Below are positions 1 through 64,000 of a DNA stretch of 64,000 nucleotides, one piece after another. Location: the IMG/VR virus record IMGVR_UViG_3300010430_000021; one strand, given 5' to 3'. A program made the translations under genes and the position numbers. Numbering within the stretch: position 1 is the first letter of the stretch; each line of letters begins with the position of its first letter. The notes below the pieces were generated by a model. It saw nothing but the letters and a program-made list of their open reading frames with translations, did no database searches and had not been told where the DNA came from. The DNA is from an uncultured virus (IMG/VR IMGVR_UViG_3300010430_000021) (taxonomy: Duplodnaviria > Heunggongvirae > Uroviricota > Caudoviricetes).

Positions 1-2
1 AC

Positions 3-776
3 ACAGCCGAGCAGTACGCGGTCAACGTCCGAAGAGCCTACGCCGTGGGCGGCCCGCTCGAGCGACTTGTCGACACAGAGCTCTCTCCAAAGTACCTGCG
101 ACTCATAAAGGCATCCGTGAAGGCTTGGGCAGAGTTTCACCATGACGACGATCTGGTTGCGGAGATCAAGCGAGTCAAACTCCCAACGGCAATCCGCCGC
201 AAAGAGAGCGTGCCTCTCACAGAGAAGGAGTGGCGCAACCTGGCGCAAGAGATCGACGAAGCCGACTACATCCCCGAGCCCATGCGCGGCGAGCTAGGGA
301 TGCTCGTGTGTCGAGGCTTTCGACGTGGCGACGTGTTGCGATTGAAGCGCAAGGAAGTCACCACGGCATTGCGCAAGGGCGTGCTCGACTACGAAGGCAA
401 AGGCCGCAAGCGTCTCGTCTTCACAGTCGCGCCGTCGTGGCGCAAATACCTCGAGCTTTTTGCCGACTTCGATAAATGGGATCGGGTCGAGGACTTGATC
501 TGTCCCGCCGCAAGCGAGCGCACGCGACGCGACTCCGCGGGCAAAGCTGTCTCGCGAGCTCTCGAGAAATGCGGCTCGAGCATCGGCCTCGATTCCGAAG
601 ACGTGCATCCCCACTTGCTCCGCAAGACCTACGCGACCCTCTACTACGCCAAGTGCCTCGATCCCGCCAAGCTACAAGCCCACATGCAATGGGCTGATAT
701 TACTACAGCGATGGGCTACGTGAATGCAGGCACCCGGGAAGAGCTCGACGCCATCGCCGATTCTTTGTTCCAGTAA
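3..776 (+). CDS. int: Tyrosine recombinase/integrase (5' truncated by window edge)
   Basis: Catalytic residues in order: GFRRGD (R), HPHLLRKT (HxxR), HMQW...MGY (Y); frame is open back to position 3. Confidence 0.9.
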   Translation, partial: TAEQYAVNVRRAYAVGGPLERLVDTELSPKYLRLIKASVKAWAEFHHDDDLVAEIKRVKLPTAIRRKESVPLTEKEWRNLAQEIDEADYIPEPMRGELGMLVCRGFRRGDVLRLKRKEVTTALRKGVLDYEGKGRKRLVFTVAPSWRKYLELFADFDKWDRVEDLICPAASERTRRDSAGKAVSRALEKCGSSIGLDSEDVHPHLLRKTYATLYYAKCLDPAKLQAHMQWADITTAMGYVNAGTREELDAIADSLFQ

Positions 777-815
777 TCTTGCACGCTTGGGATTTAATGA
801 GCTAGCCTCGGTTTC

Positions 816-992
816 ATGCCGAGTCACATGTATCTAGTCCGAGGGGGCGATGGGAAGATGAGGACCATCATGGCCTTTTCGACCAAGGGTGCTGTGAAGA
901 TCTATTTGGAAAACTACCCGGCCCGTAAAGGGGACATCCTCTCAGTCAAGCTCCGAGGCCAGGGCGATTGGGAGGAATACGACATCAGATGA
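816..992 (+). CDS. Small hypothetical protein (58 aa, MPSHMYLVRGG...)
   Basis: Read manually (below ORF-track cutoff); its TGA overlaps the next ATG (ATGA at 989-992). Confidence 0.55.
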   Translation: MPSHMYLVRGGDGKMRTIMAFSTKGAVKIYLENYPARKGDILSVKLRGQGDWEEYDIR

Positions 993-1252
993 ACAATACC
1001 CGTCCAGACTATCGCGAAGTTGAAACCATTCGAGATCCCGATGGCGTTGTCGCCATCATCACAGAGCGGATCGCTACGGGGAAGTATTCCTTCCGCATCG
1101 TCAAAGAGTACGTGCTCAACGGAGTCGTGAAGCAAACCGCTTTCTTTGGACGCAGGCACCTTCCTGGTGTCGCTCGACTCACAACGCAAGTCGCCGACCG
1201 GCTAGACATCCTCGAAGATGTTCACAAGGTCGAGCGCGCGGTCACACGCTAA
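989..1252 (+). CDS. Hypothetical protein
   Basis: ATG at 989 coupled to the upstream stop; followed by a terminator. Confidence 0.6.
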   Translation: MNNTRPDYREVETIRDPDGVVAIITERIATGKYSFRIVKEYVLNGVVKQTAFFGRRHLPGVARLTTQVADRLDILEDVHKVERAVTR

Positions 1253-1290
1253 AAAACCCCCTCCGCAGAATTGCGAAGAGGGCTTCGTTT
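1251..1290. terminator. Probable bidirectional intrinsic terminator
   Basis: A6 - CCCTCCGCA/TGCGAAGAGGG hairpin - T-rich tail, between convergent genes. Confidence 0.6.
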
Positions 1291-1358
1291 GTGGACAGAC
1301 ACAGTTGCGGCTAGCGCCGCGTCCGCAAACAGCTCATGAAACAGAAGCGCCTACGAGG

Positions 1359-1835
1359 TTACTCAAGCCCTGCGAAGGGGTCAACAGGCTGTTGTACCGC
1401 TTCGTAGTCGGGCATCTTGGACGCTGAGGGTTTTGACTTCCTCGCCCGTTCCCTCTTCTTCTCTCGAATCTCCTCAAGTCTCGCCGCTCGCGCGAGCCGC
1501 TCCCTTTGGTTGCGTGGAGAATCTTCTTCTACTTGGTCTTCTACGAACTCTTCGAGCTCAACAACCCAACCCTCGAGATCGTCGATACGCATCCCTTGGA
1601 TCTCGATTGCCTCTTGCATCACCAAGTAGGCTCTCTTGAGCCGTGTCTCGCTGAAGGCTTGCGCCTCGACCTGGGAGACCTCGGCTTGCTTGTCGGCTTC
1701 CTCAGCCTTGTGAGCGGCGCTCTGGCTGGACTCTCGAGAGTCGAGCCAGCCAAGCACGGCTAGGACCACCGCGAGTAGCGGCGTCCCATAGACGTGAGCC
1801 TTCCCTGCTTTGCTCTGTTCCCCCGAATCAGACAT
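1359..1835 (-). CDS. Membrane protein with N-terminal TM helix and coiled coil
   Basis: PLLAVVLAVLGWL followed by a charged helical region; directly downstream of the endolysin. Confidence 0.7.
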   Translation of the reverse strand: MSDSGEQSKAGKAHVYGTPLLAVVLAVLGWLDSRESSQSAAHKAEEADKQAEVSQVEAQAFSETRLKRAYLVMQEAIEIQGMRIDDLEGWVVELEEFVEDQVEEDSPRNQRERLARAARLEEIREKKRERARKSKPSASKMPDYEAVQQPVDPFAGLE

Positions 1836-1849
1836 ACCCAGATCTTACC

Positions 1850-2596
1850 CTAGGGCAGCACAAGCTCGAAGTGCATATCGTCGGCGAAGGTCTTCCAATC
1901 GCCGCCCCAGCCGAATCCGACCGACTTAATGGCGTCCACGAAGGGCTTGTCCATGCCATTGGGGCGAATCTCATGCCATTCGTCGCTCCAAGGCACAGGC
2001 TTGTCCTTGGGGTACTTGTAGCGGATTGCGGGGTTCTCAGGTGGGTTGATGTCGAAGGCGATGCCAAAGCTGTGGTAGCTGAGCTTGTTCTTCGACCTCA
2101 TGAGCCTGTAGTTGAACGCGCCGAAGCGTGTGATTCGGTAGTCCGACACCAAAGCGGCGCGGCGCAGTGCCTCGCGGACGTAGGGCTCGGCGAGCTTGTG
2201 CAGCTTCACGTATCGGTGTGGATCGACGCCAGGCAGCGCCATCGCTTTGCGATAGGTGCGAATGTTCTCCTTGAGCCACTTCTTGTCGACCTTGGGACCG
2301 TTGGAAGGGTTTCCGAAGAGCTCGTAGACATCCTTGCGCCCTCGGGGGATGTAGGAAAGCGGACCATCGAACACGTCCCACAGTTGGCGGGTTGGGTCGG
2401 TGGGCGCGTCATCAATGACGGAGCCATCGAAGTCTAGGATTTCGTCATTCAGAACGCTGTGTAACGTGTGCTTGCCCAGCTTCGCATCGGCATCGAGCAG
2501 ATGGTTCTCTTGCCAAAGTTTGGTGAGGCGGGTTAGGTGCTTGCCCGTGACTTTGCCTTCGTCGATCTGCTTCTGGTTGAACTCGTCTGGGGTCAT
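1850..2596 (-). CDS. Endolysin, peptidase M15 family, with N-terminal PG-binding-like segment
   Basis: FNYR...LSYHSFGIAFDIN...WGGDW...DDMHFE zinc motif; N-terminal WQENHLLDADAKLGKHT resembles a PGBD. Confidence 0.85.
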   Translation of the reverse strand: MTPDEFNQKQIDEGKVTGKHLTRLTKLWQENHLLDADAKLGKHTLHSVLNDEILDFDGSVIDDAPTDPTRQLWDVFDGPLSYIPRGRKDVYELFGNPSNGPKVDKKWLKENIRTYRKAMALPGVDPHRYVKLHKLAEPYVREALRRAALVSDYRITRFGAFNYRLMRSKNKLSYHSFGIAFDINPPENPAIRYKYPKDKPVPWSDEWHEIRPNGMDKPFVDAIKSVGFGWGGDWKTFADDMHFELVLP

Positions 2597-2600
2597 ATCT

Positions 2601-4115
2601 CTATCTTTCGCAATAGCAGCACAAGCGCCGCGCAGGGTTTTGGGTGAGGGCGGGAGGATCGTCCATCTCTGCCATCGCTTTGTGTGCGGGCGCTAGGTGG
2701 GTAACATCGGAAAGGTCGAGCCTGAGTAGTTCGACGAGCTTACCTATCTTTTGGACTTCCATCCATTTGACTTTGCCCTGCCCGATCTTGTTCAGGCTCC
2801 AACCTGGCCAGCGATTCCCTTTGCCGAAGGCTTGGGCGATGCTCTCGGGCTCCCCGTCACTATTCAGCACGACCTCCACGGTGAACTTGGGGCGTCCTTT
2901 GATGGTGCGGATCGAGTAGACCTTGATGAACTTGAGAGAGATCTTCGTGCCGTAGCCGTGCTCTGATTGCCCGATGCAATGCCCTAGGGCTTCGGACTCG
3001 GCAGGCAGATCATCCGGGCGAAGCTCGACGATGTAGGAACCATCCTTGAACGTGTAGAAGGTGCGTTCTTCCTCTGTGCGATTGTCGTCGGTCTCGAATT
3101 GCTCTTCACCTTCGTCTAGCTCTTCCGAGAGCCTTTCGTTGATGTTGCTGATCATCTCATCCCAATCGGGCTTATAGAAGACGGCTGTAGAAGAGTCCAT
3201 GTGTACTTGAATCTGCTTGTAAGCATCGTCGCGCATATCAAAGAGCGTTTCCGACTCGAGCAGGTAGTCTGCATCGCCGTCGTAGTCCGTGAACAACCGG
3301 ATCGCTTCGTCCACTTCGTCGGAGTAGATGTTGCTGGGCAAGCCGCCCATATCAAAATCGAACTCCAACGATGCCGAGATTGGAACGATGAAGGTGCCAA
3401 AATCGTAAGATGGGTCGTAGTCGTCGATCTTGAATTGGTAAAGCTCTGCGTCTTGGAGGAAGAGCATCATCGCTTCTTCGATGTCACTGCTCGGGATGTC
3501 CGTGGTCTCGTTCCAACGCTCGAACATATCGTCCAAGCGTCCTTCGGGATCGTGAATGGATTCCGAGAGCTCATCGAACGTCAAGCGCTCGAGGTTTTGT
3601 GCAAGCTCGTCTTTGGCGCCATCCTCTTGGTGAGATGCTCGGATGTATTCCTTGTGCCAGTCCCATTGCTGTTTGAGCACACTGAAGAGCTTGTCGATGC
3701 GAGCACGGCTGTTGGGATCGTTGTTGTAGATCGCAGTGCGTACCGCGCCCGTGAGCGTCGAGATTTCCGGGTACGAGAATGCGCTCCGAGGGAGCTTGAT
3801 GATCTCCTCTTCGGACAAATCCTCGAGAGGGACGTAGATAGGCTCTTGCCAAGCCAGGTCTTTCGCTCCGTTCTCTGTGGAGCTTGCAACGATCTGGTCC
3901 CAGAACTCGAGGCCCTTGGCGACTTCTTCGGCTGGCCACTGCTTGAAGTCTTCCATCTCCGACTTGAGCGAGTGCCTGTAGTTGATTAGGGCATCGTCGA
4001 AGTCTTTGTAACCTTCTTGCTGGTCGATCGCTTGCTCGAACATCTCAAACGCGAATGCGCGAGCGCGGTCTTTGGAATCGAACTGGTTGATCTCTGGATT
4101 GTTCTTCAAGCCCAT
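2601..4115 (-). CDS. Acidic protein with C-terminal PcfJ-like domain
   Basis: ESEALGHCIG...VYSIR...PKFTVEV...QAFGKGN matches the PcfJ-like pattern. Confidence 0.7.
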   Translation of the reverse strand: MGLKNNPEINQFDSKDRARAFAFEMFEQAIDQQEGYKDFDDALINYRHSLKSEMEDFKQWPAEEVAKGLEFWDQIVASSTENGAKDLAWQEPIYVPLEDLSEEEIIKLPRSAFSYPEISTLTGAVRTAIYNNDPNSRARIDKLFSVLKQQWDWHKEYIRASHQEDGAKDELAQNLERLTFDELSESIHDPEGRLDDMFERWNETTDIPSSDIEEAMMLFLQDAELYQFKIDDYDPSYDFGTFIVPISASLEFDFDMGGLPSNIYSDEVDEAIRLFTDYDGDADYLLESETLFDMRDDAYKQIQVHMDSSTAVFYKPDWDEMISNINERLSEELDEGEEQFETDDNRTEEERTFYTFKDGSYIVELRPDDLPAESEALGHCIGQSEHGYGTKISLKFIKVYSIRTIKGRPKFTVEVVLNSDGEPESIAQAFGKGNRWPGWSLNKIGQGKVKWMEVQKIGKLVELLRLDLSDVTHLAPAHKAMAEMDDPPALTQNPARRLCCYCER

Positions 4116-5134
4116 TAGAAAGGTACCTCGCTGTCGTCATCTTCGGGGAGCAGGCCGCCATACTTCTCTTCCCAGTAGGCTACCTCCTGGTCGAGTAAGC
4201 GTCGCTCCTCCACGTAATCGGGGAGAGTCAATTGCTCGTGAGTGTTGTGCATCATTGGCATCGTGTCGTTGAGCATGTTCACGTTGATGTCTTCGATATG
4301 GTAGGGCCGCCCAGCGGGCAAGGAGAACCAAACAGCCTTCGCGAAGTTGTCGATGCGGCGCTTGCCCTTGAGCTCGAATTGATGATTGAAGTTGTCGAAG
4401 CTGTCGTAGGGATGCTTCTGAGACGGGCCGTTGAAAGCCTGGTCGATGACATGCTGGTTCCAGTCCATGAAGACGTTGAGAGCGTCTCGCTTGCGGCGGT
4501 ACGCAATCTTGGTCTCGTCTCGAGGGCTTGCAGCAAGCCACCAACCGTCGCGCCATCCCGAGAAGGGAGGGTTGGGATGCAGAGGGTGCTTGAAGCCTGT
4601 GAGTCCTTCGGAGGACATGATGGAATCCATCGCCCCAGGGGTGAGCTCCCAGTCCTGTGTGTACTCGAAGAGCTGGACGATGGCATCCTCTTGCGTGTCC
4701 GCTTCAACGTGCCCGTGCGGGCCTCGCGAGTCGAGCATCGAGCCCTGCCATTCACAGCCAGGTCGAGCGCACGGATGGATGAGCGCAGCCCATTCGCGTC
4801 CTGGGCTGAAGAGCTCGATAGGATCGTCGCCGGCTTGGTAGACGAAGGCTTTTGCCTTCGCGGTGAAGCGGGTGCTCCGGGTGACGGGCGTGAGCTCGAG
4901 CTTTTTCCACAGGCGTGGATCTCCCAGTTTCTTGAGCAGCACGATGTCGCCGTAGGGAAACTCGTCGGTGATGACAGCATGAGGGCCGAGCTCCTCCAGG
5001 TCGGCGCCGGCAGGGGCCAGGAAGAGGAAGCGGTAGCCCTCTTTTTCGAGGCCATCAACCATGTCCATAGCGCCGTCCGCGCCCCAGTACCAATCAATGT
5101 AGGAGTCTTCTAGTTCTTCAGATGATAGCTTCAT
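4115..5134 (-). CDS. Hypothetical protein (339 aa)
   Basis: Long ORF with stop/start coupling to the PcfJ-like gene. Confidence 0.75.
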   Translation of the reverse strand: MKLSSEELEDSYIDWYWGADGAMDMVDGLEKEGYRFLFLAPAGADLEELGPHAVITDEFPYGDIVLLKKLGDPRLWKKLELTPVTRSTRFTAKAKAFVYQAGDDPIELFSPGREWAALIHPCARPGCEWQGSMLDSRGPHGHVEADTQEDAIVQLFEYTQDWELTPGAMDSIMSSEGLTGFKHPLHPNPPFSGWRDGWWLAASPRDETKIAYRRKRDALNVFMDWNQHVIDQAFNGPSQKHPYDSFDNFNHQFELKGKRRIDNFAKAVWFSLPAGRPYHIEDINVNMLNDTMPMMHNTHEQLTLPDYVEERRLLDQEVAYWEEKYGGLLPEDDDSEVPF

Positions 5135-5332
5135 GTTGCCTCGGAGTACGATTCACTGTAAAAAGGGCCCGCTATGACGGGGATGATACACTGGGGGCCC
5201 GAGGGGGCCTCTGCGCCAGCTTGCGGCGCGAAAGAGGCTTTTCGAGTCGATGCGTCGATGTCGGCGCCCAATTGCGATGTGTGTCGGACGATGATTTCGA
5301 TGCAGATCGACGCATTGCGCTACCCCGATGAG

Positions 5333-5926
5333 CTACCTAAGCGCCTTGTAGGTCAAGTATCCGGCGACTGCCACACCAAGTAGTGCGATGCCCCCCGCGC
5401 CCGAGTAGAAGACTACGCCGCGGTCTTTGGCCCATTTGAGGGCGAGGGGGGCGTAGCTGGCCCCGGACATGAAGGTCTCGCCAGGGACGCCACGACCAAG
5501 GAGCTGCATCTTGGAGCCCCAACCCGTCGATGGCTTGCCGTACTTGGACTCGTAGGCGGCGTGAGCAGCGTCCGCAAACTTCACGTCAAAGTGAACGTGC
5601 GGCGCACTGTTCTTTGTGCCGGTGGTGCCCAGCGTCCCAATTTGCTGCCCGCGCTTCACACGGTCGCCTTGGGACACCATGTTCTTGTCGTTGTGCAGGT
5701 AGCGCGTGTGCATCCCGTTGCCGTGGTGGATGGCAATCCAGCGCCCGGCGAACGAGTTGTCCGTGTTGTCTACTCGAGCAATCACACCATCGGCAGCCGC
5801 GAGCACAGGAGAGCCCTTTGGGGCGGGGAAGTCCATGCCTTCGTGCCAGCCGTCGCGGTAATCGCGTGGTCGGCCCCAGCCGCTTGAGACAAATCCTCGT
5901 GGTGTTGGTGGTGTGAGTCGAATCAT
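5333..5926 (-). CDS. Peptidase M23 with C-terminal membrane anchor
   Basis: HEGMD (HxxxD), YLH and PHVHF (HxH) motifs; C-terminal GIALLGVAVAGYLTYKALR. Confidence 0.9.
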   Translation of the reverse strand: MIRLTPPTPRGFVSSGWGRPRDYRDGWHEGMDFPAPKGSPVLAAADGVIARVDNTDNSFAGRWIAIHHGNGMHTRYLHNDKNMVSQGDRVKRGQQIGTLGTTGTKNSAPHVHFDVKFADAAHAAYESKYGKPSTGWGSKMQLLGRGVPGETFMSGASYAPLALKWAKDRGVVFYSGAGGIALLGVAVAGYLTYKALR

Positions 5927-6004
5927 AGTGCGCTCCAGATCATCATTCCCCCGCCGATTGCGAGGACTACTGCGAATATGTAGGTGGCGAGTGCTGCCCG
6001 ATCG

Positions 6005-6202
6005 TCATCCATCGGTCTTCTCTTTGACCATGGATTTGAATTTGTTCGCCAGGTACATGCCGGCGAGCTGGTCGAGCCCGAGCTCCGTGCAGATGGTCGA
6101 GACCACCTTGCCCGCGAACTCGGGGTCTTTGCGAACTTCTCCCACAGCGCCTTTCATAGCGCTGCGGAGTCGTTCGATAACCGCGTCCTTGTTCATGGAC
6201 AT
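6005..6202 (-). CDS. Hypothetical protein
   Basis: In-operon ORF abutting the upstream gene. Confidence 0.55.
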   Translation of the reverse strand: MSMNKDAVIERLRSAMKGAVGEVRKDPEFAGKVVSTICTELGLDQLAGMYLANKFKSMVKEKTDG

Positions 6203-6203
6203 G

Positions 6204-6554
6204 CTACGTCCAGGCAGAGTTGAAGACGGCCACGACGGCAGCTTCGATTGCAGCGTTGGTATAGCCGTTGTAGTTGAGCGCCGTGATCGTGTGAATGACT
6301 ACCGCAACGAGCTCGTTGATCTCGTTCCAGTCGAGCGAGTCGGCCAGGTCGTTAATCATCACAGAGGTAGGAAGGGCCCAAGAGTGGATCTTGGCTTCTT
6401 CGGGGTTTTGCTTATCAAGCAGAGGGAAGAACCCATTCCTCCATGTCTCGAGTCGCGTTCTGAGGACGACGGCAGACTCGTTGAGGCTGTTGATGTTGCC
6501 ATCAATGAACCTGAACATTTCGTCGTAGTCGCTTGCTACACTTGGTGCTGCCAT
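6204..6554 (-). CDS. Hypothetical protein (possible virion component)
   Basis: Coupled to 6554..7414 by TAATG overlap. Confidence 0.65.
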   Translation of the reverse strand: MAAPSVASDYDEMFRFIDGNINSLNESAVVLRTRLETWRNGFFPLLDKQNPEEAKIHSWALPTSVMINDLADSLDWNEINELVAVVIHTITALNYNGYTNAAIEAAVVAVFNSAWT

Positions 6555-7414
6555 TAGTCTCTAGCCTCCATGATTAGGTGGAAACCTTGGGAGCCGGGGG
6601 CGCCCAAGAAGTAGTCGGAAGGAACTGCGTTTTGGTCTGTGGCGATTTTGACCATGAGGAAGTCAAAGAAGCCTTTGCCTCCAGTCACGCAGTCGTAGCC
6701 AAAGCTCTCAGCTTCTACACCACCAGCAGGTAGAGAGGCAGGGGCCAGCAATTGCACTTCCGTGACGAACGAAGATGCCTGGCCTGTGTCCGATACACTG
6801 AAGGTCAAAGGAAGATACGAGCGCAAGCCGATGACTTCCATCGTCGCCACAGGGAGAGGAAAGCCGCTCACGAAAGCGTGAGCTCCCAAATATCTACGCC
6901 CAAAGCACGGGATGTAGAAGTAGTTGAAGCTCGCGGAGTAGAGCCTCGGAAAACCTTCTGAGATTTTGGGAGCACGCTTTGTCGCGATTTGTGACGGCGC
7001 GTTGCGCGTGTAGACCACAATATCCGAGATGGCGTTGATGAGATCGCCCGAAGAGAAGTCCCGAGCCGCGATACCCAAGGGACGGACAAAGGCTTTGGCC
7101 TTTTCGCCGTCCGTGTCTGGGGATTCCTCGAAGTTGCTGACATCGAATCGAGCAATCAAAGGGTGAGCAGAGGAGAACTCGATGCGTTGGTAGTTACCCG
7201 GCGCAACGGGGTCGGGGTAGAACAATTCGTACTTGTCGAAGTCCGATTCCGGTCCAACAGAGATGCCGGCGAAGCCAACGTCGATAGGGATCAGGTCTGC
7301 TACGCCAACCGAAGGCGTGTTGCCTCCAGTAAGGTTCAGCGCATCTGCTTTGATGCGGTAGAAGTCCTTACCGTTGATGATGGCGATGCCTGCATTGGGA
7401 TACGAGAAAGACAT
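6554..7414 (-). CDS. Beta-rich hypothetical protein (possible virion/vertex protein)
   Basis: 286 aa ORF with alternating hydrophobic beta-strand pattern, in the late block. Confidence 0.65.
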   Translation of the reverse strand: MSFSYPNAGIAIINGKDFYRIKADALNLTGGNTPSVGVADLIPIDVGFAGISVGPESDFDKYELFYPDPVAPGNYQRIEFSSAHPLIARFDVSNFEESPDTDGEKAKAFVRPLGIAARDFSSGDLINAISDIVVYTRNAPSQIATKRAPKISEGFPRLYSASFNYFYIPCFGRRYLGAHAFVSGFPLPVATMEVIGLRSYLPLTFSVSDTGQASSFVTEVQLLAPASLPAGGVEAESFGYDCVTGGKGFFDFLMVKIATDQNAVPSDYFLGAPGSQGFHLIMEARD

Positions 7415-7417
7415 GGG

Positions 7418-7939
7418 CTAGCGTCCTTTCCTAAGTAGAGTGAGGATGGAGCCAACCATGTTGGAAACTTGTTCCATCCAAGGGATGGGCTCGATGATGA
7501 AGCGCACCCGGTTGAGCGCGGTGGAAGAGATGAAAAGGCGATTCCCTTTCGCCAAAGAGAATTCCACTTCCACGTTGTTAGGGGGAAGCAAAATGCCTTT
7601 GCCCGATAGAGGGGGAGACACGTCTTCGCGTGTACCGATAGCCACAGGCCCCGCAGTCTCGAGCATGAGGCGCACGCGCACCCAGCTTTCCGCCTGGTAG
7701 AGAAGCTGAGAGCCTCCTACAGAGCCCGTGAGCACGGTAGAAATCTCAGTACGTCCCGAAGCTACAGGAACCGCGGGGGCACCTTCACGCGCGATTGCGG
7801 CGTTCTGCTTTTTGACCTTCTCAGCGCTAGGGATCGAGCGTCCCTGCTCGCCAGGCATTCGGAGCTCCGAGGCCATCTCTTTGATGTCCGGGTCCATCAA
7901 CCTGTTTTTCAATCGTCGTAGTCGTCGTCGTCCTGCCAT
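7418..7939 (-). CDS. Small beta-sandwich-like protein with basic N-terminus (possible penton/spike)
   Basis: Strand pattern (GILLPP...EFSLAKGNRLFI) similar to ORFs 37358 and 37841; AAGGA RBS. Confidence 0.6.
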   Translation of the reverse strand: MAGRRRLRRLKNRLMDPDIKEMASELRMPGEQGRSIPSAEKVKKQNAAIAREGAPAVPVASGRTEISTVLTGSVGGSQLLYQAESWVRVRLMLETAGPVAIGTREDVSPPLSGKGILLPPNNVEVEFSLAKGNRLFISSTALNRVRFIIEPIPWMEQVSNMVGSILTLLRKGR

Positions 7940-7949
7940 GGTGTTCCTT

Positions 7950-8681
7950 TTATGCGATGAGAATGAGTGCCGCTCCGAGCCCTAGTCCTATGACGGGCCC
8001 CCGCCAAGACGACGGCATGTACTGCGCAACGTTTGCGGGCAGAGTGTAGTCACCTGCCGGGGGTTTGGGAATCTTGACGGGAGACCCAATCCAAAAAGAG
8101 GGCTTCACAAGCTGGCCAATCTCCCAAAGCACGTCAATGACGTGGACGCGGAACCAGACTTTGCCCGCAGATTGTCGCCCAAGTGACATTCCGCCGACCC
8201 GATCCACGTAATCAACAAGCTGTCTCCAACTGTTGGCGCCGGATTTCTTGAGCAGGGTGCGCGTGCCTCCTGCCCCGATGGAGAAGGCGAGGCGGGCCAG
8301 CTTCCAGTTGTCCACGGTACCGAGGCCGATGGAAGGACGGGCAAGCCACATCTCCACAGCCATCATTTGGTACTCGATGCAACCAAGGAAGACGTTGTTC
8401 TCTTCGTTGAATCGAGAGCCCGCGTCGAGCCCTACCTTCGCAGGGAAGCTCTTGGTGATTTGGAAGATGCCCACCTCGCCGAGCGTCGAATCCCCTTGTG
8501 AGCTCATCTTCCCGCCCGACTCAAACGATGCGATGGCTGCGAGGAATCCGGCAGACATCCCGCCGCGGTACCTGTTGAGCAGAGGAGACAGACGCGAGTA
8601 AACTCCCGAGGCGCGTTCTGCGTTCCGGGGGATGTCGTTGATCTGTCGTTGGAGCTTAGATTTGTATTCGCTTGAAACCAC
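7950..8681 (-). CDS. Lytic transglycosylase (SLT-like) with C-terminal membrane anchor
   Basis: FLAAIASFESGG (catalytic E-S), GEVGIFQIT (GLMQ-like), NNVFLGCIEY; hydrophobic C-terminus. Confidence 0.75.
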   Translation of the reverse strand: MVSSEYKSKLQRQINDIPRNAERASGVYSRLSPLLNRYRGGMSAGFLAAIASFESGGKMSSQGDSTLGEVGIFQITKSFPAKVGLDAGSRFNEENNVFLGCIEYQMMAVEMWLARPSIGLGTVDNWKLARLAFSIGAGGTRTLLKKSGANSWRQLVDYVDRVGGMSLGRQSAGKVWFRVHVIDVLWEIGQLVKPSFWIGSPVKIPKPPAGDYTLPANVAQYMPSSWRGPVIGLGLGAALILIA

Positions 8682-8733
8682 GGCGGCCTTTACCCACCGG
8701 AGAGCTGGCTCGTGGTCGCCAGGATAGCAGGTT

Positions 8734-9222
8734 TCAGAGCGATTTGAGGAGTTCGTTGACCGCTTCGTTCACCCGTTTCATGGCAGCGGTCGAGCCGTTC
8801 TGCTTGTCGGGGTGGAAGATCTTGGCCAAATCGCGCTGCCTGGCCTTCACCATGGCCGCTGTGAGCTGAATCCCGGGCTCGAACCCGAGGATCGCCCGGG
8901 GATCGGGCGCCGCTGTGGTGGGCTCTGGGGGCCTCTGGTAGTGCTCTTGCGGGGGGATTTGCTGGGCATTTGCCTGATTGGCGGCCCCGGAGAGGAATTC
9001 TCCAAATAAACCGCCTACTTGCTTGGCAAAATCGTTGTTTGAACGGCTGAAAGCCCTGTCTGCCAGGTCGAGCAGATGAAAAAGCGGGGACTCTTCGGGG
9101 AAATCCACCTGTTTGCCATCCAGGTTGAGCTGAATGGCGTGGGCACGGCAGAGAGGCGGGTTGCCGAACCCATTCCTCCTACAGCGCCGATTCCCGTCCT
9201 TGTATGCGCAGCTAGTTGCCAT
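8734..9222 (-). CDS. J-domain (DnaJ-like) protein with N-terminal Cys/His cluster
   Basis: DPRAILG...LAKIFHPDK...MKRVNEA (HPD motif); N-terminal C-x8-C...CxxH. Confidence 0.85.
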   Translation of the reverse strand: MATSCAYKDGNRRCRRNGFGNPPLCRAHAIQLNLDGKQVDFPEESPLFHLLDLADRAFSRSNNDFAKQVGGLFGEFLSGAANQANAQQIPPQEHYQRPPEPTTAAPDPRAILGFEPGIQLTAAMVKARQRDLAKIFHPDKQNGSTAAMKRVNEAVNELLKSL

Positions 9223-9541
9223 TCGTCCCGCGCTTGCCGCACTTCTTGTGTTGGGCCTCAACGTAGTTGACCAAGATGACGAAGGAGGTAGCGAGGCGCA
9301 AGATTTCGTCTTCGCCGTCGATCGATTCGCCGATGTCCTTGGGATCGAGGGGGAGGGGAGGGACAGAATCCCAGCAGCTTTCGTGAACCGTGACGGTCCT
9401 AGGAGCTGGGCACGTCGGGCACGGCTTCGGCGTCGGGCATTTCTTCCGGCTGAAGATCCCGCAGCCGCTCGAGAGCGTCACGGATAGAAGTAGCAACAGA
9501 GCCAGGGGTTGCGTTTTCCATCGCTTCTTTGAGTAGGTCAT
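9212..9541 (-). CDS. Outer-membrane spanin (Rz1-like lipoprotein)
   Basis: Lipobox LLLLLSVTLSSGC, Pro/Cys-rich; overlaps the 3' end of the i-spanin gene in another frame. Confidence 0.75.
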   Translation of the reverse strand: MTYSKKRWKTQPLALLLLLSVTLSSGCGIFSRKKCPTPKPCPTCPAPRTVTVHESCWDSVPPLPLDPKDIGESIDGEDEILRLATSFVILVNYVEAQHKKCGKRGTNGN

Positions 9542-9788
9542 TGCGTTGTGTTCTCACAGTGTCGTAAGCGCTTTGCAGGTTGTCGCGCTCGACGATTAGA
9601 AGGTTCATAGCCTTCTCTTTGTCTGCTACAGCGACTTCTGCCGCGGCGAGTAGAATGCGCTGATCTGCGCTCTCCTCGGTCTTTGCTAGCAGTTTGTCCA
9701 TAGCAGCCGACGCCCTCTTCAGTTGCCAGAAGAGGACGCCGGAAAGCGCCGCTAACAGCGCAAGCGTCGCGACGAGTGCCGCGATCAT
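9399..9788 (-). CDS. Inner-membrane spanin (Rz-like)
   Basis: N-terminal TM helix then long coiled coil; lies between holin and lipoprotein. Confidence 0.75.
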   Translation of the reverse strand: MIAALVATLALLAALSGVLFWQLKRASAAMDKLLAKTEESADQRILLAAAEVAVADKEKAMNLLIVERDNLQSAYDTVRTQRNDLLKEAMENATPGSVATSIRDALERLRDLQPEEMPDAEAVPDVPSS

Positions 9789-10034
9789 CTATTCAGCTTC
9801 TTCGGTAGGCGCGGGAAGTGCCTTGGGAGTAGCGCCCCCCTCGACTTCCGCTTTGCCCTTACCATGGTCAGAGATTCCCTGGCCAAAGATGTAGACCCAA
9901 AGCGGGGCGACCACGCCAGCGACGTGCTCAGTTTCCATGTCGAGCCCGGCCTTGGCCACGCCCCACACAACGGCAGAGATGAAGGCCATCATGGCCTTTT
10001 TTGAGCTCAAAAGGCCCTTGGTTGCTTTCCACAT
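9789..10034 (-). CDS. Putative holin
   Basis: Small 2-TM protein SKKAMMAFISAVVW...LWVYIFGQGISD with charged tail, upstream of the spanins. Confidence 0.65.
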   Translation of the reverse strand: MWKATKGLLSSKKAMMAFISAVVWGVAKAGLDMETEHVAGVVAPLWVYIFGQGISDHGKGKAEVEGGATPKALPAPTEEAE

Positions 10035-10111
10035 GCCCCGAGTATGCCCCGAGAATCCTGGCAAAGTCCAATCAGGGGCCCTTACCCTTGCTTCCGGGAC
10101 CTTGGAGCCCT

Positions 10112-10450
10112 TCAAACGCGACCCACAGCAGCCAAGACGGTCGCTCGAGCTTCGCTCCGCGCCTGCTTGTTCTTGCCCTTGGTCGCGAGTAGGTATTCCC
10201 GGGTGAGCCCCTTCTGCTCGTCGCGGCCCAGTCGCACGATCTCACGCACCAGATCGAACGGGACATCGCCACGCGACCACGCCGCGATGAGCATCGCCGC
10301 ACCATCGCGCTCGATCTTCTTGAGGATGCTCACGTATGCCTTGGACCGTCCGATCTCTTTCGCGATGTCGCTGAGAGATCCACGCTTGCCCACGATGAAA
10401 ACGCACAACTCATAGGGAGTCATGCGCTTTGGGTCTGTCGTTTCGTTCAT
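10112..10450 (-). CDS. Helix-turn-helix DNA-binding protein (ParB C-terminal-like)
   Basis: SLSDIAKEIGRSKAYVSIL HTH. Confidence 0.7.
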   Translation of the reverse strand: MNETTDPKRMTPYELCVFIVGKRGSLSDIAKEIGRSKAYVSILKKIERDGAAMLIAAWSRGDVPFDLVREIVRLGRDEQKGLTREYLLATKGKNKQARSEARATVLAAVGRV

Positions 10451-10704
10451 AGGATTACCAGATCTTCGAGGTTACACCCCAAAGACTCGGCAACGCCATT
10501 GAACCAACCAAGGAACCATTGCAGCTCCGCGTCGGCGTCGGCCTTGGGCCACTTCTCCAAATCGTCGAGGCATGTCTGCCACTCTTCCTTTGGCACCTTG
10601 CATTGCTTGAGCAGTTCTCTTATCGCCACGCTGTAGAGCTTGATGCCCTCCATCGTGCAGGAGTTCAGTTTTAGAGCGGGCTTCTTTCGTGGTTTCATTC
10701 CCAT
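10447..10704 (-). CDS. Hypothetical early protein (MGMKPRKKP...)
   Basis: ATGA-coupled ORF. Confidence 0.65.
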   Translation of the reverse strand: MGMKPRKKPALKLNSCTMEGIKLYSVAIRELLKQCKVPKEEWQTCLDDLEKWPKADADAELQWFLGWFNGVAESLGCNLEDLVIL

Positions 10705-10711
10705 ATCAGTT

Positions 10712-11467
10712 CTATCCTTGTCGGTTGTTGTCGTGTCGGTAGTAATCGGCGCAAGCCTTCGAGCAGAACGCCCGCTCGTCGTCGATGGTTACAGTGTGAT
10801 CGTCGGTGCTGTGATTGCATTGGTGGCAGAACATGATTGCTTTGCCAGCGTGAGCACCACAAGCACAGTGTTTGTCGTGAACGTCGCCTGCTTCTTCGTC
10901 GGTCTCGAAGATTCCGCAATCCATACAAGCCTCGATCTCTTCGCGGTCTTCGCCGATGTTGAAGTGAGCCCAACCGCGGCACCCGGGATTGCATCTCCCT
11001 TCGGCCTCGGCCTTGGCCCATTCTTCCGCGGTGAACTCGTCGCTGGGATCTTTACCGCGCAAATACGCGAGCGAATCACGCGCGTTCACGGAATCAAGCA
11101 CTGCTTGTAAATCCTTGGCATATACAGGACCATGAACTAAATCACAGGTCGCGATTAGTGCCTCGATTTCTGATCTTAACTCCTCTGCTTCTTTGCCTAA
11201 TGGTGGCTTGATAGGGTCTTCGGCGTCGAAGTAGATCGCAACCTCGTAGAAGTCGAGAAGCTCCAAGACTTCCATCCCGTTGAACTCGGCAGCGCCTAGG
11301 AGGCGCCCCCACTGGTACGAGAGAAAGTTGCAGGTGTTATCCTGCAAGCGGTCGGCGTTCTTGATGAACTCGTGCAGGGCGTGAGGGTTCTCATCGTGTC
11401 CTGGTAGGGACTGGTAGATTTCATAGACCATCTCGGCCAATAGCTTGCGTTTATCTGTGTCTGTCAT
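10712..11467 (-). CDS. Hypothetical protein with Cys-rich zinc-binding C-terminus
   Basis: Multiple CxxC pairs (CNPGC, CMDC, CHQC, CSKAC). Confidence 0.7.
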   Translation of the reverse strand: MTDTDKRKLLAEMVYEIYQSLPGHDENPHALHEFIKNADRLQDNTCNFLSYQWGRLLGAAEFNGMEVLELLDFYEVAIYFDAEDPIKPPLGKEAEELRSEIEALIATCDLVHGPVYAKDLQAVLDSVNARDSLAYLRGKDPSDEFTAEEWAKAEAEGRCNPGCRGWAHFNIGEDREEIEACMDCGIFETDEEAGDVHDKHCACGAHAGKAIMFCHQCNHSTDDHTVTIDDERAFCSKACADYYRHDNNRQG

Positions 11468-11727
11468 TTGAGGATTATCCTTAGCATTGCAACGAGATGT
11501 TCAACGTCCTGCGACTCCATGACCGTCAAGATTTCGTCGTTCAACTCTCCGGGAAAGCGCCGCACGATTTCATAGAAGCCGTCGCGCTCCATATCGAGAA
11601 TGTAGTAGTCGCCGGGCGACATGTTGGGGCCACTCGCGGGCCCAAAGTGCCAAGCCTGAACACACCAATCAGCATTCAGGCCGCACCCGACGCCGTGACG
11701 GCTTAGGTATTCTTCTGGATCTAGCAT
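11464..11727 (-). CDS. Hypothetical early protein
   Basis: AGGAG RBS; ATGA coupling. Confidence 0.6.
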   Translation of the reverse strand: MLDPEEYLSRHGVGCGLNADWCVQAWHFGPASGPNMSPGDYYILDMERDGFYEIVRRFPGELNDEILTVMESQDVEHLVAMLRIILK

Positions 11728-11740
11728 CGCAGACTCCTAT

Positions 11741-12028
11741 CTAGGTGGCATACGGGATGATAGCGATCACGTAGTCGCCCTCATACCCTGGGATTTGAGT
11801 GAGACAGAAAGGGCCGTCGCCGTTGACACCATAAAGGGCGTCTAACTCTTCCTGAAACGAAGGATCGAGCGCTTGCTGCTCGGCTGGTTCGCCTTCTTTA
11901 CTGAAGCCCCCCACCACGCGAATAGCTATCGCGTGATAAGAAGTCCCGTATAAGCGAGCGCACCCGAGCATCGCGGAATTCTCGGGGGCGTCGTCGTCTT
12001 GTGTGTTGTCTTCCCAATCGTCAATCAT
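11741..12028 (-). CDS. Hypothetical early protein
   Basis: ATGA coupling to upstream ORF. Confidence 0.6.
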   Translation of the reverse strand: MIDDWEDNTQDDDAPENSAMLGCARLYGTSYHAIAIRVVGGFSKEGEPAEQQALDPSFQEELDALYGVNGDGPFCLTQIPGYEGDYVIAIIPYAT

Positions 12029-12321
12029 GGTTTGCAATACCCTTCGTGTCCTTCGTCTAGTGAACAAGTGACAAAACCCCCGAGCCTTTCCGGGCAGGGT
12101 TGCTTAATCGCTTCAATGGAATAGGGCGTGCCGTTCAAGTGCTCGCCCGCCCATTCGATCGCCTCGTCTTTGGTGTAGAACGCACCACGCGCCAAGACGC
12201 CAAACGGCCCCCCGGGCTGTGTGGGGTGCCATTCGGTACGGAAGCGCGGCCCCACGTAGGGGATTTTTACCGTCCATTCTCCTAGGCGTTTGTCGCGTTC
12301 GATTGGATCGCTCACAGCCAT
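12025..12321 (-). CDS. Hypothetical early protein
   Basis: Overlapping chain of small ORFs. Confidence 0.55.
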   Translation of the reverse strand: MAVSDPIERDKRLGEWTVKIPYVGPRFRTEWHPTQPGGPFGVLARGAFYTKDEAIEWAGEHLNGTPYSIEAIKQPCPERLGGFVTCSLDEGHEGYCKP

Positions 12322-12458
12322 CGTCCGTTCTTGTCGATGTAGCGGATCCAAGAGTCAACGCCCCACCCAGCGTGGGGGACCGGGGGAGGCGGGAAAGCGT
12401 ATTCGCCCGCCTTGTACTTCGCTCGCTTCTCTTCTTGTGTGAGTTCTTTCTCGCTCAT
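12312..12458 (-). CDS. Small hypothetical protein
   Basis: AGGAG RBS; ATGA coupling. Confidence 0.5.
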   Translation of the reverse strand: MSEKELTQEEKRAKYKAGEYAFPPPPVPHAGWGVDSWIRYIDKNGRWL

Positions 12459-12637
12459 GGTGTTTGCTTCTCCTGAATGGTTAGAATCTCCCAGCCGTCG
12501 CCGTCTGGGCCTTCGTAGAATCGCTCGCGGGCGTGTTCCTTGCTGTGCGCTTCCAACACGCACGAGAACACGGGACAGCCCGGATCGTTTTCGTCCTTGT
12601 ATCGGACGCGGTAAAACTTCCCGTTGATGCAACTCAC
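12455..12637 (-). CDS. Small hypothetical protein
   Basis: GTGA coupling. Confidence 0.5.
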   Translation of the reverse strand: MSCINGKFYRVRYKDENDPGCPVFSCVLEAHSKEHARERFYEGPDGDGWEILTIQEKQTP

Positions 12638-12897
12638 GACGCTAGCGCCGCGTCGAATGCTTCAAGCTCGCTCGGCGACAAACGGACGCGGATCGCCATC
12701 GTGAAGAGAAGACAAGGGACGGGATCCATCCCGTTAATCAACGCGGCGACCTTCGCCACGCGGCCTTGACCAATCAAAGAGCGGATCAAATGCGCCGCTT
12801 CTTCGGTAAGCTCGGGGATCGTCGCGTCGTCGGTGAGCTTCTCACCCTCGAAGCGTTCCCGAGTCCTTGCTAGTTCTTGCCGCTCGCTCTCAAGCAT
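12634..12897 (-). CDS. Hypothetical early protein
   Basis: GGAGG RBS before the ATG at 12897. Confidence 0.55.
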   Translation of the reverse strand: MLESERQELARTRERFEGEKLTDDATIPELTEEAAHLIRSLIGQGRVAKVAALINGMDPVPCLLFTMAIRVRLSPSELEAFDAALAS

Positions 12898-13225
12898 TGC
12901 CGCCTCCATTGTAGGAATGGGGGACGGCCATCGAGCCGCCCAGATAGTTGTATTCGCCGCTCGGTACCGTGATTGACACGACGTGCCCCCGGGGATCCCC
13001 GGAGAAGTCCGGGACGAAACCGGAGTAACAATCGCAAACCATGCGGATTCGCTTCTCTGCGCGTCGCCCTCGGCGCGCGTCTTCTTCGCTGATGTTCGCG
13101 TTGCACTGGTCAATCGCGAGCCGTTGCACGGTGGAAGCGTTGCGCATGATGCTTTTGGCGTCGCGCTCGCTCATGCCGTCGCGCACGCATACGCGCACAA
13201 AATCGTCTCGTGTGAGTTCTGCCAT
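12890..13225 (-). CDS. Hypothetical early protein
   Basis: Preceded by the conserved CCCGACA...AAAGGCCA leader. Confidence 0.65.
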   Translation of the reverse strand: MAELTRDDFVRVCVRDGMSERDAKSIMRNASTVQRLAIDQCNANISEEDARRGRRAEKRIRMVCDCYSGFVPDFSGDPRGHVVSITVPSGEYNYLGGSMAVPHSYNGGGNA

Positions 13226-13306
13226 CTGTTGGCCTTTCTTTGTCGGGTTGTTGTGAGCATAGGCGCCCAGTAGAACCCGCGAACGTTTCGCGGGCTCGCT
13301 GAGGGT

Positions 13307-13492
13307 CTAGGCCATGTCCCAGGCTTCCGCCGTGGTCGGGTGACTGTCTTGGTAATCGCGCCGCAGGTCGGCCAAGTAAGAATCCAAATCTTCCCGGTCA
13401 AGCTCGCGCAAGACGGACTCAGGCGGATCGTCTTCCCGGTCAAGCTCGCGCTGGTACCAAAGCACGGCTTGATGCGTTCCCAAGCGCGTCAT
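13307..13492 (-). CDS. Small acidic protein with duplicated RELDRED peptide
   Basis: 21-bp direct repeat TCTTCCCGGTCAAGCTCGCGC inside the ORF; ATGA coupling. Confidence 0.45.
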   Translation of the reverse strand: MTRLGTHQAVLWYQRELDREDDPPESVLRELDREDLDSYLADLRRDYQDSHPTTAEAWDMA

Positions 13493-13731
13493 TTGATGCA
13501 GCTCCAGCCTACCGACACCATGCGAGTAAGGGACAACGCGCCGAACTTGGCGCGGTTCGCCTCGCCGAGCGCATCCCAGACGCGGCACAACATGTTGGCG
13601 GTCATAGCGTCCACCAGCACCCCGTCGATCTCTTGCATGGAATGCTCCCGCACAATCTCACGACACGATGCGATGATTTCGGGGTCGCCTTCCTGGGGCG
13701 CTCCTAGTTCTTGGCGTTTTGCTTCGCTCAT
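13489..13731 (-). CDS. Hypothetical early protein
   Basis: In-operon ORF. Confidence 0.55.
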   Translation of the reverse strand: MSEAKRQELGAPQEGDPEIIASCREIVREHSMQEIDGVLVDAMTANMLCRVWDALGEANRAKFGALSLTRMVSVGWSCIK

Positions 13732-13789
13732 CCTACCCACCGAATCAGCAGCATAAGGAACTCACACCAGAGTTGATCGAGCCAGGCAA

Positions 13790-14503
13790 TCATGCTTGCC
13801 CCATCTCTGCGAGTTTGCGCCGCACGATGCCCGCAGAGTATCGGGCGTTATCTGTCAGTCGGCGCTGCCAAGCGCCGACACTGGGAGCCCAGCGAAAGCC
13901 GGAGCCCTTCAGAAGTTTGCGCACCTCTGCCGATGGCTTGCCATCGAACACGAAGCGAAGCCGGTTATCCTCTGCGCACTCTTCGAGCGTGTAGCCTTCT
14001 CCCTCGACGGTTTCAGCGGGCGCCGTTGCTGCCTTCACTTCTAGCGCCTTGATGCGCTCACGCACGCGGCGAATGTTGCCGCCTAGATTCGTGAGGACAT
14101 AGCGCGCGTGTGGCTCGCGGCCTTCCTTGCGGGCTTGCTTGTTCTCCGCTTTGATTTGCTCGCGCTGGCTCTCCATGCGCGCGAGCTTCTCCCCGAGCTT
14201 CGCCAGGGCGTCGGGGTCGTCGGAACTGATGCCGCCGCGGCCCACTGCCGCCGCTTTGCGCTCGTAGTGTTCCGCCTTTTTGTGGGCGTCGTGTGCCGCG
14301 TCGTGTGTCGCGTTGATGCGCTTGAGGTCGCGACGGTGGCGCGCTTCGCTGTGGTGGCCCACTAGAATCGGCTGGCCCATGGGAATCAGGCCGGAAGTCT
14401 TCCGGGCTTGCTCCAGTTTCGCCCGGGACTCTTCCCGGGCTTTCTCCGCTCGCGCTTCGTAGCGCTCGCGCTTCGCGGCTTGCTTCTCTTCGTATCGGTT
14501 CAT
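13790..14503 (-). CDS. DUF3560-like protein
   Basis: IPMGQPILVGHHSEARHRRD signature and C-terminal DNRLRFVFDGKP...GFRWAPSVGAWQR. Confidence 0.8.
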   Translation of the reverse strand: MNRYEEKQAAKRERYEARAEKAREESRAKLEQARKTSGLIPMGQPILVGHHSEARHRRDLKRINATHDAAHDAHKKAEHYERKAAAVGRGGISSDDPDALAKLGEKLARMESQREQIKAENKQARKEGREPHARYVLTNLGGNIRRVRERIKALEVKAATAPAETVEGEGYTLEECAEDNRLRFVFDGKPSAEVRKLLKGSGFRWAPSVGAWQRRLTDNARYSAGIVRRKLAEMGQA

Positions 14504-14548
14504 GATTGGCCTTTTTGTCGGGGTTGTAGGGCACAAAGCGCCCAAGAC

Positions 14549-14628
14549 GGCCCGCGAATCGGTGAGACTCGCGGGCCCTCTTGGAATCTATGACGCGCCG
14601 GGGGCGCGCGTTCTGACACGCGCGCCCC
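14549..14628. other. Two GC-rich inverted repeats (hairpins) in an intergenic spacer
   Basis: GGCCCGCGA/TCGCGGGCC (14549-14577) and GGGGCGCGCGT/ACGCGCGCCCC (14601-14628). Confidence 0.7.
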
Positions 14629-14634
14629 TGATTT

Positions 14635-15348
14635 CTATAGCCAGCCCTCGAAAAAATCGTGTGCTTTGGTCTGTCGGTCGATGCGTTGCACGGGGGCGCC
14701 TTTCTTGAGGCCCTCAGTCACGGCTTGATACAGGCCCCACAAATTGCGCTCGGCGAATTCTTCGTGGCGCGGGGTCTTCCAGTCTTGGAAGGCTACGCTC
14801 GCTTGTGTGGGCTTGAGAATGCCGCGGCCCTGTGCCACGCCTAGGAGCGCATAGCCGCGCTCTTCGCCGATGGGTAGCGCCTTCATGGCCTTATCGCTCT
14901 CTTGCATGGCCTCGAAGTGTCCGAGCGCGTTTTGTACGTGGGACGCGGCGAGCCGTTCAAAGTCGCGCCATGCGTTTGTGGTGTTCTTGCGTACCAGTTT
15001 CAGCGCCGCGCCTTGAAACTGTAGGTTGTCGCACACCATGATATGCTTGCCCGCGACGAGCCCGCCCGCCACGGTCTTATTGTAGGAGGAGCGGAGCCCG
15101 ATTGAGAGGAGATCCTTCTCACCTACATCTAGGGCCATTTCGCCGAACATCTGTTGGCCCTCTTTGTTGAGCGCGTACTGCTCGCGCACGATGGGGGCCC
15201 CGATCGTTTTGTCGATCAGGTGCTTAACGTAGCCCACCATTTTCGGGTAGGGCATGGGGCGATGGCTCCGCGTGTATTCGGGGACGGGTACCGCCGCCAA
15301 ATCGTCGAGGTTTGCCGCTTGAGATCCGCTCATCATGATAAGAGTCAT
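14635..15348 (-). CDS. DUF932-like protein
   Basis: IGLRSSYNKT...VCDNLQF...NLWGLYQAVTEGLK pattern. Confidence 0.75.
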   Translation of the reverse strand: MTLIMMSGSQAANLDDLAAVPVPEYTRSHRPMPYPKMVGYVKHLIDKTIGAPIVREQYALNKEGQQMFGEMALDVGEKDLLSIGLRSSYNKTVAGGLVAGKHIMVCDNLQFQGAALKLVRKNTTNAWRDFERLAASHVQNALGHFEAMQESDKAMKALPIGEERGYALLGVAQGRGILKPTQASVAFQDWKTPRHEEFAERNLWGLYQAVTEGLKKGAPVQRIDRQTKAHDFFEGWL

Positions 15349-15429
15349 ATTTTCTGGCCTTTTCTGTCGGGGTTGATTCGGCCCGAGAGAATCCCGGGCC
15401 CCCGCGGCCTTATCGGCCCCGGTGTCACC

Positions 15430-15459
15430 AGTATAAGATCAAAACGGCCACGCCGTGAA
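15430..15459 (-). promoter_or_regulatory. Putative sigma70-type promoter for the leftward early operon
   Basis: TTCACG-N18-TATACT on the minus strand, about 80 bp upstream of the 15348 start. Confidence 0.45.
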
Positions 15460-15569
15460 CCCCCAAAATCCTTTTATTTTCGAGACCGTGAACACCCCAA
15501 GAATTCCGCGAGTTTAGCGAAAACCTCGAGATTCCCGGGGACTCTCGCCAGATAGCGCCGGGACTCCCA

Positions 15570-15760
15570 CCGCGCCCACCGGGGACCGCCCCGGGGACTC
15601 TGCCCACCTCGACCGGGGGACCGCGACGCGCCCACCGGGGGACCGCGACGCGCCCACCGGGGGACCGCGGGACGCTCCGCAGCATCGCCGACCGGGGAAC
15701 CCGCCAGGACGCCCCAGGAACCCGCGCACCAGGACGGCCCGCACCAGGACGGCCCCGCCC
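15570..15760. repeat. GC-rich tandem repeats in the divergence region
   Basis: 22-bp ACCGGGGGACCGCGACGCGCCC about 2.5x (15612-15668) plus degenerate copies; 15-bp GCACCAGGACGGCCC x2 (15726-15755). Confidence 0.85.
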
Positions 15761-15882
15761 TTGTCCCGAAACGCCCCAAACTGAAAACCAGGGGAAAGCC
15801 TCGTAAAACCTCACAAAATGCCCGCAAAATCTCCATGGTAAGCCCGTGGTAAAGACCGTTTTTCTCAGCTACCTTCCGGGCC

Positions 15883-16263
15883 ATGAAGAAAATCACTGAT
15901 GGCTTTGAGCCCGCCGAGGGGCCAGCCGGAATGAACGCGCCGCCAGGCATTGCTTTGGGCACAGCACCCGAACCCGACTTTGCCGGGAGCGTGTGCTTGA
16001 AGGGGGAGGGCAATTGCGACTACCTGTGGATGATCGAAACGAGTTTCGCTCACGGGAACACGCAAGGGACCTTCGAGGAGGGCAAGGACCCTCGAGCCGT
16101 CTACCGATCGTGCCTTCGAGGGTCCGAGGAGATGGACCTCTCCGGGATGCGGGTCTTCGCCTGCAACCACCACAGCGATCCCGAGCAGCGCAGCAATCCG
16201 CGACCCTTCGTTTTTTCCAAAGACAAGCTGCCGCTCGTGCAGATCAACAAGAAAGACAAGTAG
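15883..16263 (+). CDS. Hypothetical Cys-containing protein
   Basis: First ORF of the rightward block. Confidence 0.65.
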   Translation: MKKITDGFEPAEGPAGMNAPPGIALGTAPEPDFAGSVCLKGEGNCDYLWMIETSFAHGNTQGTFEEGKDPRAVYRSCLRGSEEMDLSGMRVFACNHHSDPEQRSNPRPFVFSKDKLPLVQINKKDK

Positions 16264-16268
16264 AACCC

Positions 16269-16907
16269 ATGTCAAATCCAACCGAACAATCCACCAGCTT
16301 CCCAAAACTAGAGCGCTGCATCGCCGACATCAAGATCTGGCAGAAGGACGTTCGCGCAACGCCCGACGACAAGCTCGATCCCGCCGTCAAGAACCAGCTC
16401 GTCAACAACGTCGCGCCGTTCTTCTCGAGCTTGGTCACAGCCGTGAGCGAAGAGCTCGGAGAGCAGGCGGCCATTCTTGCAGACCAAGCAGACGGTCTCG
16501 ACATGCTCATCAACCAGGAGGGGGACATGCTCCAGCCTGAGATGGCGGGCAACCTCACGACCACGCTCATTCTGGGCATGGCAGTCATTGAGATTTTGAA
16601 GGTCGAGAACGTGAAGCTCTCGGACGACCTCAAGAACAAGAAGCTCCAAGATGCCATGAAGCACTACGAGCAAAACGCAACCATCATGCTCGACCAGATC
16701 GAGGCAGTCACACTAGAAGACGAGGAAGAAGATGACAACAACGACGACGGAAACGACGGAGACGAAGGTGGGCTTCATGGAGAAGGTGGAGACAGTGAAG
16801 AACATGACTCCAGCGGAGAAGGAAGCGTTAGCGATATTGCAGTCGCAGCCGGCGCAGACGGAGACGGAGACGGAGACGGAGACGACACCGACGCCGCCAC
16901 CGATTGA
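16269..16907 (+). CDS. Helical protein with very acidic C-terminal tail
   Basis: ATG 5 nt after the previous stop; D/E/G-rich tail. Confidence 0.7.
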   Translation: MSNPTEQSTSFPKLERCIADIKIWQKDVRATPDDKLDPAVKNQLVNNVAPFFSSLVTAVSEELGEQAAILADQADGLDMLINQEGDMLQPEMAGNLTTTLILGMAVIEILKVENVKLSDDLKNKKLQDAMKHYEQNATIMLDQIEAVTLEDEEEDDNNDDGNDGDEGGLHGEGGDSEEHDSSGEGSVSDIAVAAGADGDGDGDGDDTDAATD

Positions 16908-18678
16908 TCCAGAACCCGAAGTCGAGGAAGAGATCATCGAAGAGGTGGTCCCCGAAGCTGCACCCCCAAAGAAAGTGAAGGCAAAAATGCCAGTCATTGA
17001 ACGAGAAGCACCAGCGCCAACGCCACAAGCAATTTCCTCTATGCGGGAGGATGAGGCCGCAGACCTTCGATCGATGATCGAAGACATGGCCGCCGACAAG
17101 GGCTATGAAGTCCGCGTATACCGCACAAGCCCCAAGAAGTGGGTCAACCCCGATGGCAACACAGTAAGCATCGAAGGCTGGCAAGGCACTTTCGAGGAGT
17201 GGCAGACGGAAGAAGAGCTCAAGCAAATGTACGGAGGGGGAACCTTCCAACTGAAGATCTTCTCACCCGATGCAAAAGGCTCTCTGAGGTATTTCAAGAC
17301 CGCCTCAGTAAAAGTCTCAGGCTCCCCAAAGCACCCAGACATCATCAAAGAAGACGCGCTACCTCAGCCGCTCGACTTTGGGCATTCGATGCCCGCGGAG
17401 GACAACTCCCTTGGAGCGCAAGCGATGTCCACGATGCAGGCGTTGCTCGACAAGAAGCAAGAGAACACAGGGATGGACCCTGTGATGATCGAGCTCATCA
17501 CGGGACCGCTCAAAGCTCAGATCGAGTCCACCAACGCGACCATGCTCTCCTTGCAGCAAAGCATGGTCGAGAAAGACAGCAAGATTTTGGAACTCATCAC
17601 CCACAAGCCCGACACTTCTGAGAAGGACGGTCTTCTCAACAAGATGTTCGACACGGAAGCAAGCCGCTCGAATCATCTCCGCGCCACGCACGAGAGTGAG
17701 ATGCGGCAGATGCGAGAGAACGCTCGAGAGGACATCAAGCGTGCCGAAGATCGACACCGCGATGAGCTCCGCGACCGCACCGAGTCACACCGCCGAGAGA
17801 TTGACAGCTTGCAGCGGTCCAACGACAACATGATGGCCACGACCAAGATGGCCTACGAGTCCCAGATGCAGAGCCTCAAGGCTGAGATCACTCGGGCCCA
17901 GCTCGACCTCACCGAAGCTCGAGCGGAGCTCGGAGCTCTCAGGTTGAAGAAGGACAAGACTCTGATCGAGCAAGCGAGCGAATTGCAGCTCGTGGGCGAG
18001 TCATTAAAGAGTCTCGGAATCGGCGGGGCCAAAGACGACGACACCGACGATCGCAAGTGGTACGAGAAGCTCGTCGGCCAGGTTGTCGAGAACCCCGAGG
18101 GCGTTGCCCAAGTGGTCGGCATGGTCACGGGAGGGGGCAATCCAGCCCAACCGAACCCGCCACAGCAGTTCGCGCCGCCCCCGCAGCAACTCGAAGCGCC
18201 CGCGCCGCAAGCGCCGCAAGCGCCGCAAGCGCCACAGGAGGCCCAACAAGAGCGGGTCTACGACGTGGACGAGATTCCAATTGGCCAGCCGTTCCGCGGC
18301 GAAGACGGCGAGGTGTACGTCAAAGTGCCACCTGATGGGAGCATTGTGACTTACGCTCAGGCCGAGAAGATGGCACAGGAACTTGAGGCACAAGCTCAAG
18401 AAAATTCAGACGTTAAGAAGCCTTCCGAGACGGAAGTGAAGATGGCCATCTCCTTCATGGAGTCGGCGTTCACGGCGGGTACCGAGGCAGCTACATTTGC
18501 CGCTGGCGCGCGTTCTGCCATCCCTGGGGGCATTCTCGAGTATATCGAGAGTGTAGGTGTTGACACTTTCCTCAATGAAGTGGCAGTCTTGGACCAGAAT
18601 AGTCCACTGAGGAACCAAGCAGGCAGAACTTTCATGAGGGATGTCGCGAAGTTTCTTTTAGAGGGCATTCCGGGATAG
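16732..18678 (+). CDS. Large coiled-coil/low-complexity protein (possible scaffold or assembly factor)
   Basis: 648 aa, central heptad-rich region, Pro/Gln-rich linkers; no Walker A motif seen. Confidence 0.8.
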   Translation: MTTTTTETTETKVGFMEKVETVKNMTPAEKEALAILQSQPAQTETETETETTPTPPPIDPEPEVEEEIIEEVVPEAAPPKKVKAKMPVIEREAPAPTPQAISSMREDEAADLRSMIEDMAADKGYEVRVYRTSPKKWVNPDGNTVSIEGWQGTFEEWQTEEELKQMYGGGTFQLKIFSPDAKGSLRYFKTASVKVSGSPKHPDIIKEDALPQPLDFGHSMPAEDNSLGAQAMSTMQALLDKKQENTGMDPVMIELITGPLKAQIESTNATMLSLQQSMVEKDSKILELITHKPDTSEKDGLLNKMFDTEASRSNHLRATHESEMRQMRENAREDIKRAEDRHRDELRDRTESHRREIDSLQRSNDNMMATTKMAYESQMQSLKAEITRAQLDLTEARAELGALRLKKDKTLIEQASELQLVGESLKSLGIGGAKDDDTDDRKWYEKLVGQVVENPEGVAQVVGMVTGGGNPAQPNPPQQFAPPPQQLEAPAPQAPQAPQAPQEAQQERVYDVDEIPIGQPFRGEDGEVYVKVPPDGSIVTYAQAEKMAQELEAQAQENSDVKKPSETEVKMAISFMESAFTAGTEAATFAAGARSAIPGGILEYIESVGVDTFLNEVAVLDQNSPLRNQAGRTFMRDVAKFLLEGIPG

Positions 18679-18716
18679 ACTATCCTTCGACTCCTGCTCT
18701 CCGGTGGGACGTATGA

Positions 18717-19253
18717 TTGAAAGCACTAGGACACAGAGTAGATCTTGAAGCACCCTTCAAAGGGGCGCCTCAAACCGTTGCGCTCATCAAGAAGTACGCT
18801 CTTGAAGCGCAACGAGATCCACGAGTCCGACTGCTCGCGGAAGAGATTGTCAGTGGTCTCGGCTCAAAAGATTATTTGAGCGAGATCGCTGCGATCTACT
18901 ACTACGTTCTCAATCATACTCGCTACGCCAATGACCCTAGGACGGTGGAACTTGTTCGCCGGCCTGGGCGCATTGTTGCCGAGCTCGCCTCGGGAAAAAC
19001 CCCTAGCTTGGACTGTGACGATATGGTCACGTTCCAGGCTGCTCTGCTTTTGGCGCTAGGCCGAGAGGTACGCATCGTCACGATCGCGTTCCAGAAGGTC
19101 AAGTACCAAGGGCAGATTCAATACTCCCACGTCTACTTGCAGGCGAGGGAGCCTCGAACCGCACGCTGGCTCGTGCTTGATCCCGTAGCCGCCGAAGAAA
19201 TGCAGCAGATGCTCAATAGGGGCAAAGCTATCAAAATCTGGCCCCTGGCCTAA
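18717..19253 (+). CDS. Transglutaminase-like cysteine protease (putative virion maturation protease)
   Basis: LDCDD (Cys), SHVY (His), VLDP (Asp) triad; first gene of the membrane-protein cluster. Confidence 0.8.
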   Translation: MKALGHRVDLEAPFKGAPQTVALIKKYALEAQRDPRVRLLAEEIVSGLGSKDYLSEIAAIYYYVLNHTRYANDPRTVELVRRPGRIVAELASGKTPSLDCDDMVTFQAALLLALGREVRIVTIAFQKVKYQGQIQYSHVYLQAREPRTARWLVLDPVAAEEMQQMLNRGKAIKIWPLA

Positions 19254-19263
19254 AAGGAACACT

Positions 19264-20280
19264 ATGTCTTTCTACAACAAACCCTGGAACGCTGGATACG
19301 CACTGCCCGCTTACGCGGAAGCGGAAGATCCTTTGGTGCGCGGTAGCGCGAAGACAACTCCTTGGGCTCCCCGAGGCACCATCTCGAAAGTCCCCCCTGG
19401 CTCTAAGCTGGGCGGGTACGCCGTGCCTGCATACGTTCGTGCTGAGCCTGTAGGAAGCCAGGCGAAGACGACTCCTTGGTTGGCTCGAGGGACGTTCGAT
19501 GGCAACGTCACCAAGCTCAAGACGGGCCTGCCCTACTCCGAACATTCCCTAGCGAGCAACGGCCTTGGTGCTCTAGGAAGTCACAGCTCGCTTTCAGGCA
19601 ACACTGTCGCCGGTAGCTCGGTTGGCGGAAGCAACCCGATCGAGTCCTACGGACAGAAGGCCGCCGCGGCGATCCTCTTCGACTTCAAGAACATCCCTCT
19701 TGGTAAGAGGGACGAAGCGTTGCGCGAGCTCTTGGGACAAATCGACCCGAAGCTCTACAGCGCCGCCAAGAAAGCCATCAAGGAGCAGAAGGCCATGGGC
19801 CTCAAAGGTGAGAAGGCCGAGAAGGCTGGACTCGCTACGGCTTTCACTCACGGACTCACCAAAGAGTTCATGAAGCTCGGCAAGGGCCGCAAGCCTGTCG
19901 CGCCCGGCCTGAAAAACGGCCAGGTCGCTCTTGGAGCTCTCGTAGGCTTCGAGGCTCAGGCGGACAACTACCAAGACCTCGGGGGACTCTTGAGTGACAT
20001 CAAGAGCACTCTCAAGAAGATTGGCGGGTACGCCTGTGACGTGGCCACGCATCCCATCACTCCGATCGCCGCTGGCGCCGCTGGCGCGTACTACGGTGGC
20101 CCGCAAGGAGCATCCACAGCCACAGCAGGTGCCGGCGTCGCTGCCGCGGCCTGCTCCATTGGCAAACAACCTGCCCCGGGCCCTGCCTACGCTCCACAAG
20201 GCGGCGGTATGCCTGTCTGGGCGCTTCCTGCCATCATTGGCGGTGGTGCTCTTGCCCTTATCTTTGCACTGAAGAAATAG
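19264..20280 (+). CDS. Tail-anchored putative virion membrane protein
   Basis: Gly/Ala-rich with duplicated N-terminal motif; C-terminal TM + KK. Confidence 0.75.
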   Translation: MSFYNKPWNAGYALPAYAEAEDPLVRGSAKTTPWAPRGTISKVPPGSKLGGYAVPAYVRAEPVGSQAKTTPWLARGTFDGNVTKLKTGLPYSEHSLASNGLGALGSHSSLSGNTVAGSSVGGSNPIESYGQKAAAAILFDFKNIPLGKRDEALRELLGQIDPKLYSAAKKAIKEQKAMGLKGEKAEKAGLATAFTHGLTKEFMKLGKGRKPVAPGLKNGQVALGALVGFEAQADNYQDLGGLLSDIKSTLKKIGGYACDVATHPITPIAAGAAGAYYGGPQGASTATAGAGVAAAACSIGKQPAPGPAYAPQGGGMPVWALPAIIGGGALALIFALKK

Positions 20281-20281
20281 G

Positions 20282-20944
20282 ATGAGCCAAATGCAACGAC
20301 ATAACCATCAAGACCTCGGCTGGTGGTGGGAATCTGAGGACTACGGCGACGAGATTAAAAAGATCCGCGCTATTTCTGAAGGCTTCCGTGCTGTGCAACT
20401 ACCTGAGCAAATCCCGCTCTCAACAGCCAAGAGGATATTCACGGATGTTCTCCAGGCCGCGGGCGAGTTCACTCATGAGGTGGAGGTGGAGACCGGGAAG
20501 ACCGGGAACATCTTTGTCCACGAGCAGATCGCTGCCCGTGGGTTTAGTGTGATGCACGATGTTCAAAAGATGAACAGCAAGCTAATACCCATCATCCACA
20601 AGGCGATGGACGAAGGTGCCAGTATGGTGCCCTCGGGACAATTCAAGTACCAGGCAATCCTAATAACATCATCCATCGCCGCGTCCTATGAAGCGTTGGC
20701 AGAGATCCACGATGCGAAGCCTTGGTTCCTTCGTGGGGCTGGTGTGGATGCCGTCATCAAGTCACTCGTGAGCGCAGGGCGCGCGGTTCAGTTCGTTGCG
20801 GCCTATACGGTCGATCCTCTCAAGAACGCGCTCGACGCAGCCGACGACACCATGGCGAAGATGATCACCGTGCTCAAGTGGAGCTCCGTTGCAGGCGGAC
20901 TCTTCCTTCTATACAGAGCAATCGAGCCCAAGAAAGGCAAATAA
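20282..20944 (+). CDS. Tail-anchored putative virion membrane protein
   Basis: N-terminal QDLG; C-terminal TM + KKGK. Confidence 0.7.
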   Translation: MSQMQRHNHQDLGWWWESEDYGDEIKKIRAISEGFRAVQLPEQIPLSTAKRIFTDVLQAAGEFTHEVEVETGKTGNIFVHEQIAARGFSVMHDVQKMNSKLIPIIHKAMDEGASMVPSGQFKYQAILITSSIAASYEALAEIHDAKPWFLRGAGVDAVIKSLVSAGRAVQFVAAYTVDPLKNALDAADDTMAKMITVLKWSSVAGGLFLLYRAIEPKKGK

Positions 20945-20946
20945 CC

Positions 20947-21378
20947 ATGAGCAGCATCTACAGCGCACGTTCCATCGCCCTTTCTCTGGGCATGGGAGAG
21001 ACGCAAGCAACACTCTCCATCGGTCAGATGAACCGACGCCCGCGCGTGAGCGACCCCGACGCCGCATCTACTGTGCTCATCGTCAAAGCGATGCAGCGAG
21101 GACTCAACGTGATTGGTTGCGGCCTCAAAGAGACTGGACGCATCGACGACAGCACAGCCTCTTGTATGGTCGAAGTGTGCGGGCCTCTGTGGCAGAACAA
21201 GACCTGGCTCCACATTGGACAAGACATTCTTTGGGCCCAGGGCGAGGGTCGCAAAATCTCTCGAGGGAAAGCCCTTGAAGGTGTCGGGCACGACGGTCTC
21301 AGCGGAGGCAGCTTCGGAAGCAGCGCCGCAGCACTCGTTTCCATCATCGCACTCGCATACTTCTCGTTCAGAAAATAG
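20947..21378 (+). CDS. Tail-anchored protein with peptidoglycan-binding-like domain
   Basis: VKAMQRGLN...LKETGRIDDST pattern; C-terminal TM + RK. Confidence 0.6.
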   Translation: MSSIYSARSIALSLGMGETQATLSIGQMNRRPRVSDPDAASTVLIVKAMQRGLNVIGCGLKETGRIDDSTASCMVEVCGPLWQNKTWLHIGQDILWAQGEGRKISRGKALEGVGHDGLSGGSFGSSAAALVSIIALAYFSFRK

Positions 21379-21386
21379 GAAACACT

Positions 21387-21872
21387 ATGAGCTACAAAGT
21401 AGTCAGCGGCGTGTGCCGCCCACAAACATTCGAGGCCCTTGAGCAGTACAAAGGCGTTCAGCGAGAGACAAACCGTTTGCTCGACATGCAGGACGCGAAG
21501 TTGCTGTACGTCGATGGCCGCATCGGGGACAAGACCCGACTAGCCATCAACAAGGTTCTGGGCACGTCGTTCAAGACCTGTTCTGAGATTGCCGATCGCA
21601 TCGCGACGCTTTGGGTTAGCTTGAAGGGTCTCGCCGAGAGCAGCAATGCCGCGGTGGTCGCCGATCCCGAGAGCCCCGTGCGAAGCGTGATTTCTCCCCC
21701 CTCGAAGTACAACGCGGCGACCAACAAGGTTGTCCACCCAAGCATCTCGACGGCGGGAATCGCGGGCGTCCCTCTTTGGGCGATTGCGTTGTTCGGCGCG
21801 GGTGGCGCGTACTACTTCAGAAAAACCAAGAGCGGCAAGAAGCAGTGGAAGTCGCTCACAGGAGGCTTCTAA
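21387..21872 (+). CDS. Tail-anchored protein with peptidoglycan-binding-like domain
   Basis: VQRETNR...LYVDGRIGDKTRLAI pattern; C-terminal TM + basic tail. Confidence 0.65.
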   Translation: MSYKVVSGVCRPQTFEALEQYKGVQRETNRLLDMQDAKLLYVDGRIGDKTRLAINKVLGTSFKTCSEIADRIATLWVSLKGLAESSNAAVVADPESPVRSVISPPSKYNAATNKVVHPSISTAGIAGVPLWAIALFGAGGAYYFRKTKSGKKQWKSLTGGF

Positions 21873-22213
21873 TGCAATACTACTATCACGCAGCCTACCC
21901 TCGTAAGTACAATGCAGAGACGCGCACCATGCGACCCGAGAACTCGAGGGCCGCAGAAGCGAAGTCCCTTGGTTCCCTCCACAATAAAGGCCATGGTTCT
22001 CTCGGTAGCCGTTATGTCGGCCCTGTCTCTGCACAAGACCTCGGCAAAGAGAGCTACTTCGGAGCTCAAAGTTTGTCGGGTCAGAACTACTTCGGAGGAC
22101 AAGACCTAGGCAACCTTCTCTCGAACAACGAGAAGCGTCTTGTTGCTATTGGAGTGATCGGCATCGTCGGCTACTTCGCATTCGGCAAGAAGATCAAGAA
22201 AGCCCTCAAGTAA
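21872..22213 (+). CDS. Tail-anchored protein with repeated (QD/S)LG motifs
   Basis: TAATG coupling at both ends; C-terminal TM + KKIKK. Confidence 0.7.
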   Translation: MQYYYHAAYPRKYNAETRTMRPENSRAAEAKSLGSLHNKGHGSLGSRYVGPVSAQDLGKESYFGAQSLSGQNYFGGQDLGNLLSNNEKRLVAIGVIGIVGYFAFGKKIKKALK

Positions 22214-22533
22214 TGCGCTACTCCGTTTGGAATCAAGGTGCTCGTCAATACGATTATTACGAGACACCCGAAGTGCAGCTCGGTGCAAACACGCCGTCGC
22301 CGAAACACATCCGTTCGCAAGACCTCGGAGTGCCGGTCGATCGAGCGGGTTGGCCTCTTCCTGGCTCCGCACGGAAGGTCGGCAGTGGCGCGATGGCACA
22401 AGGTCGTATAGCATCGCGCCGCGGCGTCGGTTTGCCGCTTGGAGCAATCCGAATGGATAGCAATATGATCGGCATGGTGGGTCTCGGCGTTGCCGCGTTC
22501 CTACTTTGGAAAAACGGCTTTCTTAAAGCATGA
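22213..22533 (+). CDS. Tail-anchored putative virion protein
   Basis: C-terminal IGMVGLGVAAFLLWK. Confidence 0.7.
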   Translation: MRYSVWNQGARQYDYYETPEVQLGANTPSPKHIRSQDLGVPVDRAGWPLPGSARKVGSGAMAQGRIASRRGVGLPLGAIRMDSNMIGMVGLGVAAFLLWKNGFLKA

Positions 22534-23009
22534 ACCTCGCAATCAAACTGTACGAAGACTTTCACAAGTACCCGCCTACCAAGATAGGCGACTTCCCTGA
22601 TTCGTTCTTCATTCCAGAGCAGGCCACCTTTGTAGGCCCTGCGCTGTACGTGCTCTACCGTTCTGCGAAGTGCGACCCGATCACGTACATCAAACCAGAC
22701 AAGCCAGAGAACTACATCCACGAGCACAAGAGTGGTGTGAAGATCTGCATCGTCGATAGCGATGACGGTCCTGAGAAGAAAATCCCTCAGTACGTTCACC
22801 GCGTCGATGGCTTGACGTTCCTAGGGAAATGTCTGGGCTTCGGTTTCATCGACCACGACGGCGATGACATCGAAGCGAAATGCACAAGCTCCGAGCTCTA
22901 CGCGATACCTTCCGGCAAAGCACTTCTCGTCGTCGAGAAGAAGAAGAAAGTCACGGCGATTATTTGGGGAGGCAAACTGAATGTCGAACCAAGAGGGATT
23001 GTAGGTTAG
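22530..23009 (+). CDS. Soluble hypothetical protein of the virion module
   Basis: ATGA coupling; beta-rich, YIHEH motif. Confidence 0.7.
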   Translation: MNLAIKLYEDFHKYPPTKIGDFPDSFFIPEQATFVGPALYVLYRSAKCDPITYIKPDKPENYIHEHKSGVKICIVDSDDGPEKKIPQYVHRVDGLTFLGKCLGFGFIDHDGDDIEAKCTSSELYAIPSGKALLVVEKKKKVTAIIWGGKLNVEPRGIVG

Positions 23010-23012
23010 GTC

Positions 23013-23474
23013 ATGTCGGAAAATCGTATATCAGGAGATGTTGCGGAGCTTCAGGATGATATGTCTGAAGTCAAAGAGAAGCTCGTCGCGCACGAGACGC
23101 GCTTCGATAACGGAAGGCACGCCATGGGTGACATTCGCGAGAGAATCGAGAAGGTCGAGCAGAAGGTCGAGCCGAAAGCACCAGACTGGCTCAAGCTCAT
23201 GCTCGCTGGTTTGTCTGTCGTCGGCATTCTTATGGGAGCTCAGCTTTGGTTGACCGATCGATTCAACGACCGACCAACGCACGGCGAAGTCGAGAAGATG
23301 ACCTCGCCGATCAAGCAGGCCCAGAAGGAAACGGCCAAAGAAATTGGGGACATAGAGAAGTCCCAAAGCGCTCAAGCCACGTCGATCAAGAACATCGAAC
23401 GTGAGCAAACCAAACAGGGGAACAAGATCGACGTGATCCTAGAAAGACTTCCCGCAAGAAGAAATTCCCGATAG
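23013..23474 (+). CDS. Coiled-coil protein with central TM helix
   Basis: LMLAGLSVVGILMGAQLWL flanked by coiled coils. Confidence 0.7.
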   Translation: MSENRISGDVAELQDDMSEVKEKLVAHETRFDNGRHAMGDIRERIEKVEQKVEPKAPDWLKLMLAGLSVVGILMGAQLWLTDRFNDRPTHGEVEKMTSPIKQAQKETAKEIGDIEKSQSAQATSIKNIEREQTKQGNKIDVILERLPARRNSR

Positions 23475-23476
23475 AC

Positions 23477-23505
23477 TTGACACCAGCCTCCAGGCTGTTG
23501 AAAAT
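23477..23505 (+). promoter_or_regulatory. Putative sigma70-type promoter upstream of core/capsid genes
   Basis: TTGACA-N17-GAAAAT in the intergenic region. Confidence 0.4.
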
Positions 23506-23620
23506 TCACCTTGCCGCGCTCGTGTTCTCTCCGGTCACGTAGTTGAGCAAAACCCTATTCGACTGCTCACTCTGAGCAACTCAACTCGGTTTTGATCCTA
23601 ATGACCCCAGGGGGAGAGCA

Positions 23621-24844
23621 TTGCCCATTTACTATGTAAATCCTGCGAAACGCAGAGCAGCGACGAAAAAGCGCACGACCGTAAAACGTGCCGCCGCCAC
23701 GGGTTCGATCAAACGAGTTTCCACAAGCTCGAAGAAGGCTTCAAAGAAGAAGCCCTCTGGTAAGAAAACGGCGGCTCGAAAGCCCGCCACAACCAAACCC
23801 AAGCAGGGGAAAAAGAAAATGGCGAAGAAACTGTACGGAGCCGCTGCCGCTGCCCGCAAAAAGCGGCTGGCAAAACTCAAGCGCAAGCGGAGCGCAAAGA
23901 AAAATCCTTCTTCCAAGCGGAAGAGCACCACCAAGAGCCGTAGCACGGCAGCGAAGAAAGCAGCAGCAACGCGCAAGCGTAAAGCAGCAGCCCGAAGCGC
24001 AGCAGCTAAGAAGGCCGCCCGCACGCGCAAGCGTCGCGCAGGTGCGAAAAAGAATCCAGCCCGCAAGCGGAAGCGTACAGCAGTGAAGCGACGCAAGAGC
24101 GTGGCCAAGCGACGCACGAAGCGCAAGAGCTACAAGCGCAACCCAGCACCGAAGCGTCGGAAGCTGTCGGCTGCCGCTCGCAAGCGCCGCAAGTCGTATG
24201 GCGGAAAGCGCTCGAGCCGCGGGATGAAGAGCATCTCCAAGGCACGACGATCCATCAAGGCCGCTCGTCGGCGCGGCGGACTGTCTGGTTCCTTCGTCAA
24301 GAAGTACAAGATGAAGACGAACCCAGGCGGAATGAAGCAGGCAATCATGACTGCTCTCCCCATCGCCGGATCGTTCTACGTGTCCAAGCTGGCAGCCAAC
24401 AAGCTCGGAGACATCCCAGCCGTTGGTAACGTCCTCAGCAAGCTCAACGTCGGTGGTTACGACCTCGGCAAGCCTGCTCTTCAGGGACTCATGCTGGCCG
24501 GTGCTCACTACGGCACCAAAAAAGGCGCTCTCGCGAAGCACCGCACGGGCCTCATGCTCGGCACCGCTCTCGCTTTCGTCGATTCCTTGATTGCTACCTT
24601 CGCTCCAGCGGACGTGAAGAGCATGATCGGAATGCAGGGAGCTTCTCTCCCCGCAGCCACGGGCGAGTACGTCGCTTCGGGTGAGTACGTTGCTTCTAGC
24701 GAGTACGTCTCTACCGACGAGTACGTCTCGATGGACGGTCTCCACGAGATCCACGCCATCCATGGCATTGACGAAGAGCTCGGCGCAATCGAAGCAGGCG
24801 CCGACGTTGGAGTGAACAACGGAATCTTCGCCAACGGCTGGTAA
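23621..24844 (+). CDS. Histone H1-like Lys/Arg-rich core protein with hydrophobic C-terminal domain
   Basis: About 230 aa K/R/A/S-rich region with xxNP motifs, then amphipathic helices and EYV repeats; start may be TTG 23621 or ATG 23819. Confidence 0.8.
   Translation: MPIYYVNPAKRRAATKKRTTVKRAAATGSIKRVSTSSKKASKKKPSGKKTAARKPATTKPKQGKKKMAKKLYGAAAAARKKRLAKLKRKRSAKKNPSSKRKSTTKSRSTAAKKAAATRKRKAAARSAAAKKAARTRKRRAGAKKNPARKRKRTAVKRRKSVAKRRTKRKSYKRNPAPKRRKLSAAARKRRKSYGGKRSSRGMKSISKARRSIKAARRRGGLSGSFVKKYKMKTNPGGMKQAIMTALPIAGSFYVSKLAANKLGDIPAVGNVLSKLNVGGYDLGKPALQGLMLAGAHYGTKKGALAKHRTGLMLGTALAFVDSLIATFAPADVKSMIGMQGASLPAATGEYVASGEYVASSEYVSTDEYVSMDGLHEIHAIHGIDEELGAIEAGADVGVNNGIFANGW
24661..24730 (+). repeat. 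18-bp coding tandem repeat (xEYVxx x4)
   Basis: GAGTACGT core repeated four times at 18-bp period. Confidence 0.85.
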
Positions 24845-25029
24845 CAGCCAACCCCCCGGCGCAAGCCGGTTCGGGTCGGGGCAAGTCCCCGACCCTCCCC
24901 TTCTCGACTCATCCAATCGTCAATCGAAACTGAATCCGTTCCTATCCAATCCCGGGTAGGGCAAAAAAGGCAGGCGAAACCTGCCTGGTGGAATTCCCCA
25001 CCAAATCAAACAGACATTGGAGAATCAAG

Positions 25030-25593
25030 ATGCCAAGAATCCACGGAACCCGCGAACGACGACACCAGCCAATTTACGATAGCCTTCTGCGCACCACGGG
25101 TGCTCCGGCTACGACTCTTCAGCCAAGCACCAAGCTGTTCGGCAACGCCAACGTTGGCAACCTTTCCCTCACCAACCTCCAGGTCGCTGGACAGTTGGCA
25201 TCGGATCAAACCTACATCGTCATGGCACTTCGTTGCTTCATGTACTTCGTGGGTACCAACGCTACGGCTCTGTTCCAGCAAGTTGCTTCTCAGTTGACGT
25301 TCACCTTTACTCTTGGCGACAAGCCTCAGTTCGTTGCTCCAGCTTGGTACCTTCCAGCAGGTGGCGGCGTCTACGGCCCGAACGACTCGAGCAACGGTTG
25401 GCCTTCACAGGACGCAATTCTGAAACTGGCACGTCCTATCGTGATCCCAGTTCGACAGAACATCAGCGTCGACGCTCAGTTCTTCGCAGTCGGTTCGACT
25501 TCGGCCCTCACCACGATCAATGGTGCTGCCGGTGACGATCAGATGTCCGTGATCTACATGATCGACGGCATCCAGACTCGCGACGTTCAGTAG
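25030..25593 (+). CDS. Putative major capsid protein 1 (single jelly-roll-like)
   Basis: GGAG RBS, strong codon bias, structured leader and downstream terminator; beta-rich with QPIYD...TNLQVAGQLA motif. Fold is inferred. Confidence 0.55.
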   Translation: MPRIHGTRERRHQPIYDSLLRTTGAPATTLQPSTKLFGNANVGNLSLTNLQVAGQLASDQTYIVMALRCFMYFVGTNATALFQQVASQLTFTFTLGDKPQFVAPAWYLPAGGGVYGPNDSSNGWPSQDAILKLARPIVIPVRQNISVDAQFFAVGSTSALTTINGAAGDDQMSVIYMIDGIQTRDVQ

Positions 25594-25664
25594 CAGTCGT
25601 CAACATTCCGACCGAGCCATCAGGGCATGTCCCTCCTCTGGCTCACCACCAACAGGTGCTAAGG

Positions 25665-25693
25665 AACCCCGCTGTCACAAGCAGCGGGGTTTC
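25665..25693 (+). terminator. Intrinsic terminator/attenuator after capsid gene 1
   Basis: AACCCCGCTG/CAGCGGGGTT hairpin followed by a short T run. Confidence 0.6.
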
Positions 25694-25749
25694 AACCTGC
25701 CAACTCAAGGCAGCGTGGCATTGCCAAACCCTTCGGGAGAGACACCATC

Positions 25750-26358
25750 ATGAACGCTCAACAAGTAATCCGTCAGCTTGTCGCTGGCCAAAACGAGCTC
25801 AAGGCTCAATTCAAGCTCCTTCTCGCCAGTGAGGATGGACCGCGCAGCATCACGGAAGAGATTGACGCTCTCCCTGGCCGCCGCATCTTCTACAACCTGT
25901 CGGGACGCCAGAGCTTCACGATCGCTCAGCTTGCCCAGCGCAACGAGCCCGTGTCCTTCACAGTTTCGCAAGACGGCCCATTCGTCATGACGCACTACCC
26001 GCTCGTCATGTGGAAGCCAAACTTGCCGTCCACCGCCGACAACCTCGGCAAGTGGTCGCCGGTCGCTAGCTGGCCCGTCCCTGTTCAGCAGGAGACGAAC
26101 CAAGACTCGATCAACCTCTCCTACGAATTCTTTGATGGCGGCGCACAACGCGCTTTCAACAACGAACTCGCTGCGCCGCTCTTCTCGCGGCCCGACAACC
26201 TGGCACCGCTCCCCGTGCCTACGCTGTTCGCCCCCAACGCGAACGTCCAATTCTTCCCCACCTACGAGGACATCGAGTTCGCCGCAGGTGCAACCGTCGC
26301 AACGACGGGTGGGCAGTTGGTTGTCACCCTTCCCGGCTACCGAATCGTACAACTCTAG
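25750..26358 (+). CDS. Putative capsid protein 2 (single jelly-roll-like)
   Basis: GGAG RBS; 202 aa beta-rich (VSQDGPFVMTH...PVPTLFAPNANVQF...VVTLPGYR). Fold is inferred. Confidence 0.5.
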   Translation: MNAQQVIRQLVAGQNELKAQFKLLLASEDGPRSITEEIDALPGRRIFYNLSGRQSFTIAQLAQRNEPVSFTVSQDGPFVMTHYPLVMWKPNLPSTADNLGKWSPVASWPVPVQQETNQDSINLSYEFFDGGAQRAFNNELAAPLFSRPDNLAPLPVPTLFAPNANVQFFPTYEDIEFAAGATVATTGGQLVVTLPGYRIVQL

Positions 26359-26368
26359 GAGTCGGATC

Positions 26369-26992
26369 ATGCAAGCCCTCTACAACGAGGGTGCGATGGG
26401 GGATGCGAAAGTCGTAGCCCCAGTCACGCCCGCAGAAAAATCGAAGGCCGAGAAGCGCATCAAGTCGATGCGTCGCAAGCTCACGAAGTGGATCAAGGCT
26501 CGTCAAATCAACGACGAGGCAGCCATGGGAAAGCGGAAGGCGAAAGTCCCCGCCGCTGTGCTTGCGAAGACGCTCCCCCTCGCTCGAGATTGGAAGCTCG
26601 AGCAGCGTCTTGCTGTTCAGCTTCACGCGCTGTTGTCCGAAGTCATGGACGCATCGCAACTCCCTAACCCGGACATCTCCAAAGACCCCAACGCAGCCGT
26701 CAAGCTCGCTCAGATTGCCATCAGTGGCAAGCTGGGAGGCGAAGCGGTCTCTCCATCTCCACAAGGCATCATCTGGCTCTGGCCCGTCGTTGTCGTTGTG
26801 GGCATGGTGATGTTCACCATCATGGGCAAAATCTCGTCCGACGCGGACTTGGCAGAGCTCAAAGAGATGAATCGCTGCAAAGAGACCGGCGCTTGTACCG
26901 ACGAGGGCTTCTGGCTCAAGATGGCAGGCATCGCGCTCGTAGGCTGGATTGCCTGGGACAAACTGGGAGTCAAAAAGGCGTTCAAGAAATAA
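26369..26992 (+). CDS. Putative virion membrane protein (2 TM)
   Basis: AGGAG RBS; IIWLWPVVVVVGMVMF and FWLKMAGIALVGWIAW + KKAFKK. Confidence 0.75.
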   Translation: MQALYNEGAMGDAKVVAPVTPAEKSKAEKRIKSMRRKLTKWIKARQINDEAAMGKRKAKVPAAVLAKTLPLARDWKLEQRLAVQLHALLSEVMDASQLPNPDISKDPNAAVKLAQIAISGKLGGEAVSPSPQGIIWLWPVVVVVGMVMFTIMGKISSDADLAELKEMNRCKETGACTDEGFWLKMAGIALVGWIAWDKLGVKKAFKK

Positions 26993-27124
26993 CAACACAA
27001 GGAAGGAAGTAGTCCCTCAAGCCACCCGCCGATTGGGGTTGGTAGCACAGAAAAAAACCGGAGAGCTGGGCCGCAGATTTTGATCGGCGGGCGACTTGAG
27101 GGACTACTTTTAGAGGACACGACG

Positions 27125-27442
27125 ATGGCATACACAGCAACAGGCGGAATACTGTCTACAGCAAGCGCTGCCAAAGCCGTCGCGCTTGATCCCTACCTTC
27201 CTCAAGTTGTGGACCTCGTGCTCAAGCTCGAGGCCATCGAGAAGGGCGAGAGCTCAAGCTCGTCGAGCTCGAGCTCACCAATCAGCTCGAGCAACGGAGT
27301 CGGCCTCCGCAACGTCGTTGGCCCTCTCAAGACTTTCGTGGCGATCCAAGAGAAGCCTTGGATCTTGCCCGTTGCCGTCGTCGGCATCGTGGGAACCATC
27401 TTCGCCGCTGGCTACTTCACTAGGAAGATTCAGAAGGGCTAG
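27125..27442 (+). CDS. Tail-anchored putative virion protein
   Basis: GAGG RBS; Ser-rich linker; C-terminal TM + RK. Confidence 0.7.
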   Translation: MAYTATGGILSTASAAKAVALDPYLPQVVDLVLKLEAIEKGESSSSSSSSSPISSSNGVGLRNVVGPLKTFVAIQEKPWILPVAVVGIVGTIFAAGYFTRKIQKG

Positions 27443-27445
27443 AAG

Positions 27446-27931
27446 ATGGGTTACCTGTACAACAAACCACAGGGCCTAGGCCGCATCTCACAAAGTCTGA
27501 AGGACCGCTTTCAGATCAAGATGTACCAACAGCCCGGCGCCGAAGTAGGCGAGCGCGGTCAAGTTGCGCTTGGTCCAGGCAAGGACGCTGCGAAGAACGC
27601 AGAAGCCCTCGCCAAAATCAAAGCTGCATGGCCTCGTTGCGGCGACGCCCACAAGTATCTCTACACGTTCAAGAACGGACGGACGATCTGCACCCAAGGA
27701 TGGCGCAACGAATTCTACGTTGACCAAATGATGGGTCGCATTCCGCATGAGAGCTTCTTCGATCCCGTCAAGCGCAAAGAAGCGGGCATGAACCCGAACG
27801 CCGTCATTCAAGACAGCGGCCCCCCTGCCGGCCCAAAAGCCCCAGGACTCCTTAGCCATCCCTGGATGCTTCCAGGCGTTGCCGTCCTAGGAGGGCTCAC
27901 AATCTTCATCCTCGCGCAGAGGAGCCGCTAG
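27446..27931 (+). CDS. Tail-anchored putative virion protein (shares a domain with 28835..29806)
   Basis: KAAWPRC...YLYTFKNGRTICT vs KANWPRC...YLYKFKDGRQKCT; C-terminal TM. Confidence 0.75.
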   Translation: MGYLYNKPQGLGRISQSLKDRFQIKMYQQPGAEVGERGQVALGPGKDAAKNAEALAKIKAAWPRCGDAHKYLYTFKNGRTICTQGWRNEFYVDQMMGRIPHESFFDPVKRKEAGMNPNAVIQDSGPPAGPKAPGLLSHPWMLPGVAVLGGLTIFILAQRSR

Positions 27932-28248
27932 TGGGCTACATCAAAACAGGCACGCCGCTCCCACAGGACGGCGTGTGGGGCACGATCAAGGGCGCTGTGA
28001 AAGGGGCCTACGATTACGTCACCGACACAGGAAGCGGTGGCGGTAGTGGCTCGTTGGACAGCAAGCTCAAGAAAGCTGCCGCAGCCGCTCGCGAGAAAGC
28101 AGCGATTGCCAAAGCAGCGCAAGAGCAGCAAGCCGCTTTGGTGCAGCAACGCAACGCAACCCAACAGAAGATGGTGTTGGCGAGCGGCGCTGTGATTGGT
28201 TTTGCCGGCATCCTGCTTCTCATCGTGAAGAAAAAGAGGAGTAAGTAA
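27931..28248 (+). CDS. Tail-anchored putative virion protein
   Basis: C-terminal TM + KKKRSK. Confidence 0.7.
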   Translation: MGYIKTGTPLPQDGVWGTIKGAVKGAYDYVTDTGSGGGSGSLDSKLKKAAAAAREKAAIAKAAQEQQAALVQQRNATQQKMVLASGAVIGFAGILLLIVKKKRSK

Positions 28249-28835
28249 TGCCACCAGCACTCGCAGTAACCACAGCGCCCGCGCCGTCCCCTAGCAGCAA
28301 ATGCCCGAAGGGCGAGCGTTGGGATGACATCGATCGAGTGTGCGTACCTTTGAAGGTGACGAAGCCTTCCTCGATCCTTCGAGGGCGTATCTCGCCACGT
28401 CTCTTTTCTGGGATTTCAAAGAGCGCCGTCGTGTCGAAGCCACCTCCAAGCAAGGGTCTACCGTCCACCGACGAGATGATCAGCGGGGGAAGGAAGCCTC
28501 CAGGCAACCCGTGGCCTCCTAAGAGCTCGACTCCTGAGCCGACTCCCGAGCCGACCCCTGAACCGACTCCTGAGCCCGTGCCCGAGCCAGCGCCCGCACC
28601 GACAACACAATCGGTCCCTGCCCCTCCTAGCGGCGGTGGCGCTTCATATCAGATGCCTTCGAGCCAGCCCGCGTCCGTCAACCCGGACGATTACTTGCTC
28701 GATCCTATCGACCTGCCTCAGACTTCTCACACAGCCGCGCCTTCCCAAGCGTCGGGAGGCTCGAGCGCGTTGAACAATCCCTTGCTGCTACTTGCTGGCG
28801 GCGCACTCATTGCCTACTTGGTGCTCAAGAAATAA
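28248..28835 (+). CDS. Pro-rich tail-anchored protein
   Basis: (TPEP)n linker; C-terminal TM + KK. Confidence 0.7.
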   Translation: MPPALAVTTAPAPSPSSKCPKGERWDDIDRVCVPLKVTKPSSILRGRISPRLFSGISKSAVVSKPPPSKGLPSTDEMISGGRKPPGNPWPPKSSTPEPTPEPTPEPTPEPVPEPAPAPTTQSVPAPPSGGGASYQMPSSQPASVNPDDYLLDPIDLPQTSHTAAPSQASGGSSALNNPLLLLAGGALIAYLVLKK

Positions 28836-29806
28836 TGCCCTACTTCAAAAAACAGAAGCCACTAGCAGGCCCGCTCGATTTACTGAAGAACAAGTACGCG
28901 ATGACTCTCGTTACGTCGCCGACCAGTCAATCGGTCGCGACTGAACAATCAATCGCATTCGCCAAGACGAAAGCGAATTGGCCGCGCTGCACGCTCACCA
29001 TCCGTGAGCAGAACGGCACCACCAGAAAAGTCACGGGCTACCTCTACAAATTCAAGGACGGTCGCCAGAAATGTACTCGCGATTGGGATCAGGGTGCTTA
29101 CGCCCTGGTTGTCAAAGGCGAAGTACCGCCAATTCCCGTGCCCGACCTTTCTCAAGTCCAAAGAGGCACGCTCAAGCACTTCGAGTGGTTGTGTAAGGCG
29201 CAAGGAACCGTCCCCCAGGACAAGGGCGTTCAGCAAGTCCGCATGGGCTTCGATCGCATGGGCGAAGGCTGGGAGTGGTGGCCACGCACCGATAGCAAAG
29301 GCCGAAGCTGGAGAGGGTACTCGAGCGCACCAAAGCCCCGAGTGTTGCCCCAGAACATCATGCCGTGCGCTCGGTACATTCAGAGGAACTCTGGCTCCGA
29401 CGCGAGCAAGCCCGGGTACCGCAACGCTTGGACATCTCGAGCCTACATCTACTCGGTAGATGTTCAAGGTCAAGCGGCCAAGAACGTAGAAGAGCATCGC
29501 CCTTCCGCTTGCGATGACCCTGCCAACGGCATCCCACCGGAGCTTCGTGCTGCGTGCAAAGCCGCGCTCGCGCGGAACGACGGCACGAGCATCAACAGTT
29601 TCAAGAAGGACATCGGCAAGAAGAGCCAGGAAGAGATCGAAGAGATCATCTACGGCTCTGGTGCTGGCGGTCCTGGCGGCGCACCACAATCGACCTACCC
29701 GGGCGCGGGTGCCGGCGCCGGCATCATGTCCAATCCTGTCGTTGTCTACGGTGGCATCGCTGCCGTGGTCGGCGTTGTTGCGCTCATTGCGTTGAGGAAG
29801 AAGTAG
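28835..29806 (+). CDS. Tail-anchored putative virion protein
   Basis: C-terminal VVVYGGIAAVVGVVALIAL + RKK. Confidence 0.75.
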   Translation: MPYFKKQKPLAGPLDLLKNKYAMTLVTSPTSQSVATEQSIAFAKTKANWPRCTLTIREQNGTTRKVTGYLYKFKDGRQKCTRDWDQGAYALVVKGEVPPIPVPDLSQVQRGTLKHFEWLCKAQGTVPQDKGVQQVRMGFDRMGEGWEWWPRTDSKGRSWRGYSSAPKPRVLPQNIMPCARYIQRNSGSDASKPGYRNAWTSRAYIYSVDVQGQAAKNVEEHRPSACDDPANGIPPELRAACKAALARNDGTSINSFKKDIGKKSQEEIEEIIYGSGAGGPGGAPQSTYPGAGAGAGIMSNPVVVYGGIAAVVGVVALIALRKK

Positions 29807-30112
29807 ATGCTCACTGACGATTATTTGAACTACAAGGCCGACTACGACGCCGAGCAGCGTGGTGGGTACGAAGGATCTAAGAAGCCTTCGGGCCCTGGCC
29901 CTATTGAGATGCTCTTCAACTTCATCGAGCATTTGGGAATCAAGTTTGAAGAAGCGATGATCGATCCCAGGGTTGTCGCTGCCCTCAAATTAGCGGGCGT
30001 GAAAGCCGAGGAGCTCCGAGCAGAGCAGGCCAAGCGCAAACAAAAGAACAACCTGATGTTGTGGGGAGGGGCCGCTTTGCTTGTTGGCTACCTCGCCCTG
30101 AGAAAGAAATAA
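29807..30112 (+). CDS. Tail-anchored putative virion protein
   Basis: C-terminal LMLWGGAALLVGYLAL + RKK. Confidence 0.7.
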   Translation: MLTDDYLNYKADYDAEQRGGYEGSKKPSGPGPIEMLFNFIEHLGIKFEEAMIDPRVVAALKLAGVKAEELRAEQAKRKQKNNLMLWGGAALLVGYLALRKK

Positions 30113-30114
30113 CC

Positions 30115-30456
30115 ATGAGCAACTACGTCAAATCATCCCTAGGAGCGTCGGAGTCCTTCAAGAACAACTACCAATGGAACTCCCAAGGCGTTTGCATCGA
30201 GCAAAGCACCGGCAAGCCGTACCCCGGCGACCAGAAGCTCAGCAATTGCTACGGCTTTCACGGACCACCACCTTCGGGCACCAAAGGGGTTGTAAATTTC
30301 CTCACAGGAAAGGCCCAAGAGCTCATTGGAGGCTTCCTTCGCCCTCAGACGACCAATCTGCCTCAAGCAACTCACTCGACCTCGAGCCTTGTTTTGCCGG
30401 CTGTGATCGTGGTTGGAGGGGTCGGACTGCTTCTCATCCTGAAGAAGAAGAAGTAA
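30115..30456 (+). CDS. Tail-anchored putative virion protein
   Basis: C-terminal LVLPAVIVVGGVGLLLIL + KKKK. Confidence 0.7.
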   Translation: MSNYVKSSLGASESFKNNYQWNSQGVCIEQSTGKPYPGDQKLSNCYGFHGPPPSGTKGVVNFLTGKAQELIGGFLRPQTTNLPQATHSTSSLVLPAVIVVGGVGLLLILKKKK

Positions 30457-30466
30457 GCTCCGGCCC

Positions 30467-30952
30467 ATGCAAGCCAAGAAAAAAGAGATATTCCAGATGG
30501 CTGGGGACCAAAGCAGGGGCGTGACCTCTGGTGCGAACCTCACCAACTCTGCGATCTGTCATCCAGTTGTACTCTACCGCGGGCGCGGCATGGAGCGCCT
30601 TCTCACTTTGGACGTGTTCGCAATGCCGGGCACCCCAATGTACGCGGTAGTCTACTGCCCCCTTTGTCAAACGCGCGATCCTGAGAACAAGTTGAACCGC
30701 TCTCTCACGATCAAAGAGGACAACAAGAAGATCGACCTCGATCTGAAAGCAATTCCATCCATCCCTGGGTTCACGACCTCGGAGCTCGTCCAAGAACTCG
30801 GCTTGCAAAGCAAGGACGAGCTCCGGGGGCGTATTTCTATCGAGCCCTTCGGATGCACCTGGGAGGAAGACCCTGAACTGAGGCGAGGCTTCGGGTTTTC
30901 ATGCTGCAACTGGAAAGTTGCAATCACCAACAACATCGCTAGGGACGTTTAA
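30467..30952 (+). CDS. Putative zinc-binding protein
   Basis: YCPLC and FGC...SCCNW. Confidence 0.65.
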   Translation: MQAKKKEIFQMAGDQSRGVTSGANLTNSAICHPVVLYRGRGMERLLTLDVFAMPGTPMYAVVYCPLCQTRDPENKLNRSLTIKEDNKKIDLDLKAIPSIPGFTTSELVQELGLQSKDELRGRISIEPFGCTWEEDPELRRGFGFSCCNWKVAITNNIARDV

Positions 30953-30954
30953 CA

Positions 30955-31551
30955 ATGGCACTCAAAAATATGATCAAGCTCAAGGACAAAGTGACCTTTG
31001 GGCGTTCCGGCGATGTGAAGCGCAAAGGTACAGTCATCCAACTCAACCCGAAGACGGCGCATGTCAAGTGCTCGAATGGGGACGTGATGGCTGTGACCTA
31101 CAACCTGATCCAGAAGACAACCGCCCGCTTGGAGCGCAAGGGTAAAAAGCCCTCCAACAGACCGCGCAACATGACGGGCCAACCTGGTGAAGTGAGCAGT
31201 AAGAAAGCCCTAGAGCGATGGTCAATCAAGGATTTGACCCACTGGCTTTACGTTGCTGGCGTCGGTGTGAAGCCAGGCACTAAGAAAAGCACACTCGTGA
31301 ATTCCGTATGGACACGGATGCGTAGGGGCAAGGCGAAGAAGAACCCGTCGCAACGCACAACTGCCCACCCCCCTGGAGTGTCAACCCCTAGGAAGAACAC
31401 CTACGCGCATTGGCTCTTGGGGCAGAACAAGACCCAACTCAAAAAGCTGGACAAGGCGTATGAAGTCCTCCTTAAAGGGAGCGGCAAGGGACTCAGCGGG
31501 CTCAAAGCCAAGCACACAGAGGTCAAGAAAGAGCTCCGCAAGAGGAAGTAA
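30955..31551 (+). CDS. Basic protein with SH3/KOW-like N-terminus and KKNP motif
   Basis: KDKVTF...GTVIQLNPKTAHVK; very Lys-rich. Confidence 0.65.
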   Translation: MALKNMIKLKDKVTFGRSGDVKRKGTVIQLNPKTAHVKCSNGDVMAVTYNLIQKTTARLERKGKKPSNRPRNMTGQPGEVSSKKALERWSIKDLTHWLYVAGVGVKPGTKKSTLVNSVWTRMRRGKAKKNPSQRTTAHPPGVSTPRKNTYAHWLLGQNKTQLKKLDKAYEVLLKGSGKGLSGLKAKHTEVKKELRKRK

Positions 31552-31799
31552 TGGCCTACGTCAAAGTCCATAACGCGCTAGGGGTGACGCGAGAGCAGCA
31601 AGAAGTTCTCATCGCCATCCCCGAAGCACAGCTCAAAAACCTCTCAGCAGAGGAACGGCTCAATCTCGTCTTGCGTAGGCAGGAAGTGAAAGCCACCGAG
31701 AGCTCTGCGCGTTGGGATGCCATCTCCACGTTTGTCACTGTCGCGGTACCCATCGCGGCATTCTTCGGCATCTCTTGGGCCGCGAAAGGTAGATCATGA
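31551..31799 (+). CDS. Small tail-anchored protein
   Basis: MAYV start; C-terminal TM. Confidence 0.65.
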   Translation: MAYVKVHNALGVTREQQEVLIAIPEAQLKNLSAEERLNLVLRRQEVKATESSARWDAISTFVTVAVPIAAFFGISWAAKGRS

Positions 31800-32059
31800 A
31801 ACTCTTACTCATCCTAGCCGCCGCTGGCGGCGTTTACGCCGTCACACGCAAGAAGGCTCCGGCCCTCGATCCAATGCCGAAGCGCAAACCAGGAGGGTTC
31901 TACCTTCCTCAACTCACAACATCCGGTGGCCTGTCTCAATCGGGTGAGGAGATCTTGAAAGATCCCTCCAACCTCGAAGGATATTTCTCCACGAGCGGCT
32001 ACTTCTCAACAGGTGCCTGTTGCTCAGGCTGCGCCCACGGGCGACCCTGCAACAGCTAA
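31796..32059 (+). CDS. Small protein with N-terminal TM and Cys-rich C-terminus
   Basis: MKLLLILAAAGGVYAV; GYFS repeat; CCSGC...PC. Confidence 0.6.
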   Translation: MKLLLILAAAGGVYAVTRKKAPALDPMPKRKPGGFYLPQLTTSGGLSQSGEEILKDPSNLEGYFSTSGYFSTGACCSGCAHGRPCNS

Positions 32060-32094
32060 CCAACACCAAATTTCAGCACTAAGGACAAAACATC

Positions 32095-32982
32095 ATGGGA
32101 AACCTATCAATCACCCCCGCAGTACCCGCCGCAAACGGCACCGAAGCCGCTAGCAGCGTCGCTGCCCTCGGCAAAGACAAGACGATCATCGTCGATGGCA
32201 CCTTCACGGGCGCCGTTCAAATCGAAGGAAACTGTGGCGGTGGCTTTGTCCCCGTGGCTGTTTTCACCGCGCCAGGACAGAAGACTCTTGAGATGGCTCT
32301 CAACGAGATTCGTGTAGTCCGCGTTGACGCTACGGCTGTGCCAGGCACACCAGGCGTAACCATGTCGGGCAATGACGACGGAGCTCAATTCCTTGACCTG
32401 CCCATCGTGGGAACATCGGTCGACGTGTCGGGCCTCGGCACTCTCAACACAATCATCGCCGATGGTGTCATCGACGGCGTTCTGAACATCGAGATGTCTC
32501 AGGACGAGACGGATTGGGTTCCCGTGGCTTCCTTCCAAGCCCCAGGACACAAAACCCTCGAGTTCGTTGCCCCGTTCATGCGTGTCCGCCACGCGAACAA
32601 CCAGCTTGGCTCAACCCCCACGGTGAGCATCGGCGCCATCAACGACGATACGGCCCAGCGCCCTATCAACGTCATCGCTCCGGCAGCAAACCTGAGCATT
32701 GACTCGGCTCTGAGTGAGTTCGCGACGCTTGCCCTTGACCAGTCCGTCACCATCGACGACATCATCAACTGCGAAGCGGGCGATGTCATCGAGCTGGCAA
32801 TTTCCCAAGAGGCTGCATTCACTGTCACTTGGGGTGGCTTGTTCTTGTGGGAGGGAGGAACGCCTCCAACCATCACCACAGGCGCGGGCGCGAGGGACTT
32901 GATTGAGCTCCACGTCATCGCTGTAGACGCCGCAGGCGTCGCCACAGAGGTTTGGGGTGAATTTGCACAGGCGTTTGCATAG
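32095..32982 (+). CDS. Beta-rich spike/vertex-like protein with internally duplicated domain
   Basis: Two ALGK/GLGT-xTIIxDG...VPVAxFxAPG units; paralogue of 33296..34321. Confidence 0.7.
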   Translation: MGNLSITPAVPAANGTEAASSVAALGKDKTIIVDGTFTGAVQIEGNCGGGFVPVAVFTAPGQKTLEMALNEIRVVRVDATAVPGTPGVTMSGNDDGAQFLDLPIVGTSVDVSGLGTLNTIIADGVIDGVLNIEMSQDETDWVPVASFQAPGHKTLEFVAPFMRVRHANNQLGSTPTVSIGAINDDTAQRPINVIAPAANLSIDSALSEFATLALDQSVTIDDIINCEAGDVIELAISQEAAFTVTWGGLFLWEGGTPPTITTGAGARDLIELHVIAVDAAGVATEVWGEFAQAFA

Positions 32983-32986
32983 GTAG

Positions 32987-33289
32987 ATGCTCACTCCCTC
33001 TCGGATAGGTTTGTTCGTCATCTTCGTGACGGCTGCCCTGATTGGTTTCGACTTCTACCTCAACTTCGATTCCATTCCAGGCAACACCTACTCCGAGAGG
33101 ATTCGCGTTTGGGGCGCGGACTACCGCTATCTCCCCTATGCAATCGCCGCCGCCTTCGGCGCTATGCTCACACACTGGTTCGCGAAGAAGAACAAGGCTG
33201 GCAAGCTCAGCATCTCAGGCAAACTCAAAGTCGCGCTCACACTCACAATCGCCGTCGTCGCCGGAATGGTGGCAGGCTTCTTCTGGTAG
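32987..33289 (+). CDS. Small 3-TM membrane protein
   Basis: Three hydrophobic helices. Confidence 0.7.
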   Translation: MLTPSRIGLFVIFVTAALIGFDFYLNFDSIPGNTYSERIRVWGADYRYLPYAIAAAFGAMLTHWFAKKNKAGKLSISGKLKVALTLTIAVVAGMVAGFFW

Positions 33290-33295
33290 GACATC

Positions 33296-34321
33296 ATGGC
33301 TAACTCATTCTTAGATCTTCCAATGCCAGCCGGCGACGGCCCAGGCACTTCTGTTGATACCTCTGCCATGGGCAAAGAGAAGACCATCGTTGTTGGTGGT
33401 TCCTTTGTCGGCGCTACGGTCGCCATCGAGGTTTCCACAGACGACGCCGGGCTCATCTTCCAACCGCTCACACTGTTCTCGGGCGCCGGTAAGAAAGTCA
33501 TCGACACCGCAGCCAAGGCGATGCGCGTCAACATCGCTGGACGAAGCGCCGAACCGTTCTCTGCCAACGCGGACGTGGGCGCCAATGACATCGGTGGGTC
33601 TTTCATCGACCTAGTGGTCCCCGCCGCAGACGGCGTTAGCGCGGGCGTGGACATCAGCGCTCTTGGCAATTTCACGACCATCATTGCCGGTGGCGCGTTC
33701 CGCGAAGCCACGCTCACGGTGGAGGTATCCGAGGATGGCGTGAGCTACGCCCCTTGTGGAACGTTCCAAGACCCTGGCGGCATCGTCAACAAAGAGCTCA
33801 TCGCCAACTTTGCCCGTGTTCGAGTGCAAGGCCGCGATGGCAACACGTTCCCATTCACCCCCGACGTGTCTATGGGCGCGACCAACGACGCTGCATCTGG
33901 TGGTATCGGTGCAACAGGCGAGAGCTTCATCAACACACTCAGTGTGGGCGAGGGCTTGAGCCACAACAGCGACACTCCTTTGGTCGTTTCACAGTTCGAG
34001 CTCAACCCACTCGACTACACCCTGAACAACGCGACGTTGACGATGAACCTTCGAGTCACCGCGGCCAACGGAGGCGGCGCGGCTTTGACTCGAGCGGAGA
34101 TTTACAACCTCACAGATAGCGAATCCGTGGGGACGCTGGCGTTCAACAGTGCCGTGCCCAGCACAGGCACGTTGCCTCTCGTAATCGGCGCCGCGGCAGG
34201 ACAAATCAAACTGTCTAGCAAGATCTACGAAATTCGCATCGAAGTAGATTCCCCCGACTTGGTGGACGACACTATCGAGCTCGGCTCTGCCGAAATCCAA
34301 ATCATCAACACGGTGGACTAA
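33296..34321 (+). CDS. Beta-rich spike/vertex-like protein
   Basis: Same duplicated domain as 32095..32982 plus a different C-terminal domain. Confidence 0.7.
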   Translation: MANSFLDLPMPAGDGPGTSVDTSAMGKEKTIVVGGSFVGATVAIEVSTDDAGLIFQPLTLFSGAGKKVIDTAAKAMRVNIAGRSAEPFSANADVGANDIGGSFIDLVVPAADGVSAGVDISALGNFTTIIAGGAFREATLTVEVSEDGVSYAPCGTFQDPGGIVNKELIANFARVRVQGRDGNTFPFTPDVSMGATNDAASGGIGATGESFINTLSVGEGLSHNSDTPLVVSQFELNPLDYTLNNATLTMNLRVTAANGGGAALTRAEIYNLTDSESVGTLAFNSAVPSTGTLPLVIGAAAGQIKLSSKIYEIRIEVDSPDLVDDTIELGSAEIQIINTVD

Positions 34322-34324
34322 GAC

Positions 34325-35989
34325 ATGACACTTCCTGCACTTCAGAAAACCTGGCAAGGCGGTAGCTCCCCTGGAGGCACCGAATTCGTCGGCCAGGTGT
34401 TGGACGGTGGTAGCGATGCCAGTGAAGCCGTTGCTTTGTTCGCGATGAAAGAGTCCATGATTGGCTTCAACGCCGCGGCTTGGACCGTAGCGGGCTCGTC
34501 GGACTTCAGCACCGCTGGAATGGATGCAACCGATCGTTGGCTCAATGTCGGCAATCTCCAGTACCGCAACAATGCGCTCGATCCGTTCTCTTGGATTGTC
34601 CTTCGCCAAGCAGGCATCCACGCAGGCAATGTCGAAGTGCTCATCGCGCTCGACGATACGCTTGCCGCCGACGCGAACCGATCGAACATCACCATCGTGG
34701 TGAGCCCATCGGCTGGCTTCACGGGAGGTAGCACGACCGCAGTGCCAACGGCCACAGACAGTTTCAGCGTCGACGGTACCGACTGGCTCGACGCCAGCGG
34801 CGCGGCCATGGTGTCTTGCGTGATGTCCACAGACGGAGCCTGTACGAGACTCATCTCTGAGCTCGCGGACGGCACCATACACGCCATCATGGGTTTCGAG
34901 GCACCACGCCTTCCAAACGCCGATTGGAACAACCCCGTTGTGGCTTACGTCGTTGCAAACGATGCCGGAGCGTTCACTCAGAACCTCTGGCAAGACGCTG
35001 AGCCCTTCACCGCTGTGATTGAAGACAGGGACAGCAACGACCTATTCGCTTCCCTACGCATCACAGGCCCTAGTGTGAACAACACAGAGGTTGTGAATTA
35101 CGATGAAGTGAATGGCTGCCGTTTCTACGGAGGCACTTTGGTCTATGACAACATCGTTGCAGACTACGGTTGGGGGTCACTGTTCGACTGGTACTGGAAC
35201 TCGGCGCAAGGCGCCGAAGGAGCCAGCGTCAAGGATAGCTTCCCTGCCGCGGGCGACCGACGCTTCGTTTGCCTCGGCGACATGGCGATCGGTTGGCTCG
35301 ACGATAGCGCGACCGACCTAGGCATCGCCGAAGTCGAATTCGTTGCCATCAGCTCGGTGGCTTTGGGCTCGGGTGGTGGTGGAACGGTCGTAGTCCCCAA
35401 ACCTGCCGGCGTCGTAGAAGGTGACATCCTACTCATGTTCTACCTAGGAGGTGGGGGCACGCACACAGTCTCTAGCCCCGCAGGTTGGTCGCTAGATCAA
35501 AACACGTCGGGCTTCATGGATGGAACGCAATCGCGCCGTGCCGTGTTCTCGAAAGTCGCAGGCGCCGCCGAGCCAGCGAGTTATAACTTCACCCGGTCGA
35601 CTGGCAGCGTAGACTCTATCGCCTGCATGGTCGCGTACCGGCCTGGCAGCGCGACACAGCTTGATAGCGCGGGCGGAAACAGTATCGAAACGGGCGCCAC
35701 GCACACAGGCCCCGGACTCACCACGTCCTTCAACCAAGCCAAGAAGGTCAACGCATGGATGGCCAACAGGACGGGCGGCTTTGGATCTATCGCTGTTACC
35801 GTGCCCCCCGCAGTGATGACATCGCGAGGCGGCGTTGACGGTAGTAGCATCTCCCGAAGCGATCTACTGATTTCCGTGTACGACGAAACCATCCCAGATG
35901 CAGGTGCTACCACTGCTCGTTCTCTCACCTATGACAACCCCGCGGACGGTAGCGTCTCGCAAATCTCTGTCCGCGCATTTGGAGCATAA
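34325..35989 (+). CDS. Putative spike/receptor-binding protein
   Basis: 554 aa G/S/T/D-rich; C-terminal PAGVVEGDILLMFY...PAGW...KVAGAAEPASYNF beta domain. Confidence 0.65.
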   Translation: MTLPALQKTWQGGSSPGGTEFVGQVLDGGSDASEAVALFAMKESMIGFNAAAWTVAGSSDFSTAGMDATDRWLNVGNLQYRNNALDPFSWIVLRQAGIHAGNVEVLIALDDTLAADANRSNITIVVSPSAGFTGGSTTAVPTATDSFSVDGTDWLDASGAAMVSCVMSTDGACTRLISELADGTIHAIMGFEAPRLPNADWNNPVVAYVVANDAGAFTQNLWQDAEPFTAVIEDRDSNDLFASLRITGPSVNNTEVVNYDEVNGCRFYGGTLVYDNIVADYGWGSLFDWYWNSAQGAEGASVKDSFPAAGDRRFVCLGDMAIGWLDDSATDLGIAEVEFVAISSVALGSGGGGTVVVPKPAGVVEGDILLMFYLGGGGTHTVSSPAGWSLDQNTSGFMDGTQSRRAVFSKVAGAAEPASYNFTRSTGSVDSIACMVAYRPGSATQLDSAGGNSIETGATHTGPGLTTSFNQAKKVNAWMANRTGGFGSIAVTVPPAVMTSRGGVDGSSISRSDLLISVYDETIPDAGATTARSLTYDNPADGSVSQISVRAFGA

Positions 35990-35991
35990 CC

Positions 35992-37026
35992 ATGACAATC
36001 GCATACTCACAAGCCTACTCGTTTTACCATTGGGAACGCGCCTACGACGGAAACGCCGATGGCATCACCGACAGCATCACGCGCGAGTGGTGGTTCCGAA
36101 TGAAAGAAGCCTTCGTTGCCGCGGGCTGGACCATCATGGGCTCCTACAACGGCTCGGGCTCTGTCTTCAATGACGGCGATCGTGATTTGGTTGATGGTGC
36201 TGGTGCTGGTGCAGGCACGGATACGTGGCTCGCCACCGTTTTCGCAAACAGCTCTTTGCGTCCTTGGATTATTTTCCAAGCCCCGCCAATCATGGGCAAG
36301 CTCCAGGTGATGATGGGGTTCAGCCAGCCGTTGAACAGCAACCCGGAATACATTGACTGTAGAACGTCCCCTACTGGATCGTTCATGGCATCTGGCGGTG
36401 GTACGGACGGCACAACATCTGCCCGACCTAGCGCTCCCGACCAAATCACGCACAACTCAAACGATTCTGGTTTGGACGCAACTGGTAGCCTCACAACGGC
36501 CATCCACGCCTGCTACTCAGCGGACGAGTCTCAATTCTTCCTCATGACTACACTGGAAGCTGGCAACCCCAACTTCTTCGCGTTCTCTAAAGTAGACAAC
36601 GCGCCCGTTGAACTCGATGACGGCGTTGTCTGGAGTATGAGGTTTGCTGGTACCGCAAACGGAGCAGATTTCTATGTCGGCCAAATGGACAACGCCGATC
36701 ATTACACGACCGCTTCATGGAACGGACGAATCAGCGGCACCAACCGAGTTTTCTACTTGGGGGGTCGTGGTTGGAACAACGTAGGTATCCAAAGCCAAAT
36801 TCGCATCCCACAAAACAGGGAAACGCTTGTTGGTCCTTGTGAGCTCTACGCCAGCCCGGTCGCACAGCGGGGCTACTACGGCACCGTCCCAGATATGTAC
36901 TGGGGACCAAACAGCCAATTCCGAATGGGCTTTGGTGACACAGTTGGCGGCGCCATCAATTGGATCAGCGGTGGGTCTCTCATCATTCCTTGGGACTCCG
37001 CGGAGCCGCTGCCGAGGATCCGATAA
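35992..37026 (+). CDS. Putative spike protein, paralogue of the N-terminal domain of 34325..35989
   Basis: MKEAFVAAGWTIMGS vs MKESMIGFNAAAWTVAGS; SPTG...PSAPD vs SPSA...PTATD. Confidence 0.65.
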   Translation: MTIAYSQAYSFYHWERAYDGNADGITDSITREWWFRMKEAFVAAGWTIMGSYNGSGSVFNDGDRDLVDGAGAGAGTDTWLATVFANSSLRPWIIFQAPPIMGKLQVMMGFSQPLNSNPEYIDCRTSPTGSFMASGGGTDGTTSARPSAPDQITHNSNDSGLDATGSLTTAIHACYSADESQFFLMTTLEAGNPNFFAFSKVDNAPVELDDGVVWSMRFAGTANGADFYVGQMDNADHYTTASWNGRISGTNRVFYLGGRGWNNVGIQSQIRIPQNRETLVGPCELYASPVAQRGYYGTVPDMYWGPNSQFRMGFGDTVGGAINWISGGSLIIPWDSAEPLPRIR

Positions 37027-37334
37027 TGACCGCTCGCGACGCAGACTTGGCGACGGACTACGCCGATCGATCGCTCTACTTGTCGAACGATTCGGTGGCG
37101 AAATTCACCGCCACCGAAATCCTTGTCAACCAAGAGCCGGAGCTCGACGACTTGTTCTTGATCGAGGTGGGAGTTCCAGGCGGGTCGGGCATCACCTACG
37201 TGATGCGCGGCTACGACGGCACGCTAACGTCTCTGGTTTACTGGCAGACCGCGACAATCGACGCAACAGGGTCCAGCTACACAGGCCCGGGGCCGTTGTC
37301 GGACATCGTAGTTCAAAACGTCAAAGGCGCTTAG
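37026..37334 (+). CDS. Hypothetical virion protein
   Basis: TAATG coupling. Confidence 0.6.
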   Translation: MTARDADLATDYADRSLYLSNDSVAKFTATEILVNQEPELDDLFLIEVGVPGGSGITYVMRGYDGTLTSLVYWQTATIDATGSSYTGPGPLSDIVVQNVKGA

Positions 37335-37357
37335 GCGCGTGATAAGGTAAGCACTCC

Positions 37358-37834
37358 ATGGCAAGCAACGACGCATCCCCGTGGCCAACGGTCACATTCA
37401 TTGGGGTCCTGTGCGGAATCACCTTCGGGCTGGTTCTGTACTCGATCTTGCGCCGTGAGCGCGATGGCGTCGGTGGTGGCGTCCTTCCTCTTCCCGAGAC
37501 CGACTTCGACGGCCTCGGAGCTCTGCCCGTCGTGGCAGCAACCCCAAAGCTGGGAAAGTCGCAACCGTTGTCGGCAGCTCGGACTCTAACCATCTCGGAC
37601 AACTCGCCGACGATGGTGCTCCGCGCAACGGGTAACAAGAACTGGCGCGTGAACGTCCGCACGCTCTCCCCGGTCGCAGCCTTCGCCTCCTTCTCGGTAG
37701 GCCACGGCTCAACCAACTCCGTTGTGGTGCCCGCAGGCAGCTCTCAGGACATCTGGGTGCCCGCAGGCGAGTATCTCTACGCGATCGGCAATCAAGCTGG
37801 GGTCTGTGTCTCAGTCTCCGGTGGACAGGGGTAA
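37358..37834 (+). CDS. N-terminal TM + small beta-sandwich protein
   Basis: FIGVLCGITFGLVLYSIL; C-terminal VVVPAG...VPAGEYLYAIG. Confidence 0.65.
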   Translation: MASNDASPWPTVTFIGVLCGITFGLVLYSILRRERDGVGGGVLPLPETDFDGLGALPVVAATPKLGKSQPLSAARTLTISDNSPTMVLRATGNKNWRVNVRTLSPVAAFASFSVGHGSTNSVVVPAGSSQDIWVPAGEYLYAIGNQAGVCVSVSGGQG

Positions 37835-37840
37835 TCCCCC

Positions 37841-38272
37841 TTGTCGTCCTCCGCGTTCCCAATAAAGCCCCTCGCGACCGTCGCGCCGGTACTCAACGAA
37901 GTACCCGCCGTTGACGAGTGGGGGCAGCTTGTCCGCCACGTAGGCCCCGTCGATGCCAACATCGTCGGTGGCGTCGTTGCGGTCTTGCAGCCGTCCTCGA
38001 GCACCGTCGTCAAGGTGGGCCAGAGCATCGCCTCGGTCGTGCTCGCCGCCGACGATCCAACGCGCATGGGCCTCACAATCTACAACGACTCGAACCGAGA
38101 CCTGTACGTGCGAGTCGCACCAGGCCCCGCCACGGTCGACAATTGGACTGTAAAACTGCGCAAGAATGACTACTACGAGCTCCCCTTCCCCGCCTACACG
38201 GGAGAGGTAACGGGCATCTGGGCCACCGCAGGCTCAGGGTCCGCGAGGGTGACATCGATGACGGAGCCCTAA
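37841..38272 (+). CDS. Small beta-sandwich virion protein
   Basis: RMGLTIYNDSNRDLYV...YYELP...YTGEVTGIW pattern. Confidence 0.65.
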   Translation: MSSSAFPIKPLATVAPVLNEVPAVDEWGQLVRHVGPVDANIVGGVVAVLQPSSSTVVKVGQSIASVVLAADDPTRMGLTIYNDSNRDLYVRVAPGPATVDNWTVKLRKNDYYELPFPAYTGEVTGIWATAGSGSARVTSMTEP

Positions 38273-38275
38273 AAA

Positions 38276-38557
38276 TTGCCCTTATTCCGAGCACCTACAG
38301 AGATGCGCTGGCAAGAAGAGCCCACGGGCCTCGTTGACGGCGCCAACACCATCTTCACCACAGCGGAGATGTTTTGCCAAGACCCGCCCTACATGGCGAT
38401 CAAGGTCTTCCGCAACGGACAACAGCAAAGTCTCGATGATGACTACACTGTTTCGGAATCGGGAGGCGCAGGAACGGGTTTTGACACTGTAACTTTTGCG
38501 GTAGGATGTACCCCGAAGGTCGGGGAGATCCTTCGTGTTGACTATGCGGTCGACTAA
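38276..38557 (+). CDS. Small virion adaptor-like beta protein
   Basis: GLVDGANTIFT...VFRNGQQQ...DYTV...PKVGEILRVDY; similar to C-terminus of 38603..40189. Confidence 0.65.
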   Translation: MPLFRAPTEMRWQEEPTGLVDGANTIFTTAEMFCQDPPYMAIKVFRNGQQQSLDDDYTVSESGGAGTGFDTVTFAVGCTPKVGEILRVDYAVD

Positions 38558-38602
38558 TACCCGAAGTCCGTATCCGCCAAACCTCAACACCAAGGATTTA
38601 AC

Positions 38603-40189
38603 ATGGCAATTTCGCTTCTCGATCAGGAGACGCAGGTACGAAGCTCGTTCCCCGTCGCATCGAATTACGTTGACTCCGTAGCACCCACCGAGGCCGCCTA
38701 CGAGACCAACACCACGAATCTCAACGATGACTTGAACAACCTGCGCTCGCAGGTCAACAACATCATCGGGCGCAACGGCGCTGGCTTCCCCGCAACCGAT
38801 TGGTTCGGCGATCTCACAGCACCTTCCACGCTCGAGGCAGGCACCCAACGCGGTGTTGACGCAATCAACGACGGCTTGCACGCCGTCGAAAAGAAGCGCG
38901 TTCTCAAATGCCTCTGGGGCCTCAAGTCCATCAGCATTGCCGGCGCTGGCGACACCTTCGACATTCTCGGCACAGGTGAGCTCCCCGGCAACACGACTGC
39001 CGCTGTTGGTGCTGTCACCACGCTCGGTACCGTTGTCGCTGATGGTTCTGGCGGGTTTGGCGCTCACTCTCTCGCTGAAGTCACTGGCGTCACCGCCATC
39101 TCGCCAAAGAACTTGGTGCAGATCGTCGATGCCGCTACTCGCGACCCCATCCTCGACGGCGACGACAAGATCTACGGTCTTCTCCAATCCGAGACGGCTG
39201 CTGATGGCCACACCATCACGGACACGACCACAACTCGAGTCCAGATCAGTTTCGTCAAGCTGAGCGGTGCCGGTACCGATCTCATCGCTATCGCTTCGGG
39301 CGCGATGGATGGCAAGTCATACGACTACTGCTACGTGGAGCGTGTTCGCCTCGAAGACTTGAACGAAGCCGACTTCCTCGGCGGCGCGAATGTCGACGTT
39401 CCCGCGGGCACTACCGTCACTCGCCAAGCTGGCTACGACAACCAGGGCGCGACTCCTGTTGATCTAACGACCAACGCGATTCTCGACTTGGAAGGCGCCG
39501 GCCTCTCTTGGCAAATCCGCGACGATTTGGAAGCTATGCTCTTCCAAGTTATCGAGGGTTCCGCTGGTGGTACTTCTCAACTCAACGTCGGCGCCGATGT
39601 CGATGAGTTTGATGTTGATGCAGCCGTCAACGACTTCGCGAATGGCGCGACTCTCAACAGTGGTGGTACTCGTCCTATCGCTGTCGGTGTTACCGATGGC
39701 GTGATCGAATCAACTGCTGGCGACTTGGAAGTCCAAGCCTTCGCCGAGCTCTTGTTCGACGACGTGAACCAGACTGGTTCTACTTGGGCCCAAGACGGCA
39801 TCAAGCTCTCCGAAGACACGGCAGAGTGGGATGCTTTCGAGACCGCGTTCGGCGAGGTTTCTCTCCTCAACGCTCTTGTCCAAGCCAAGAACACTTCGGG
39901 TCGCCGCAAGGTCCACGGTGTTGTGACTGCCAACGTGGCAGCCGATGTCGATGTCTCGCTCAGCGATGGCAACCTCGACACCGCTTTGGGAGATCTCTCT
40001 CAGGGTACCTTTGTCGATGACTACGACATCTTCCTCAACGGAGCTCTCCAGGTGAACGGCGCGAATGCTGCCGCGAACAAGGATGTCTACCCAGGAACCG
40101 ACCTGGACAACACAGGCGACGGCCAGCTCAAGTTTGAGAAGAAGCTAAAGGCCGGAAACGTCATCTGCGTGATTGATTGGGTCGCATAG
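38603..40189 (+). CDS. Large acidic virion structural protein
   Basis: AAGGA RBS; strong codon bias; A/G/T/D-rich; C-terminal IFLNGALQ domain. Confidence 0.75.
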   Translation: MAISLLDQETQVRSSFPVASNYVDSVAPTEAAYETNTTNLNDDLNNLRSQVNNIIGRNGAGFPATDWFGDLTAPSTLEAGTQRGVDAINDGLHAVEKKRVLKCLWGLKSISIAGAGDTFDILGTGELPGNTTAAVGAVTTLGTVVADGSGGFGAHSLAEVTGVTAISPKNLVQIVDAATRDPILDGDDKIYGLLQSETAADGHTITDTTTTRVQISFVKLSGAGTDLIAIASGAMDGKSYDYCYVERVRLEDLNEADFLGGANVDVPAGTTVTRQAGYDNQGATPVDLTTNAILDLEGAGLSWQIRDDLEAMLFQVIEGSAGGTSQLNVGADVDEFDVDAAVNDFANGATLNSGGTRPIAVGVTDGVIESTAGDLEVQAFAELLFDDVNQTGSTWAQDGIKLSEDTAEWDAFETAFGEVSLLNALVQAKNTSGRRKVHGVVTANVAADVDVSLSDGNLDTALGDLSQGTFVDDYDIFLNGALQVNGANAAANKDVYPGTDLDNTGDGQLKFEKKLKAGNVICVIDWVA

Positions 40190-40210
40190 ACCTGACTACT
40201 ATCACGGGGC

Positions 40211-40930
40211 ATGAGTTTCGATAAAACGCAAGTCATTGTCCAAACTCTTGAGGGGCAGATCGAGACACTCACGAAGAGTGTCCGGTCTGCTACTCGAGAG
40301 ATTTCCGAATACGACGGCGCGAGCACTATTTGTGGCCAGCTCGCCCAATCTGTCCTGAATTACGACGAGCTCATTGAGGCCCGTCTCGTCAAGGAAGATG
40401 TTCCTGAAGAGACTGCCCAATTGGTCCGCGTCTACACCAAGAATTTGATTGTCCGTTTGCACGCCCTCTGCACCAGCAATGAGAAGGAGCAGGCCAATCA
40501 GTCTCTCATCATGTCTGGGCGCCGAGACGAGCGCATGAGGCAAATCGACTCCCTCACGAAGCAGATTGTCCAGCACAAGAACTTCGCCACGCAGAGAGCG
40601 GCCCAGGAGGTTCTCAACGCTGCTGAGGAAGCCGACATCGACGCGGAATTCGACAATAGCGATGTCGAGGCCATCATCCCAGCCACGCCCGTGCCGCCGC
40701 CTGTAGAGGTTCCTGGGACTCAGCCTCCCAAACCCGCGCCAGCGCCTCTCCCTGAGCCTCCTACGCCCGTCGCAGAGGAAGAGCCGGAGCCGGAGCAAGA
40801 ATCGGAGCCTGAGAACGTTTCCGCCGTTCCTGAGCCCGTTTCCGAGCCTCCTACCAACGTTGTGAACCTTCCGCACAAGCCCAAGCCCAAGCCGAGCAGG
40901 CGAAACCTGAGAAATCGTAAGAAAAGGTAA
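40211..40930 (+). CDS. Coiled-coil protein with Pro/Glu-rich tail (possible chaperone)
   Basis: Helical N-half, PE-rich C-half, basic end. Confidence 0.7.
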   Translation: MSFDKTQVIVQTLEGQIETLTKSVRSATREISEYDGASTICGQLAQSVLNYDELIEARLVKEDVPEETAQLVRVYTKNLIVRLHALCTSNEKEQANQSLIMSGRRDERMRQIDSLTKQIVQHKNFATQRAAQEVLNAAEEADIDAEFDNSDVEAIIPATPVPPPVEVPGTQPPKPAPAPLPEPPTPVAEEEPEPEQESEPENVSAVPEPVSEPPTNVVNLPHKPKPKPSRRNLRNRKKR

Positions 40931-41517
40931 TGGGCCTCACACCAGATCAGGCCGCTGGCCCTTCCGACGAGGAAGAGGTCCAGTTTGAAGACCGAGGGCC
41001 CGCGGGGGATAGCACGGGCGATCCAACCGCGGCAGGCGCCCTGCGCCGTGTCACGAACGCGCTTCGTTTCTTCGTCGGCGGCGCCGTCCGCCAGGTGTTG
41101 CAGGCCAAGAACCCGCCCACAGGGTTTGACGACATCGACTTGACCGGCATCGCAAGCGGTCAAGGACTCGCCTACAACGCTACCTCCAAACAATTCGAGC
41201 CCCAAACCTTCGCAGGCGGCGGCTACGACTCCGCGGTCCACCGAGCAGAAGATCAGCTCGTTCACACCATCGCGGAAGACTCTTTCGAGGAAGTCTCGCG
41301 CACCGGCAACAAGGTCGATTCTATCATAGTCTGGACTACCGCTGGCAAAACGCAGAAGATCCGAGAAGAGCTCTACACGTACTCGGGGAATCAAGTGACC
41401 ACGATCGTCACCAAGCAGTACGACGCTGCCGGAGTTCTCGTTCCAGGGGAAACCATGACTGAAACCTTCAACTACACAGGCTCCACACTCAACAACATCA
41501 CAAGGGTGATGAGCTAA
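40930..41517 (+). CDS. Putative fibre-associated virion protein
   Basis: TAATG coupling; GQGLAYNATSKQFEP and YTYSGNQVTTI strands. Confidence 0.65.
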   Translation: MGLTPDQAAGPSDEEEVQFEDRGPAGDSTGDPTAAGALRRVTNALRFFVGGAVRQVLQAKNPPTGFDDIDLTGIASGQGLAYNATSKQFEPQTFAGGGYDSAVHRAEDQLVHTIAEDSFEEVSRTGNKVDSIIVWTTAGKTQKIREELYTYSGNQVTTIVTKQYDAAGVLVPGETMTETFNYTGSTLNNITRVMS

Positions 41518-42461
41518 TGCCCGGCGTAGCCGTCGTCAATCAACCTGCCGTCACGCCGCGCACCGCGGCAGGCGTCGAAATCAACTTCGCGACAGAAACG
41601 AAGCTCGAGGCCGTGCGTGCCTTGCTCGCTTCGCTGGATGCGAAAGACTTCTCCACGGAAGCCACCCTCAACGCATTCCTTGCAGCGTTCAACGGCGAAG
41701 ACTTCGCCAGCCAAACAACCCTGGCCGCGCTCCTCTCCGCGTTCAACGCTACGGACTTCTCGAGCGAGACAACGCTCGCCGCGCTCAAGGCTTCTTTCGA
41801 CGCCGAAGACTTCGCCAGCCAAACGACCCTGGCTGCGCTACTGCTCGCATTCAACAACGAAGACTTCGCCAGCCAAACAACCTTGGCCGCGCTCCTCTCC
41901 GCGTTCAACGCAGAAGACTTCGCCAGCCAAACGACCCTGGCTTTGGTCAAGAGCGTGCTCGACTCCATCTACCTTCGGCAAACAGACGGTACGCAAAGAG
42001 GCCGCATCACAGACGGCACCAATGACGTGACCGTGCTCAACGATGCAGGCATCTATCGCCTCCAAATCTCGGGCAAGGTGCAAAGCGTCGGCGCGGTACC
42101 GCCACCGGCAACAACGCCAGTCCTAATCAGTGCGGACACCCCTTTGTCTGTTGGGACGAACGATACAGACTACGTGATCCCTAACGGGGAAACCTTCCAC
42201 CTCCAGCAAATCACCGCGGGCAATGAGGACCCAACCAAGGGCGCCGTCACTCTCGTCGTTTTTGACGACGGTTCTGAGCATGTCGTTGAACGTGTCTACA
42301 CCGCGGGCTTCACAGTCCAAGCCGGCTTCTCCGATATTGTCGTAGCCCGTGATGGTACTCCGCTGCTAGGGAATGGCACAAACAAGATCGTCGTTCGTCG
42401 TGTGAAATACTCAGGCTCGAACATCGACATCGATGCCGAGGTTCGGGGGTACTCTGTATGA
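41517..42461 (+). CDS. Putative fibre protein with 18-aa tandem repeats
   Basis: (EDFASQTTLAALLSAFNA) x~6, then a beta-rich head. Confidence 0.75.
   Translation: MPGVAVVNQPAVTPRTAAGVEINFATETKLEAVRALLASLDAKDFSTEATLNAFLAAFNGEDFASQTTLAALLSAFNATDFSSETTLAALKASFDAEDFASQTTLAALLLAFNNEDFASQTTLAALLSAFNAEDFASQTTLALVKSVLDSIYLRQTDGTQRGRITDGTNDVTVLNDAGIYRLQISGKVQSVGAVPPPATTPVLISADTPLSVGTNDTDYVIPNGETFHLQQITAGNEDPTKGAVTLVVFDDGSEHVVERVYTAGFTVQAGFSDIVVARDGTPLLGNGTNKIVVRRVKYSGSNIDIDAEVRGYSV
41640..41965 (+). repeat. 54-bp coding tandem repeat
   Basis: GAAGACTTCGCCAGCCAAAC recurs at 54/108-bp spacing. Confidence 0.9.
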
Positions 42462-42793
42462 GTCGTGAGTTTCATAGGATCGTTCACGCTGTGGACGTAT
42501 CGAAAAAGTCTGAGAGTGAGAACGTGCTCATCATTCCTAACGGGAAGAGGCTGCGCCTCGCGCGTTTCTCGGGGGGCACCGAATACTCGACCAAAGAAGT
42601 CCGCATCGAACTCGTCCACAGGACGGGTGGTGGGGACACCCTTATCGCGACGGGATACACGGGGTGCTTTCAATACGACATCGACGCCGATTTCGTTGGC
42701 GACGGCACCGCTTCAATCGTCATCAAACACGTCAACCAGGACTCGGGTGATCTACACATGAGTGGTTGGTGGGAAGGGACTTCCGATGTCTAG
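42458..42793 (+). CDS. Small beta protein similar to the head domain of 41517..42461
   Basis: IIPNGKRLRL...GDGTASIVI vs VIPNGETFHL...GNGTNKIVV. Confidence 0.65.
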   Translation: MSREFHRIVHAVDVSKKSESENVLIIPNGKRLRLARFSGGTEYSTKEVRIELVHRTGGGDTLIATGYTGCFQYDIDADFVGDGTASIVIKHVNQDSGDLHMSGWWEGTSDV

Positions 42794-43235
42794 GAGCACA
42801 CCTGTTTTTGCACCGACCTTCGAGTACACAGAAGGCGTTCACCCCCAATGGGAAAGCCAGCTCTACACAGCGACGGCTGGCGCGAAGTCTATCTTCGATA
42901 AACTCGTCGTCCAAGAAGAGCAGCTTCGCGAAGGCTACTACGAGCTCATGGATCACCATGGCATCATCGGCGACTACATTGAGCAGTCCATCGTCGATAA
43001 GAACGACGTGCTCGGGTACTTCGCGCTCTATGGCTACGTTGTGGGCCAAGACGTGCTCGAGCTCAAGAAGTACATCAAGACCGAGTACATCAACCCGCTC
43101 ACCGCTGGACAACAGATCAAATTCACCGCACGATCGACAACAGTGCTAGTGCCCGGCCTATTCATGAGAACCACCTACGATTCGACAGGTCTCGTCGACA
43201 CACAATTCAAAGTGACAACCGTTGCCTACTTCTAA
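42786..43235 (+). CDS. Hypothetical virion-module protein
   Basis: Overlapping start in the operon. Confidence 0.65.
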   Translation: MSRSTPVFAPTFEYTEGVHPQWESQLYTATAGAKSIFDKLVVQEEQLREGYYELMDHHGIIGDYIEQSIVDKNDVLGYFALYGYVVGQDVLELKKYIKTEYINPLTAGQQIKFTARSTTVLVPGLFMRTTYDSTGLVDTQFKVTTVAYF

Positions 43236-43407
43236 AGACAAAAACGAGCTCAAAATCGTCATCGACGGCGAAGAAGTCGCGCCGATCAACAAGCACAAGC
43301 TCCCGCCCAAGGTCGATTGGCAATCCAAAGCCCTTGAAAAGCGGGCCGAGCTCGCCAAAGCAGCGGAAAAGCAAGCCGAAGAGAACTCGGAAGAGCAACC
43401 CGAATAG
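43222..43407 (+). CDS. Small charged protein
   Basis: In-operon ORF with TTG start. Confidence 0.45.
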   Translation: MPTSKDKNELKIVIDGEEVAPINKHKLPPKVDWQSKALEKRAELAKAAEKQAEENSEEQPE

Positions 43408-43421
43408 GGTATGATTTCACC

Positions 43422-43703
43422 ATGAGAGTTGAATTCGGCCCGCCTGGCCACAAAGGCGTCACCCAAATTATGGGCCTTGGTGCCGCGGTCGCCGAAGCGA
43501 AAGAATTTGTCCCCTCAGACAAACCAGGCCGAATGGTCGCAGGTCTCGCCGTCGTCACCTACGTCGCTGGCGCGGCCCTAGGCTCGAACATGGCCAAGAA
43601 CATGGGCATCGGTGGCCTCGCCGCCATCCTGCTCGCTCAGGCGCTCAAGAGCGGCGCTGTGCAAGCTCCTGAAGTGCCCAAGAGCGTCCAGGGTTGGGGC
43701 TGA
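43422..43703 (+). CDS. Small 2-TM membrane protein
   Basis: Two Gly/Ala-rich hydrophobic helices. Confidence 0.65.
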   Translation: MRVEFGPPGHKGVTQIMGLGAAVAEAKEFVPSDKPGRMVAGLAVVTYVAGAALGSNMAKNMGIGGLAAILLAQALKSGAVQAPEVPKSVQGWG

Positions 43704-43712
43704 GGCCAGTAG

Positions 43713-43904
43713 ATGTCCTACCGTGCTGTAGGGCTCACTGTGGCCCAAGAGGATAAGCTCGACCGAATCCTCCGTCTCCAGAAGGAAGAGTCCCGCAAGC
43801 GCCAGATTGCGCTCACGTTCACAGCTCTAGGAGCTCTCTTCGCCGCGGGACGCCTTGGAGTCCTCGCCGTGCCTCTCGTGAAGGCCCGGCGAGCAGGGAA
43901 GTAG
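43713..43904 (+). CDS. Small tail-anchored protein
   Basis: MSYR start; C-terminal hydrophobic + basic tail; architecture like 31551..31799. Confidence 0.6.
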   Translation: MSYRAVGLTVAQEDKLDRILRLQKEESRKRQIALTFTALGALFAAGRLGVLAVPLVKARRAGK

Positions 43905-44134
43905 TGGGCGAGCTCAGCCCGCTAGCGGCGCTCGAGGTCCACACCTCCGAGAACTACCTACGCTGCCCCAACTGCCGCAAGCCGCTCACGACGAATCGCG
44001 GGGCGAACTGGCACCGCTGCGAAGACGATCCGCCAAAGCAGAAGCCTCGGCTGGTGAACTAGACTCCGTTATCAAGGTCCCGAGCGCGAGGATGATAAAC
44101 GCGCGAAGGTTTCCTTTTGTCCAACCACAGCGAT

Positions 44135-44392
44135 TCATGAAGGCTCCGGTTCCGGTTCCTTGTCGAGACCTGCCGACCGCACAATCTCTTCGTTCATCAC
44201 AACCGCGGCGGCCTGGCATCCCGGGTCCTCGAGCGCTTTGTAGATCTGATCGATGAGGTCGATCGCGAGCGTCTTCAACTTCTCCTTGGGAACGCCGTAG
44301 TCGGCCATCATGCCCAACGTGTAGCCGAGGGATTGGCTTGTTGATACCAAGGCACCTTGACGGGCCGCTGCTGCTTGCTGTTCTTCTGTCAT
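44135..44392 (-). CDS. Hypothetical protein
   Basis: Last ORF of the leftward right-arm block. Confidence 0.55.
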   Translation of the reverse strand: MTEEQQAAAARQGALVSTSQSLGYTLGMMADYGVPKEKLKTLAIDLIDQIYKALEDPGCQAAAVVMNEEIVRSAGLDKEPEPEPS

Positions 44393-44404
44393 GAGCGGAA
44401 CGTA

Positions 44405-44668
44405 CTACGAGCCGTCCTTCGGCTTGAAACAAATTTCGAGGATAACTTGGCGGCCTGCTTGGCAACTCTCGGGATCGATCTTCATCGACACAGGCTCGTG
44501 CGTCTTTAGAATCTCTTTCAGCTTGCAGTGAGAGCAACTGCCGTAACTTGCCCGCTCCCAACGGTTGCAAGACCTGCAAGCGTTTTCGCCTGCCACGTCT
44601 TCCGTGTTTTCACTGCCGCAGTGTACGCAAGCTAGCATGACGATCTCTCTTTCCTGCACGCGCGACAC
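44405..44668 (-). CDS. Small zinc-finger protein
   Basis: CVHC, CRSC, CSHC. Confidence 0.55.
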   Translation of the reverse strand: MSRVQEREIVMLACVHCGSENTEDVAGENACRSCNRWERASYGSCSHCKLKEILKTHEPVSMKIDPESCQAGRQVILEICFKPKDGS

Positions 44669-45048
44669 TCGCGCGTGTTGCGACCATTGCGCACGCGCAC
44701 GATGGTGTTCGATTTGTTGAATTCATGCCCGCGCAAGCAATGGGTCTTGCGCGCGTTCTTGGCCGTGGGGCCCTCTCCGATGAGAGTGTTGTCGAGCATA
44801 GGGATGAGGCGAAGGTGGTGGGGGTTGAAGCACTTGCGATTGCGACACCTGTGGTCGAGCACTTTGTCCTTGGGCTTGTGCTTGCCATGGAAGAGCTCCC
44901 ACATCACGATATGCGTCGCTCGAGTCTTGCCATCAACAGAGATGCGCCCGTAACCGTTCCCTGAATCAGCTCCGGGCCATTCCCAGCACTCGTCTTCGCC
45001 GCGTGCGTGAACAACGAGGCGCTCCACAACGCACTTTGTTCTAGCCAT
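44632..45048 (-). CDS. HNH endonuclease with C-terminal zinc-binding domain
   Basis: CWEWPG...GYG...THIVMW...LDHRCRNRKCFNPHHL...KTHCLRGHEF...CRAC. Confidence 0.9.
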   Translation of the reverse strand: MARTKCVVERLVVHARGEDECWEWPGADSGNGYGRISVDGKTRATHIVMWELFHGKHKPKDKVLDHRCRNRKCFNPHHLRLIPMLDNTLIGEGPTAKNARKTHCLRGHEFNKSNTIVRVRNGRNTRECRACRKERSSC

Positions 45049-45256
45049 CGACGCAACCTTTACACAGAGCTTGCTCTCTCGAAAGGCGAACCTTCCAGCC
45101 AGCCTCGCGAGCTTTCTTGCGAGCCTCTCCGGCGTTCTCCCCCTCGAAGTAGCCAATGACATGGCCCGGCCAACAGCCGCGCTCTGCGCAGTGTGGACCG
45201 TCGCAATGCAGCTCGAGCTTGTACCTGCCGTAAATCAACCTGCGCCCAAGACCCAC
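45041..45256 (-). CDS. Small Cys-rich protein
   Basis: LHCDGPHC...ARKKAREAGW...LCKGC. Confidence 0.55.
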   Translation of the reverse strand: MGLGRRLIYGRYKLELHCDGPHCAERGCWPGHVIGYFEGENAGEARKKAREAGWKVRLSREQALCKGCVDG

Positions 45257-45492
45257 GAAAGCAAAAGGACGTGGTTGCCGCCGCTGTACGTTCGATCTAC
45301 CACAATCTTCTCAGCCTCGAGCTTCTTCATCGCGTGGACGATGAAACGGTTGGACTTGATCACAACCTCGACTTCGCAATGCCCAAGCTCCGCGGCCTCT
45401 TTGGCCTTCTGGACGCACATGTCGAAGAGAGATACGGAATTGATGGACTCGGTTCGCTCCAACAGGATAGCCGCCAAGGGTACCCGGCTCAT
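45235..45492 (-). CDS. Hypothetical protein
   Basis: ATGA coupling. Confidence 0.5.
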   Translation of the reverse strand: MSRVPLAAILLERTESINSVSLFDMCVQKAKEAAELGHCEVEVVIKSNRFIVHAMKKLEAEKIVVDRTYSGGNHVLLLSWVLGAG

Positions 45493-45920
45493 GGTCTTCT
45501 CGACTCCTTCAAGTCTTTGCAGGCTTGAGCTCCGTGGCCGTCGAAAAGACAAAGAGGGCAGCTCACGCTCGGGTCCTCTTTCTCGCGGCCCTCGTCGCCC
45601 CAAGACTTGCGACAAACCAACTTGGCCGTGGCAGTCGAGTAGCCTGCGAGTCCTTCGCTCTTGATGCGAATGCGCTCAACCTCAAACTTGCTACCGTCTT
45701 TGGTGGTGATGCTCACCACGAGGTCTTCCATGCCCGTGCTCTCGTCTCGAGAAGACAAGTCGGTATCGATGTTGACCCAATGAACCTGCAACTCCGAGAT
45801 GCGGAATTGCTTGCGGTCCCTGTGGTGCCTTGGTTGCTGCTTTTCCTTCTTGTTCCTGTTGCCCCAACAGCCGGGGTTTCTGTGTTGGGTGGTGCAGGAT
45901 TGTCCTAAGCATTTGCTCAT
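45489..45920 (-). CDS. Hypothetical protein
   Basis: ATGA coupling; C-terminal CPLC...H...C. Confidence 0.55.
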   Translation of the reverse strand: MSKCLGQSCTTQHRNPGCWGNRNKKEKQQPRHHRDRKQFRISELQVHWVNIDTDLSSRDESTGMEDLVVSITTKDGSKFEVERIRIKSEGLAGYSTATAKLVCRKSWGDEGREKEDPSVSCPLCLFDGHGAQACKDLKESRRP

Positions 45921-46156
45921 CGCTTGTTCGCTTTCAGCGCTCTTCGGAACGCGATCGGGTGTCGGAACTTGATATGCCTCTTGGCTTTCTTCTGGCCCTC
46001 CTCCTGGTGGTCGGTGCAGTGCTGCACCATGAAGTCGCAGAGAGAGCAGGCAATGATGAAGTCGCCGTTGAACTTGCACTCTTCGATGTAGCAAGGCCCT
46101 TCCTCTCGATTGGCCTTGTACTCCTTCTCTGCCGCCGATAGGGCTTTGCGTCGCAT
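45917..46156 (-). CDS. Small Cys/His-rich protein
   Basis: CYIEEC, CSLC, HxxxxH. Confidence 0.5.
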   Translation of the reverse strand: MRRKALSAAEKEYKANREEGPCYIEECKFNGDFIIACSLCDFMVQHCTDHQEEGQKKAKRHIKFRHPIAFRRALKANKR

Positions 46157-46170
46157 CTTCCTTTTGAGGC

Positions 46171-46569
46171 TCACGACATACCTCCGTCTTGGCAGATGGT
46201 GAAGAGTTTGTTTGTTTGCTTGTCCCTTCGGCAGCCCATGAATCCACCGCAGACAGATCCGCCGCTGCCTGAGATGCACGAGGGGTCACTTTCCTCTTTG
46301 CGAGGGCAGTACCCTTCCAAGGGCCTGTGGCCTTCCGACCCGTACTCTTGTGTGGGTACTAGGGAGGCCCTTTCGAGCTCGAGTTCGGGTGCCGAGTCTC
46401 TTATCAGCCACGCGCCTAGCACTTCGTGCAGCTTCTTTACGGAGACAGCATCAAGGCGAAACACTTGCTCCCAATCAAATTCGGCGAAGAGAACCATGTA
46501 GAAGGCATCGGAGGGGGCATCAGCTTCTATACCTTTGCCTGCTTTAATTGTTGCGTTGATTTTTGTCAT
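46171..46569 (-). CDS. Hypothetical protein
   Basis: ATGA coupling. Confidence 0.55.
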   Translation of the reverse strand: MTKINATIKAGKGIEADAPSDAFYMVLFAEFDWEQVFRLDAVSVKKLHEVLGAWLIRDSAPELELERASLVPTQEYGSEGHRPLEGYCPRKEESDPSCISGSGGSVCGGFMGCRRDKQTNKLFTICQDGGMS

Positions 46570-46985
46570 CGGAACATCACCTGTTGTGTGAGACTGCCCG
46601 CTTTCCATAGAGGCATGTCTTTGGGTGGGAATTTGGGCGTGCTTTGAGGGTCGAGACCTTCGCTTGTTAGGTCGAAGACTGGGAGCATGAGTCGACGAGC
46701 GAAGAGAGCTTCGTCAATCATGCCTTGGGACACGAGCGGGCCTAGCAGCCAGAGCTCATCGCAGCGTTTGATGCCTGCGTAGTTGCGTTGCATCCCTCGC
46801 TCACGGTCCACAGCGTTGGCGTCGTTGTAGACTTCGCAGTTGAGGATCCACATCGCGTTGAAGCAATGATCTGGCCAGTAGTGGTCACAGGCCCACTTGT
46901 ACCAGAGCTTCGCCTTGGCGATGTTCTCTAGGATGCCTGCTTGGGTTTTCGCGCCCAGTGGATGGGCTAGGTAGACTTGTTTCAC
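46566..46985 (-). CDS. DUF4406/nucleoside deoxyribosyltransferase-like protein
   Basis: VYLAHP...IKRCDELWLLG...SQGMIDEALFA. Confidence 0.7.
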   Translation of the reverse strand: MKQVYLAHPLGAKTQAGILENIAKAKLWYKWACDHYWPDHCFNAMWILNCEVYNDANAVDRERGMQRNYAGIKRCDELWLLGPLVSQGMIDEALFARRLMLPVFDLTSEGLDPQSTPKFPPKDMPLWKAGSLTQQVMFR

Positions 46986-47296
46986 TGTTTGCCTCCAGCT
47001 TTTGCGGCATCTTCCAAAGCATCGGCAGCCGCGAGCAATGCGCGGGCTCTAGCGAGCCTTTTTGAGAACTCCGATCGCTCGTCGTATTTGTCTTTGGTTG
47101 TGATGAACTTCAGTGCATCACCGTAGGCCCCCGGCTTGTAGAGGGCGTCTTGTGCTTGTTTGACAAGGGACGCGAGGACCCCTAGTTCTTCTAAGATGTC
47201 GTCGTGTATCTCAGCTATCAACGGGGACATGGGAGTCCCTCTGTAGTAGCAAGCGTTGTGCTGCATGTCGGGGTCTGTTTCTTTTTCTTTACTCAT
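46982..47296 (-). CDS. Hypothetical protein
   Basis: GGAGG RBS; ATGA coupling. Confidence 0.55.
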   Translation of the reverse strand: MSKEKETDPDMQHNACYYRGTPMSPLIAEIHDDILEELGVLASLVKQAQDALYKPGAYGDALKFITTKDKYDERSEFSKRLARARALLAAADALEDAAKAGGKQ

Positions 47297-47547
47297 GGGT
47301 GCCCTCCGTCGAGCATGATGTCTGCCGAGTCTGCAATGACTCGGAAGCGCGGTCCTGTCCTGCCGTCGTGTTCTACGTTCTCGTGGAATTCGCATTGCTC
47401 ACGAATGAACACGCGGCCTGTGCTTTCGCCTGTCAAGGCGCGGTAGATAACGTAGTCCCGTTCTGGCTCTACGTTGTGGTTGGTGGCATCGAGGGCGGTC
47501 TCATCCAGAACGAGGTAGAGCCCACCTTTGAAGTGTTGGTACAGCAT
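47293..47547 (-). CDS. DUF1653-like protein
   Basis: YQHFKGGLYLV...VIYRAL...FIRE..EF...PRF. Confidence 0.8.
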   Translation of the reverse strand: MLYQHFKGGLYLVLDETALDATNHNVEPERDYVIYRALTGESTGRVFIREQCEFHENVEHDGRTGPRFRVIADSADIMLDGGHP

Positions 47548-47975
47548 TAGTAGTCAGCGTCCCCCGAAGAGAGCCTCTTGGCTTCTTCGGTCGCTTCGAG
47601 TTGCTGTTGCACGATGCCTTCGCCCTTAGTGCGGAGCTCTTCGAGCTCTTCTTCGCTCACAACAGAGCTTGCGGGCGGCAACGCCAAGCCTTTCTCGAGC
47701 GCGTTGCGGTAGTTGGAGATGCCCGCACGCAACGCGGGGAAGTCTGGGAGCTTCGGGGGCTTTGTAAAAGGCCGATCGACCACCCTTGCGCCCATGCAAC
47801 CAAGGCAGATGTTCCCAAGGCTGCCGGCGTCAACCGATCCGCCGCCTGCGCATTCGGGGCATGGCATCTTTGGCGTGCCCAAGAACGAGATCTTCTCGTA
47901 CTCAGTCTGCAAATCTTCAAGGTCTCGAGCTCTTTCGTCGAGTTCGGCTGCGCTTATCGTTTCTTCTTCGCTCAT
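47547..47975 (-). CDS. Protein with DnaJ-type zinc finger
   Basis: CPECAGGG and CLGCMG. Confidence 0.6.
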   Translation of the reverse strand: MSEEETISAAELDERARDLEDLQTEYEKISFLGTPKMPCPECAGGGSVDAGSLGNICLGCMGARVVDRPFTKPPKLPDFPALRAGISNYRNALEKGLALPPASSVVSEEELEELRTKGEGIVQQQLEATEEAKRLSSGDADY

Positions 47976-48169
47976 GGTAGCTCCATCATCAATTCCGCTG
48001 CTTCTTCTTGAGCACCGGCAGCTATTTTGACTAGCTGGTGAATCTTTTCGAGGGTGGTTAGGGTTTGGTAATCCTCAATGTCGGGGGTGATTGGATCCTT
48101 CTCCATGCTCACCGACGTTGCGATGTTGTTTCTTGCGGCTCTAAGGTCCGCTGGGCGTCTCTTCGGCAT
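47972..48169 (-). CDS. Small hypothetical protein
   Basis: GGAGG RBS; ATGA coupling. Confidence 0.5.
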   Translation of the reverse strand: MPKRRPADLRAARNNIATSVSMEKDPITPDIEDYQTLTTLEKIHQLVKIAAGAQEEAAELMMELP

Positions 48170-48773
48170 CTTCCTCCTCCTTTTTCACGTCGTATTTCTT
48201 CACGACGGCTGCTGCATCCTTGTCACTCACGAGAAGCATCTCGGGAGTCTTCTCAAAGTTGTTGCGCATGATGCGCGAACCGCTCTTGTCATCGTCCAAG
48301 CCTAGGACGTGGCCCATCTCGTGAGCAATGATGTAGAGTTGGTCGTGGATGTTGCCAGGCATCGAGATATGAATCTCCCAAGTACCGTCTGGACACTCGT
48401 AGGAAGTAGCTGCATGGCCTTCCGTTTCGTGGATTGAGAACTTGCCGCAGGGCTCACCGTTCGCCGGCAGCACTCGGACAACGCTTTCCCCTGGCATTCG
48501 TTCCTCGAGAACGCCGGCAACGAAGAGGTCGGTACCTCTCGCGCCGTGTTTCGTGGGCATGATGTTGTTCCAAAGCATGATTGCGTAGCGCCCTGGCTCC
48601 GCGTAGTCGTCGTGGTAGTCAAGAACGATAGGTACAACGGGCGTGCGTGTTGGTTTCTCACTCCACACAAGCTCTCGAGCTTGCGGTCCTGTCCTGTAGA
48701 GGTAGCCGATGAGCACCATTGCGCCGATTGCGAGTGCTAGTAGGGAGCCCATGCGTAGTAGTTTCGTTGTCAT
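48141..48773 (-). CDS. Membrane-anchored metzincin (matrixin-like) metalloprotease
   Basis: N-terminal TM; AHEMGHVLGLDD and SRIM Met-turn. Confidence 0.75.
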   Translation of the reverse strand: MTTKLLRMGSLLALAIGAMVLIGYLYRTGPQARELVWSEKPTRTPVVPIVLDYHDDYAEPGRYAIMLWNNIMPTKHGARGTDLFVAGVLEERMPGESVVRVLPANGEPCGKFSIHETEGHAATSYECPDGTWEIHISMPGNIHDQLYIIAHEMGHVLGLDDDKSGSRIMRNNFEKTPEMLLVSDKDAAAVVKKYDVKKEEEDAEETPSGP

Positions 48774-48943
48774 TCCTGTGTTTCCATTCTCTCGATGCGG
48801 TTTAGGTGTTTCTCGTAGTGCTCTCGGTCGTGTTTGCAGGCTTCCTCTGTAGGGTGGTCGCCGCTAACGATGATCACGTTGCCTGAATCGGCTGCTGTCC
48901 AAGTCCAGGTGCCGTCGCTCTCTTGGTAGATGTCGAATTGCAC
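48770..48943 (-). CDS. Small DUF1508/YegP-like protein (57 aa)
   Basis: Read manually: MQFDIYQESDGTWTWTAADSGNVIIVSGDHPTEEAC...; ATGA coupling to the metalloprotease gene. Confidence 0.55.
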   Translation of the reverse strand: MQFDIYQESDGTWTWTAADSGNVIIVSGDHPTEEACKHDREHYEKHLNRIERMETQE

Positions 48944-48976
48944 GCCGGTTTTGTACCAGGGGGGTGTGACATTGGC

Positions 48977-49729
48977 CTAGGCGAACCCGTTCGCATCGAA
49001 ATGACAGACCCCTGAGTTCTCCCAACAGTCGTGTGGGCACGGTACTTTGCGGGTTTGGCACCAAATGTTGAGCTCTTGAGCTTGCATCAGGTGTCCCATC
49101 CTCCTTGCGCCGAGTGTTCGTATGGCTTTGCCGATCCCCTCGGCCAATTCACCGACTCCCCAACCACGGATGACCTTGTGGGGATGGTCTTTATCGGGAT
49201 TTTTGACAAACTGGCAGTACGGGAGCAGCCTTTGGAGCTCATACATGGTGTCCGCGTTGTGGTGGAAGTACGAAAGCACGAAGCTGTGCATCACAAGATC
49301 GGTGTCGGCCATCTCTGAAAGGTCCATCAACAGGCTGTTGAGCATCTGAATGAGCCGTCCCGCGTGCTCGTAGCGGTGTTGTCCTTGGCAAACCAGCGCG
49401 ATTTGCTCCGCTCGAACACGCCAAACCTGTTGTTTGGTCTTCGCTTCCTCTCGTCCCTTGCGCCTTTGCTCTAATTCGCGGGCGTAGGCAGCTCTACGCC
49501 GACCTGTTTGGGCGTACTTCTTCGCCTGCTCCATGCCCTCCGCGCATTTCGCGGGGTCGGCCATGACATCTTCGATCGCATAGAGCGTTTCAGTACCTAC
49601 CAAGTGCTCATCCAATTGCGATCCCCACAAGAAATCTTCTGAGAAGAGCGATACTTCTTTGAAGCCGCGCCACCGCGTCGCCCCTTTCACGGCGCGGTGT
49701 ATCTTGTTGAGGCGCAAACGGTTGGACAT
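48977..49729 (-). CDS. Hypothetical protein
   Basis: TGATG coupling to the Nudix gene. Confidence 0.65.
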   Translation of the reverse strand: MSNRLRLNKIHRAVKGATRWRGFKEVSLFSEDFLWGSQLDEHLVGTETLYAIEDVMADPAKCAEGMEQAKKYAQTGRRRAAYARELEQRRKGREEAKTKQQVWRVRAEQIALVCQGQHRYEHAGRLIQMLNSLLMDLSEMADTDLVMHSFVLSYFHHNADTMYELQRLLPYCQFVKNPDKDHPHKVIRGWGVGELAEGIGKAIRTLGARRMGHLMQAQELNIWCQTRKVPCPHDCWENSGVCHFDANGFA

Positions 49730-50184
49730 CAGCTCGGGAACTCCTGAATGGGGCCGTGACTGCTCCACAAACCACCATGATCGAGCAAGTATTCGATGTC
49801 ACCAAGCCATGCGTGCAGGCTTGGGCAGCACGGAAGCCTGTCGCTAGCGTCGGAAGGGTCGAGCCAGCGCAGCTCTGAAGACTCGAGTGGCTTCGGAGTC
49901 TGGTCCGACGACACCACGCAGGCGTAGAGAAGCATCAGGATGCGGCAATCGTTGCGGGTGAACGATGCAAGCGACACGATGTTGTGGACCGCGGCGTTGA
50001 TCCCCAGCTCTTCGCGGAGCTCACGGGCCAAAGCATCGCGTTCAAGCTCGCCTCCTTCGACTTTTCCGCCTGGGATCTCCCACTGGCCCGGCAATACGCT
50101 GCTGTCTTTGCGCTTTGCCATGAGCACTTCGCGTTGCGGGTTGACGATTAGGCCGCTCACCACGACGACGGCGCGGCCCATCAT
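49729..50184 (-). CDS. mutT: Nudix hydrolase (MutT-like)
   Basis: Full Nudix box GGKVEGGELERDALARELREELGI. Confidence 0.85.
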   Translation of the reverse strand: MMGRAVVVVSGLIVNPQREVLMAKRKDSSVLPGQWEIPGGKVEGGELERDALARELREELGINAAVHNIVSLASFTRNDCRILMLLYACVVSSDQTPKPLESSELRWLDPSDASDRLPCCPSLHAWLGDIEYLLDHGGLWSSHGPIQEFPS

Positions 50185-50873
50185 TGGTCACACCCTCGGC
50201 AGTTGTAGCTGTTGGGCCTCGAGTCCTCGATCGGGCCGCTGCACCTTGCGCATTTCCGCTCTTCGTGATGTCCTTCGTGGCCTCGAGGCTTTGTGCAGGA
50301 CCACCGAATCGCGTTTGGCGCGGAGCTTGTAGCTAGTCGGGCGCCGCAAAGCACGCTTTTGAAGGCTGGGGAAGCTGCACACGGTCCTTCGTGCCCCGGA
50401 TCTCGTGAGCAGGCCCATCCCGTAGGCGGCAACTGGCACTTGATAGGTCCAAATGCCCTGGCTGGCGGCGTCGGGGCGCCCGTCGCAGCTTGGATCTTCT
50501 CCAAAAGTAGCTGTGCGCGGACTCCATCGCGGGGCCAAGGCGCTCGATCGCGCGAAAAGATGGGCTCACAACACTGATTCCACAGGTCGTAGTCGAACCC
50601 AGAGACGCGATCGTTGTCGAAAGCGTACTCCAACAGCCCGTAGACAGCTCGATTCCAGGCGTCGAGGTCGGTTCGAGGCCCCTTTGCGAGCGCAAAGTGC
50701 GGCCCCGAGTGGTCTTTTTGCCTGTCGCAAGCGTCATCGGGGCACTTTTGCGGTCCTCGAATGGCCTCGATCGCCACGGAGGCGGCATCGTCCACGGCCT
50801 TGATAGCTACCTCGGCAGCTCTCTCAACGGCTTCAACAGCCTGTTTTTGCGTCGTTTTGTCGTCATCTACCAC
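50181..50873 (-). CDS. Hypothetical protein with repeated C-x5-H-x-G-x-H/C units
   Basis: CDRQKDHSGPH, CSRDPGHEGPC, CTKPRGHEGHH; AAGGAG RBS. Confidence 0.65.
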   Translation of the reverse strand: MVDDDKTTQKQAVEAVERAAEVAIKAVDDAASVAIEAIRGPQKCPDDACDRQKDHSGPHFALAKGPRTDLDAWNRAVYGLLEYAFDNDRVSGFDYDLWNQCCEPIFSRDRAPWPRDGVRAQLLLEKIQAATGAPTPPARAFGPIKCQLPPTGWACSRDPGHEGPCAASPAFKSVLCGARLATSSAPNAIRWSCTKPRGHEGHHEERKCARCSGPIEDSRPNSYNCRGCDQ

Positions 50874-50952
50874 GGTTCACAGCTCCTTTGTCGGGAAAAG
50901 GCCCATTTGGGGGCCTAAAAGCTCAATAATATCAAGTAGTTAGCTAGTATCT

Positions 50953-50976
50953 GTCCAGAAACATATATTTCTGGAC
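50953..50976. promoter_or_regulatory. Inverted repeat in AT-rich intergenic patch (operator candidate)
   Basis: GTCCAGAAA-catata-TTTCTGGAC. Confidence 0.45.
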
Positions 50977-51260
50977 TATAGGGTACCTGGGGGCGTTTGG
51001 TCAACAGCTCCCCCAACGCTGGTAGACAGCTCCGAAATGGGCCCTTTTCGTTTCCAGATCCACGCCCACAGCTCCCTCAGCACCGATCGCCGTTTTGGTA
51101 GCAGTCGGGCCTTTGGCAGCTCCGCTCTCCTCGCTAGGACCACTTTGATTGTGGGGGGCACCTGTCGGGCTAGCTCTTGGCGCTCCCGAATGAGTCTTTC
51201 CCCTTCGGGCAGCTTTGGTTGTGGTCGCCGTTCGCGCATGGCGTAGATCGTGGGCATCAT
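50976..51260 (-). CDS. Hypothetical basic protein
   Basis: GGAG RBS before ATGATG. Confidence 0.45.
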   Translation of the reverse strand: MMPTIYAMRERRPQPKLPEGERLIRERQELARQVPPTIKVVLARRAELPKARLLPKRRSVLRELWAWIWKRKGPISELSTSVGGAVDQTPPGTL

Positions 51261-51405
51261 TCTTTCTCCAGTCGCGCCGTTGGCAGCTTGCGCCGCGGAG
51301 CTTCCACAGGGAAAAACGTGGGCAGGTTTCGAGGGATGATCAGCCGCCCAGCTATGAGAGCGATCGAATAGAGCAGGAACAAGCCGCCAAGCACTGCTAG
51401 GAAGA

Positions 51406-51726
51406 TCATCGTCTCTTCTTTCTGCGCAGCTCGTCATCCACTTCTTTGAGAGCTTCGTCGATCTCGCGCTCGAGCTCCTTTTTCGTCCAGCCTATCTTGC
51501 GGGCCCCCATCTTTTGCAGGAACCGCAGCTCGACCAAATCGCAGAAGTGAGCTCGCCGGCAGCGGCTAACGCAAAAGCCCCCAACGAACCAGCCGTAGGT
51601 GAGACTGAACAAGAGCACCAGCTCGTCGGATCCGGTGTGCATCTTGAGCAGCTTGGCCGTTGTTATGAGAAACCCCAAGTAGATGATGATGCAGGTTCCC
51701 GCTGTTCGTGTGAGTCTGCTCATCAT
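51406..51726 (-). CDS. 2-TM membrane protein
   Basis: Two hydrophobic helices, charged tail. Confidence 0.6.
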   Translation of the reverse strand: MMSRLTRTAGTCIIIYLGFLITTAKLLKMHTGSDELVLLFSLTYGWFVGGFCVSRCRRAHFCDLVELRFLQKMGARKIGWTKKELEREIDEALKEVDDELRRKKRR

Positions 51727-52022
51727 CTCTTCTTGTGCGCCCGCTTCTTGGACTTGTGAACCTTCTCCGCTTGCGAGGCAACGAAGATGATGGACTTGCC
51801 TATCTCTTCATCGCTCTTGCCGCGGGCCAAGGTCATCACCGTGCGGATCTTCGAGGCTGCCCGTTTGCGTACTCGATCCGTCGCAGGGCGAACCTCCGCA
51901 GGCCCCCCCATGGTCAAGTCGAACACCCACTGAAACCAAACCCCCCGAGGGCCCGATTCGCTATCGTGGCCCTCGAAGAATTCATCGGCGTCCCTCGCGA
52001 GTTGGCGAAAGTCCTCAGCCAT
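51723..52022 (-). CDS. Hypothetical protein
   Basis: Overlap-coupled ORF. Confidence 0.55.
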   Translation of the reverse strand: MAEDFRQLARDADEFFEGHDSESGPRGVWFQWVFDLTMGGPAEVRPATDRVRKRAASKIRTVMTLARGKSDEEIGKSIIFVASQAEKVHKSKKRAHKKR

Positions 52023-52443
52023 TGTCGATGCTGGTAAGGAAGTCAGGCCGAGGGCTGTGCTCCACCACGTATCCCCCAGGCTCGACGCTGGTAAGGAAGT
52101 CGTTGTAGGCTTTTCGTTGGGCCTCGCGGTTATCGTGGTACTGCCACGTTCCCCAGATAGGCATGGTGCCTTCGTGTCGTGCGAGCTCGCGAGCGAGTCT
52201 CTTCTCGAGCGTGGTCATCCCATGCCCACCACCTTCGGCCCATGCGTCGGGTCGCGATGCGGTCTTTCTCTCGAAAACCATCTGGCAAGGGCCGTCGTTG
52301 GAGTCTAGGTCCACGGCCACGATGCGGATATGTCGCTTCGTTCCGTAGACGAGCTCGGTGCCCTTCCAAATCACTTTGCGGCGCCCGCTGCGCTTCGGGG
52401 GTAGCTTCGGTTGTGTCGGCTTCTTTCTCGGTTTCATTCCCAT
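52015..52443 (-). CDS. Hypothetical protein (MGMKPRKKP...)
   Basis: AAGGA RBS. Confidence 0.6.
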   Translation of the reverse strand: MGMKPRKKPTQPKLPPKRSGRRKVIWKGTELVYGTKRHIRIVAVDLDSNDGPCQMVFERKTASRPDAWAEGGGHGMTTLEKRLARELARHEGTMPIWGTWQYHDNREAQRKAYNDFLTSVEPGGYVVEHSPRPDFLTSIDNG

Positions 52444-52610
52444 GTCGGTTTTTCCTTATCGTAGGTAGTCAATGAGCTTCGGCACGTATCCTGTGCGTCG
52501 GCCCGTGAGTCGGTTGATCTCTTCTCGTATCTCGATGCGGTCCTCAACCTCTTCCGCAATCTCGAATAGTTCTTGAGCTTTCAGCTCCTCTTGTTTCTTC
52601 TTGGGGTAGT

Positions 52611-52970
52611 TCATGGCTTAGGTAGTCTTGGGGGACGTGCGCGTCCTGGGCAAGTTTTCACCACAACATCCATCTGCCACTTAACCCCTTCCATAACTTC
52701 GAGGCACTGCTTCTGTGCCTCGTTGGAATCCCTAAGAGATTCACGTAGACGGGATAGTGAGTCGCGCGTGTCGAGCAAATCAGAGACGCGCTTCTTCAAT
52801 TCGCGATTCTCCGCTTTGGCCTCGAGCAATTGCTTCTCGAAAGCATCAGCTTTTCTCTCGGCCTCGACCGTCTCTCTGTAGTTGAGCTCGTGCCCGCCCA
52901 CAAAGAAGACGATCATCCCCGCCGCACAATAGACGTTCAGCAACACGCGCATCTGATTGGCCGGGCTCAC
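52611..52970 (-). CDS. TM + coiled-coil protein
   Basis: N-terminal hydrophobic helix then coiled coil. Confidence 0.6.
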   Translation of the reverse strand: MSPANQMRVLLNVYCAAGMIVFFVGGHELNYRETVEAERKADAFEKQLLEAKAENRELKKRVSDLLDTRDSLSRLRESLRDSNEAQKQCLEVMEGVKWQMDVVVKTCPGRARPPRLPKP

Positions 52971-53575
52971 TGCACGTCTCGCGTTTGGGCGCCATCGACA
53001 ATGTAGATGGCCGCTTTATCGTCAACGTGCTTCTCGAAGTAGGCTCGAGCACTCTTTGGGAAAGGCCACGTCCAGGCGTAGAGTCCCGTTGTGAGTTGCT
53101 TGACGGCCCTGTCGATGAGCACCCCGCGCCACTTCAATCGCTCTCGGCCCGTCATGAGCTTCAGCTCTTCGTTGATGCCGTGAGCGTATGCCGCTCGCTC
53201 GAACCGCCATCGGAAGTAGGCGAGGCCCGCGGGTAGCGGTAGGAGTAGATAGAGGATCGTGTAGAGGGGCAAGCCCACGATGGGGTTCCCGAAACCGCAC
53301 TTCGCACACTGCTTGATATGCTCGAGCTCGTGCTCTAACACTGCGATGCGGCCCTGGATGCGCTTCTTCTCCCAACCCTCGGGCACGCCAATCCACGGCC
53401 CGATGGTCGTGTAGTAGCCTTTGAGGAAGTTGCGATTCCCGCCAAAGGTGATGATGGCGACGATGACGTGCAACGTCTTCCAGAACCACCCTTGCTTCTT
53501 GACGATGCTCCCACCCGCGTTCTCAATCTTGAGGATTGTCGATCGGAGCTTCGCTTCCAGTTCTTGCTTTGTCAT
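52967..53575 (-). CDS. Membrane-associated HExxH metalloprotease-like protein
   Basis: VLEHELEHIKQ...FERAAY with hydrophobic helices. Confidence 0.7.
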   Translation of the reverse strand: MTKQELEAKLRSTILKIENAGGSIVKKQGWFWKTLHVIVAIITFGGNRNFLKGYYTTIGPWIGVPEGWEKKRIQGRIAVLEHELEHIKQCAKCGFGNPIVGLPLYTILYLLLPLPAGLAYFRWRFERAAYAHGINEELKLMTGRERLKWRGVLIDRAVKQLTTGLYAWTWPFPKSARAYFEKHVDDKAAIYIVDGAQTRDVQ

Positions 53576-53882
53576 TCTCTTCTCTCCAGGCTACGAAGCG
53601 GTCTCGCTCCGCGATTGTTTCAAACCACCAACCCGACCAATAGGTGCCCCCTTCGGCGACGAAAGGAATCCCGTCATCGGTCCAATCGCGTTGGTAGAAA
53701 TGTACTTGGGCAACGTCGTCCCAGTTGCTTGCGATCGTGTGACTCTCTACGTCATCGGGCCCGCGCGTGTGCTCGAGCTTCACGAAAGCCGGCGCTTCCC
53801 CTTCCATCTCCCAGTTGTGGTACCCCTCAAGGCTTAGCGTGTGCCATTCACGCATCGGGTATTTCCACTTCCAGCCGAGCAC
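53523..53882 (-). CDS. Hypothetical Trp-rich protein
   Basis: Coupled to the nuclease gene. Confidence 0.55.
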   Translation of the reverse strand: MLGWKWKYPMREWHTLSLEGYHNWEMEGEAPAFVKLEHTRGPDDVESHTIASNWDDVAQVHFYQRDWTDDGIPFVAEGGTYWSGWWFETIAERDRFVAWREENDKARTGSEAPIDNPQD

Positions 53883-54241
53883 TACTTATCCCTCGCCACG
53901 CCCATGCCTTCGTCGATGAGCCTGAGAGACATGCTGAGCCAGGCATCCGAGCCAGGCGGTAGGTATTCGACATCGGCGAGCCAGCGGCCAAAGGAGTCGG
54001 CCTTGTAGGTGGTGGCGCGGATTTGGTCCGCGGCCTCGAGGCGTGCGAGCACAAAGTCTTTGGCCACGCGGGCCTTGGCTTTGGTTTCGTCGGTACCGCC
54101 GCGGAGCTCGGGCGTGTCCACACCTAGGAGTCGGAACCGCAGCGCGGCAGACATGTAGAAGCCGAGGTCGATGCGGAGATCTACTGTGTCTCCGTCGACG
54201 ACTTTGATGAGTTCGGCGGCGTATTCGTATTTGCGTTGCAT
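53882..54241 (-). CDS. Thermonuclease (SNase-like)
   Basis: KVVDGDTVD...RLLGVDTPE...DSFGRWLA. Confidence 0.9.
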   Translation of the reverse strand: MQRKYEYAAELIKVVDGDTVDLRIDLGFYMSAALRFRLLGVDTPELRGGTDETKAKARVAKDFVLARLEAADQIRATTYKADSFGRWLADVEYLPPGSDAWLSMSLRLIDEGMGVARDK

Positions 54242-54363
54242 TCTTGGTAGTCCAGTTCGTTGTTGATGAGGTCGGTAGCGACCTTAGAGATGGTGCAGCC
54301 CCGCCTCTTGGCGATGGCTCGGATTTCTTCGTAGGTTTCCCCACGCACGCTGATTTGGCTCAT
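54181..54363 (-). CDS. Ribbon-helix-helix DNA-binding protein
   Basis: SQISVRGETYEEIRAIAKRRGCTISKVATDLI; AAGGAG RBS. Confidence 0.6.
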   Translation of the reverse strand: MSQISVRGETYEEIRAIAKRRGCTISKVATDLINNELDYQECNANTNTPPNSSKSSTETQ

Positions 54364-54490
54364 TGGCTTCTCCTTGCGAGCAGCTCTTGGCCTGTCAATC
54401 CAGTGATAGGGCAAGTGTCTGCTTTCTGCGAGTAGTACAGTCTCATCGCTTCGTTGAGTAGTGCTTCGATGAATTCGTAGATGGATGCGC

Positions 54491-54799
54491 TCAATTTAGA
54501 TCGCCTTTCTTCAGACCCTTCTTTGCCTGCTCGAGTTTCGCAATCCCGCCCATGAGTCGGTCGGCGGCCTCGATGGTTGCGTCGCGCTCATGAAGGAGAT
54601 CGTGCATGTCGTTGCGACCCTTCAAAACCTTGGCCATCGCCGTATGCGCGAGCAGAGACATCCTCGCCCTCGGGCTGCACTCAGTCATGGCTTTCTGCAA
54701 AGACTGGTTGAGCCAGGAGAGCGCCTTTTCCTCTTCATCGGTGAGGTTCAGGTCATAAGGGCATTCGTAGCCCTCTTCGTGTTTGTCGTGCTTGCTCAT
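54491..54799 (-). CDS. Hypothetical protein
   Basis: ATGA coupling. Confidence 0.6.
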   Translation of the reverse strand: MSKHDKHEEGYECPYDLNLTDEEEKALSWLNQSLQKAMTECSPRARMSLLAHTAMAKVLKGRNDMHDLLHERDATIEAADRLMGGIAKLEQAKKGLKKGDLN

Positions 54800-55371
54800 G
54801 GCGTCTCTTCTTTCCCCTGAAAGTCGACGCCCGCCCCTTGGAAGAAATCGACGACAAGTTTCGTGTTCTGGCTAGGATAATACTCCCCCCACACCACTCT
54901 CCTGACGCCGGCATTGACGATTCTCTTTGCGCAGTTGTAACAGGGGATGACCGTGACATAGATGGTGCCGCCCTCTGCCCTGCGCCCCGCGTCGTCCAGG
55001 GCGTTGCTCTCTGCGTGGAGCGTCCGCACGCAGCTCGGGCGCCCGTCCACCTCTTTGAGAAGATGGCCCACGTCCGAGCAGTGAGGCATTCCCTTTGCTG
55101 AGCCGTTGTAGCCCGTAGAGACGATGCGGTTGTTGCCGTCCACGATGACCGCGCCAACGTGCTTGCGGTCGCAGGTTGCCCGCCTGGCGACGAGCTCGGC
55201 CATGTCGGCGAAGTATTGGTCCCAGGTCGGGCGCCCTTCTCGGCCCTCGAGCTTGGCGAGCTCCGCTTTCAGCTCGGCGACGTGGCGTGCCCGTCCTTGT
55301 CTAAGGATCTCCCTACCCATCGTGGTCTTGGCGAGCGCCCGGACTTTATCGCTGTCGGGTTCGTAGCTCAA
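54796..55371 (-). CDS. dCMP deaminase
   Basis: RPTWDQYF...RATC...VGAVIV...GYNG...HAESNA...PCYNC. Confidence 0.9.
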   Translation of the reverse strand: MSYEPDSDKVRALAKTTMGREILRQGRARHVAELKAELAKLEGREGRPTWDQYFADMAELVARRATCDRKHVGAVIVDGNNRIVSTGYNGSAKGMPHCSDVGHLLKEVDGRPSCVRTLHAESNALDDAGRRAEGGTIYVTVIPCYNCAKRIVNAGVRRVVWGEYYPSQNTKLVVDFFQGAGVDFQGKEETP

Positions 55372-56090
55372 GGGCTGATCTCCCGAGCGAGTTCTATGGC
55401 GCCCATCGTGTAGTCGCTCGCGCTCTCGGATTCCTTGGCGGACAAGATGTATTCGACGGCGCGTGTTTCGTTGGAGACTTCCTTCGCGGGCTCTGGCTCA
55501 TAGAGCAAGGGCTCGGGGCCTAGCGGGAGCATGTCGAGGTAGTGGCTCATTTCCTCGATGCTGTTGTGAAGGTCTTCGATTGCTCGATGCGCTTTGTACT
55601 CTGGCGGCTTCCAGGGCCGGTGGTCTGGATAGAAGAGTTTGAGCATGTTCTTGATCGAGCTCACGTCCAGGTTCCTGTAGTGGAAGACTTCGTTGAGTTT
55701 GGGCGCGAGCTTCTTCACGAAGCCTCGATCGAACGAGATTGTGTTCCCACACATGGGCGAGCCGATTGCCCCGAACTGGCGCATGAACTCTATAGCGCTC
55801 TCTACGGCTGTTTTGAGAGGCACTCTCTCGCTGTCTTTGGAGAAGAGCTCATTCCAAAGCCCGTTGGCCTGGTGCATGTCCCAAATGAAGGGCTCAAGGT
55901 TCTGCATGTTGATCATGCGCGTTGGGAACGTCACCCACGAGCACTCGGCGAGCACGTCGAGTTGTCGATTGGTGATGACGATACCGAGCTCGAGGATGGA
56001 GCATTCGCTTTCGTCGAGCCCGGTTGTCTCCAGATCGAGCCAGGCTAGGTTGGTGTGTTCGTCGTCGTTGTGATCAGCTTTTTGGGTCAT
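55368..56090 (-). CDS. orn: Oligoribonuclease (DEDDh)
   Basis: WLDLETTGLD...MH..NGL...CGNTISFDR...FHYRNLDVSSIK...HRAIEDL. Confidence 0.9.
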   Translation of the reverse strand: MTQKADHNDDEHTNLAWLDLETTGLDESECSILELGIVITNRQLDVLAECSWVTFPTRMINMQNLEPFIWDMHQANGLWNELFSKDSERVPLKTAVESAIEFMRQFGAIGSPMCGNTISFDRGFVKKLAPKLNEVFHYRNLDVSSIKNMLKLFYPDHRPWKPPEYKAHRAIEDLHNSIEEMSHYLDMLPLGPEPLLYEPEPAKEVSNETRAVEYILSAKESESASDYTMGAIELAREISP

Positions 56091-56095
56091 GGGTT

Positions 56096-56878
56096 TTAAT
56101 CCTCGTCGTTCTGGCAATAGATGATTGGGCCGCGTTGGACGGGCTCCGCTTTCGCCGCGGCGCCTCGTAGTTGTTGTTCGCTCTTGAGCATTTCGACGTG
56201 GCCCTCCAAGAACTCGACCTTCTTCAGAAGCGCGATGTTATCGGCCTGGAGCACTTCGTTGCGTCGGTGCATCTGGCGTTCCCGAGCGCCGCCCTCAGCG
56301 AAGGCTTTGTGCGCGTAGGCGAATTGGGAGTTGGGTTTGGATGTAACCATGCGGCCTGTGACTGTGCCCATCCCTAGCGCTTCGCTACTCTCTCGGTGCA
56401 TGGAGATGGCTTCCATCTCGTTTTGGAGCTTCACGTTGCGGTGCCGGAGTTTGTCGTACTCATTGACGAGGATCTTGATTCCATCGGCAGTTGTAGATGC
56501 TCTGTGAATGCCTGGCACTTCTCGAGCCATTTGGCTCAGCTCGGCGTCGGTCATCACGGGGGGAATCTCGCACTCAGGGCGGTCTTTACTTGGGAGCATC
56601 ACTGAAGTGACGAACATCGCCACGAACGTGTGAATTTCCCACTTGCAGGCCATCGCGCCCGCCGTGGACAAGTCTTTCTTGCGAACAAACCACTGGTGCG
56701 AGCTCTTGTCGTACTCGTACCCGAAGCGCGTGAGTATTTCGATGATGGTCTCGTGGAACCTGTCCACGTCGTCGCGGAACTTGATGACGTGACAAAGGTG
56801 CGTCTCGAAGGTCTGTGGGACCGACCCCGAGTTGACCGCTAGTGTGGTTTTTACTCTGTCCCCTTTGTTGCGTGGCAT
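56096..56878 (-). CDS. Hypothetical coiled-coil protein
   Basis: AGGAG RBS; TGATG coupling. Confidence 0.6.
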   Translation of the reverse strand: MPRNKGDRVKTTLAVNSGSVPQTFETHLCHVIKFRDDVDRFHETIIEILTRFGYEYDKSSHQWFVRKKDLSTAGAMACKWEIHTFVAMFVTSVMLPSKDRPECEIPPVMTDAELSQMAREVPGIHRASTTADGIKILVNEYDKLRHRNVKLQNEMEAISMHRESSEALGMGTVTGRMVTSKPNSQFAYAHKAFAEGGARERQMHRRNEVLQADNIALLKKVEFLEGHVEMLKSEQQLRGAAAKAEPVQRGPIIYCQNDED

Positions 56879-57342
56879 CACTTCACTCCTGGTAGTAGGT
56901 TGGGCATTTTCTTGCCCTTGAGTCGGACTTCTTCCAACTGAGGCAAGGTGTACTGGCCGACTGTTTGGCCGTTGGGCAACACAAGGTGCGCCATGAACTC
57001 TTCGTCGAACGTCGTGATGTCGCTCTCTACGGCCTCGAGCTTGGCCTTGACGACAAGGGCGAGAGCTCGCCAACGTTGGCGGCCTGCCTGCTCCCAAGCC
57101 TTCTCTATGGCCGGCTGAGACCGCTCACGGCCCGTGTCCGTGAGTTGGAACTCATCGTCGTTGATGTCGGGCATCGTGATTTGGAAGCGGACCATGCGCC
57201 CGTCCATGCGAAAGGCGATGATGGCCGCGGTGCCATCCCAGCCGTAGCTGAAACCATCGGCGCCGTATCGCACGAGGGTCTTCTCAATCTCGGCCCTCGA
57301 TCGGTCGGAAGTCGTTTTCGTTTGCGCTGCGTATCTACTCAT
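56878..57342 (-). CDS. Conserved phage hypothetical protein
   Basis: [19 protein letters not shown]...[19 protein letters not shown]...FDEEFMAH pattern. Confidence 0.75.
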
Positions 57343-58172
57343 ACCGACACCTCAAATTTGATTGAGGGTTGGGGGTCGTAGCCCGTCAATTCGATGTCCG
57401 CGGCGACGATTTCATCCACGGGCTTGCCTGGTGGAAGCCCTAGGAAGGGCAGCGGGCCACACTCGCGCTTCATTTGCTCGCGTAGGCCCGGGATATGGTT
57501 CTGGTAGGCGTGCGCGTCCCCAATTGTGTGAACGAAATCGCCCCCCATGTAGCCGCACTCGTTGGCGATGAGTCGGGTCAAGAGCGCGTAGCTTGCGATG
57601 TTGAAGGGCACGCCCAAAGCCACGTCCGCCGACCGCTGATACATCTGGCAGTCGAGGTAGCCTTTGAATAGCGCGTCCCCTTCCTTGGGCCTCACGTAGA
57701 ATTGAAACATGAGATGGCACGGGGGCAGGGCCATGTCGGGCACGTCTTCGACGTTCCAAGCGCTCACGATGATGCGCCGGGACATGGGGCTCTCTTTGAT
57801 TGTCTTGATGGCTCGAGCGATTTGATCGGTGCCTGCGTAATGAATCTCGGTTGGTGAAGGATTACGTGGGCGTCTTCCCCAGTTGCGCCACTGGTGCCCG
57901 TAGATAGGCCCGAGGTCGCCGTTCTCATCGGCCCACTCGTTCCAAATCTTAGAGTCGAGGTCGTTGATGTTGGTCGAGCCTGAGAGGAACCAAAGGAGCT
58001 CGGCGACTACGGCTTTGAAGTTGACCTTCTTGGTCGTGAGTAGCGGGAAGCCGTCTTGCAGATTGTATCTGTGTTGCGTCCCGAAGATCGATCGGGTGCC
58101 GGTCCCTGTACGGTCGCCGCGGTCGGTGCCGTTGTCTAGGATGTCGTTGACCAATTCCTTGTACTGTTTCAT
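57339..58172 (-). CDS. thyA: Thymidylate synthase
   Basis: [38 protein letters not shown]...GVPFNIASY. Confidence 0.97.
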
Positions 58173-58417
58173 TTCGTTCTCTTCTCTGTGCAGTCGGGGC
58201 AGTAGTATTCTTCTGAGCCAGCGCTCGACCATCCTTTGGGCGTGACGAAACTACGCCCCTGCACAACCGCGTGGTTGTCGGGGATAGAATCAACCTCGAA
58301 ACTCTCGGTGAGAGTTACCGTGCCTTCCGCGGTGACGTAGCTCTTGCAATACGACCCTGCGCAGGTGATGTCGATTTCGGCTTTAACTCGGATAGTGAAG
58401 TCGCTGTAGTTGAACAT
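58169..58417 (-). CDS. Small zinc-binding protein
   Basis: C...C and YCPDC. Confidence 0.55.
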
Positions 58418-58435
58418 TTGTCGGGGCTCTTAGCT

Positions 58436-58684
58436 CTACTCGGGCGCAGCGTCGGCTGCGTCCGCGATTCCCATAAAGGAGAAGTCGAGGTCGCCCGATG
58501 CCCTGTGGCTGATTGTGCCTTCAGCGGGCTCTGTGATGTTGTCCGCGTTGAAGGGGCTGTTGTCGTCGAAGTACCCACGGTCGGCGCAGACTTGCTTAGC
58601 TGCATCAATCGTGTTGAAGAGCATGTACTGCTCCGCAAACGTGAGTCCTGTTTTCCGGCTTTTGTCGATCAGTAGTATTTTCAT
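58436..58684 (-). CDS. Hypothetical protein
   Basis: GGAG RBS; ATGA coupling. Confidence 0.55.
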   Translation of the reverse strand: MKILLIDKSRKTGLTFAEQYMLFNTIDAAKQVCADRGYFDDNSPFNADNITEPAEGTISHRASGDLDFSFMGIADAADAAPE

Positions 58685-59352
58685 TCTGGTATCTCCAAGG
58701 TTTGCCCGTCCCAAGCGGCTACGCCGAACTCAGAGCAGGTCGTTATCGTGGTGTATCCTAGGTGGTTAAGGCTCACGACCCAATGAATTTGCGGGTCGAG
58801 TTTGGCTGAGGCGCAGATGTTCCCCGAAGGGCATTCTGTGGGCCTCTTCATGCGTCCGTAGCCGTCCTTGCGGCCACAGTTGGAGCATCGCCAAGCAATC
58901 AACCCAGGCTTCAAATCGACGCCTGGGCAGTTCTTCTTGAGGAAGAGGAAGAGACGGCGAGCTCGTATCTTGACGAGTAGCTTTGAGCGCTCGTCGGCTT
59001 CCTTTTGGGTTTCGATCGAGGCGCCAACCCAAACATTGGGAGGGATCCCTCCGTTGGGGGGCATCCGGCGCCACTGCTCCGGCATCTCTCTGCCGAAGTG
59101 CTCGAAGTCCTCCACGAGAAGGAGGAATTGCTTGACGGGGTTGTCGGTTATGTCCTTGGCAACGTCATCGAGTTTCGTATGACGTTGCACAGGGACAAAG
59201 ACTCTGCCTTCTAATTCAGGCCAAACAGAGTCAAACCAGTGTGTGCGGGTCGGGAAGTTGGTCATGCGGATAGGTGTATCCCCAGGTGTGGTCACAGTCG
59301 CAACCGTTCCAGGCGATGAGTACGAATTTTTCGGATTGATATTGGCGGCCAC
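58681..59352 (-). CDS. DUF5131 (phage Gp37/Gp68)-like protein, divergent
   Basis: PPNVWVGASIETQKEADER...IRARRLFL...IHWVV. Confidence 0.6.
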   Translation of the reverse strand: MAANINPKNSYSSPGTVATVTTPGDTPIRMTNFPTRTHWFDSVWPELEGRVFVPVQRHTKLDDVAKDITDNPVKQFLLLVEDFEHFGREMPEQWRRMPPNGGIPPNVWVGASIETQKEADERSKLLVKIRARRLFLFLKKNCPGVDLKPGLIAWRCSNCGRKDGYGRMKRPTECPSGNICASAKLDPQIHWVVSLNHLGYTTITTCSEFGVAAWDGQTLEIPE

Positions 59353-59393
59353 AGTATTTCCCCTGTGTGCCGCACTTCGGACAATGGTGAGGA

Positions 59394-59699
59394 TCAGTCT
59401 TCGGAGGGCTCGTCCTCTCCAGAACTCCCGTCTTCCTCGTCGGGGGATTCTGGCTCTCCTTGGGCGAGCTCTTCTTTGTTGCAGGTCTCGAGGATCTCTT
59501 GGGCCTGCTCGGCTGCCCTTGAGATTTCTCCGGCTGCATCGAGGAGGGCGTCGATTGCGTTGGCTCGCTCTTTTCCGTCTTTGTCTTCTTCGGGGTAGAG
59601 GAAGAGGGAGATTGCCGCATCGCACGCCTCCGTCGCGCCAGAGATATGCCCGTGTGCCGCCGCGAGGCGGGCCATGATGAAATCGCGTTCTTCTGCCAT
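59394..59699 (-). CDS. Acidic helical protein
   Basis: In-operon ORF. Confidence 0.6.
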   Translation of the reverse strand: MAEERDFIMARLAAAHGHISGATEACDAAISLFLYPEEDKDGKERANAIDALLDAAGEISRAAEQAQEILETCNKEELAQGEPESPDEEDGSSGEDEPSED

Positions 59700-59702
59700 C
59701 GT

Positions 59703-60053
59703 TTACTTTTCCTCTTCTTCTTCTTTGGGTGTCGGGATCGGCTCATAGGGAGGCTTTGGTACTTTGTGGAATTGCTTCACGCTAATGACGGGCTCTCGAG
59801 CTATCGCTGAGACGTACATAAGGTTTCCGCAAAAGTCGCAGTCAATGTAGAGGGAATTCTCTGTGAGTTTCGACTCGGGGATTGGATCGCGCCCACCATA
59901 CTCGGCGAGCATTTTGTGGTTGTTGCGTTTGCCGCACCAAGGGCAAGGAACGTTGCTTTCAACGCCAGTCTTCGACTTCTTGCTGATGGGGTGATCTACT
60001 GCGAACGCTTGCTTGCGTTCCTCTTCACTTTTGTAGGGTCCAAAATCGGACAT
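59703..60053 (-). CDS. Zinc-ribbon protein
   Basis: CPWC and CDFC. Confidence 0.6.
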   Translation of the reverse strand: MSDFGPYKSEEERKQAFAVDHPISKKSKTGVESNVPCPWCGKRNNHKMLAEYGGRDPIPESKLTENSLYIDCDFCGNLMYVSAIAREPVISVKQFHKVPKPPYEPIPTPKEEEEEK

Positions 60054-60214
60054 TAGTTTCTCTCCTTCTCTTCTTCGCTCTCGACGTGTTGGGTGAGGAT
60101 GATGCGAAGGTACTCAGACAGGCTGAGCACTCCCGACTTCTTTTGCACTTTCACAAGTCTCTTTAGGAGCTTTTCAGGGAGGCGTGTCTGTACTGCCTTT
60201 TGCTTCGCTGCCAT
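60053..60214 (-). CDS. Ribbon-helix-helix transcription regulator
   Basis: KAVQTRLPEKLLKRL...SLSEYLRIIL; TGCAACA direct repeat upstream. Confidence 0.65.
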   Translation of the reverse strand: MAAKQKAVQTRLPEKLLKRLVKVQKKSGVLSLSEYLRIILTQHVESEEEKERN

Positions 60215-60262
60215 GGCCACTGAGTAGCATAGTGTTGCAGATTGTTGCAAACTGATTCAAAG

Positions 60263-60300
60263 AAAAAACCCCCTCTCGGGTCATAACTCCGAGAGAGGGC
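60263..60300 (-). terminator. Intrinsic terminator
   Basis: Minus strand CCCTCTCTCGG/CCGAGAGGGG hairpin followed by T6. Confidence 0.7.
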
Positions 60301-60329
60301 AGTGTGGTTGGAGCGATTGGCGTCGGCTC

Positions 60330-60623
60330 CTATTGGATAATCCTACTCTTGCCTTTGTCTGGTGTCGAGTCTGGATGGATGACTGTTATCGGCTTATCTG
60401 CGGTGAAGGTAAACTTCATGATGCCCTCTTGGCCGGTCCCCTGGATTTGGACTTTCCCCATCATTGTGAAGAGGCCAGGAATGGACGGGTCCGAGGTCAC
60501 GGCGCCCATCATCTGCCCCATGCCTGGGAAGAAGATTTGGACGGGGATGCTTTTGTCTTCAGCCTCGGAGGCTGCGATGCGTCGGTTGAGATCGATGGCG
60601 ATTGGATGTTCGGCGAAATTCAT
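60330..60623 (-). CDS. Hypothetical protein
   Basis: ATGA coupling; followed by a terminator. Confidence 0.6.
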   Translation of the reverse strand: MNFAEHPIAIDLNRRIAASEAEDKSIPVQIFFPGMGQMMGAVTSDPSIPGLFTMMGKVQIQGTGQEGIMKFTFTADKPITVIHPDSTPDKGKSRIIQ

Positions 60624-61150
60624 ATCGGATTCATACCAGAAAACAACCGTGCCAGGAGGGTCGGGTCGGGCCCGATTTGAACGGCCTTGATACCGTGTGA
60701 GACGAGCTTCTGAGCTCCCTCACCAGTAGGGCAAATCACGGCGTCGTAGACCTTCAGAGACTCGATCTCCTTGTCCACCATGATGTTCGTGCCTTCGAGG
60801 ATGGCAACGTTGGGCACGCCCACCGTGTAGAGGCCAGGGATGGCCATGGCGGGCTCGTAGGCGACGCCATCGCCGCCCTGGGAGTTCCCGAACTGAGCGG
60901 TGCTGATCGTCGCTCCTAGGGCCACGCCGGGCGGGATGCAGACCACGTTGATGAAGCGCATCTTGAGCGCAGTCATGAAGACGTGCGGCACTTTGTCCCA
61001 GGGGTGCATTCCAAAAGGGACAACACCGATAGGCATGACGCGAACCCCGAGTCCCGTCTTATCGACGGCCTCAAGGTATGGGAATGCGAGACCCTCCGAG
61101 TCCATGCTCGGTAGGGTCACGCAGGCGTAGCGGATCAGTGCTTCGTTCAC
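60620..61150 (-). CDS. Hypothetical protein (weak resemblance to a glycosyltransferase N-terminal lobe)
   Basis: NVAILE...YDAVICPT; similarity weak. Confidence 0.55.
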   Translation of the reverse strand: MNEALIRYACVTLPSMDSEGLAFPYLEAVDKTGLGVRVMPIGVVPFGMHPWDKVPHVFMTALKMRFINVVCIPPGVALGATISTAQFGNSQGGDGVAYEPAMAIPGLYTVGVPNVAILEGTNIMVDKEIESLKVYDAVICPTGEGAQKLVSHGIKAVQIGPDPTLLARLFSGMNPI

Positions 61151-61183
61151 GCGGAGACCCTACCATGTAGGTGTGACAAGAGC

Positions 61184-61861
61184 CTAGTGGACCGCTTCGT
61201 CGATCATGAGGTCCATCTCGTCGTCGCTGAGGTCGGTTCCAAAGCCACTTGAGAGAACTCCCATGTCGAGGTCTTCGAGCTCGTCCTTGATTTCCTCCGC
61301 GGAGAGCGTGGCAATCGGTGGAGGAAGCTCGCCGCCCGTTGCGCCGCCGCTGGTGTTGTAGGCGGGGACAACGGATGTTGTGCGGACGGGTGCCGGCAAG
61401 ACGGACGTGCCACGAGGCGAGGCCACCGTCGAGGTGTTGAGCTGAGGCATTGGCTCACCAGGCTGCACGTTCAGGTTGTGGTCGGAGACCATCCAACCGT
61501 ACTTGGGAAGGTAGGCTTGAACCGCTGTCTGGATGGCAGCGATGCTCGCGCCGACAACAACAGGGGTGTGGTATTGCTTGACTCGATCGATCCGGTGGAC
61601 CAAGAGCCAGGCGGCGCCCGCTGCGCCTACCGTCGAGAGCACGCTTGCGTGCTTGGCTAGCTTTGGGAATCTCTTCAAGATCATCCCGTGAACGACTCGA
61701 GAAGCCATCCGGGTGCCTGCATAACCGGCGAACCCGGGGACGACAAACTCTGCGAGGTCTTGCAACGCGGGCGGGTTTGACTTCGCCACGATGTCGTTGT
61801 TCTTCTTCGCTCGTTTGGATGCGCGCTTCTTGTAGGCCGCTAGCCCTTTTTTCTTTGCCAT
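61184..61861 (-). CDS. Basic N-terminus/KSNP protein, probable paralogue of core protein 23621..24844
   Basis: MAKKKG..., KSNP, hydrophobic helices alignable by eye to the core protein C-domain, acidic tail. Confidence 0.7.
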   Translation of the reverse strand: MAKKKGLAAYKKRASKRAKKNNDIVAKSNPPALQDLAEFVVPGFAGYAGTRMASRVVHGMILKRFPKLAKHASVLSTVGAAGAAWLLVHRIDRVKQYHTPVVVGASIAAIQTAVQAYLPKYGWMVSDHNLNVQPGEPMPQLNTSTVASPRGTSVLPAPVRTTSVVPAYNTSGGATGGELPPPIATLSAEEIKDELEDLDMGVLSSGFGTDLSDDEMDLMIDEAVH

Positions 61862-61894
61862 TGTTGTCCTGTCAAGGTGGGCCGGAGAGCCGAT

Positions 61895-61924
61895 AGTATA
61901 AGCATCCCCCGGATTTACGGTCAA
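61895..61924 (-). promoter_or_regulatory. Putative sigma70-type promoter
   Basis: TTGACC-N18-TATACT on the minus strand just upstream of 61861. Confidence 0.55.
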
Positions 61925-61926
61925 CT

Positions 61927-62772
61927 TCAAGCTGCTAGATGCGCTCTGAGCAGTCCAGGGCGATTTGTGATGAGCAGGCAGGGCACTTTTCCACGGCCTG
62001 CCTTGTTGCGGTTGACCGAGCGCCTCTCCTGCGCGGGCACCGAAGTAGCGTAAGTATACCAAGACCTTACCTTCTCAGTGTCCGAGTTGTGGCAAAGGAA
62101 GGCCGCGCCGCGTTGGTGAGCGTAATAGAGCTCTGCGCTCAATCGGTCTTGACTTACGCCCGTGTACCCGTCCGCGGAGTAGCCAACATAGGTGCCGTCG
62201 TAGGGCGGGTCGGCGTAGATCAGGTCGCCCTCGCCGGCCTGGCGCACGCACGGCTCGAAGTCCCCGTGCTGGATTTCCGTGCCTTGCAGAGCTTCGGAGG
62301 CGGCGCCCATTCGCTCGAGTAGAGCGTCTGTGATCTTGTCCGATGCGTGCCCATAGGCTGCGTTCATCTTCCCCTTCTTGTTCGTGCGCCACAGTCCGTT
62401 GAAGCAGTGCGCGTTGAGGTAGATCATTCTCGCCGCGGCCTCGACATCCGTGTCGGGGTCGCTCGCTCGCACAGCGTAGTAGTTGTCTTCTTGCGTGCCC
62501 CACTCGCGCAACTCGCACAAGAGCAGCCCGACATCTACGGGCGTCTCTTTGACGGCGCGGTAGGTACGCACGAGGTCTTCGAGGGTGTCGTTGACCACCA
62601 TCCTCTCGAGCCCTAGACCTAGCGCCATCGCGAGCCCACCACTGAAGGGCTCGTAGTAGGTGCCCCCTGTTTCTTCGAGGTACGTCTTGATGGTCGGTGC
62701 CAGTGTCGGCACGAATGCTTTCTTTCCCCCTACCCATTTCAGGAACGGGATTGCCTTCGGTTCAAATGTCAT
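61927..62772 (-). CDS. dam: DNA adenine methyltransferase (Dam/D12 family)
   Basis: PFLKWVGGK, YYEPFSGG, CFNGLWRTN, IYADPPY. Confidence 0.92.
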   Translation of the reverse strand: MTFEPKAIPFLKWVGGKKAFVPTLAPTIKTYLEETGGTYYEPFSGGLAMALGLGLERMVVNDTLEDLVRTYRAVKETPVDVGLLLCELREWGTQEDNYYAVRASDPDTDVEAAARMIYLNAHCFNGLWRTNKKGKMNAAYGHASDKITDALLERMGAASEALQGTEIQHGDFEPCVRQAGEGDLIYADPPYDGTYVGYSADGYTGVSQDRLSAELYYAHQRGAAFLCHNSDTEKVRSWYTYATSVPAQERRSVNRNKAGRGKVPCLLITNRPGLLRAHLAA

Positions 62773-63026
62773 TTCACTCTCCAGATTCCATCCCACCAAA
62801 ACAGTGCGATGCCTTCAATAATCACTTCCCTCTTGCGCCTGATTGGCGGCATCCTAGGGCCTAGGTAAATTTCTCTGTAGTCCGCGAGCTCCTTTATGTA
62901 CTTCGTGCATTCAGAGCAAAGCCCTCGGATCGAACCCATGTCTACGCTTCGGTTCTCCCACGAGCATCGGGCGCACTTACTTGCCGAGGGCATGAGGCCC
63001 CCTTGTGAATCGGACCCCAATCCCAA
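62769..63026 (-). CDS. Small zinc-finger protein
   Basis: CARC and LCSEC; start uncertain. Confidence 0.5.
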   Translation of the reverse strand: MGLGSDSQGGLMPSASKCARCSWENRSVDMGSIRGLCSECTKYIKELADYREIYLGPRMPPIRRKREVIIEGIALFWWDGIWRVK

Positions 63027-63441
63027 CGGCGTCTACCGTGTTGTGGAATAGCGACATGGCCTTGGGCTTCTCGATGCGGTCGCGCTCGTCTTTCGAGAGC
63101 TTGCTCAAGATGCGCTCGGTCATGATTTTCTTGGGCGTCCCACCCTTCCAGTTGTGAGGCTCGTACTCCACGATGCGGCAGCGAGGGAGCCTGCCCGTCA
63201 CGCGGCCCGACATGAGCAAGAGCTCAACAAGGTCGGCGGGCCTCTTGCTGTCCTTCCGAATCTGCATTCGCTCGATCACAATCGTTCGGATCAGCACCGC
63301 GCTCACCGGAATCTTCTCGATCACGTTGTCCGCGGTCTCTGCCCACGTATTGCCTCGGGCGAGCCACGCCGTCGTGAGCTCCTTGTCTTCCCACAAGGAA
63401 ACCCCTGCCACCTTCTTACCTGGATCTAAACATAGAATCAT
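62977..63441 (-). CDS. RuvC-like Holliday junction resolvase
   Basis: ILCLDPG (D), IVIERMQ (E), PHNWKG, HNTVDAVGIG (D). Confidence 0.8.
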   Translation of the reverse strand: MILCLDPGKKVAGVSLWEDKELTTAWLARGNTWAETADNVIEKIPVSAVLIRTIVIERMQIRKDSKRPADLVELLLMSGRVTGRLPRCRIVEYEPHNWKGGTPKKIMTERILSKLSKDERDRIEKPKAMSLFHNTVDAVGIGVRFTRGPHALGK

Positions 63442-63749
63442 TTCTCTCTCCTGAATTTCCCGCGCCACCAAAACCCCTTGGCCTTTGGAGGTTTGACTTC
63501 CACCTTCTTGAGCGCCTCTTTGACTTCCCTCTTCTCTCGGGACTCTAGGCGCTTCTTTTTCTTCTCCGCGGGGCTGAGGCTCACTGCTTGCTTCTCAAGG
63601 GCATCCCAAAGCGATAGAGGTTTTGGGTTCATACACATGCTGCAAGTGTGGTCCTCGTGCTTGACGCCCTCGAGCTCTCGGACGTAGTGCCCGCACTCAA
63701 GCAAGATCCAAACGTCGTCTCCGCTATTTTCAAACTGGAACCTACTCAC
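63438..63749 (-). CDS. Hypothetical protein
   Basis: LECGH...CSMC; basic tail. Confidence 0.55.
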   Translation of the reverse strand: MSRFQFENSGDDVWILLECGHYVRELEGVKHEDHTCSMCMNPKPLSLWDALEKQAVSLSPAEKKKKRLESREKREVKEALKKVEVKPPKAKGFWWRGKFRREK

Positions 63750-64000
63750 GCCGCCATCGCCTCTACGTTGCGAGAGAAGTCCTCAATCCACTCCTTGCCT
63801 TCCTTCTTGCAAGGGACAAGGACTTGCTCTCCGTTGATTTCACGGAAGACGGGCGCCGCGCCCTTCTTCCAGGTGAAGCACATAGCCCCCGTCGCGCCGA
63901 TAGGTACGTCGGGAACAAAGCGCTCCATGCTTTCTCTCATGATTTTCTCGAGCTCCTTCATCGCTCGGCTCGCACGCACGCGGCCTAGGTCGGTACCGTC
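63746..64000 (-). CDS. C-terminal end of probable family A DNA polymerase (truncated by window edge)
   Basis: Frame open to 64000; ELEKIMRESMERFVPDVPI...W resembles the PolA C-terminus; replication-module context. Confidence 0.5.
   Translation of the reverse strand, partial: DGTDLGRVRASRAMKELEKIMRESMERFVPDVPIGATGAMCFTWKKGAAPVFREINGEQVLVPCKKEGKEWIEDFSRNVEAMAA

Follow-up and report, generated by a model that had tools for sequence, protein, structure and literature searches.

In adenovirus, many virion precursors are cut by AVP, a packaged cysteine protease, at (M/I/L)XGG-X or (M/I/L)XGX-G (PMC4246237, in part), and the core proteins of vaccinia undergo Ala-Gly-X processing, where again a short Gly motif lies in virion precursors (PMC4837287, in part). 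Partial accounts of LapG and of the lasso-peptide leader peptidases (C96) describe transglutaminase-fold proteases with a Cys-His-Asp triad; LapG releases a protein from its anchor by cutting between two Ala, and the lasso peptidases remove a leader. The virus SSIP-1 contains a membrane and has two capsid protein types (PMC6356626 and PMC5332951, each in part).

Here we describe a locus of an uncultured virus (IMGVR_UViG_3300010430_000021) in which a cysteine enzyme, ORF 18717, stands beside tail-anchored proteins with repeated LG motifs. The window is the whole stretch analyzed, 64,000 nucleotides long, and ORFs are named by their first position. An earlier note had read the locus as a possible adenovirus-style maturation system with LG as the site of cleavage or cross-linking. 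Since 18717 has a transglutaminase fold and not that of the adenovirus protease, "adenovirus-style" stands as an analogy only. The catalytic residues of AVP, as given in a partial source, are His54, Glu71, and Cys122 in a different fold, whereas 18717 has the order Cys100-His138-Asp155 instead of His-Glu-Cys. Unlike in AVP, the putative substrates here are bacterial-virus membrane proteins with tail anchors, and 18717 has no known pVIc or DNA cofactor. The vaccinia motif differs in that the residue before Gly is hydrophobic here, while LapG and the C96 peptidases differ from 18717 in that they are cellular, act on dedicated substrates, and use other motifs. The poxvirus enzyme I7L belongs to the adenovirus-protease clan.

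Results

The proposal of a stand-alone Cys-His-Asp enzyme was borne out. The motifs DCDD, HVY, and LDP are present in ORF 18717, which passes Pfam Transglut_core (PF01841; E 2.9e-5, 24.7 bits vs a cut-off of 23), and C100, H138, and D155 are invariant across 52/52 aligned homologues. Among 150 distant representatives, the Cys is found in 139, with 7 gaps, the triad is kept in most, and 14 carry intein-type insertions at the catalytic Cys. The structure model (pLDDT 89) has its best fold match in 3kd4 (Z 14.8, rmsd 2.8, 147 aligned), and the next named matches are transglutaminase 3 (Z 10.7), factor XIII (Z 10.3), and transglutaminase 2 (Z 10.2), placing it nearer the animal transglutaminases (Z 10-10.7) than LapG (Z 7.8, rmsd 4.5, 133 aligned). 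No match to PF06035 (BTLCP/LapG, Peptidase_C93) was found for ORF 18717 at E 0.1; one distant enzyme fusion matches it weakly (E 0.009). The family comprises 960 clusters (E up to 1e-10); PHROGs hold no family for ORF 18717, and an enzyme profile search of PDB sequences gave 0 matches at E 1. An endolysin reading (PeiW/PeiP-like, Z about 8) was set aside, as no wall-binding domain or signal is present, and it is further weakened by ORFs 1850, 5333, and 7950, which read from sequence as other apparent lysins in the window.

Table 1. Coordinates of the enzyme, its neighbors, and the motif sites in the window
Feature	Coordinates	Strand	Remarks
Large soluble coiled-coil protein	16732..18678	+	Usually just upstream of enzyme; 64 matches in related loci
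ORF 18717 enzyme	18717..19253	+	178 aa, no anchor, transglutaminase-fold cysteine enzyme
ORF 18717 triad codons	C100 19014-19016; H138 19128-19130; D155 19179-19181	+	
Multi-domain tail-anchored protein	19264..20280	+	Domain A, LG-rich linker, B, basic stretch (two LG sites), C, anchor
NGLGALG site, domain A/B border of 19264	19558..19578	+	NGLG in 36/36 homologues
QDLG copy 1, domain B/C border of 19264	19972..19983	+	QDLG in 16/36 homologues
Tail-anchored protein, short leader ending QDLG (20309-20320)	20282..20944	+	
Tail-anchored conserved protein, LGMG near N-terminus	20947..21378	+	
Tail-anchored protein, M-x-Y start, no clear motif	21387..21872	+	Weak peptidoglycan-binding or chitinase-like match
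Small tail-anchored protein, largely LG sites	21872..22213	+	SLG twice; QDLG 22034-22045, 22100-22111
Conserved tail-anchored protein	22213..22533	+	QDLG 22318-22329, inside domain
Lys/Arg-rich putative core protein	23621..24844	+	Four basic-N-P motifs, C-terminal G-E-Y-V repeats
Highly conserved protein, putative major capsid protein 1	25030..25593	+	Probable single jelly-roll model
Highly conserved 202-aa protein, putative second capsid protein	25750..26358	+	By position and size only
Second block, mostly tail-anchored proteins	26369..32059	+	Several M-x-Y leaders ending AMG, GLG, SLG, or ALG

The enzyme had been said to open the membrane-protein operon, and it does open the tail-anchored block, but the same-strand run begins three genes earlier, at 15883. 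The product of ORF 16732 is a candidate scaffold. A six-frame search of the window gives QDLG exactly five times (19972, 20309, 22034, 22100, and 22318), and these are the five copies that the earlier note had placed in four nearby proteins, ORFs 19264, 20282, 21872 (twice), and 22213. The seven other LG sites that it named (NGLGALG, KSLGS, PQGLG, SSLGA, NALGV, DGLGA, and MGLGA) are likewise all present. When six proteins of this region were shuffled, 0/2000 trials gave any 4-mer at least five times in at least four proteins; with all 43 operon proteins, 5% reached that level for a 4-mer in which no residue recurs. ORF 21872 contains a 33-nt tandem duplication, seen in the protein as an 11-aa tandem repeat, and it holds two of the five copies. 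A set-wide enrichment of LG at 19-44 kb relative to 44-64 kb did not appear, with 59 observed vs 58.5 shuffled in the former and 32 vs 36.8 in the latter; the six proteins alone show LG enrichment (19 vs 10.9, p 0.006, a figure that includes the post-hoc QDLG sites).

Homologues show which part of the motif is kept. In some relatives, domains A and B of 19264 are encoded as separate genes. Homologues of 19264 without QDLG at the first site have EDLG, HDLG, QGLG, VGLG, and similar spellings, 4/36 have S, H, or N in place of the Gly, and [LM]G follows domain B in 34/36 proteins of the family (a count without a shuffle control). Most relatives of 20282 have different basic leaders with an LG end at the same aligned place. 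For 22213, QDLG is kept in 2/20 aligned proteins, and its LG, inside a conserved domain, may have a structural role; the Gly of a second LG (22438-22443), between domain and anchor, is invariant in 20/20. No QDLG was found in the tail-anchored proteins of more distant loci, and Gln is not enriched around LG in relatives and varies at homologous sites.

What is conserved across related viruses is a motif at the protein level, (small)-[L/M]-G-(A/D/S), which lies where short M-x-Y leaders end, where domains join, and immediately ahead of anchors. Among 213 tail-anchored proteins encoded at 49 related loci, LG is the most enriched dipeptide (421 vs 273), and after removal of redundancy its observed/expected ratio is 1.5 vs 1.1 for opposite-strand genes; plus-strand proteins not called tail-anchored are likewise enriched (1.27). 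In the non-redundant set, [GSA][LM]G occurs within the first ~32 residues in 52/159 proteins vs 11.9 shuffled, and just before the anchor 24 times vs 10.3. [LM]x[GSA][LM]G, a pattern that covers the AVP form (M/I/L)XGX-G, is also enriched in relatives (44 vs 6.7), and 0/5 of the QDLG sites in the window fit the AVP consensus. In single genomes, LG in tail-anchored proteins exceeds the shuffle maximum in 0/5, with 127 vs 98 when pooled. An M-x-Y start is found in 30/100 tail-anchored proteins vs 15/457 others. The expected conservation of the motif in homologues holds for an enriched and positioned [L/M]G-type motif and not for the QDLG spelling, which is a lineage flavor whose QD part is not the determinant.

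Distant relatives of the enzyme often have the 22213 domain and an anchor fused to them via the motif; the 22213 domain is fused in 15/150 representatives. In anchor-ended fusions, [GSA][LMVIF]G lies within 35 aa after the catalytic domain in 15/20 vs 5.9 shuffled, and strict [LM]G in 10/20 vs 6.5 (p 0.06).

The only cultured phage match to the enzyme is gp34 of SSIP-1 (E 4e-7; profile E 2.8e-19), with C, H, and D intact and the layout enzyme-RGMG-linker-anchor; GenBank annotates it as "structural protein" and gives no function. SSIP-1 ORF33 is a homologue of 16732 (E 2.3e-8), also just upstream of gp34. A virion module of gp33, gp34, and gp43-like genes is common to both viruses. As here, anchored proteins with G[LM]G follow the enzyme gene, and the C-terminus of gp43 matches the 22530 family; N-P motifs are likewise found in both viruses. 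The narrow G[LM]G is enriched in SSIP-1 (4/10 anchored proteins, p about 0.02) and the broad pattern is not. SSIP-1 differs in that gp34 is membrane-anchored whereas 18717 has no anchor, in its genome of 43.8 kb vs about 75 kb here, and in its Walker-A structural protein gp40. Profiles of 25030 and 25750 did not detect the SSIP-1 capsid proteins and matched neither gp45 nor gp46. Our search found no paper tying SSIP-1 to a transglutaminase; the original description of SSIP-1 lay outside it and may contain N-terminal data.

This is probably a tailless virus that contains a membrane and builds its capsid from jelly-roll proteins. The group with which we compared it, SSIP-1-like tailless membrane viruses, has two single jelly-roll capsid proteins. 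We tentatively assign 25030 as major capsid protein 1 from a model (pLDDT 52) that matches capsid jelly rolls including SPV1 with Z 6-7; Foldseek gave no match to this model at E 0.001. The profiles of 25030 and 25750 show no similarity to each other, atlas searches with 25750 and 22213 returned only unnamed clusters, and for the putative capsid protein, a single-sequence scan of viral contigs gave none confirmed and INPHARED gave no match. The A32-type packaging ATPase (PF04665) was found in 0/5 complete relatives, and the window, which leaves about 11 kb of the genome outside, has no convincing Walker A. Of 11 records that a search with the putative capsid protein retrieved, 9 encode the enzyme and the remaining two are fragments; no complete genome without the enzyme was found. 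Four matches lie in genome contigs, including 80-kb and 68-kb MAG contigs, which may be binned viruses, and therefore we draw no host from them.

Discussion

Our preferred reading, held with a little more confidence than doubt, is that 18717 is a virion maturation protease that cuts after L/M-G, analogous to AVP and of another fold. It would serve a tailless bacterial virus with an internal membrane, in which many unrelated membrane and core proteins would be made as precursors. These would carry a (small)-[L/M]-G-(A/D/S) site where a short and often basic M-x-Y leader ends, at a junction of domains, or immediately ahead of the anchor. Tagged precursors would collect at the viral membrane, where the packaged enzyme would cut them, most likely after Gly (P1 Gly with a hydrophobic P2), so that leaders would be lost and domains released from their anchors; an anchor-fused enzyme could free itself at the same motif, and QDLG would be the spelling favored in this lineage. 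LapG and the lasso leader peptidases set a precedent for proteolysis by this fold. Proteolysis itself, the bond cut, its timing, and the topology of the system are what we infer. The tie between LG and the enzyme proposed in the earlier note is backed as a functional link by the enrichment, the position, the motif-bordered fusions, and the SSIP-1 homologue annotated as structural, with the exception of QD, which is not its determinant.

The M-x-Y starts among tail-anchored proteins would suit a docking or sorting tag, in which motif and start together bind capsid or scaffold and bring to the viral membrane dozens of anchored proteins that stay uncut while the enzyme acts elsewhere. The tandem pentapeptide-like motif repeats and the six-residue repeats of the core protein resemble multivalent binding arrays, and the 22213 site lies inside a conserved domain. 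However, a tag explains neither the motif at the catalytic-domain border in enzyme fusions nor its place at borders where relatives have separate genes, and we regard this reading as rather unlikely; docking and cutting can also coexist, as the available part of the literature on adenovirus pVI indicates. A cross-linker or transpeptidase, which would form a thioester in or close to the motif and transfer the protein to Lys or another amine to knit membrane proteins to the shell, would fit the animal transglutaminases among the fold matches, the Gln of QDLG, and the Lys-rich tails. A shared fold proves no function, though, many relatives have Arg-rich tails, and no conserved Gln acyl donor was found, Gln being outside the family motif; because Gln is not conserved, cross-linking at that residue is unlikely, and we consider the reading as a whole improbable.

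Somewhat less probable still is that the QDLG cluster is a DNA- or RNA-level repeat (CAAGACCT), arising by local copying or serving as a nucleic-acid binding site, with the other LG sites as ordinary Gly-rich linkers unrelated to the enzyme. One 11-nt word is common to all five QDLG sites (four exact, one with a single change), and the 8 nt starting each QDL are identical in all five, which 0.4% of synonymous recodings reproduce (1.2% for four independent sites); two more copies lie out of frame at 21198 and 21572, and 7/10 plus-strand copies fall within 2.4 kb. Such a repeat can account for the QD spelling but not for the family motif, which in relatives is enriched over composition and by position and uses background codons (299 sites, 110 different 9-mers); the word itself is infrequent there, with 19 occurrences in 837 kb of related loci.

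To our knowledge, no maturation protease has been described for membrane-containing tailless bacterial viruses. Among the papers listed by our searches, we found none describing one of transglutaminase fold and none on the enzyme/LG-motif system, and the accessible text of PMC5894146 mentions neither "transglut" nor "protease". The enzyme family tracks an undescribed group of viruses of roughly 75-86 kb. If cutting at L/M-G is true, proteolytic maturation would extend to this lineage by convergence, the SSIP-1 structural protein would gain a function, and mature virion proteins would become predictable from sequence; as SSIP-1 is cultured, the claim is directly testable. A wider reading, about which we are more doubtful than convinced, is that one peptide code (M-x-Y leader plus L/M-G) first directs dozens of anchored proteins to the virion and is then cut, in a very widespread lineage of tailless bacterial membrane viruses whose cutter is a transglutaminase-fold protease and often itself a tagged anchored precursor. 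This would amount to an independent invention of adenovirus- and poxvirus-style maturation, its spelling drifting by lineage (QDLG here), and the parts that face the DNA would bear a second code, basic-N-P.

Among sequencing runs, no RNA run containing the stretch was listed; contigs from four marine-sediment runs match it in pieces, with no variant listed, QDLG sites included. The closest-clade DNA obtained is a near-identical 1.3-kb contig (L005).

An enzyme of the transglutaminase fold

The 178-aa product of ORF 18717-19253 scores above the Pfam Transglut_core cut-off, and its triad C100/H138/D155 shows no variation across 52 aligned homologues selected out of the best 120 of 562 matches, confirming the stand-alone Cys-His-Asp enzyme that the earlier note had read there. 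Structural matches to its predicted model (pLDDT 89) include 3kd4 at Z 14.8, animal transglutaminases at Z 10-10.7, PeiP at 8.0 and LapG at 7.8. A profile search returned 3450 clusters at E 0.001; among the best 150, which we examined, the enzyme is fused to the domain of the QDLG-carrying neighbour 22213 in 15, ends in a C-terminal anchor in 20 and carries an intein-type insertion exactly at the catalytic Cys in 14. Pfam Hint, intein or LAGLIDADG matches, mostly below cut-off, were obtained for 10 of 13 scanned. The enzyme of the related locus L092 has 486 aa and probably contains an intein.

QDLG in the window and L/M-G in relatives

Across all six frames the window contains exactly five QDLG, in ORFs 19264, 20282, 21872 (twice) and 22213, precisely where they had been reported before. 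Locally the cluster exceeds chance, arising in none of 2000 shuffles of the six neighbouring proteins, with a look-elsewhere rate of 5% for a QDLG-like cluster over the 43-protein operon. At homologous sites LG is retained while QD changes. QDLG is present in 16/36 homologues of 19264, NGLG in 36/36; in the 22213 family QDLG is found in 2/20, with an invariant Gly both at that site and at a second LG ahead of the anchor. Most relatives of 20282 carry unrelated leaders, which close with LG at the corresponding position. QDLG is absent from 213 tail-anchored proteins of 49 related loci, and six other loci each have their own favourite spelling (e.g. AGLG, RGLG) in three proteins.

The LG enrichment that the earlier note proposed to look for over 19-44 kb did not appear (59 observed vs 58.5 shuffled). 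In those 213 proteins, to which neither the window nor its near-identical contig contributed, no dipeptide outside the anchor is more strongly enriched than LG (421 vs 273), with L/M at -3, G/S at -1 and D/A after it. Taking one protein per cluster, observed/expected LG is 1.5 in tail-anchored, 1.27 in other plus-strand and 1.1 in minus-strand proteins. [GSA][LM]G falls within the first ~32 residues of 52/159 proteins (11.9 shuffled, maximum 24) and immediately ahead of the anchor in 24 of 159 (10.3 shuffled, maximum 20). Leaders typically run M-x-Y, a few residues (often basic), then the motif; M-x-Y opens 30/100 anchored vs 15/457 other proteins in four complete relatives and the window. Single genomes are too small for the LG excess to be significant individually; pooled, these five give 127 vs 98 in anchored and 537 vs 544 in remaining proteins. 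Genes were called by a custom script that recovered 43/43 curated stops of the window.

Thirty proteins join domains A and B of 19264 and 16 have them apart, and in 34/36 family members domain B is followed by [LM]G (a count without shuffle control); on this pattern, the family behaves like a polyprotein. The C-terminal part of ORF 23621 (about 24650-24750) has six-residue repeats, G/S-E-Y-V-x-x, and its relatives have G-D-Y-V-x-M-G versions containing the L/M-G motif.

Possible roles of the motif

The enzyme and the QDLG sites beside it are real, and their earlier interpretation, LG as the enzyme's cleavage (or cross-linking) site, is partly supported: the LG-type motif is enriched in relatives and borders enzyme fusions, while the QD part is variable. 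[GSA][LMVIF]G lies within 35 residues past the catalytic domain in 15/20 anchor-ended fusions vs 5.9 shuffled (strict [LM]G, 10 vs 6.5). We consider it somewhat better than an even bet that the enzyme is a maturation protease that would be packaged in the particle and cut precursors after L/M-G; alternatively, it could cut before the Gly, like the adenovirus XGX-G form. Gly at P1 behind a hydrophobic P2 is a site that fits papain-like folds. The mode of action would resemble adenovirus maturation (section 4 of PMC4246237), but the enzyme of ORF 18717 falls outside that family. The fold has described proteolytic precedents in LapG and the lasso leader peptidases. A literature search, with slight coverage of subscription papers, found no description of a system pairing this enzyme with L/M-G.

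That the motif is a docking tag left uncut seems unlikely to us, and docking followed by cutting would unite this reading with the protease. A cross-linker or transpeptidase is less probable again; animal transglutaminases are among the structural matches. Least probable is a DNA-level repeat in which LG is incidental. All five QDL have eight bases in common; synonymous recoding reproduces this in 0.4% of cases, or 1.2% with the 21872 tandem pair taken as one site, and the QDLG spelling may have spread by local copying; a nucleic-acid role for this DNA word is possible. Codon choice at 299 motif sites, in turn, equals background use, and the family motif is therefore a protein feature. Out-of-frame copies of the word lie at 21198, 21572 and 21530, clustered within the 2.4 kb that also holds the five in-frame ones.

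The cultured relative SSIP-1

The sole enzyme match in 50,697 phage records was gp34 of SSIP-1 (two records, one phage), which by its 304 aa is probably also the top BFVD match. It carries a 'structural' note in GenBank and runs enzyme, RGMG, linker, anchor; the gene ahead of it matches the family of 16732, the large coiled-coil protein, and gp43 the 22530 family. Of the 10 anchored proteins of SSIP-1, 4 have G[LM]G (p about 0.02), and the structural proteins gp37 and gp53 have it close to their N-termini; the broad motif pattern is not enriched. According to reviews, SSIP-1 contains a membrane and two types of capsid protein (PMC6356626, PMC5332951); NCBI lists it as unclassified. A weak homologue in Geoglobus acetivorans pleomorphic virus 1 (BK065156.1, about 7776-8147; E 2e-5, searches with gp34 and the related protein P0230) hints that other enveloped viruses may use the enzyme too.

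Genome setting

The window is a section of a ~75 kb contig. Four marine-sediment runs have contigs that match the window in part. A single plus-strand run extends from 15883 to 43904, with 15 proteins called tail-anchored. Related loci conserve the order of three soluble genes, enzyme, anchored proteins, a Lys/Arg-rich protein and two highly conserved proteins of ~200 aa. For 25030, a low-confidence model (pLDDT 52) shows one jelly roll (Z 7.0 to a calicivirus capsid, 6.2 to SPV1), and the assignment of 25030 as capsid protein is therefore tentative. The enzyme is present in 9/11 records retrieved via this protein; the two without it are incomplete, at 28% and 62%. Interruptions of the putative capsid gene occur in L092 (9148-10576) and in another related locus, L035 (16847-17703); the L092 interruption, inside which lies a LAGLIDADG-like ORF, suggests an intron.

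A bacterial host is suggested by apparent wall-lytic genes, read from sequence, and ORFs 5333, 7950 and 1850 are likely virion entry and lysis enzymes. Three of the four complete relatives searched yielded no motif like the HEMGH of the metalloprotease-like ORF 48141-48773. An HExxH protein (52967-53575, minus strand) has nearly the same ten residues at its end, in different codons, as the unrelated putative capsid protein 25030-25593 (plus strand), possibly as a capsid-tail mimic or targeting tag. An A32-type packaging ATPase was not found in five complete relatives (G001, G006-G009), nor a Walker A pattern in gene calls of G006 or G007; packaging may proceed without an ATPase.

Positions of lytic-type, metalloprotease-like and basic-N-P features
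Feature	Location	Strand	Basis
Apparent M23-type peptidase and lytic-transglycosylase-like proteins with C-terminal anchors, plus M15-like peptidase	window 5333-5926, 7950-8681, 1850-2596	-	read from sequence
Zinc metalloprotease-like ORF (HEMGH), N-terminal hydrophobic segment	window 48141-48773	-	motif
Basic-N-P motif	window 23621-24844, 30955-31551, 61184-62062 (-); related loci L002, L014, L018, L022; SSIP-1 gp41, gp43, gp44		

This second motif, basic-N-P (KKNP, RRNP, RENP), recurs within the Lys/Arg-rich protein and along the basic tails that follow anchors. Its last copy marks the border to a conserved C-terminal domain, and it occurs 13 times vs 5.4 in the SSIP-1 virion module; it is possibly a second cut code or a DNA-binding code.

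Follow-up and report, generated by a model that had tools for sequence, protein, structure and literature searches.

An Asn-Pro motif conserved in a polybasic, putatively DNA-condensing core protein and in other proteins of an uncultured virus with a single-jelly-roll capsid candidate

At the sequence level, a short motif of the form hydrophobic-basic-x-Asn-Pro-small is selected along the basic arm of a candidate core protein of an uncultured virus, at the border between this arm and a helical domain, and at the ends or joints of other proteins. The core protein is encoded at positions 23621-24844 of the analysed DNA (64,000 nt, hereafter the window). The reading that best accounts for the data, to which we give a probability of about 0.5, is that of a membrane-tethered DNA-condensing precursor in which the motif would act as both tag and cut site, as in the capsid-targeting sequences of phage T4. 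Its parts differ in strength: the motif very probably is a functional signal, a DNA-condensing role of the protein is considered nearly as probable, and cleavage at the motif is moderately favoured. The assumption that the cutter is virus-encoded, with a transglutaminase-like enzyme encoded at 18717 as lead candidate, is tentative and forms the weakest step.

The core gene and its product are organised as follows:

23621..24844, forward strand: core protein gene with a TTG start, 407 aa
aa 1-234: basic arm of the core protein, net charge +99
aa 235-340: helical hydrophobic domain
aa 341-407: acidic tail with GEYV-type repeats, net charge -12
23639..23644, forward strand: Asn7-Pro8, closing a conserved 7-residue hydrophobic N-terminal leader
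23805..23821, forward strand: AGGGG (ribosome-binding-like) and internal ATG, Met67, a probable second, nested start
23903..23908, forward strand: Asn95-Pro96 (AKKNPS)
24053..24058, forward strand: Asn145-Pro146 (AKKNPA)
24140..24145, forward strand: Asn174-Pro175 (YKRNPA)
24320..24325, forward strand: Asn234-Pro235 (MKTNPG), seam of basic arm and helical domain

The TTG start is preceded by GGAG, with an in-frame ATG at 23819, and the long-form leader follows the consensus M-P/G-I-x-F/Y-V-N, then P or G, its codons varying synonymously among relatives. Because 12/13 core genes have an internal Met with a Shine-Dalgarno match of at least 5 nt, against 2.8% of background positions, the core gene is likely to make two nested protein sizes; the one exception by this score is the window gene itself. 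Residues 1-235 comprise 59 Lys, 40 Arg, 43 Ala and 24 Ser (K+R 42%, K/R/A/S 71%) and no Asp or Glu. The helical domain, of about 105 residues, reaches moderate 19-residue hydropathy peaks of 1.32 and 1.69, and this modest hydropathy makes membrane anchoring putative. A search with the C-terminal part of the protein retrieved 16 database homologues with 44-69% identity over aa 225-407; the arm sequences are free to diverge between relatives. The protein matched no Pfam or PHROG family, including histone fold, H1 globular domain and histone-like families, and resembles H1 or protamine in composition only.

All five Asn of residues 1-235 (7, 95, 145, 174 and 234) are followed by Pro, giving in order YVNP, KKNP, KKNP, KRNP and KTNP. 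A first-pass annotation, made from the letters of the window, had described a basic K/R/A/S tract of about 230 aa split by five NP; this was confirmed, five NP being reached in 0 of 200,000 shuffles of the arm, with a best result of four, obtained twice. Its remark that Asn is otherwise nearly absent was right in that each Asn precedes Pro, but five Asn in 235 residues is not in itself odd. The last NP had been taken as the boundary to a hydrophobic domain, and NP234 does precede the helical domain in 27 of 28 aligned core sequences, the other having NA; the seam is also NP in two relatives from genome contigs, L110 and L111, and KINP in the P0004 alignment.

Asn is followed by Pro in 73 of 96 cases in 13 near core arms, the window included, and in 54 of 85 in the 16 database homologues, with up to 10 motif copies per arm. 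The fuller motif emerges from the 73 NP sites, which are non-independent, so that p-values are only indicative: a hydrophobic residue stands three before Asn in 41 (against 14% in the background) and a basic one in only 6 (against 43%), the position two before Asn is basic in 52, and A, G or S follows Pro in 46. NP is written with either Asn codon and with each of the four Pro codons, and the seven codon pairs that encode it indicate that the constraint acts on the protein. Four distant core proteins hold 76 Asn sites, with His three before Asn in 30 and NP in only 2; His, Tyr, Leu or Met are frequent at the former position and Pro almost never follows, a pattern to be expected of a site that is recognised as far as its Asn, with the following position free to change.

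Other proteins carrying the motif had been proposed in the first-pass annotation; these are the first four of the following features:

61184..61861, reverse strand: paralogue of the core helical domain, whose short basic leader ends in KSNP (NP 61772-61777)
2601..4115, reverse strand: acidic PcfJ-related protein, a candidate cargo of the particle, with NP near each terminus (4095-4100 and 2634-2639)
30955..31551, forward strand: modular basic protein with KKNP in the linker before variable C-terminal modules (NP 31342-31347)
40930..41517, forward strand: protein with AKNP (NP 41110-41115)
22530..23009, forward strand: conserved protein of no known family, with Y-x-[STC]-x-K ... Y-x-H

The motif is present in all four, and three of the families conserve it; 40930 lacks such support and was dropped from the system, as the two homologues found span aa 100-195 only and none covers AKNP. 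Motif statistics had been recommended as a check. Window statistics were based on 88 hand-picked genes, the core and 87 others, and in these 87 [KR]xNP was not above chance (4 seen, 3.6 expected), so that the claim of sharing rests on conservation in homologues. In eight related genomes, where crude gene calls covered 52-62 kb of each genome and core genes were left out, [KR]xNP occurred 42 times against 25 expected and [KR][KR]NP 13 times against 2.8, with flat DP, QP, SP and TP controls. Eight of the 42 sites belong to the 61184 paralogue family, and NP is mildly enriched in all proteins of the relatives (314 vs 251). Across the 1,133 called proteins, N-terminal motif leaders were enriched (9 vs 3.6), and C-terminal NP showed no general enrichment (29 vs 25.7).

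Profile-profile comparison linked 61184 to the core family (probability 98%, E 1.4e-13), a likeness seen with family profiles and not with a single-sequence profile. The NP seam of 61184 is present in 7/7 homologues listed, and its KSNP, being explained by paralogy, is not an independent use of the motif. Members of the 2601 family are about 30% identical, contain a PcfJ domain, and carry the C-terminal NP in 9/9 cases and the N-terminal one in 7/9. The linker [KR]xNP of the 30955 family is found in 11/13 homologues, in several of them, and often, between different modules. Absence of NP from homologues had been named as the outcome that would speak against a signal; the motif was instead retained in the core, 61184, 2601 and 30955 families. 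The proposal of NP as a processing or encapsidation signal thus stands in that the motif is selected and common to 61184 (by paralogy), 2601 and 30955, and falls for 40930.

Similar arrangements were noticed in other relatives. L056:5276-6553 and L070:16965-18011 encode related multi-module proteins whose modules are parted by RRNP-type motifs; the former also matches a response-regulator receiver weakly. In a 160-kb relative, two PcfJ-related proteins (L108:4256-5818 and L108:13107-15548) begin with M-x-[KR]-N-P.

The 22530 family, present in 22 related loci, keeps an invariant Tyr, Lys and Tyr-x-His together with a Ser/Thr/Cys position. A domain of this type follows three NP-delimited modules in L111 (L111:14121-15809). 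The family has no sequence match in the PDB, nothing of use came from PHROG or Atlas, and the 22530 protein had no match among annotated phages. A predicted complex of the 22530 family with core residues 210-245 scored 0.14, against a mark of 0.32.

The first-pass annotation had placed the core gene directly upstream of a candidate capsid gene, which proved correct, the end of the former lying 185 nt from the start of the latter:

25030..25593, forward strand: single-jelly-roll capsid protein candidate, 187 aa, model pLDDT 91.5

The best structural match of this model is the single-jelly-roll capsid of SPV1 (Portogloboviridae; 6oj0, Z 8.7, rmsd 3.8, 135 aligned), which was also the best Foldseek match (E 3.4e-3), with lower scores for P23-77 VP17 (Z 6.2) and HCIV-1 (Z 5.9). 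The capsid protein had no match among annotated phages, and 266 relatives of it were found. Viral contigs yielded no relatives to the capsid protein by itself or to the core alignment; a closer capsid alignment (A4) yielded 24 related loci, 11 of them near (capsid identity 53-61%, records of 23-86 kb) and 13 distant (27-32%, 45-298 kb), while two further near loci came from genome contigs (L110 and L111). The sole match in a metagenome scan was a 1.6-kb copy, identical over the matched part. The core gene abuts the capsid gene in 12/13 near relatives, L009 having an intervening ORF.

Genes for M15 and M23 peptidoglycan peptidases, a Dam-type methylase and an integrase are present in the window and indicate a bacterial host. 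Many small window genes end in a hydrophobic stretch followed by basic residues, which bears only indirectly on the presence of an inner membrane, and the virus is probably large and tailless, with a single-jelly-roll capsid and an inner membrane. A packaging ATPase of the FtsK/HerA type is a feature of P23-77- and SH1-like viruses. HerA/FtsK profiles (PF01935, PF01580) matched in 0/5 complete relatives, with positive controls, which fits condensation-driven packaging. No canonical Walker A was present in six frames of the window and of four relatives (G002, G004, G007 and G009), a search to be read with the provisos that the window leaves out about 11 kb of the 75.3-kb contig and that a divergent ATPase could escape detection.

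The candidate maturation enzyme is encoded upstream of the core gene:

18717..19253, forward strand: transglutaminase-like enzyme with Cys100-His138-Asp155 and a TTG start, lead maturation-protease candidate

It matched Pfam Transglut_core with 24.7 bits (cut-off 23), and its fold matches are to the transglutaminase superfamily, weakly (Z at most 4.8, model pLDDT 68). The enzyme was found in 9/10 near records searched, all except one that is 62% complete, and in 10/10 distant records searched of the 13, i.e. in 19/20 overall. The triad is kept in the 10/10 distant copies, in 7/7 rows of alignment A7 and in gp34 of the cultured phage SSIP-1, which was the only enzyme match in 50,697 phage records and is annotated as structural. 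In L009 (L009:1487-2980), an intein-like insert, which we take to be an intein from its ends (it starts with Cys and ends with Asn), lies immediately before the catalytic Cys and marks a constrained site. Peptidase_C5 (PF00770) matched in 0/5 relatives, the control genomes also giving no match. A matrixin-like zinc peptidase (48141-48773), which has a hydrophobic segment near its N-terminus, was discarded as a candidate for the cutter, since the called proteins of eight relatives included no homologue. Just upstream of the enzyme gene, 16732-18678 encodes a large acidic coiled-coil-type protein, which is present in 8/8 near genomes scanned.

SSIP-1 is described as a tailless membrane-containing phage (PMC6356626; PMC6260650). 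It resembles the window virus in having the transglutaminase-like gp34 with its triad and a coiled-coil-type gene just upstream, gp33 having the same position as, and a similar layout to, the 16732-18678 protein. It also shares the motif, as RENP, HENP or RENG in the structural proteins gp40, gp41, gp43 and gp44. The 13 structural proteins contain RENP three times (0.04 expected, 0/1000 shuffles) and the other 44 not at all, a pattern chosen post hoc; the generic [KR]xNP was not significant in the structural proteins (3 vs 1.0, 82/1000 shuffles). In gp41, RENP stands at residues 2-5 and again before a C-terminal hydrophobic segment. The large gp43, with methyltransferase and ParB matches, has RENP before its tail, and its C-terminus, behind NP-type modules, carries a 22530-type domain (E 1e-4 within that proteome). 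Upstream of gp45-46, gp44 has HENP before a helical domain; its likeness to the core helical domain is one of position only (E about 0.3), and profile comparison gave no sequence tie of gp44 or gp45 to the core or capsid families, while gp46 matched the capsid profile weakly (E 0.013). Unlike the window virus, SSIP-1 is halophilic, has a 44-kb genome and an ATPase, gp40, and is without a polybasic core arm.

Taken together as a mechanism, the +99 arm, judged by its charge and gene position, would bind and neutralise the genome, about 1,500 copies of the core protein sufficing for 75 kb. The helical domain would hold the arm on the inner membrane, so that genome, core protein and membrane might assemble together without a packaging motor. 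The motif would tag proteins for packaging and, as the particle matures, would be cleaved behind its Asn; such cuts would release protamine-sized peptides of 88, 50, 29 and 60 aa, and would detach internal cargo proteins from the parts that anchor them.

Protease-driven core maturation is known from adenoviruses and from the heads of large tailed phages. With adenovirus pVII/pre-mu and its protease AVP, the present system would share basic condensing precursors, a packaged cysteine protease (here a candidate) and a motif common to several virion proteins. The differences are that AVP reads (M/I/L)XGG↓X or (M/I/L)XGX↓G rather than Asn-Pro, that there is no sequence match and the enzyme here is a Transglut_core one, and that five sites, a hydrophobic domain and an acidic tail set the core protein apart. 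The adenovirus core precursors condense more strongly than their products, cleavage loosening the core (PMC4246237). The first-pass idea of a pVII-like precursor is accordingly sustained as regards a conserved, capsid-adjacent polycation that would condense DNA, but not as regards kinship: no pVII or histone match was found (no Pfam match for the core, one irrelevant weak match among 17 homologues), and the helical domain and tail are extra. As judged from sequence, the protein is pVII-like in putative function only, not a pVII homologue or family member.

A precedent for a short motif that is both tag and cut site comes from T4 capsid-targeting sequences with gp21, SPN3US gp245 (A-X-E) and jumbo-phage heads. 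In T4, one 10-residue sequence both tags and is cut (PMC9026906), and in T4-type heads scaffolds are cut to many pieces and Alt is processed at both ends (PMC9026906; PMC10052503). T4 and SPN3US differ from the window virus in being tailed, with an HK97 fold, a serine protease cutting after Glu, motor packaging and no membrane-tethered polycation. The T4-type system, with L/I-X-E or A-X-E sites where the motif here is Asn-Pro, would be one that works alike, not one to which the present virus belongs. SPV1 has an inner membrane, inside which its DNA is kept as a nucleoprotein (VP1) coil; it is archaeal, with a 20-kb genome and no processing described (PMC8459092). Such a nucleoprotein within a membrane is the nearest known assembly logic.

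The main rival keeps the DNA-condensing core and makes the motif a docking tag that is never cut, gathering core and cargo on a reader such as the 22530 family, the capsid inner face or another scaffold, while the transglutaminase-like enzyme would act on the Leu/Met-Gly motif instead. We regard it as unlikely, if the foremost of the alternatives. Where the motif stands 4-9 residues from the N-terminus, a cut would take off next to nothing and a tag is the better fit, as in the very short M-x-[KR]-N-P leaders of SSIP-1 gp41, the 2601 family and two PcfJ-related proteins of the relative G012, and the enrichment of N-terminal leaders (9 vs 3.6 in 1,133 called proteins) points the same way. Up to 10 copies per arm would suit avidity, and a second motif, G[LM]G, which also occurs in SSIP-1 proteins, is enriched in two distant genomes (60 vs 35 and 45 vs 24). 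Asn-Pro is, in addition, a hard bond for most proteases. Against an uncut tag, the best-conserved copy lies exactly between arm and anchor, and that of SSIP-1 gp41 between cargo and anchor, both of them sensible places for a cut; clades differ in the residue that follows Asn but keep those before it under constraint; and in the T4 precedent the same 10 residues are tag and cut site (PMC9026906).

The remaining explanations are all improbable to varying degrees. Many motif copies sit inside Arg/Lys runs and NP is mildly enriched in all proteins (314 vs 251), as would suit a structural turn or DNA-groove element capping basic runs or helices, in the manner of SPKK in sperm histones, and Asn-Pro is a common turn or helix cap. 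A purely structural role is nonetheless quite improbable, given that the acidic 2601 family keeps an invariant C-terminal NP, that SSIP-1 proteins carry RENP without being basic, that a hydrophobic residue is preferred three before Asn and that Pro is lost in the distant clade. Marginally less probable still is a cleavage that needs no classical protease and proceeds through Asn cyclisation, the reaction of reovirus mu1 and of the NPTH switch in type III secretion proteins, or a use of the bond for acyl transfer (transpeptidation) that links the proteins to each other or to the membrane. The constant Asn followed by P, G, A or S, the acyl transfer performed by transglutaminase-fold enzymes and the Ser/Thr/Cys position of the 22530 family beside invariant Lys and His would agree with this; yet the core sites sit in low-complexity arms, while known self-cleavage requires, to our knowledge, a folded, strained site, and the 22530 family matched no fold or family in PDB, PHROG or Atlas. 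That the motif does nothing in the protein and merely reflects recombination or repeat expansion at the DNA level is disfavoured and very improbable: tandem repeats do multiply the motif in some arms (L011 and L110) and the modules beside it vary in the 30955 family, but seven different codon pairs encode NP, and the motif is conserved across proteins about 30% identical and occurs in SSIP-1.

Under the preferred reading, a motif acting as both tag and cut site would explain how genomes of 75-300 kb are condensed without an evident motor and how unrelated cargo proteins are loaded, with a packaging tag of four to six residues and possibly an Asn-Pro-specific enzyme; the R-E-N-P sites of SSIP-1 make a pattern otherwise confined to metagenomes testable in a cultured phage. 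A broader joint reading, doubtful as a whole, would have widespread undescribed bacterial viruses of 70-300 kb with a single-jelly-roll capsid, motorless packaging and a membrane-tethered protamine polyprotein, in which a packaged transglutaminase-fold enzyme cuts or ligates at Asn-Pro and releases protamine peptides and cargo enzymes. It would imply adenovirus-like core maturation in bacterial viruses and a new enzyme family with unusual Asn↓Pro specificity, the same system being already present in cultured SSIP-1 as R-E-N↓P. The literature search, from which most subscription journals and the original SSIP-1 paper fell outside, returned no report of such core maturation in tailless membrane phages, nor of this motif or system.

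Some minor observations concern other genes and records. Contigs L110 and L111 (69 and 89 kb) come from bacterial MAGs titled Kiloniellales and Peribacteria; mis-binning is likely, so this placement is no evidence of host. In four relatives (L009:9351-10031, L018:260-868, L019:9377-9985 and L024:9317-9931), ORFs that on inspection resemble LAGLIDADG homing endonucleases immediately precede or overlap the beginning of the capsid match, which suggests an intron in or beside the capsid gene. Conserved genes of no known family occupy 25750-26358, 30467-30952 and 60620-61105 of the window, and the first of these, which follows the capsid gene, may encode a second capsid protein. Leu/Met-Gly motifs occur in the leaders of small membrane-type proteins (window 19264-22533, 26372, 30115 and 43422), and together with the GEYV/EELG repeats of the core tail (24641-24844) they may represent a second signal.
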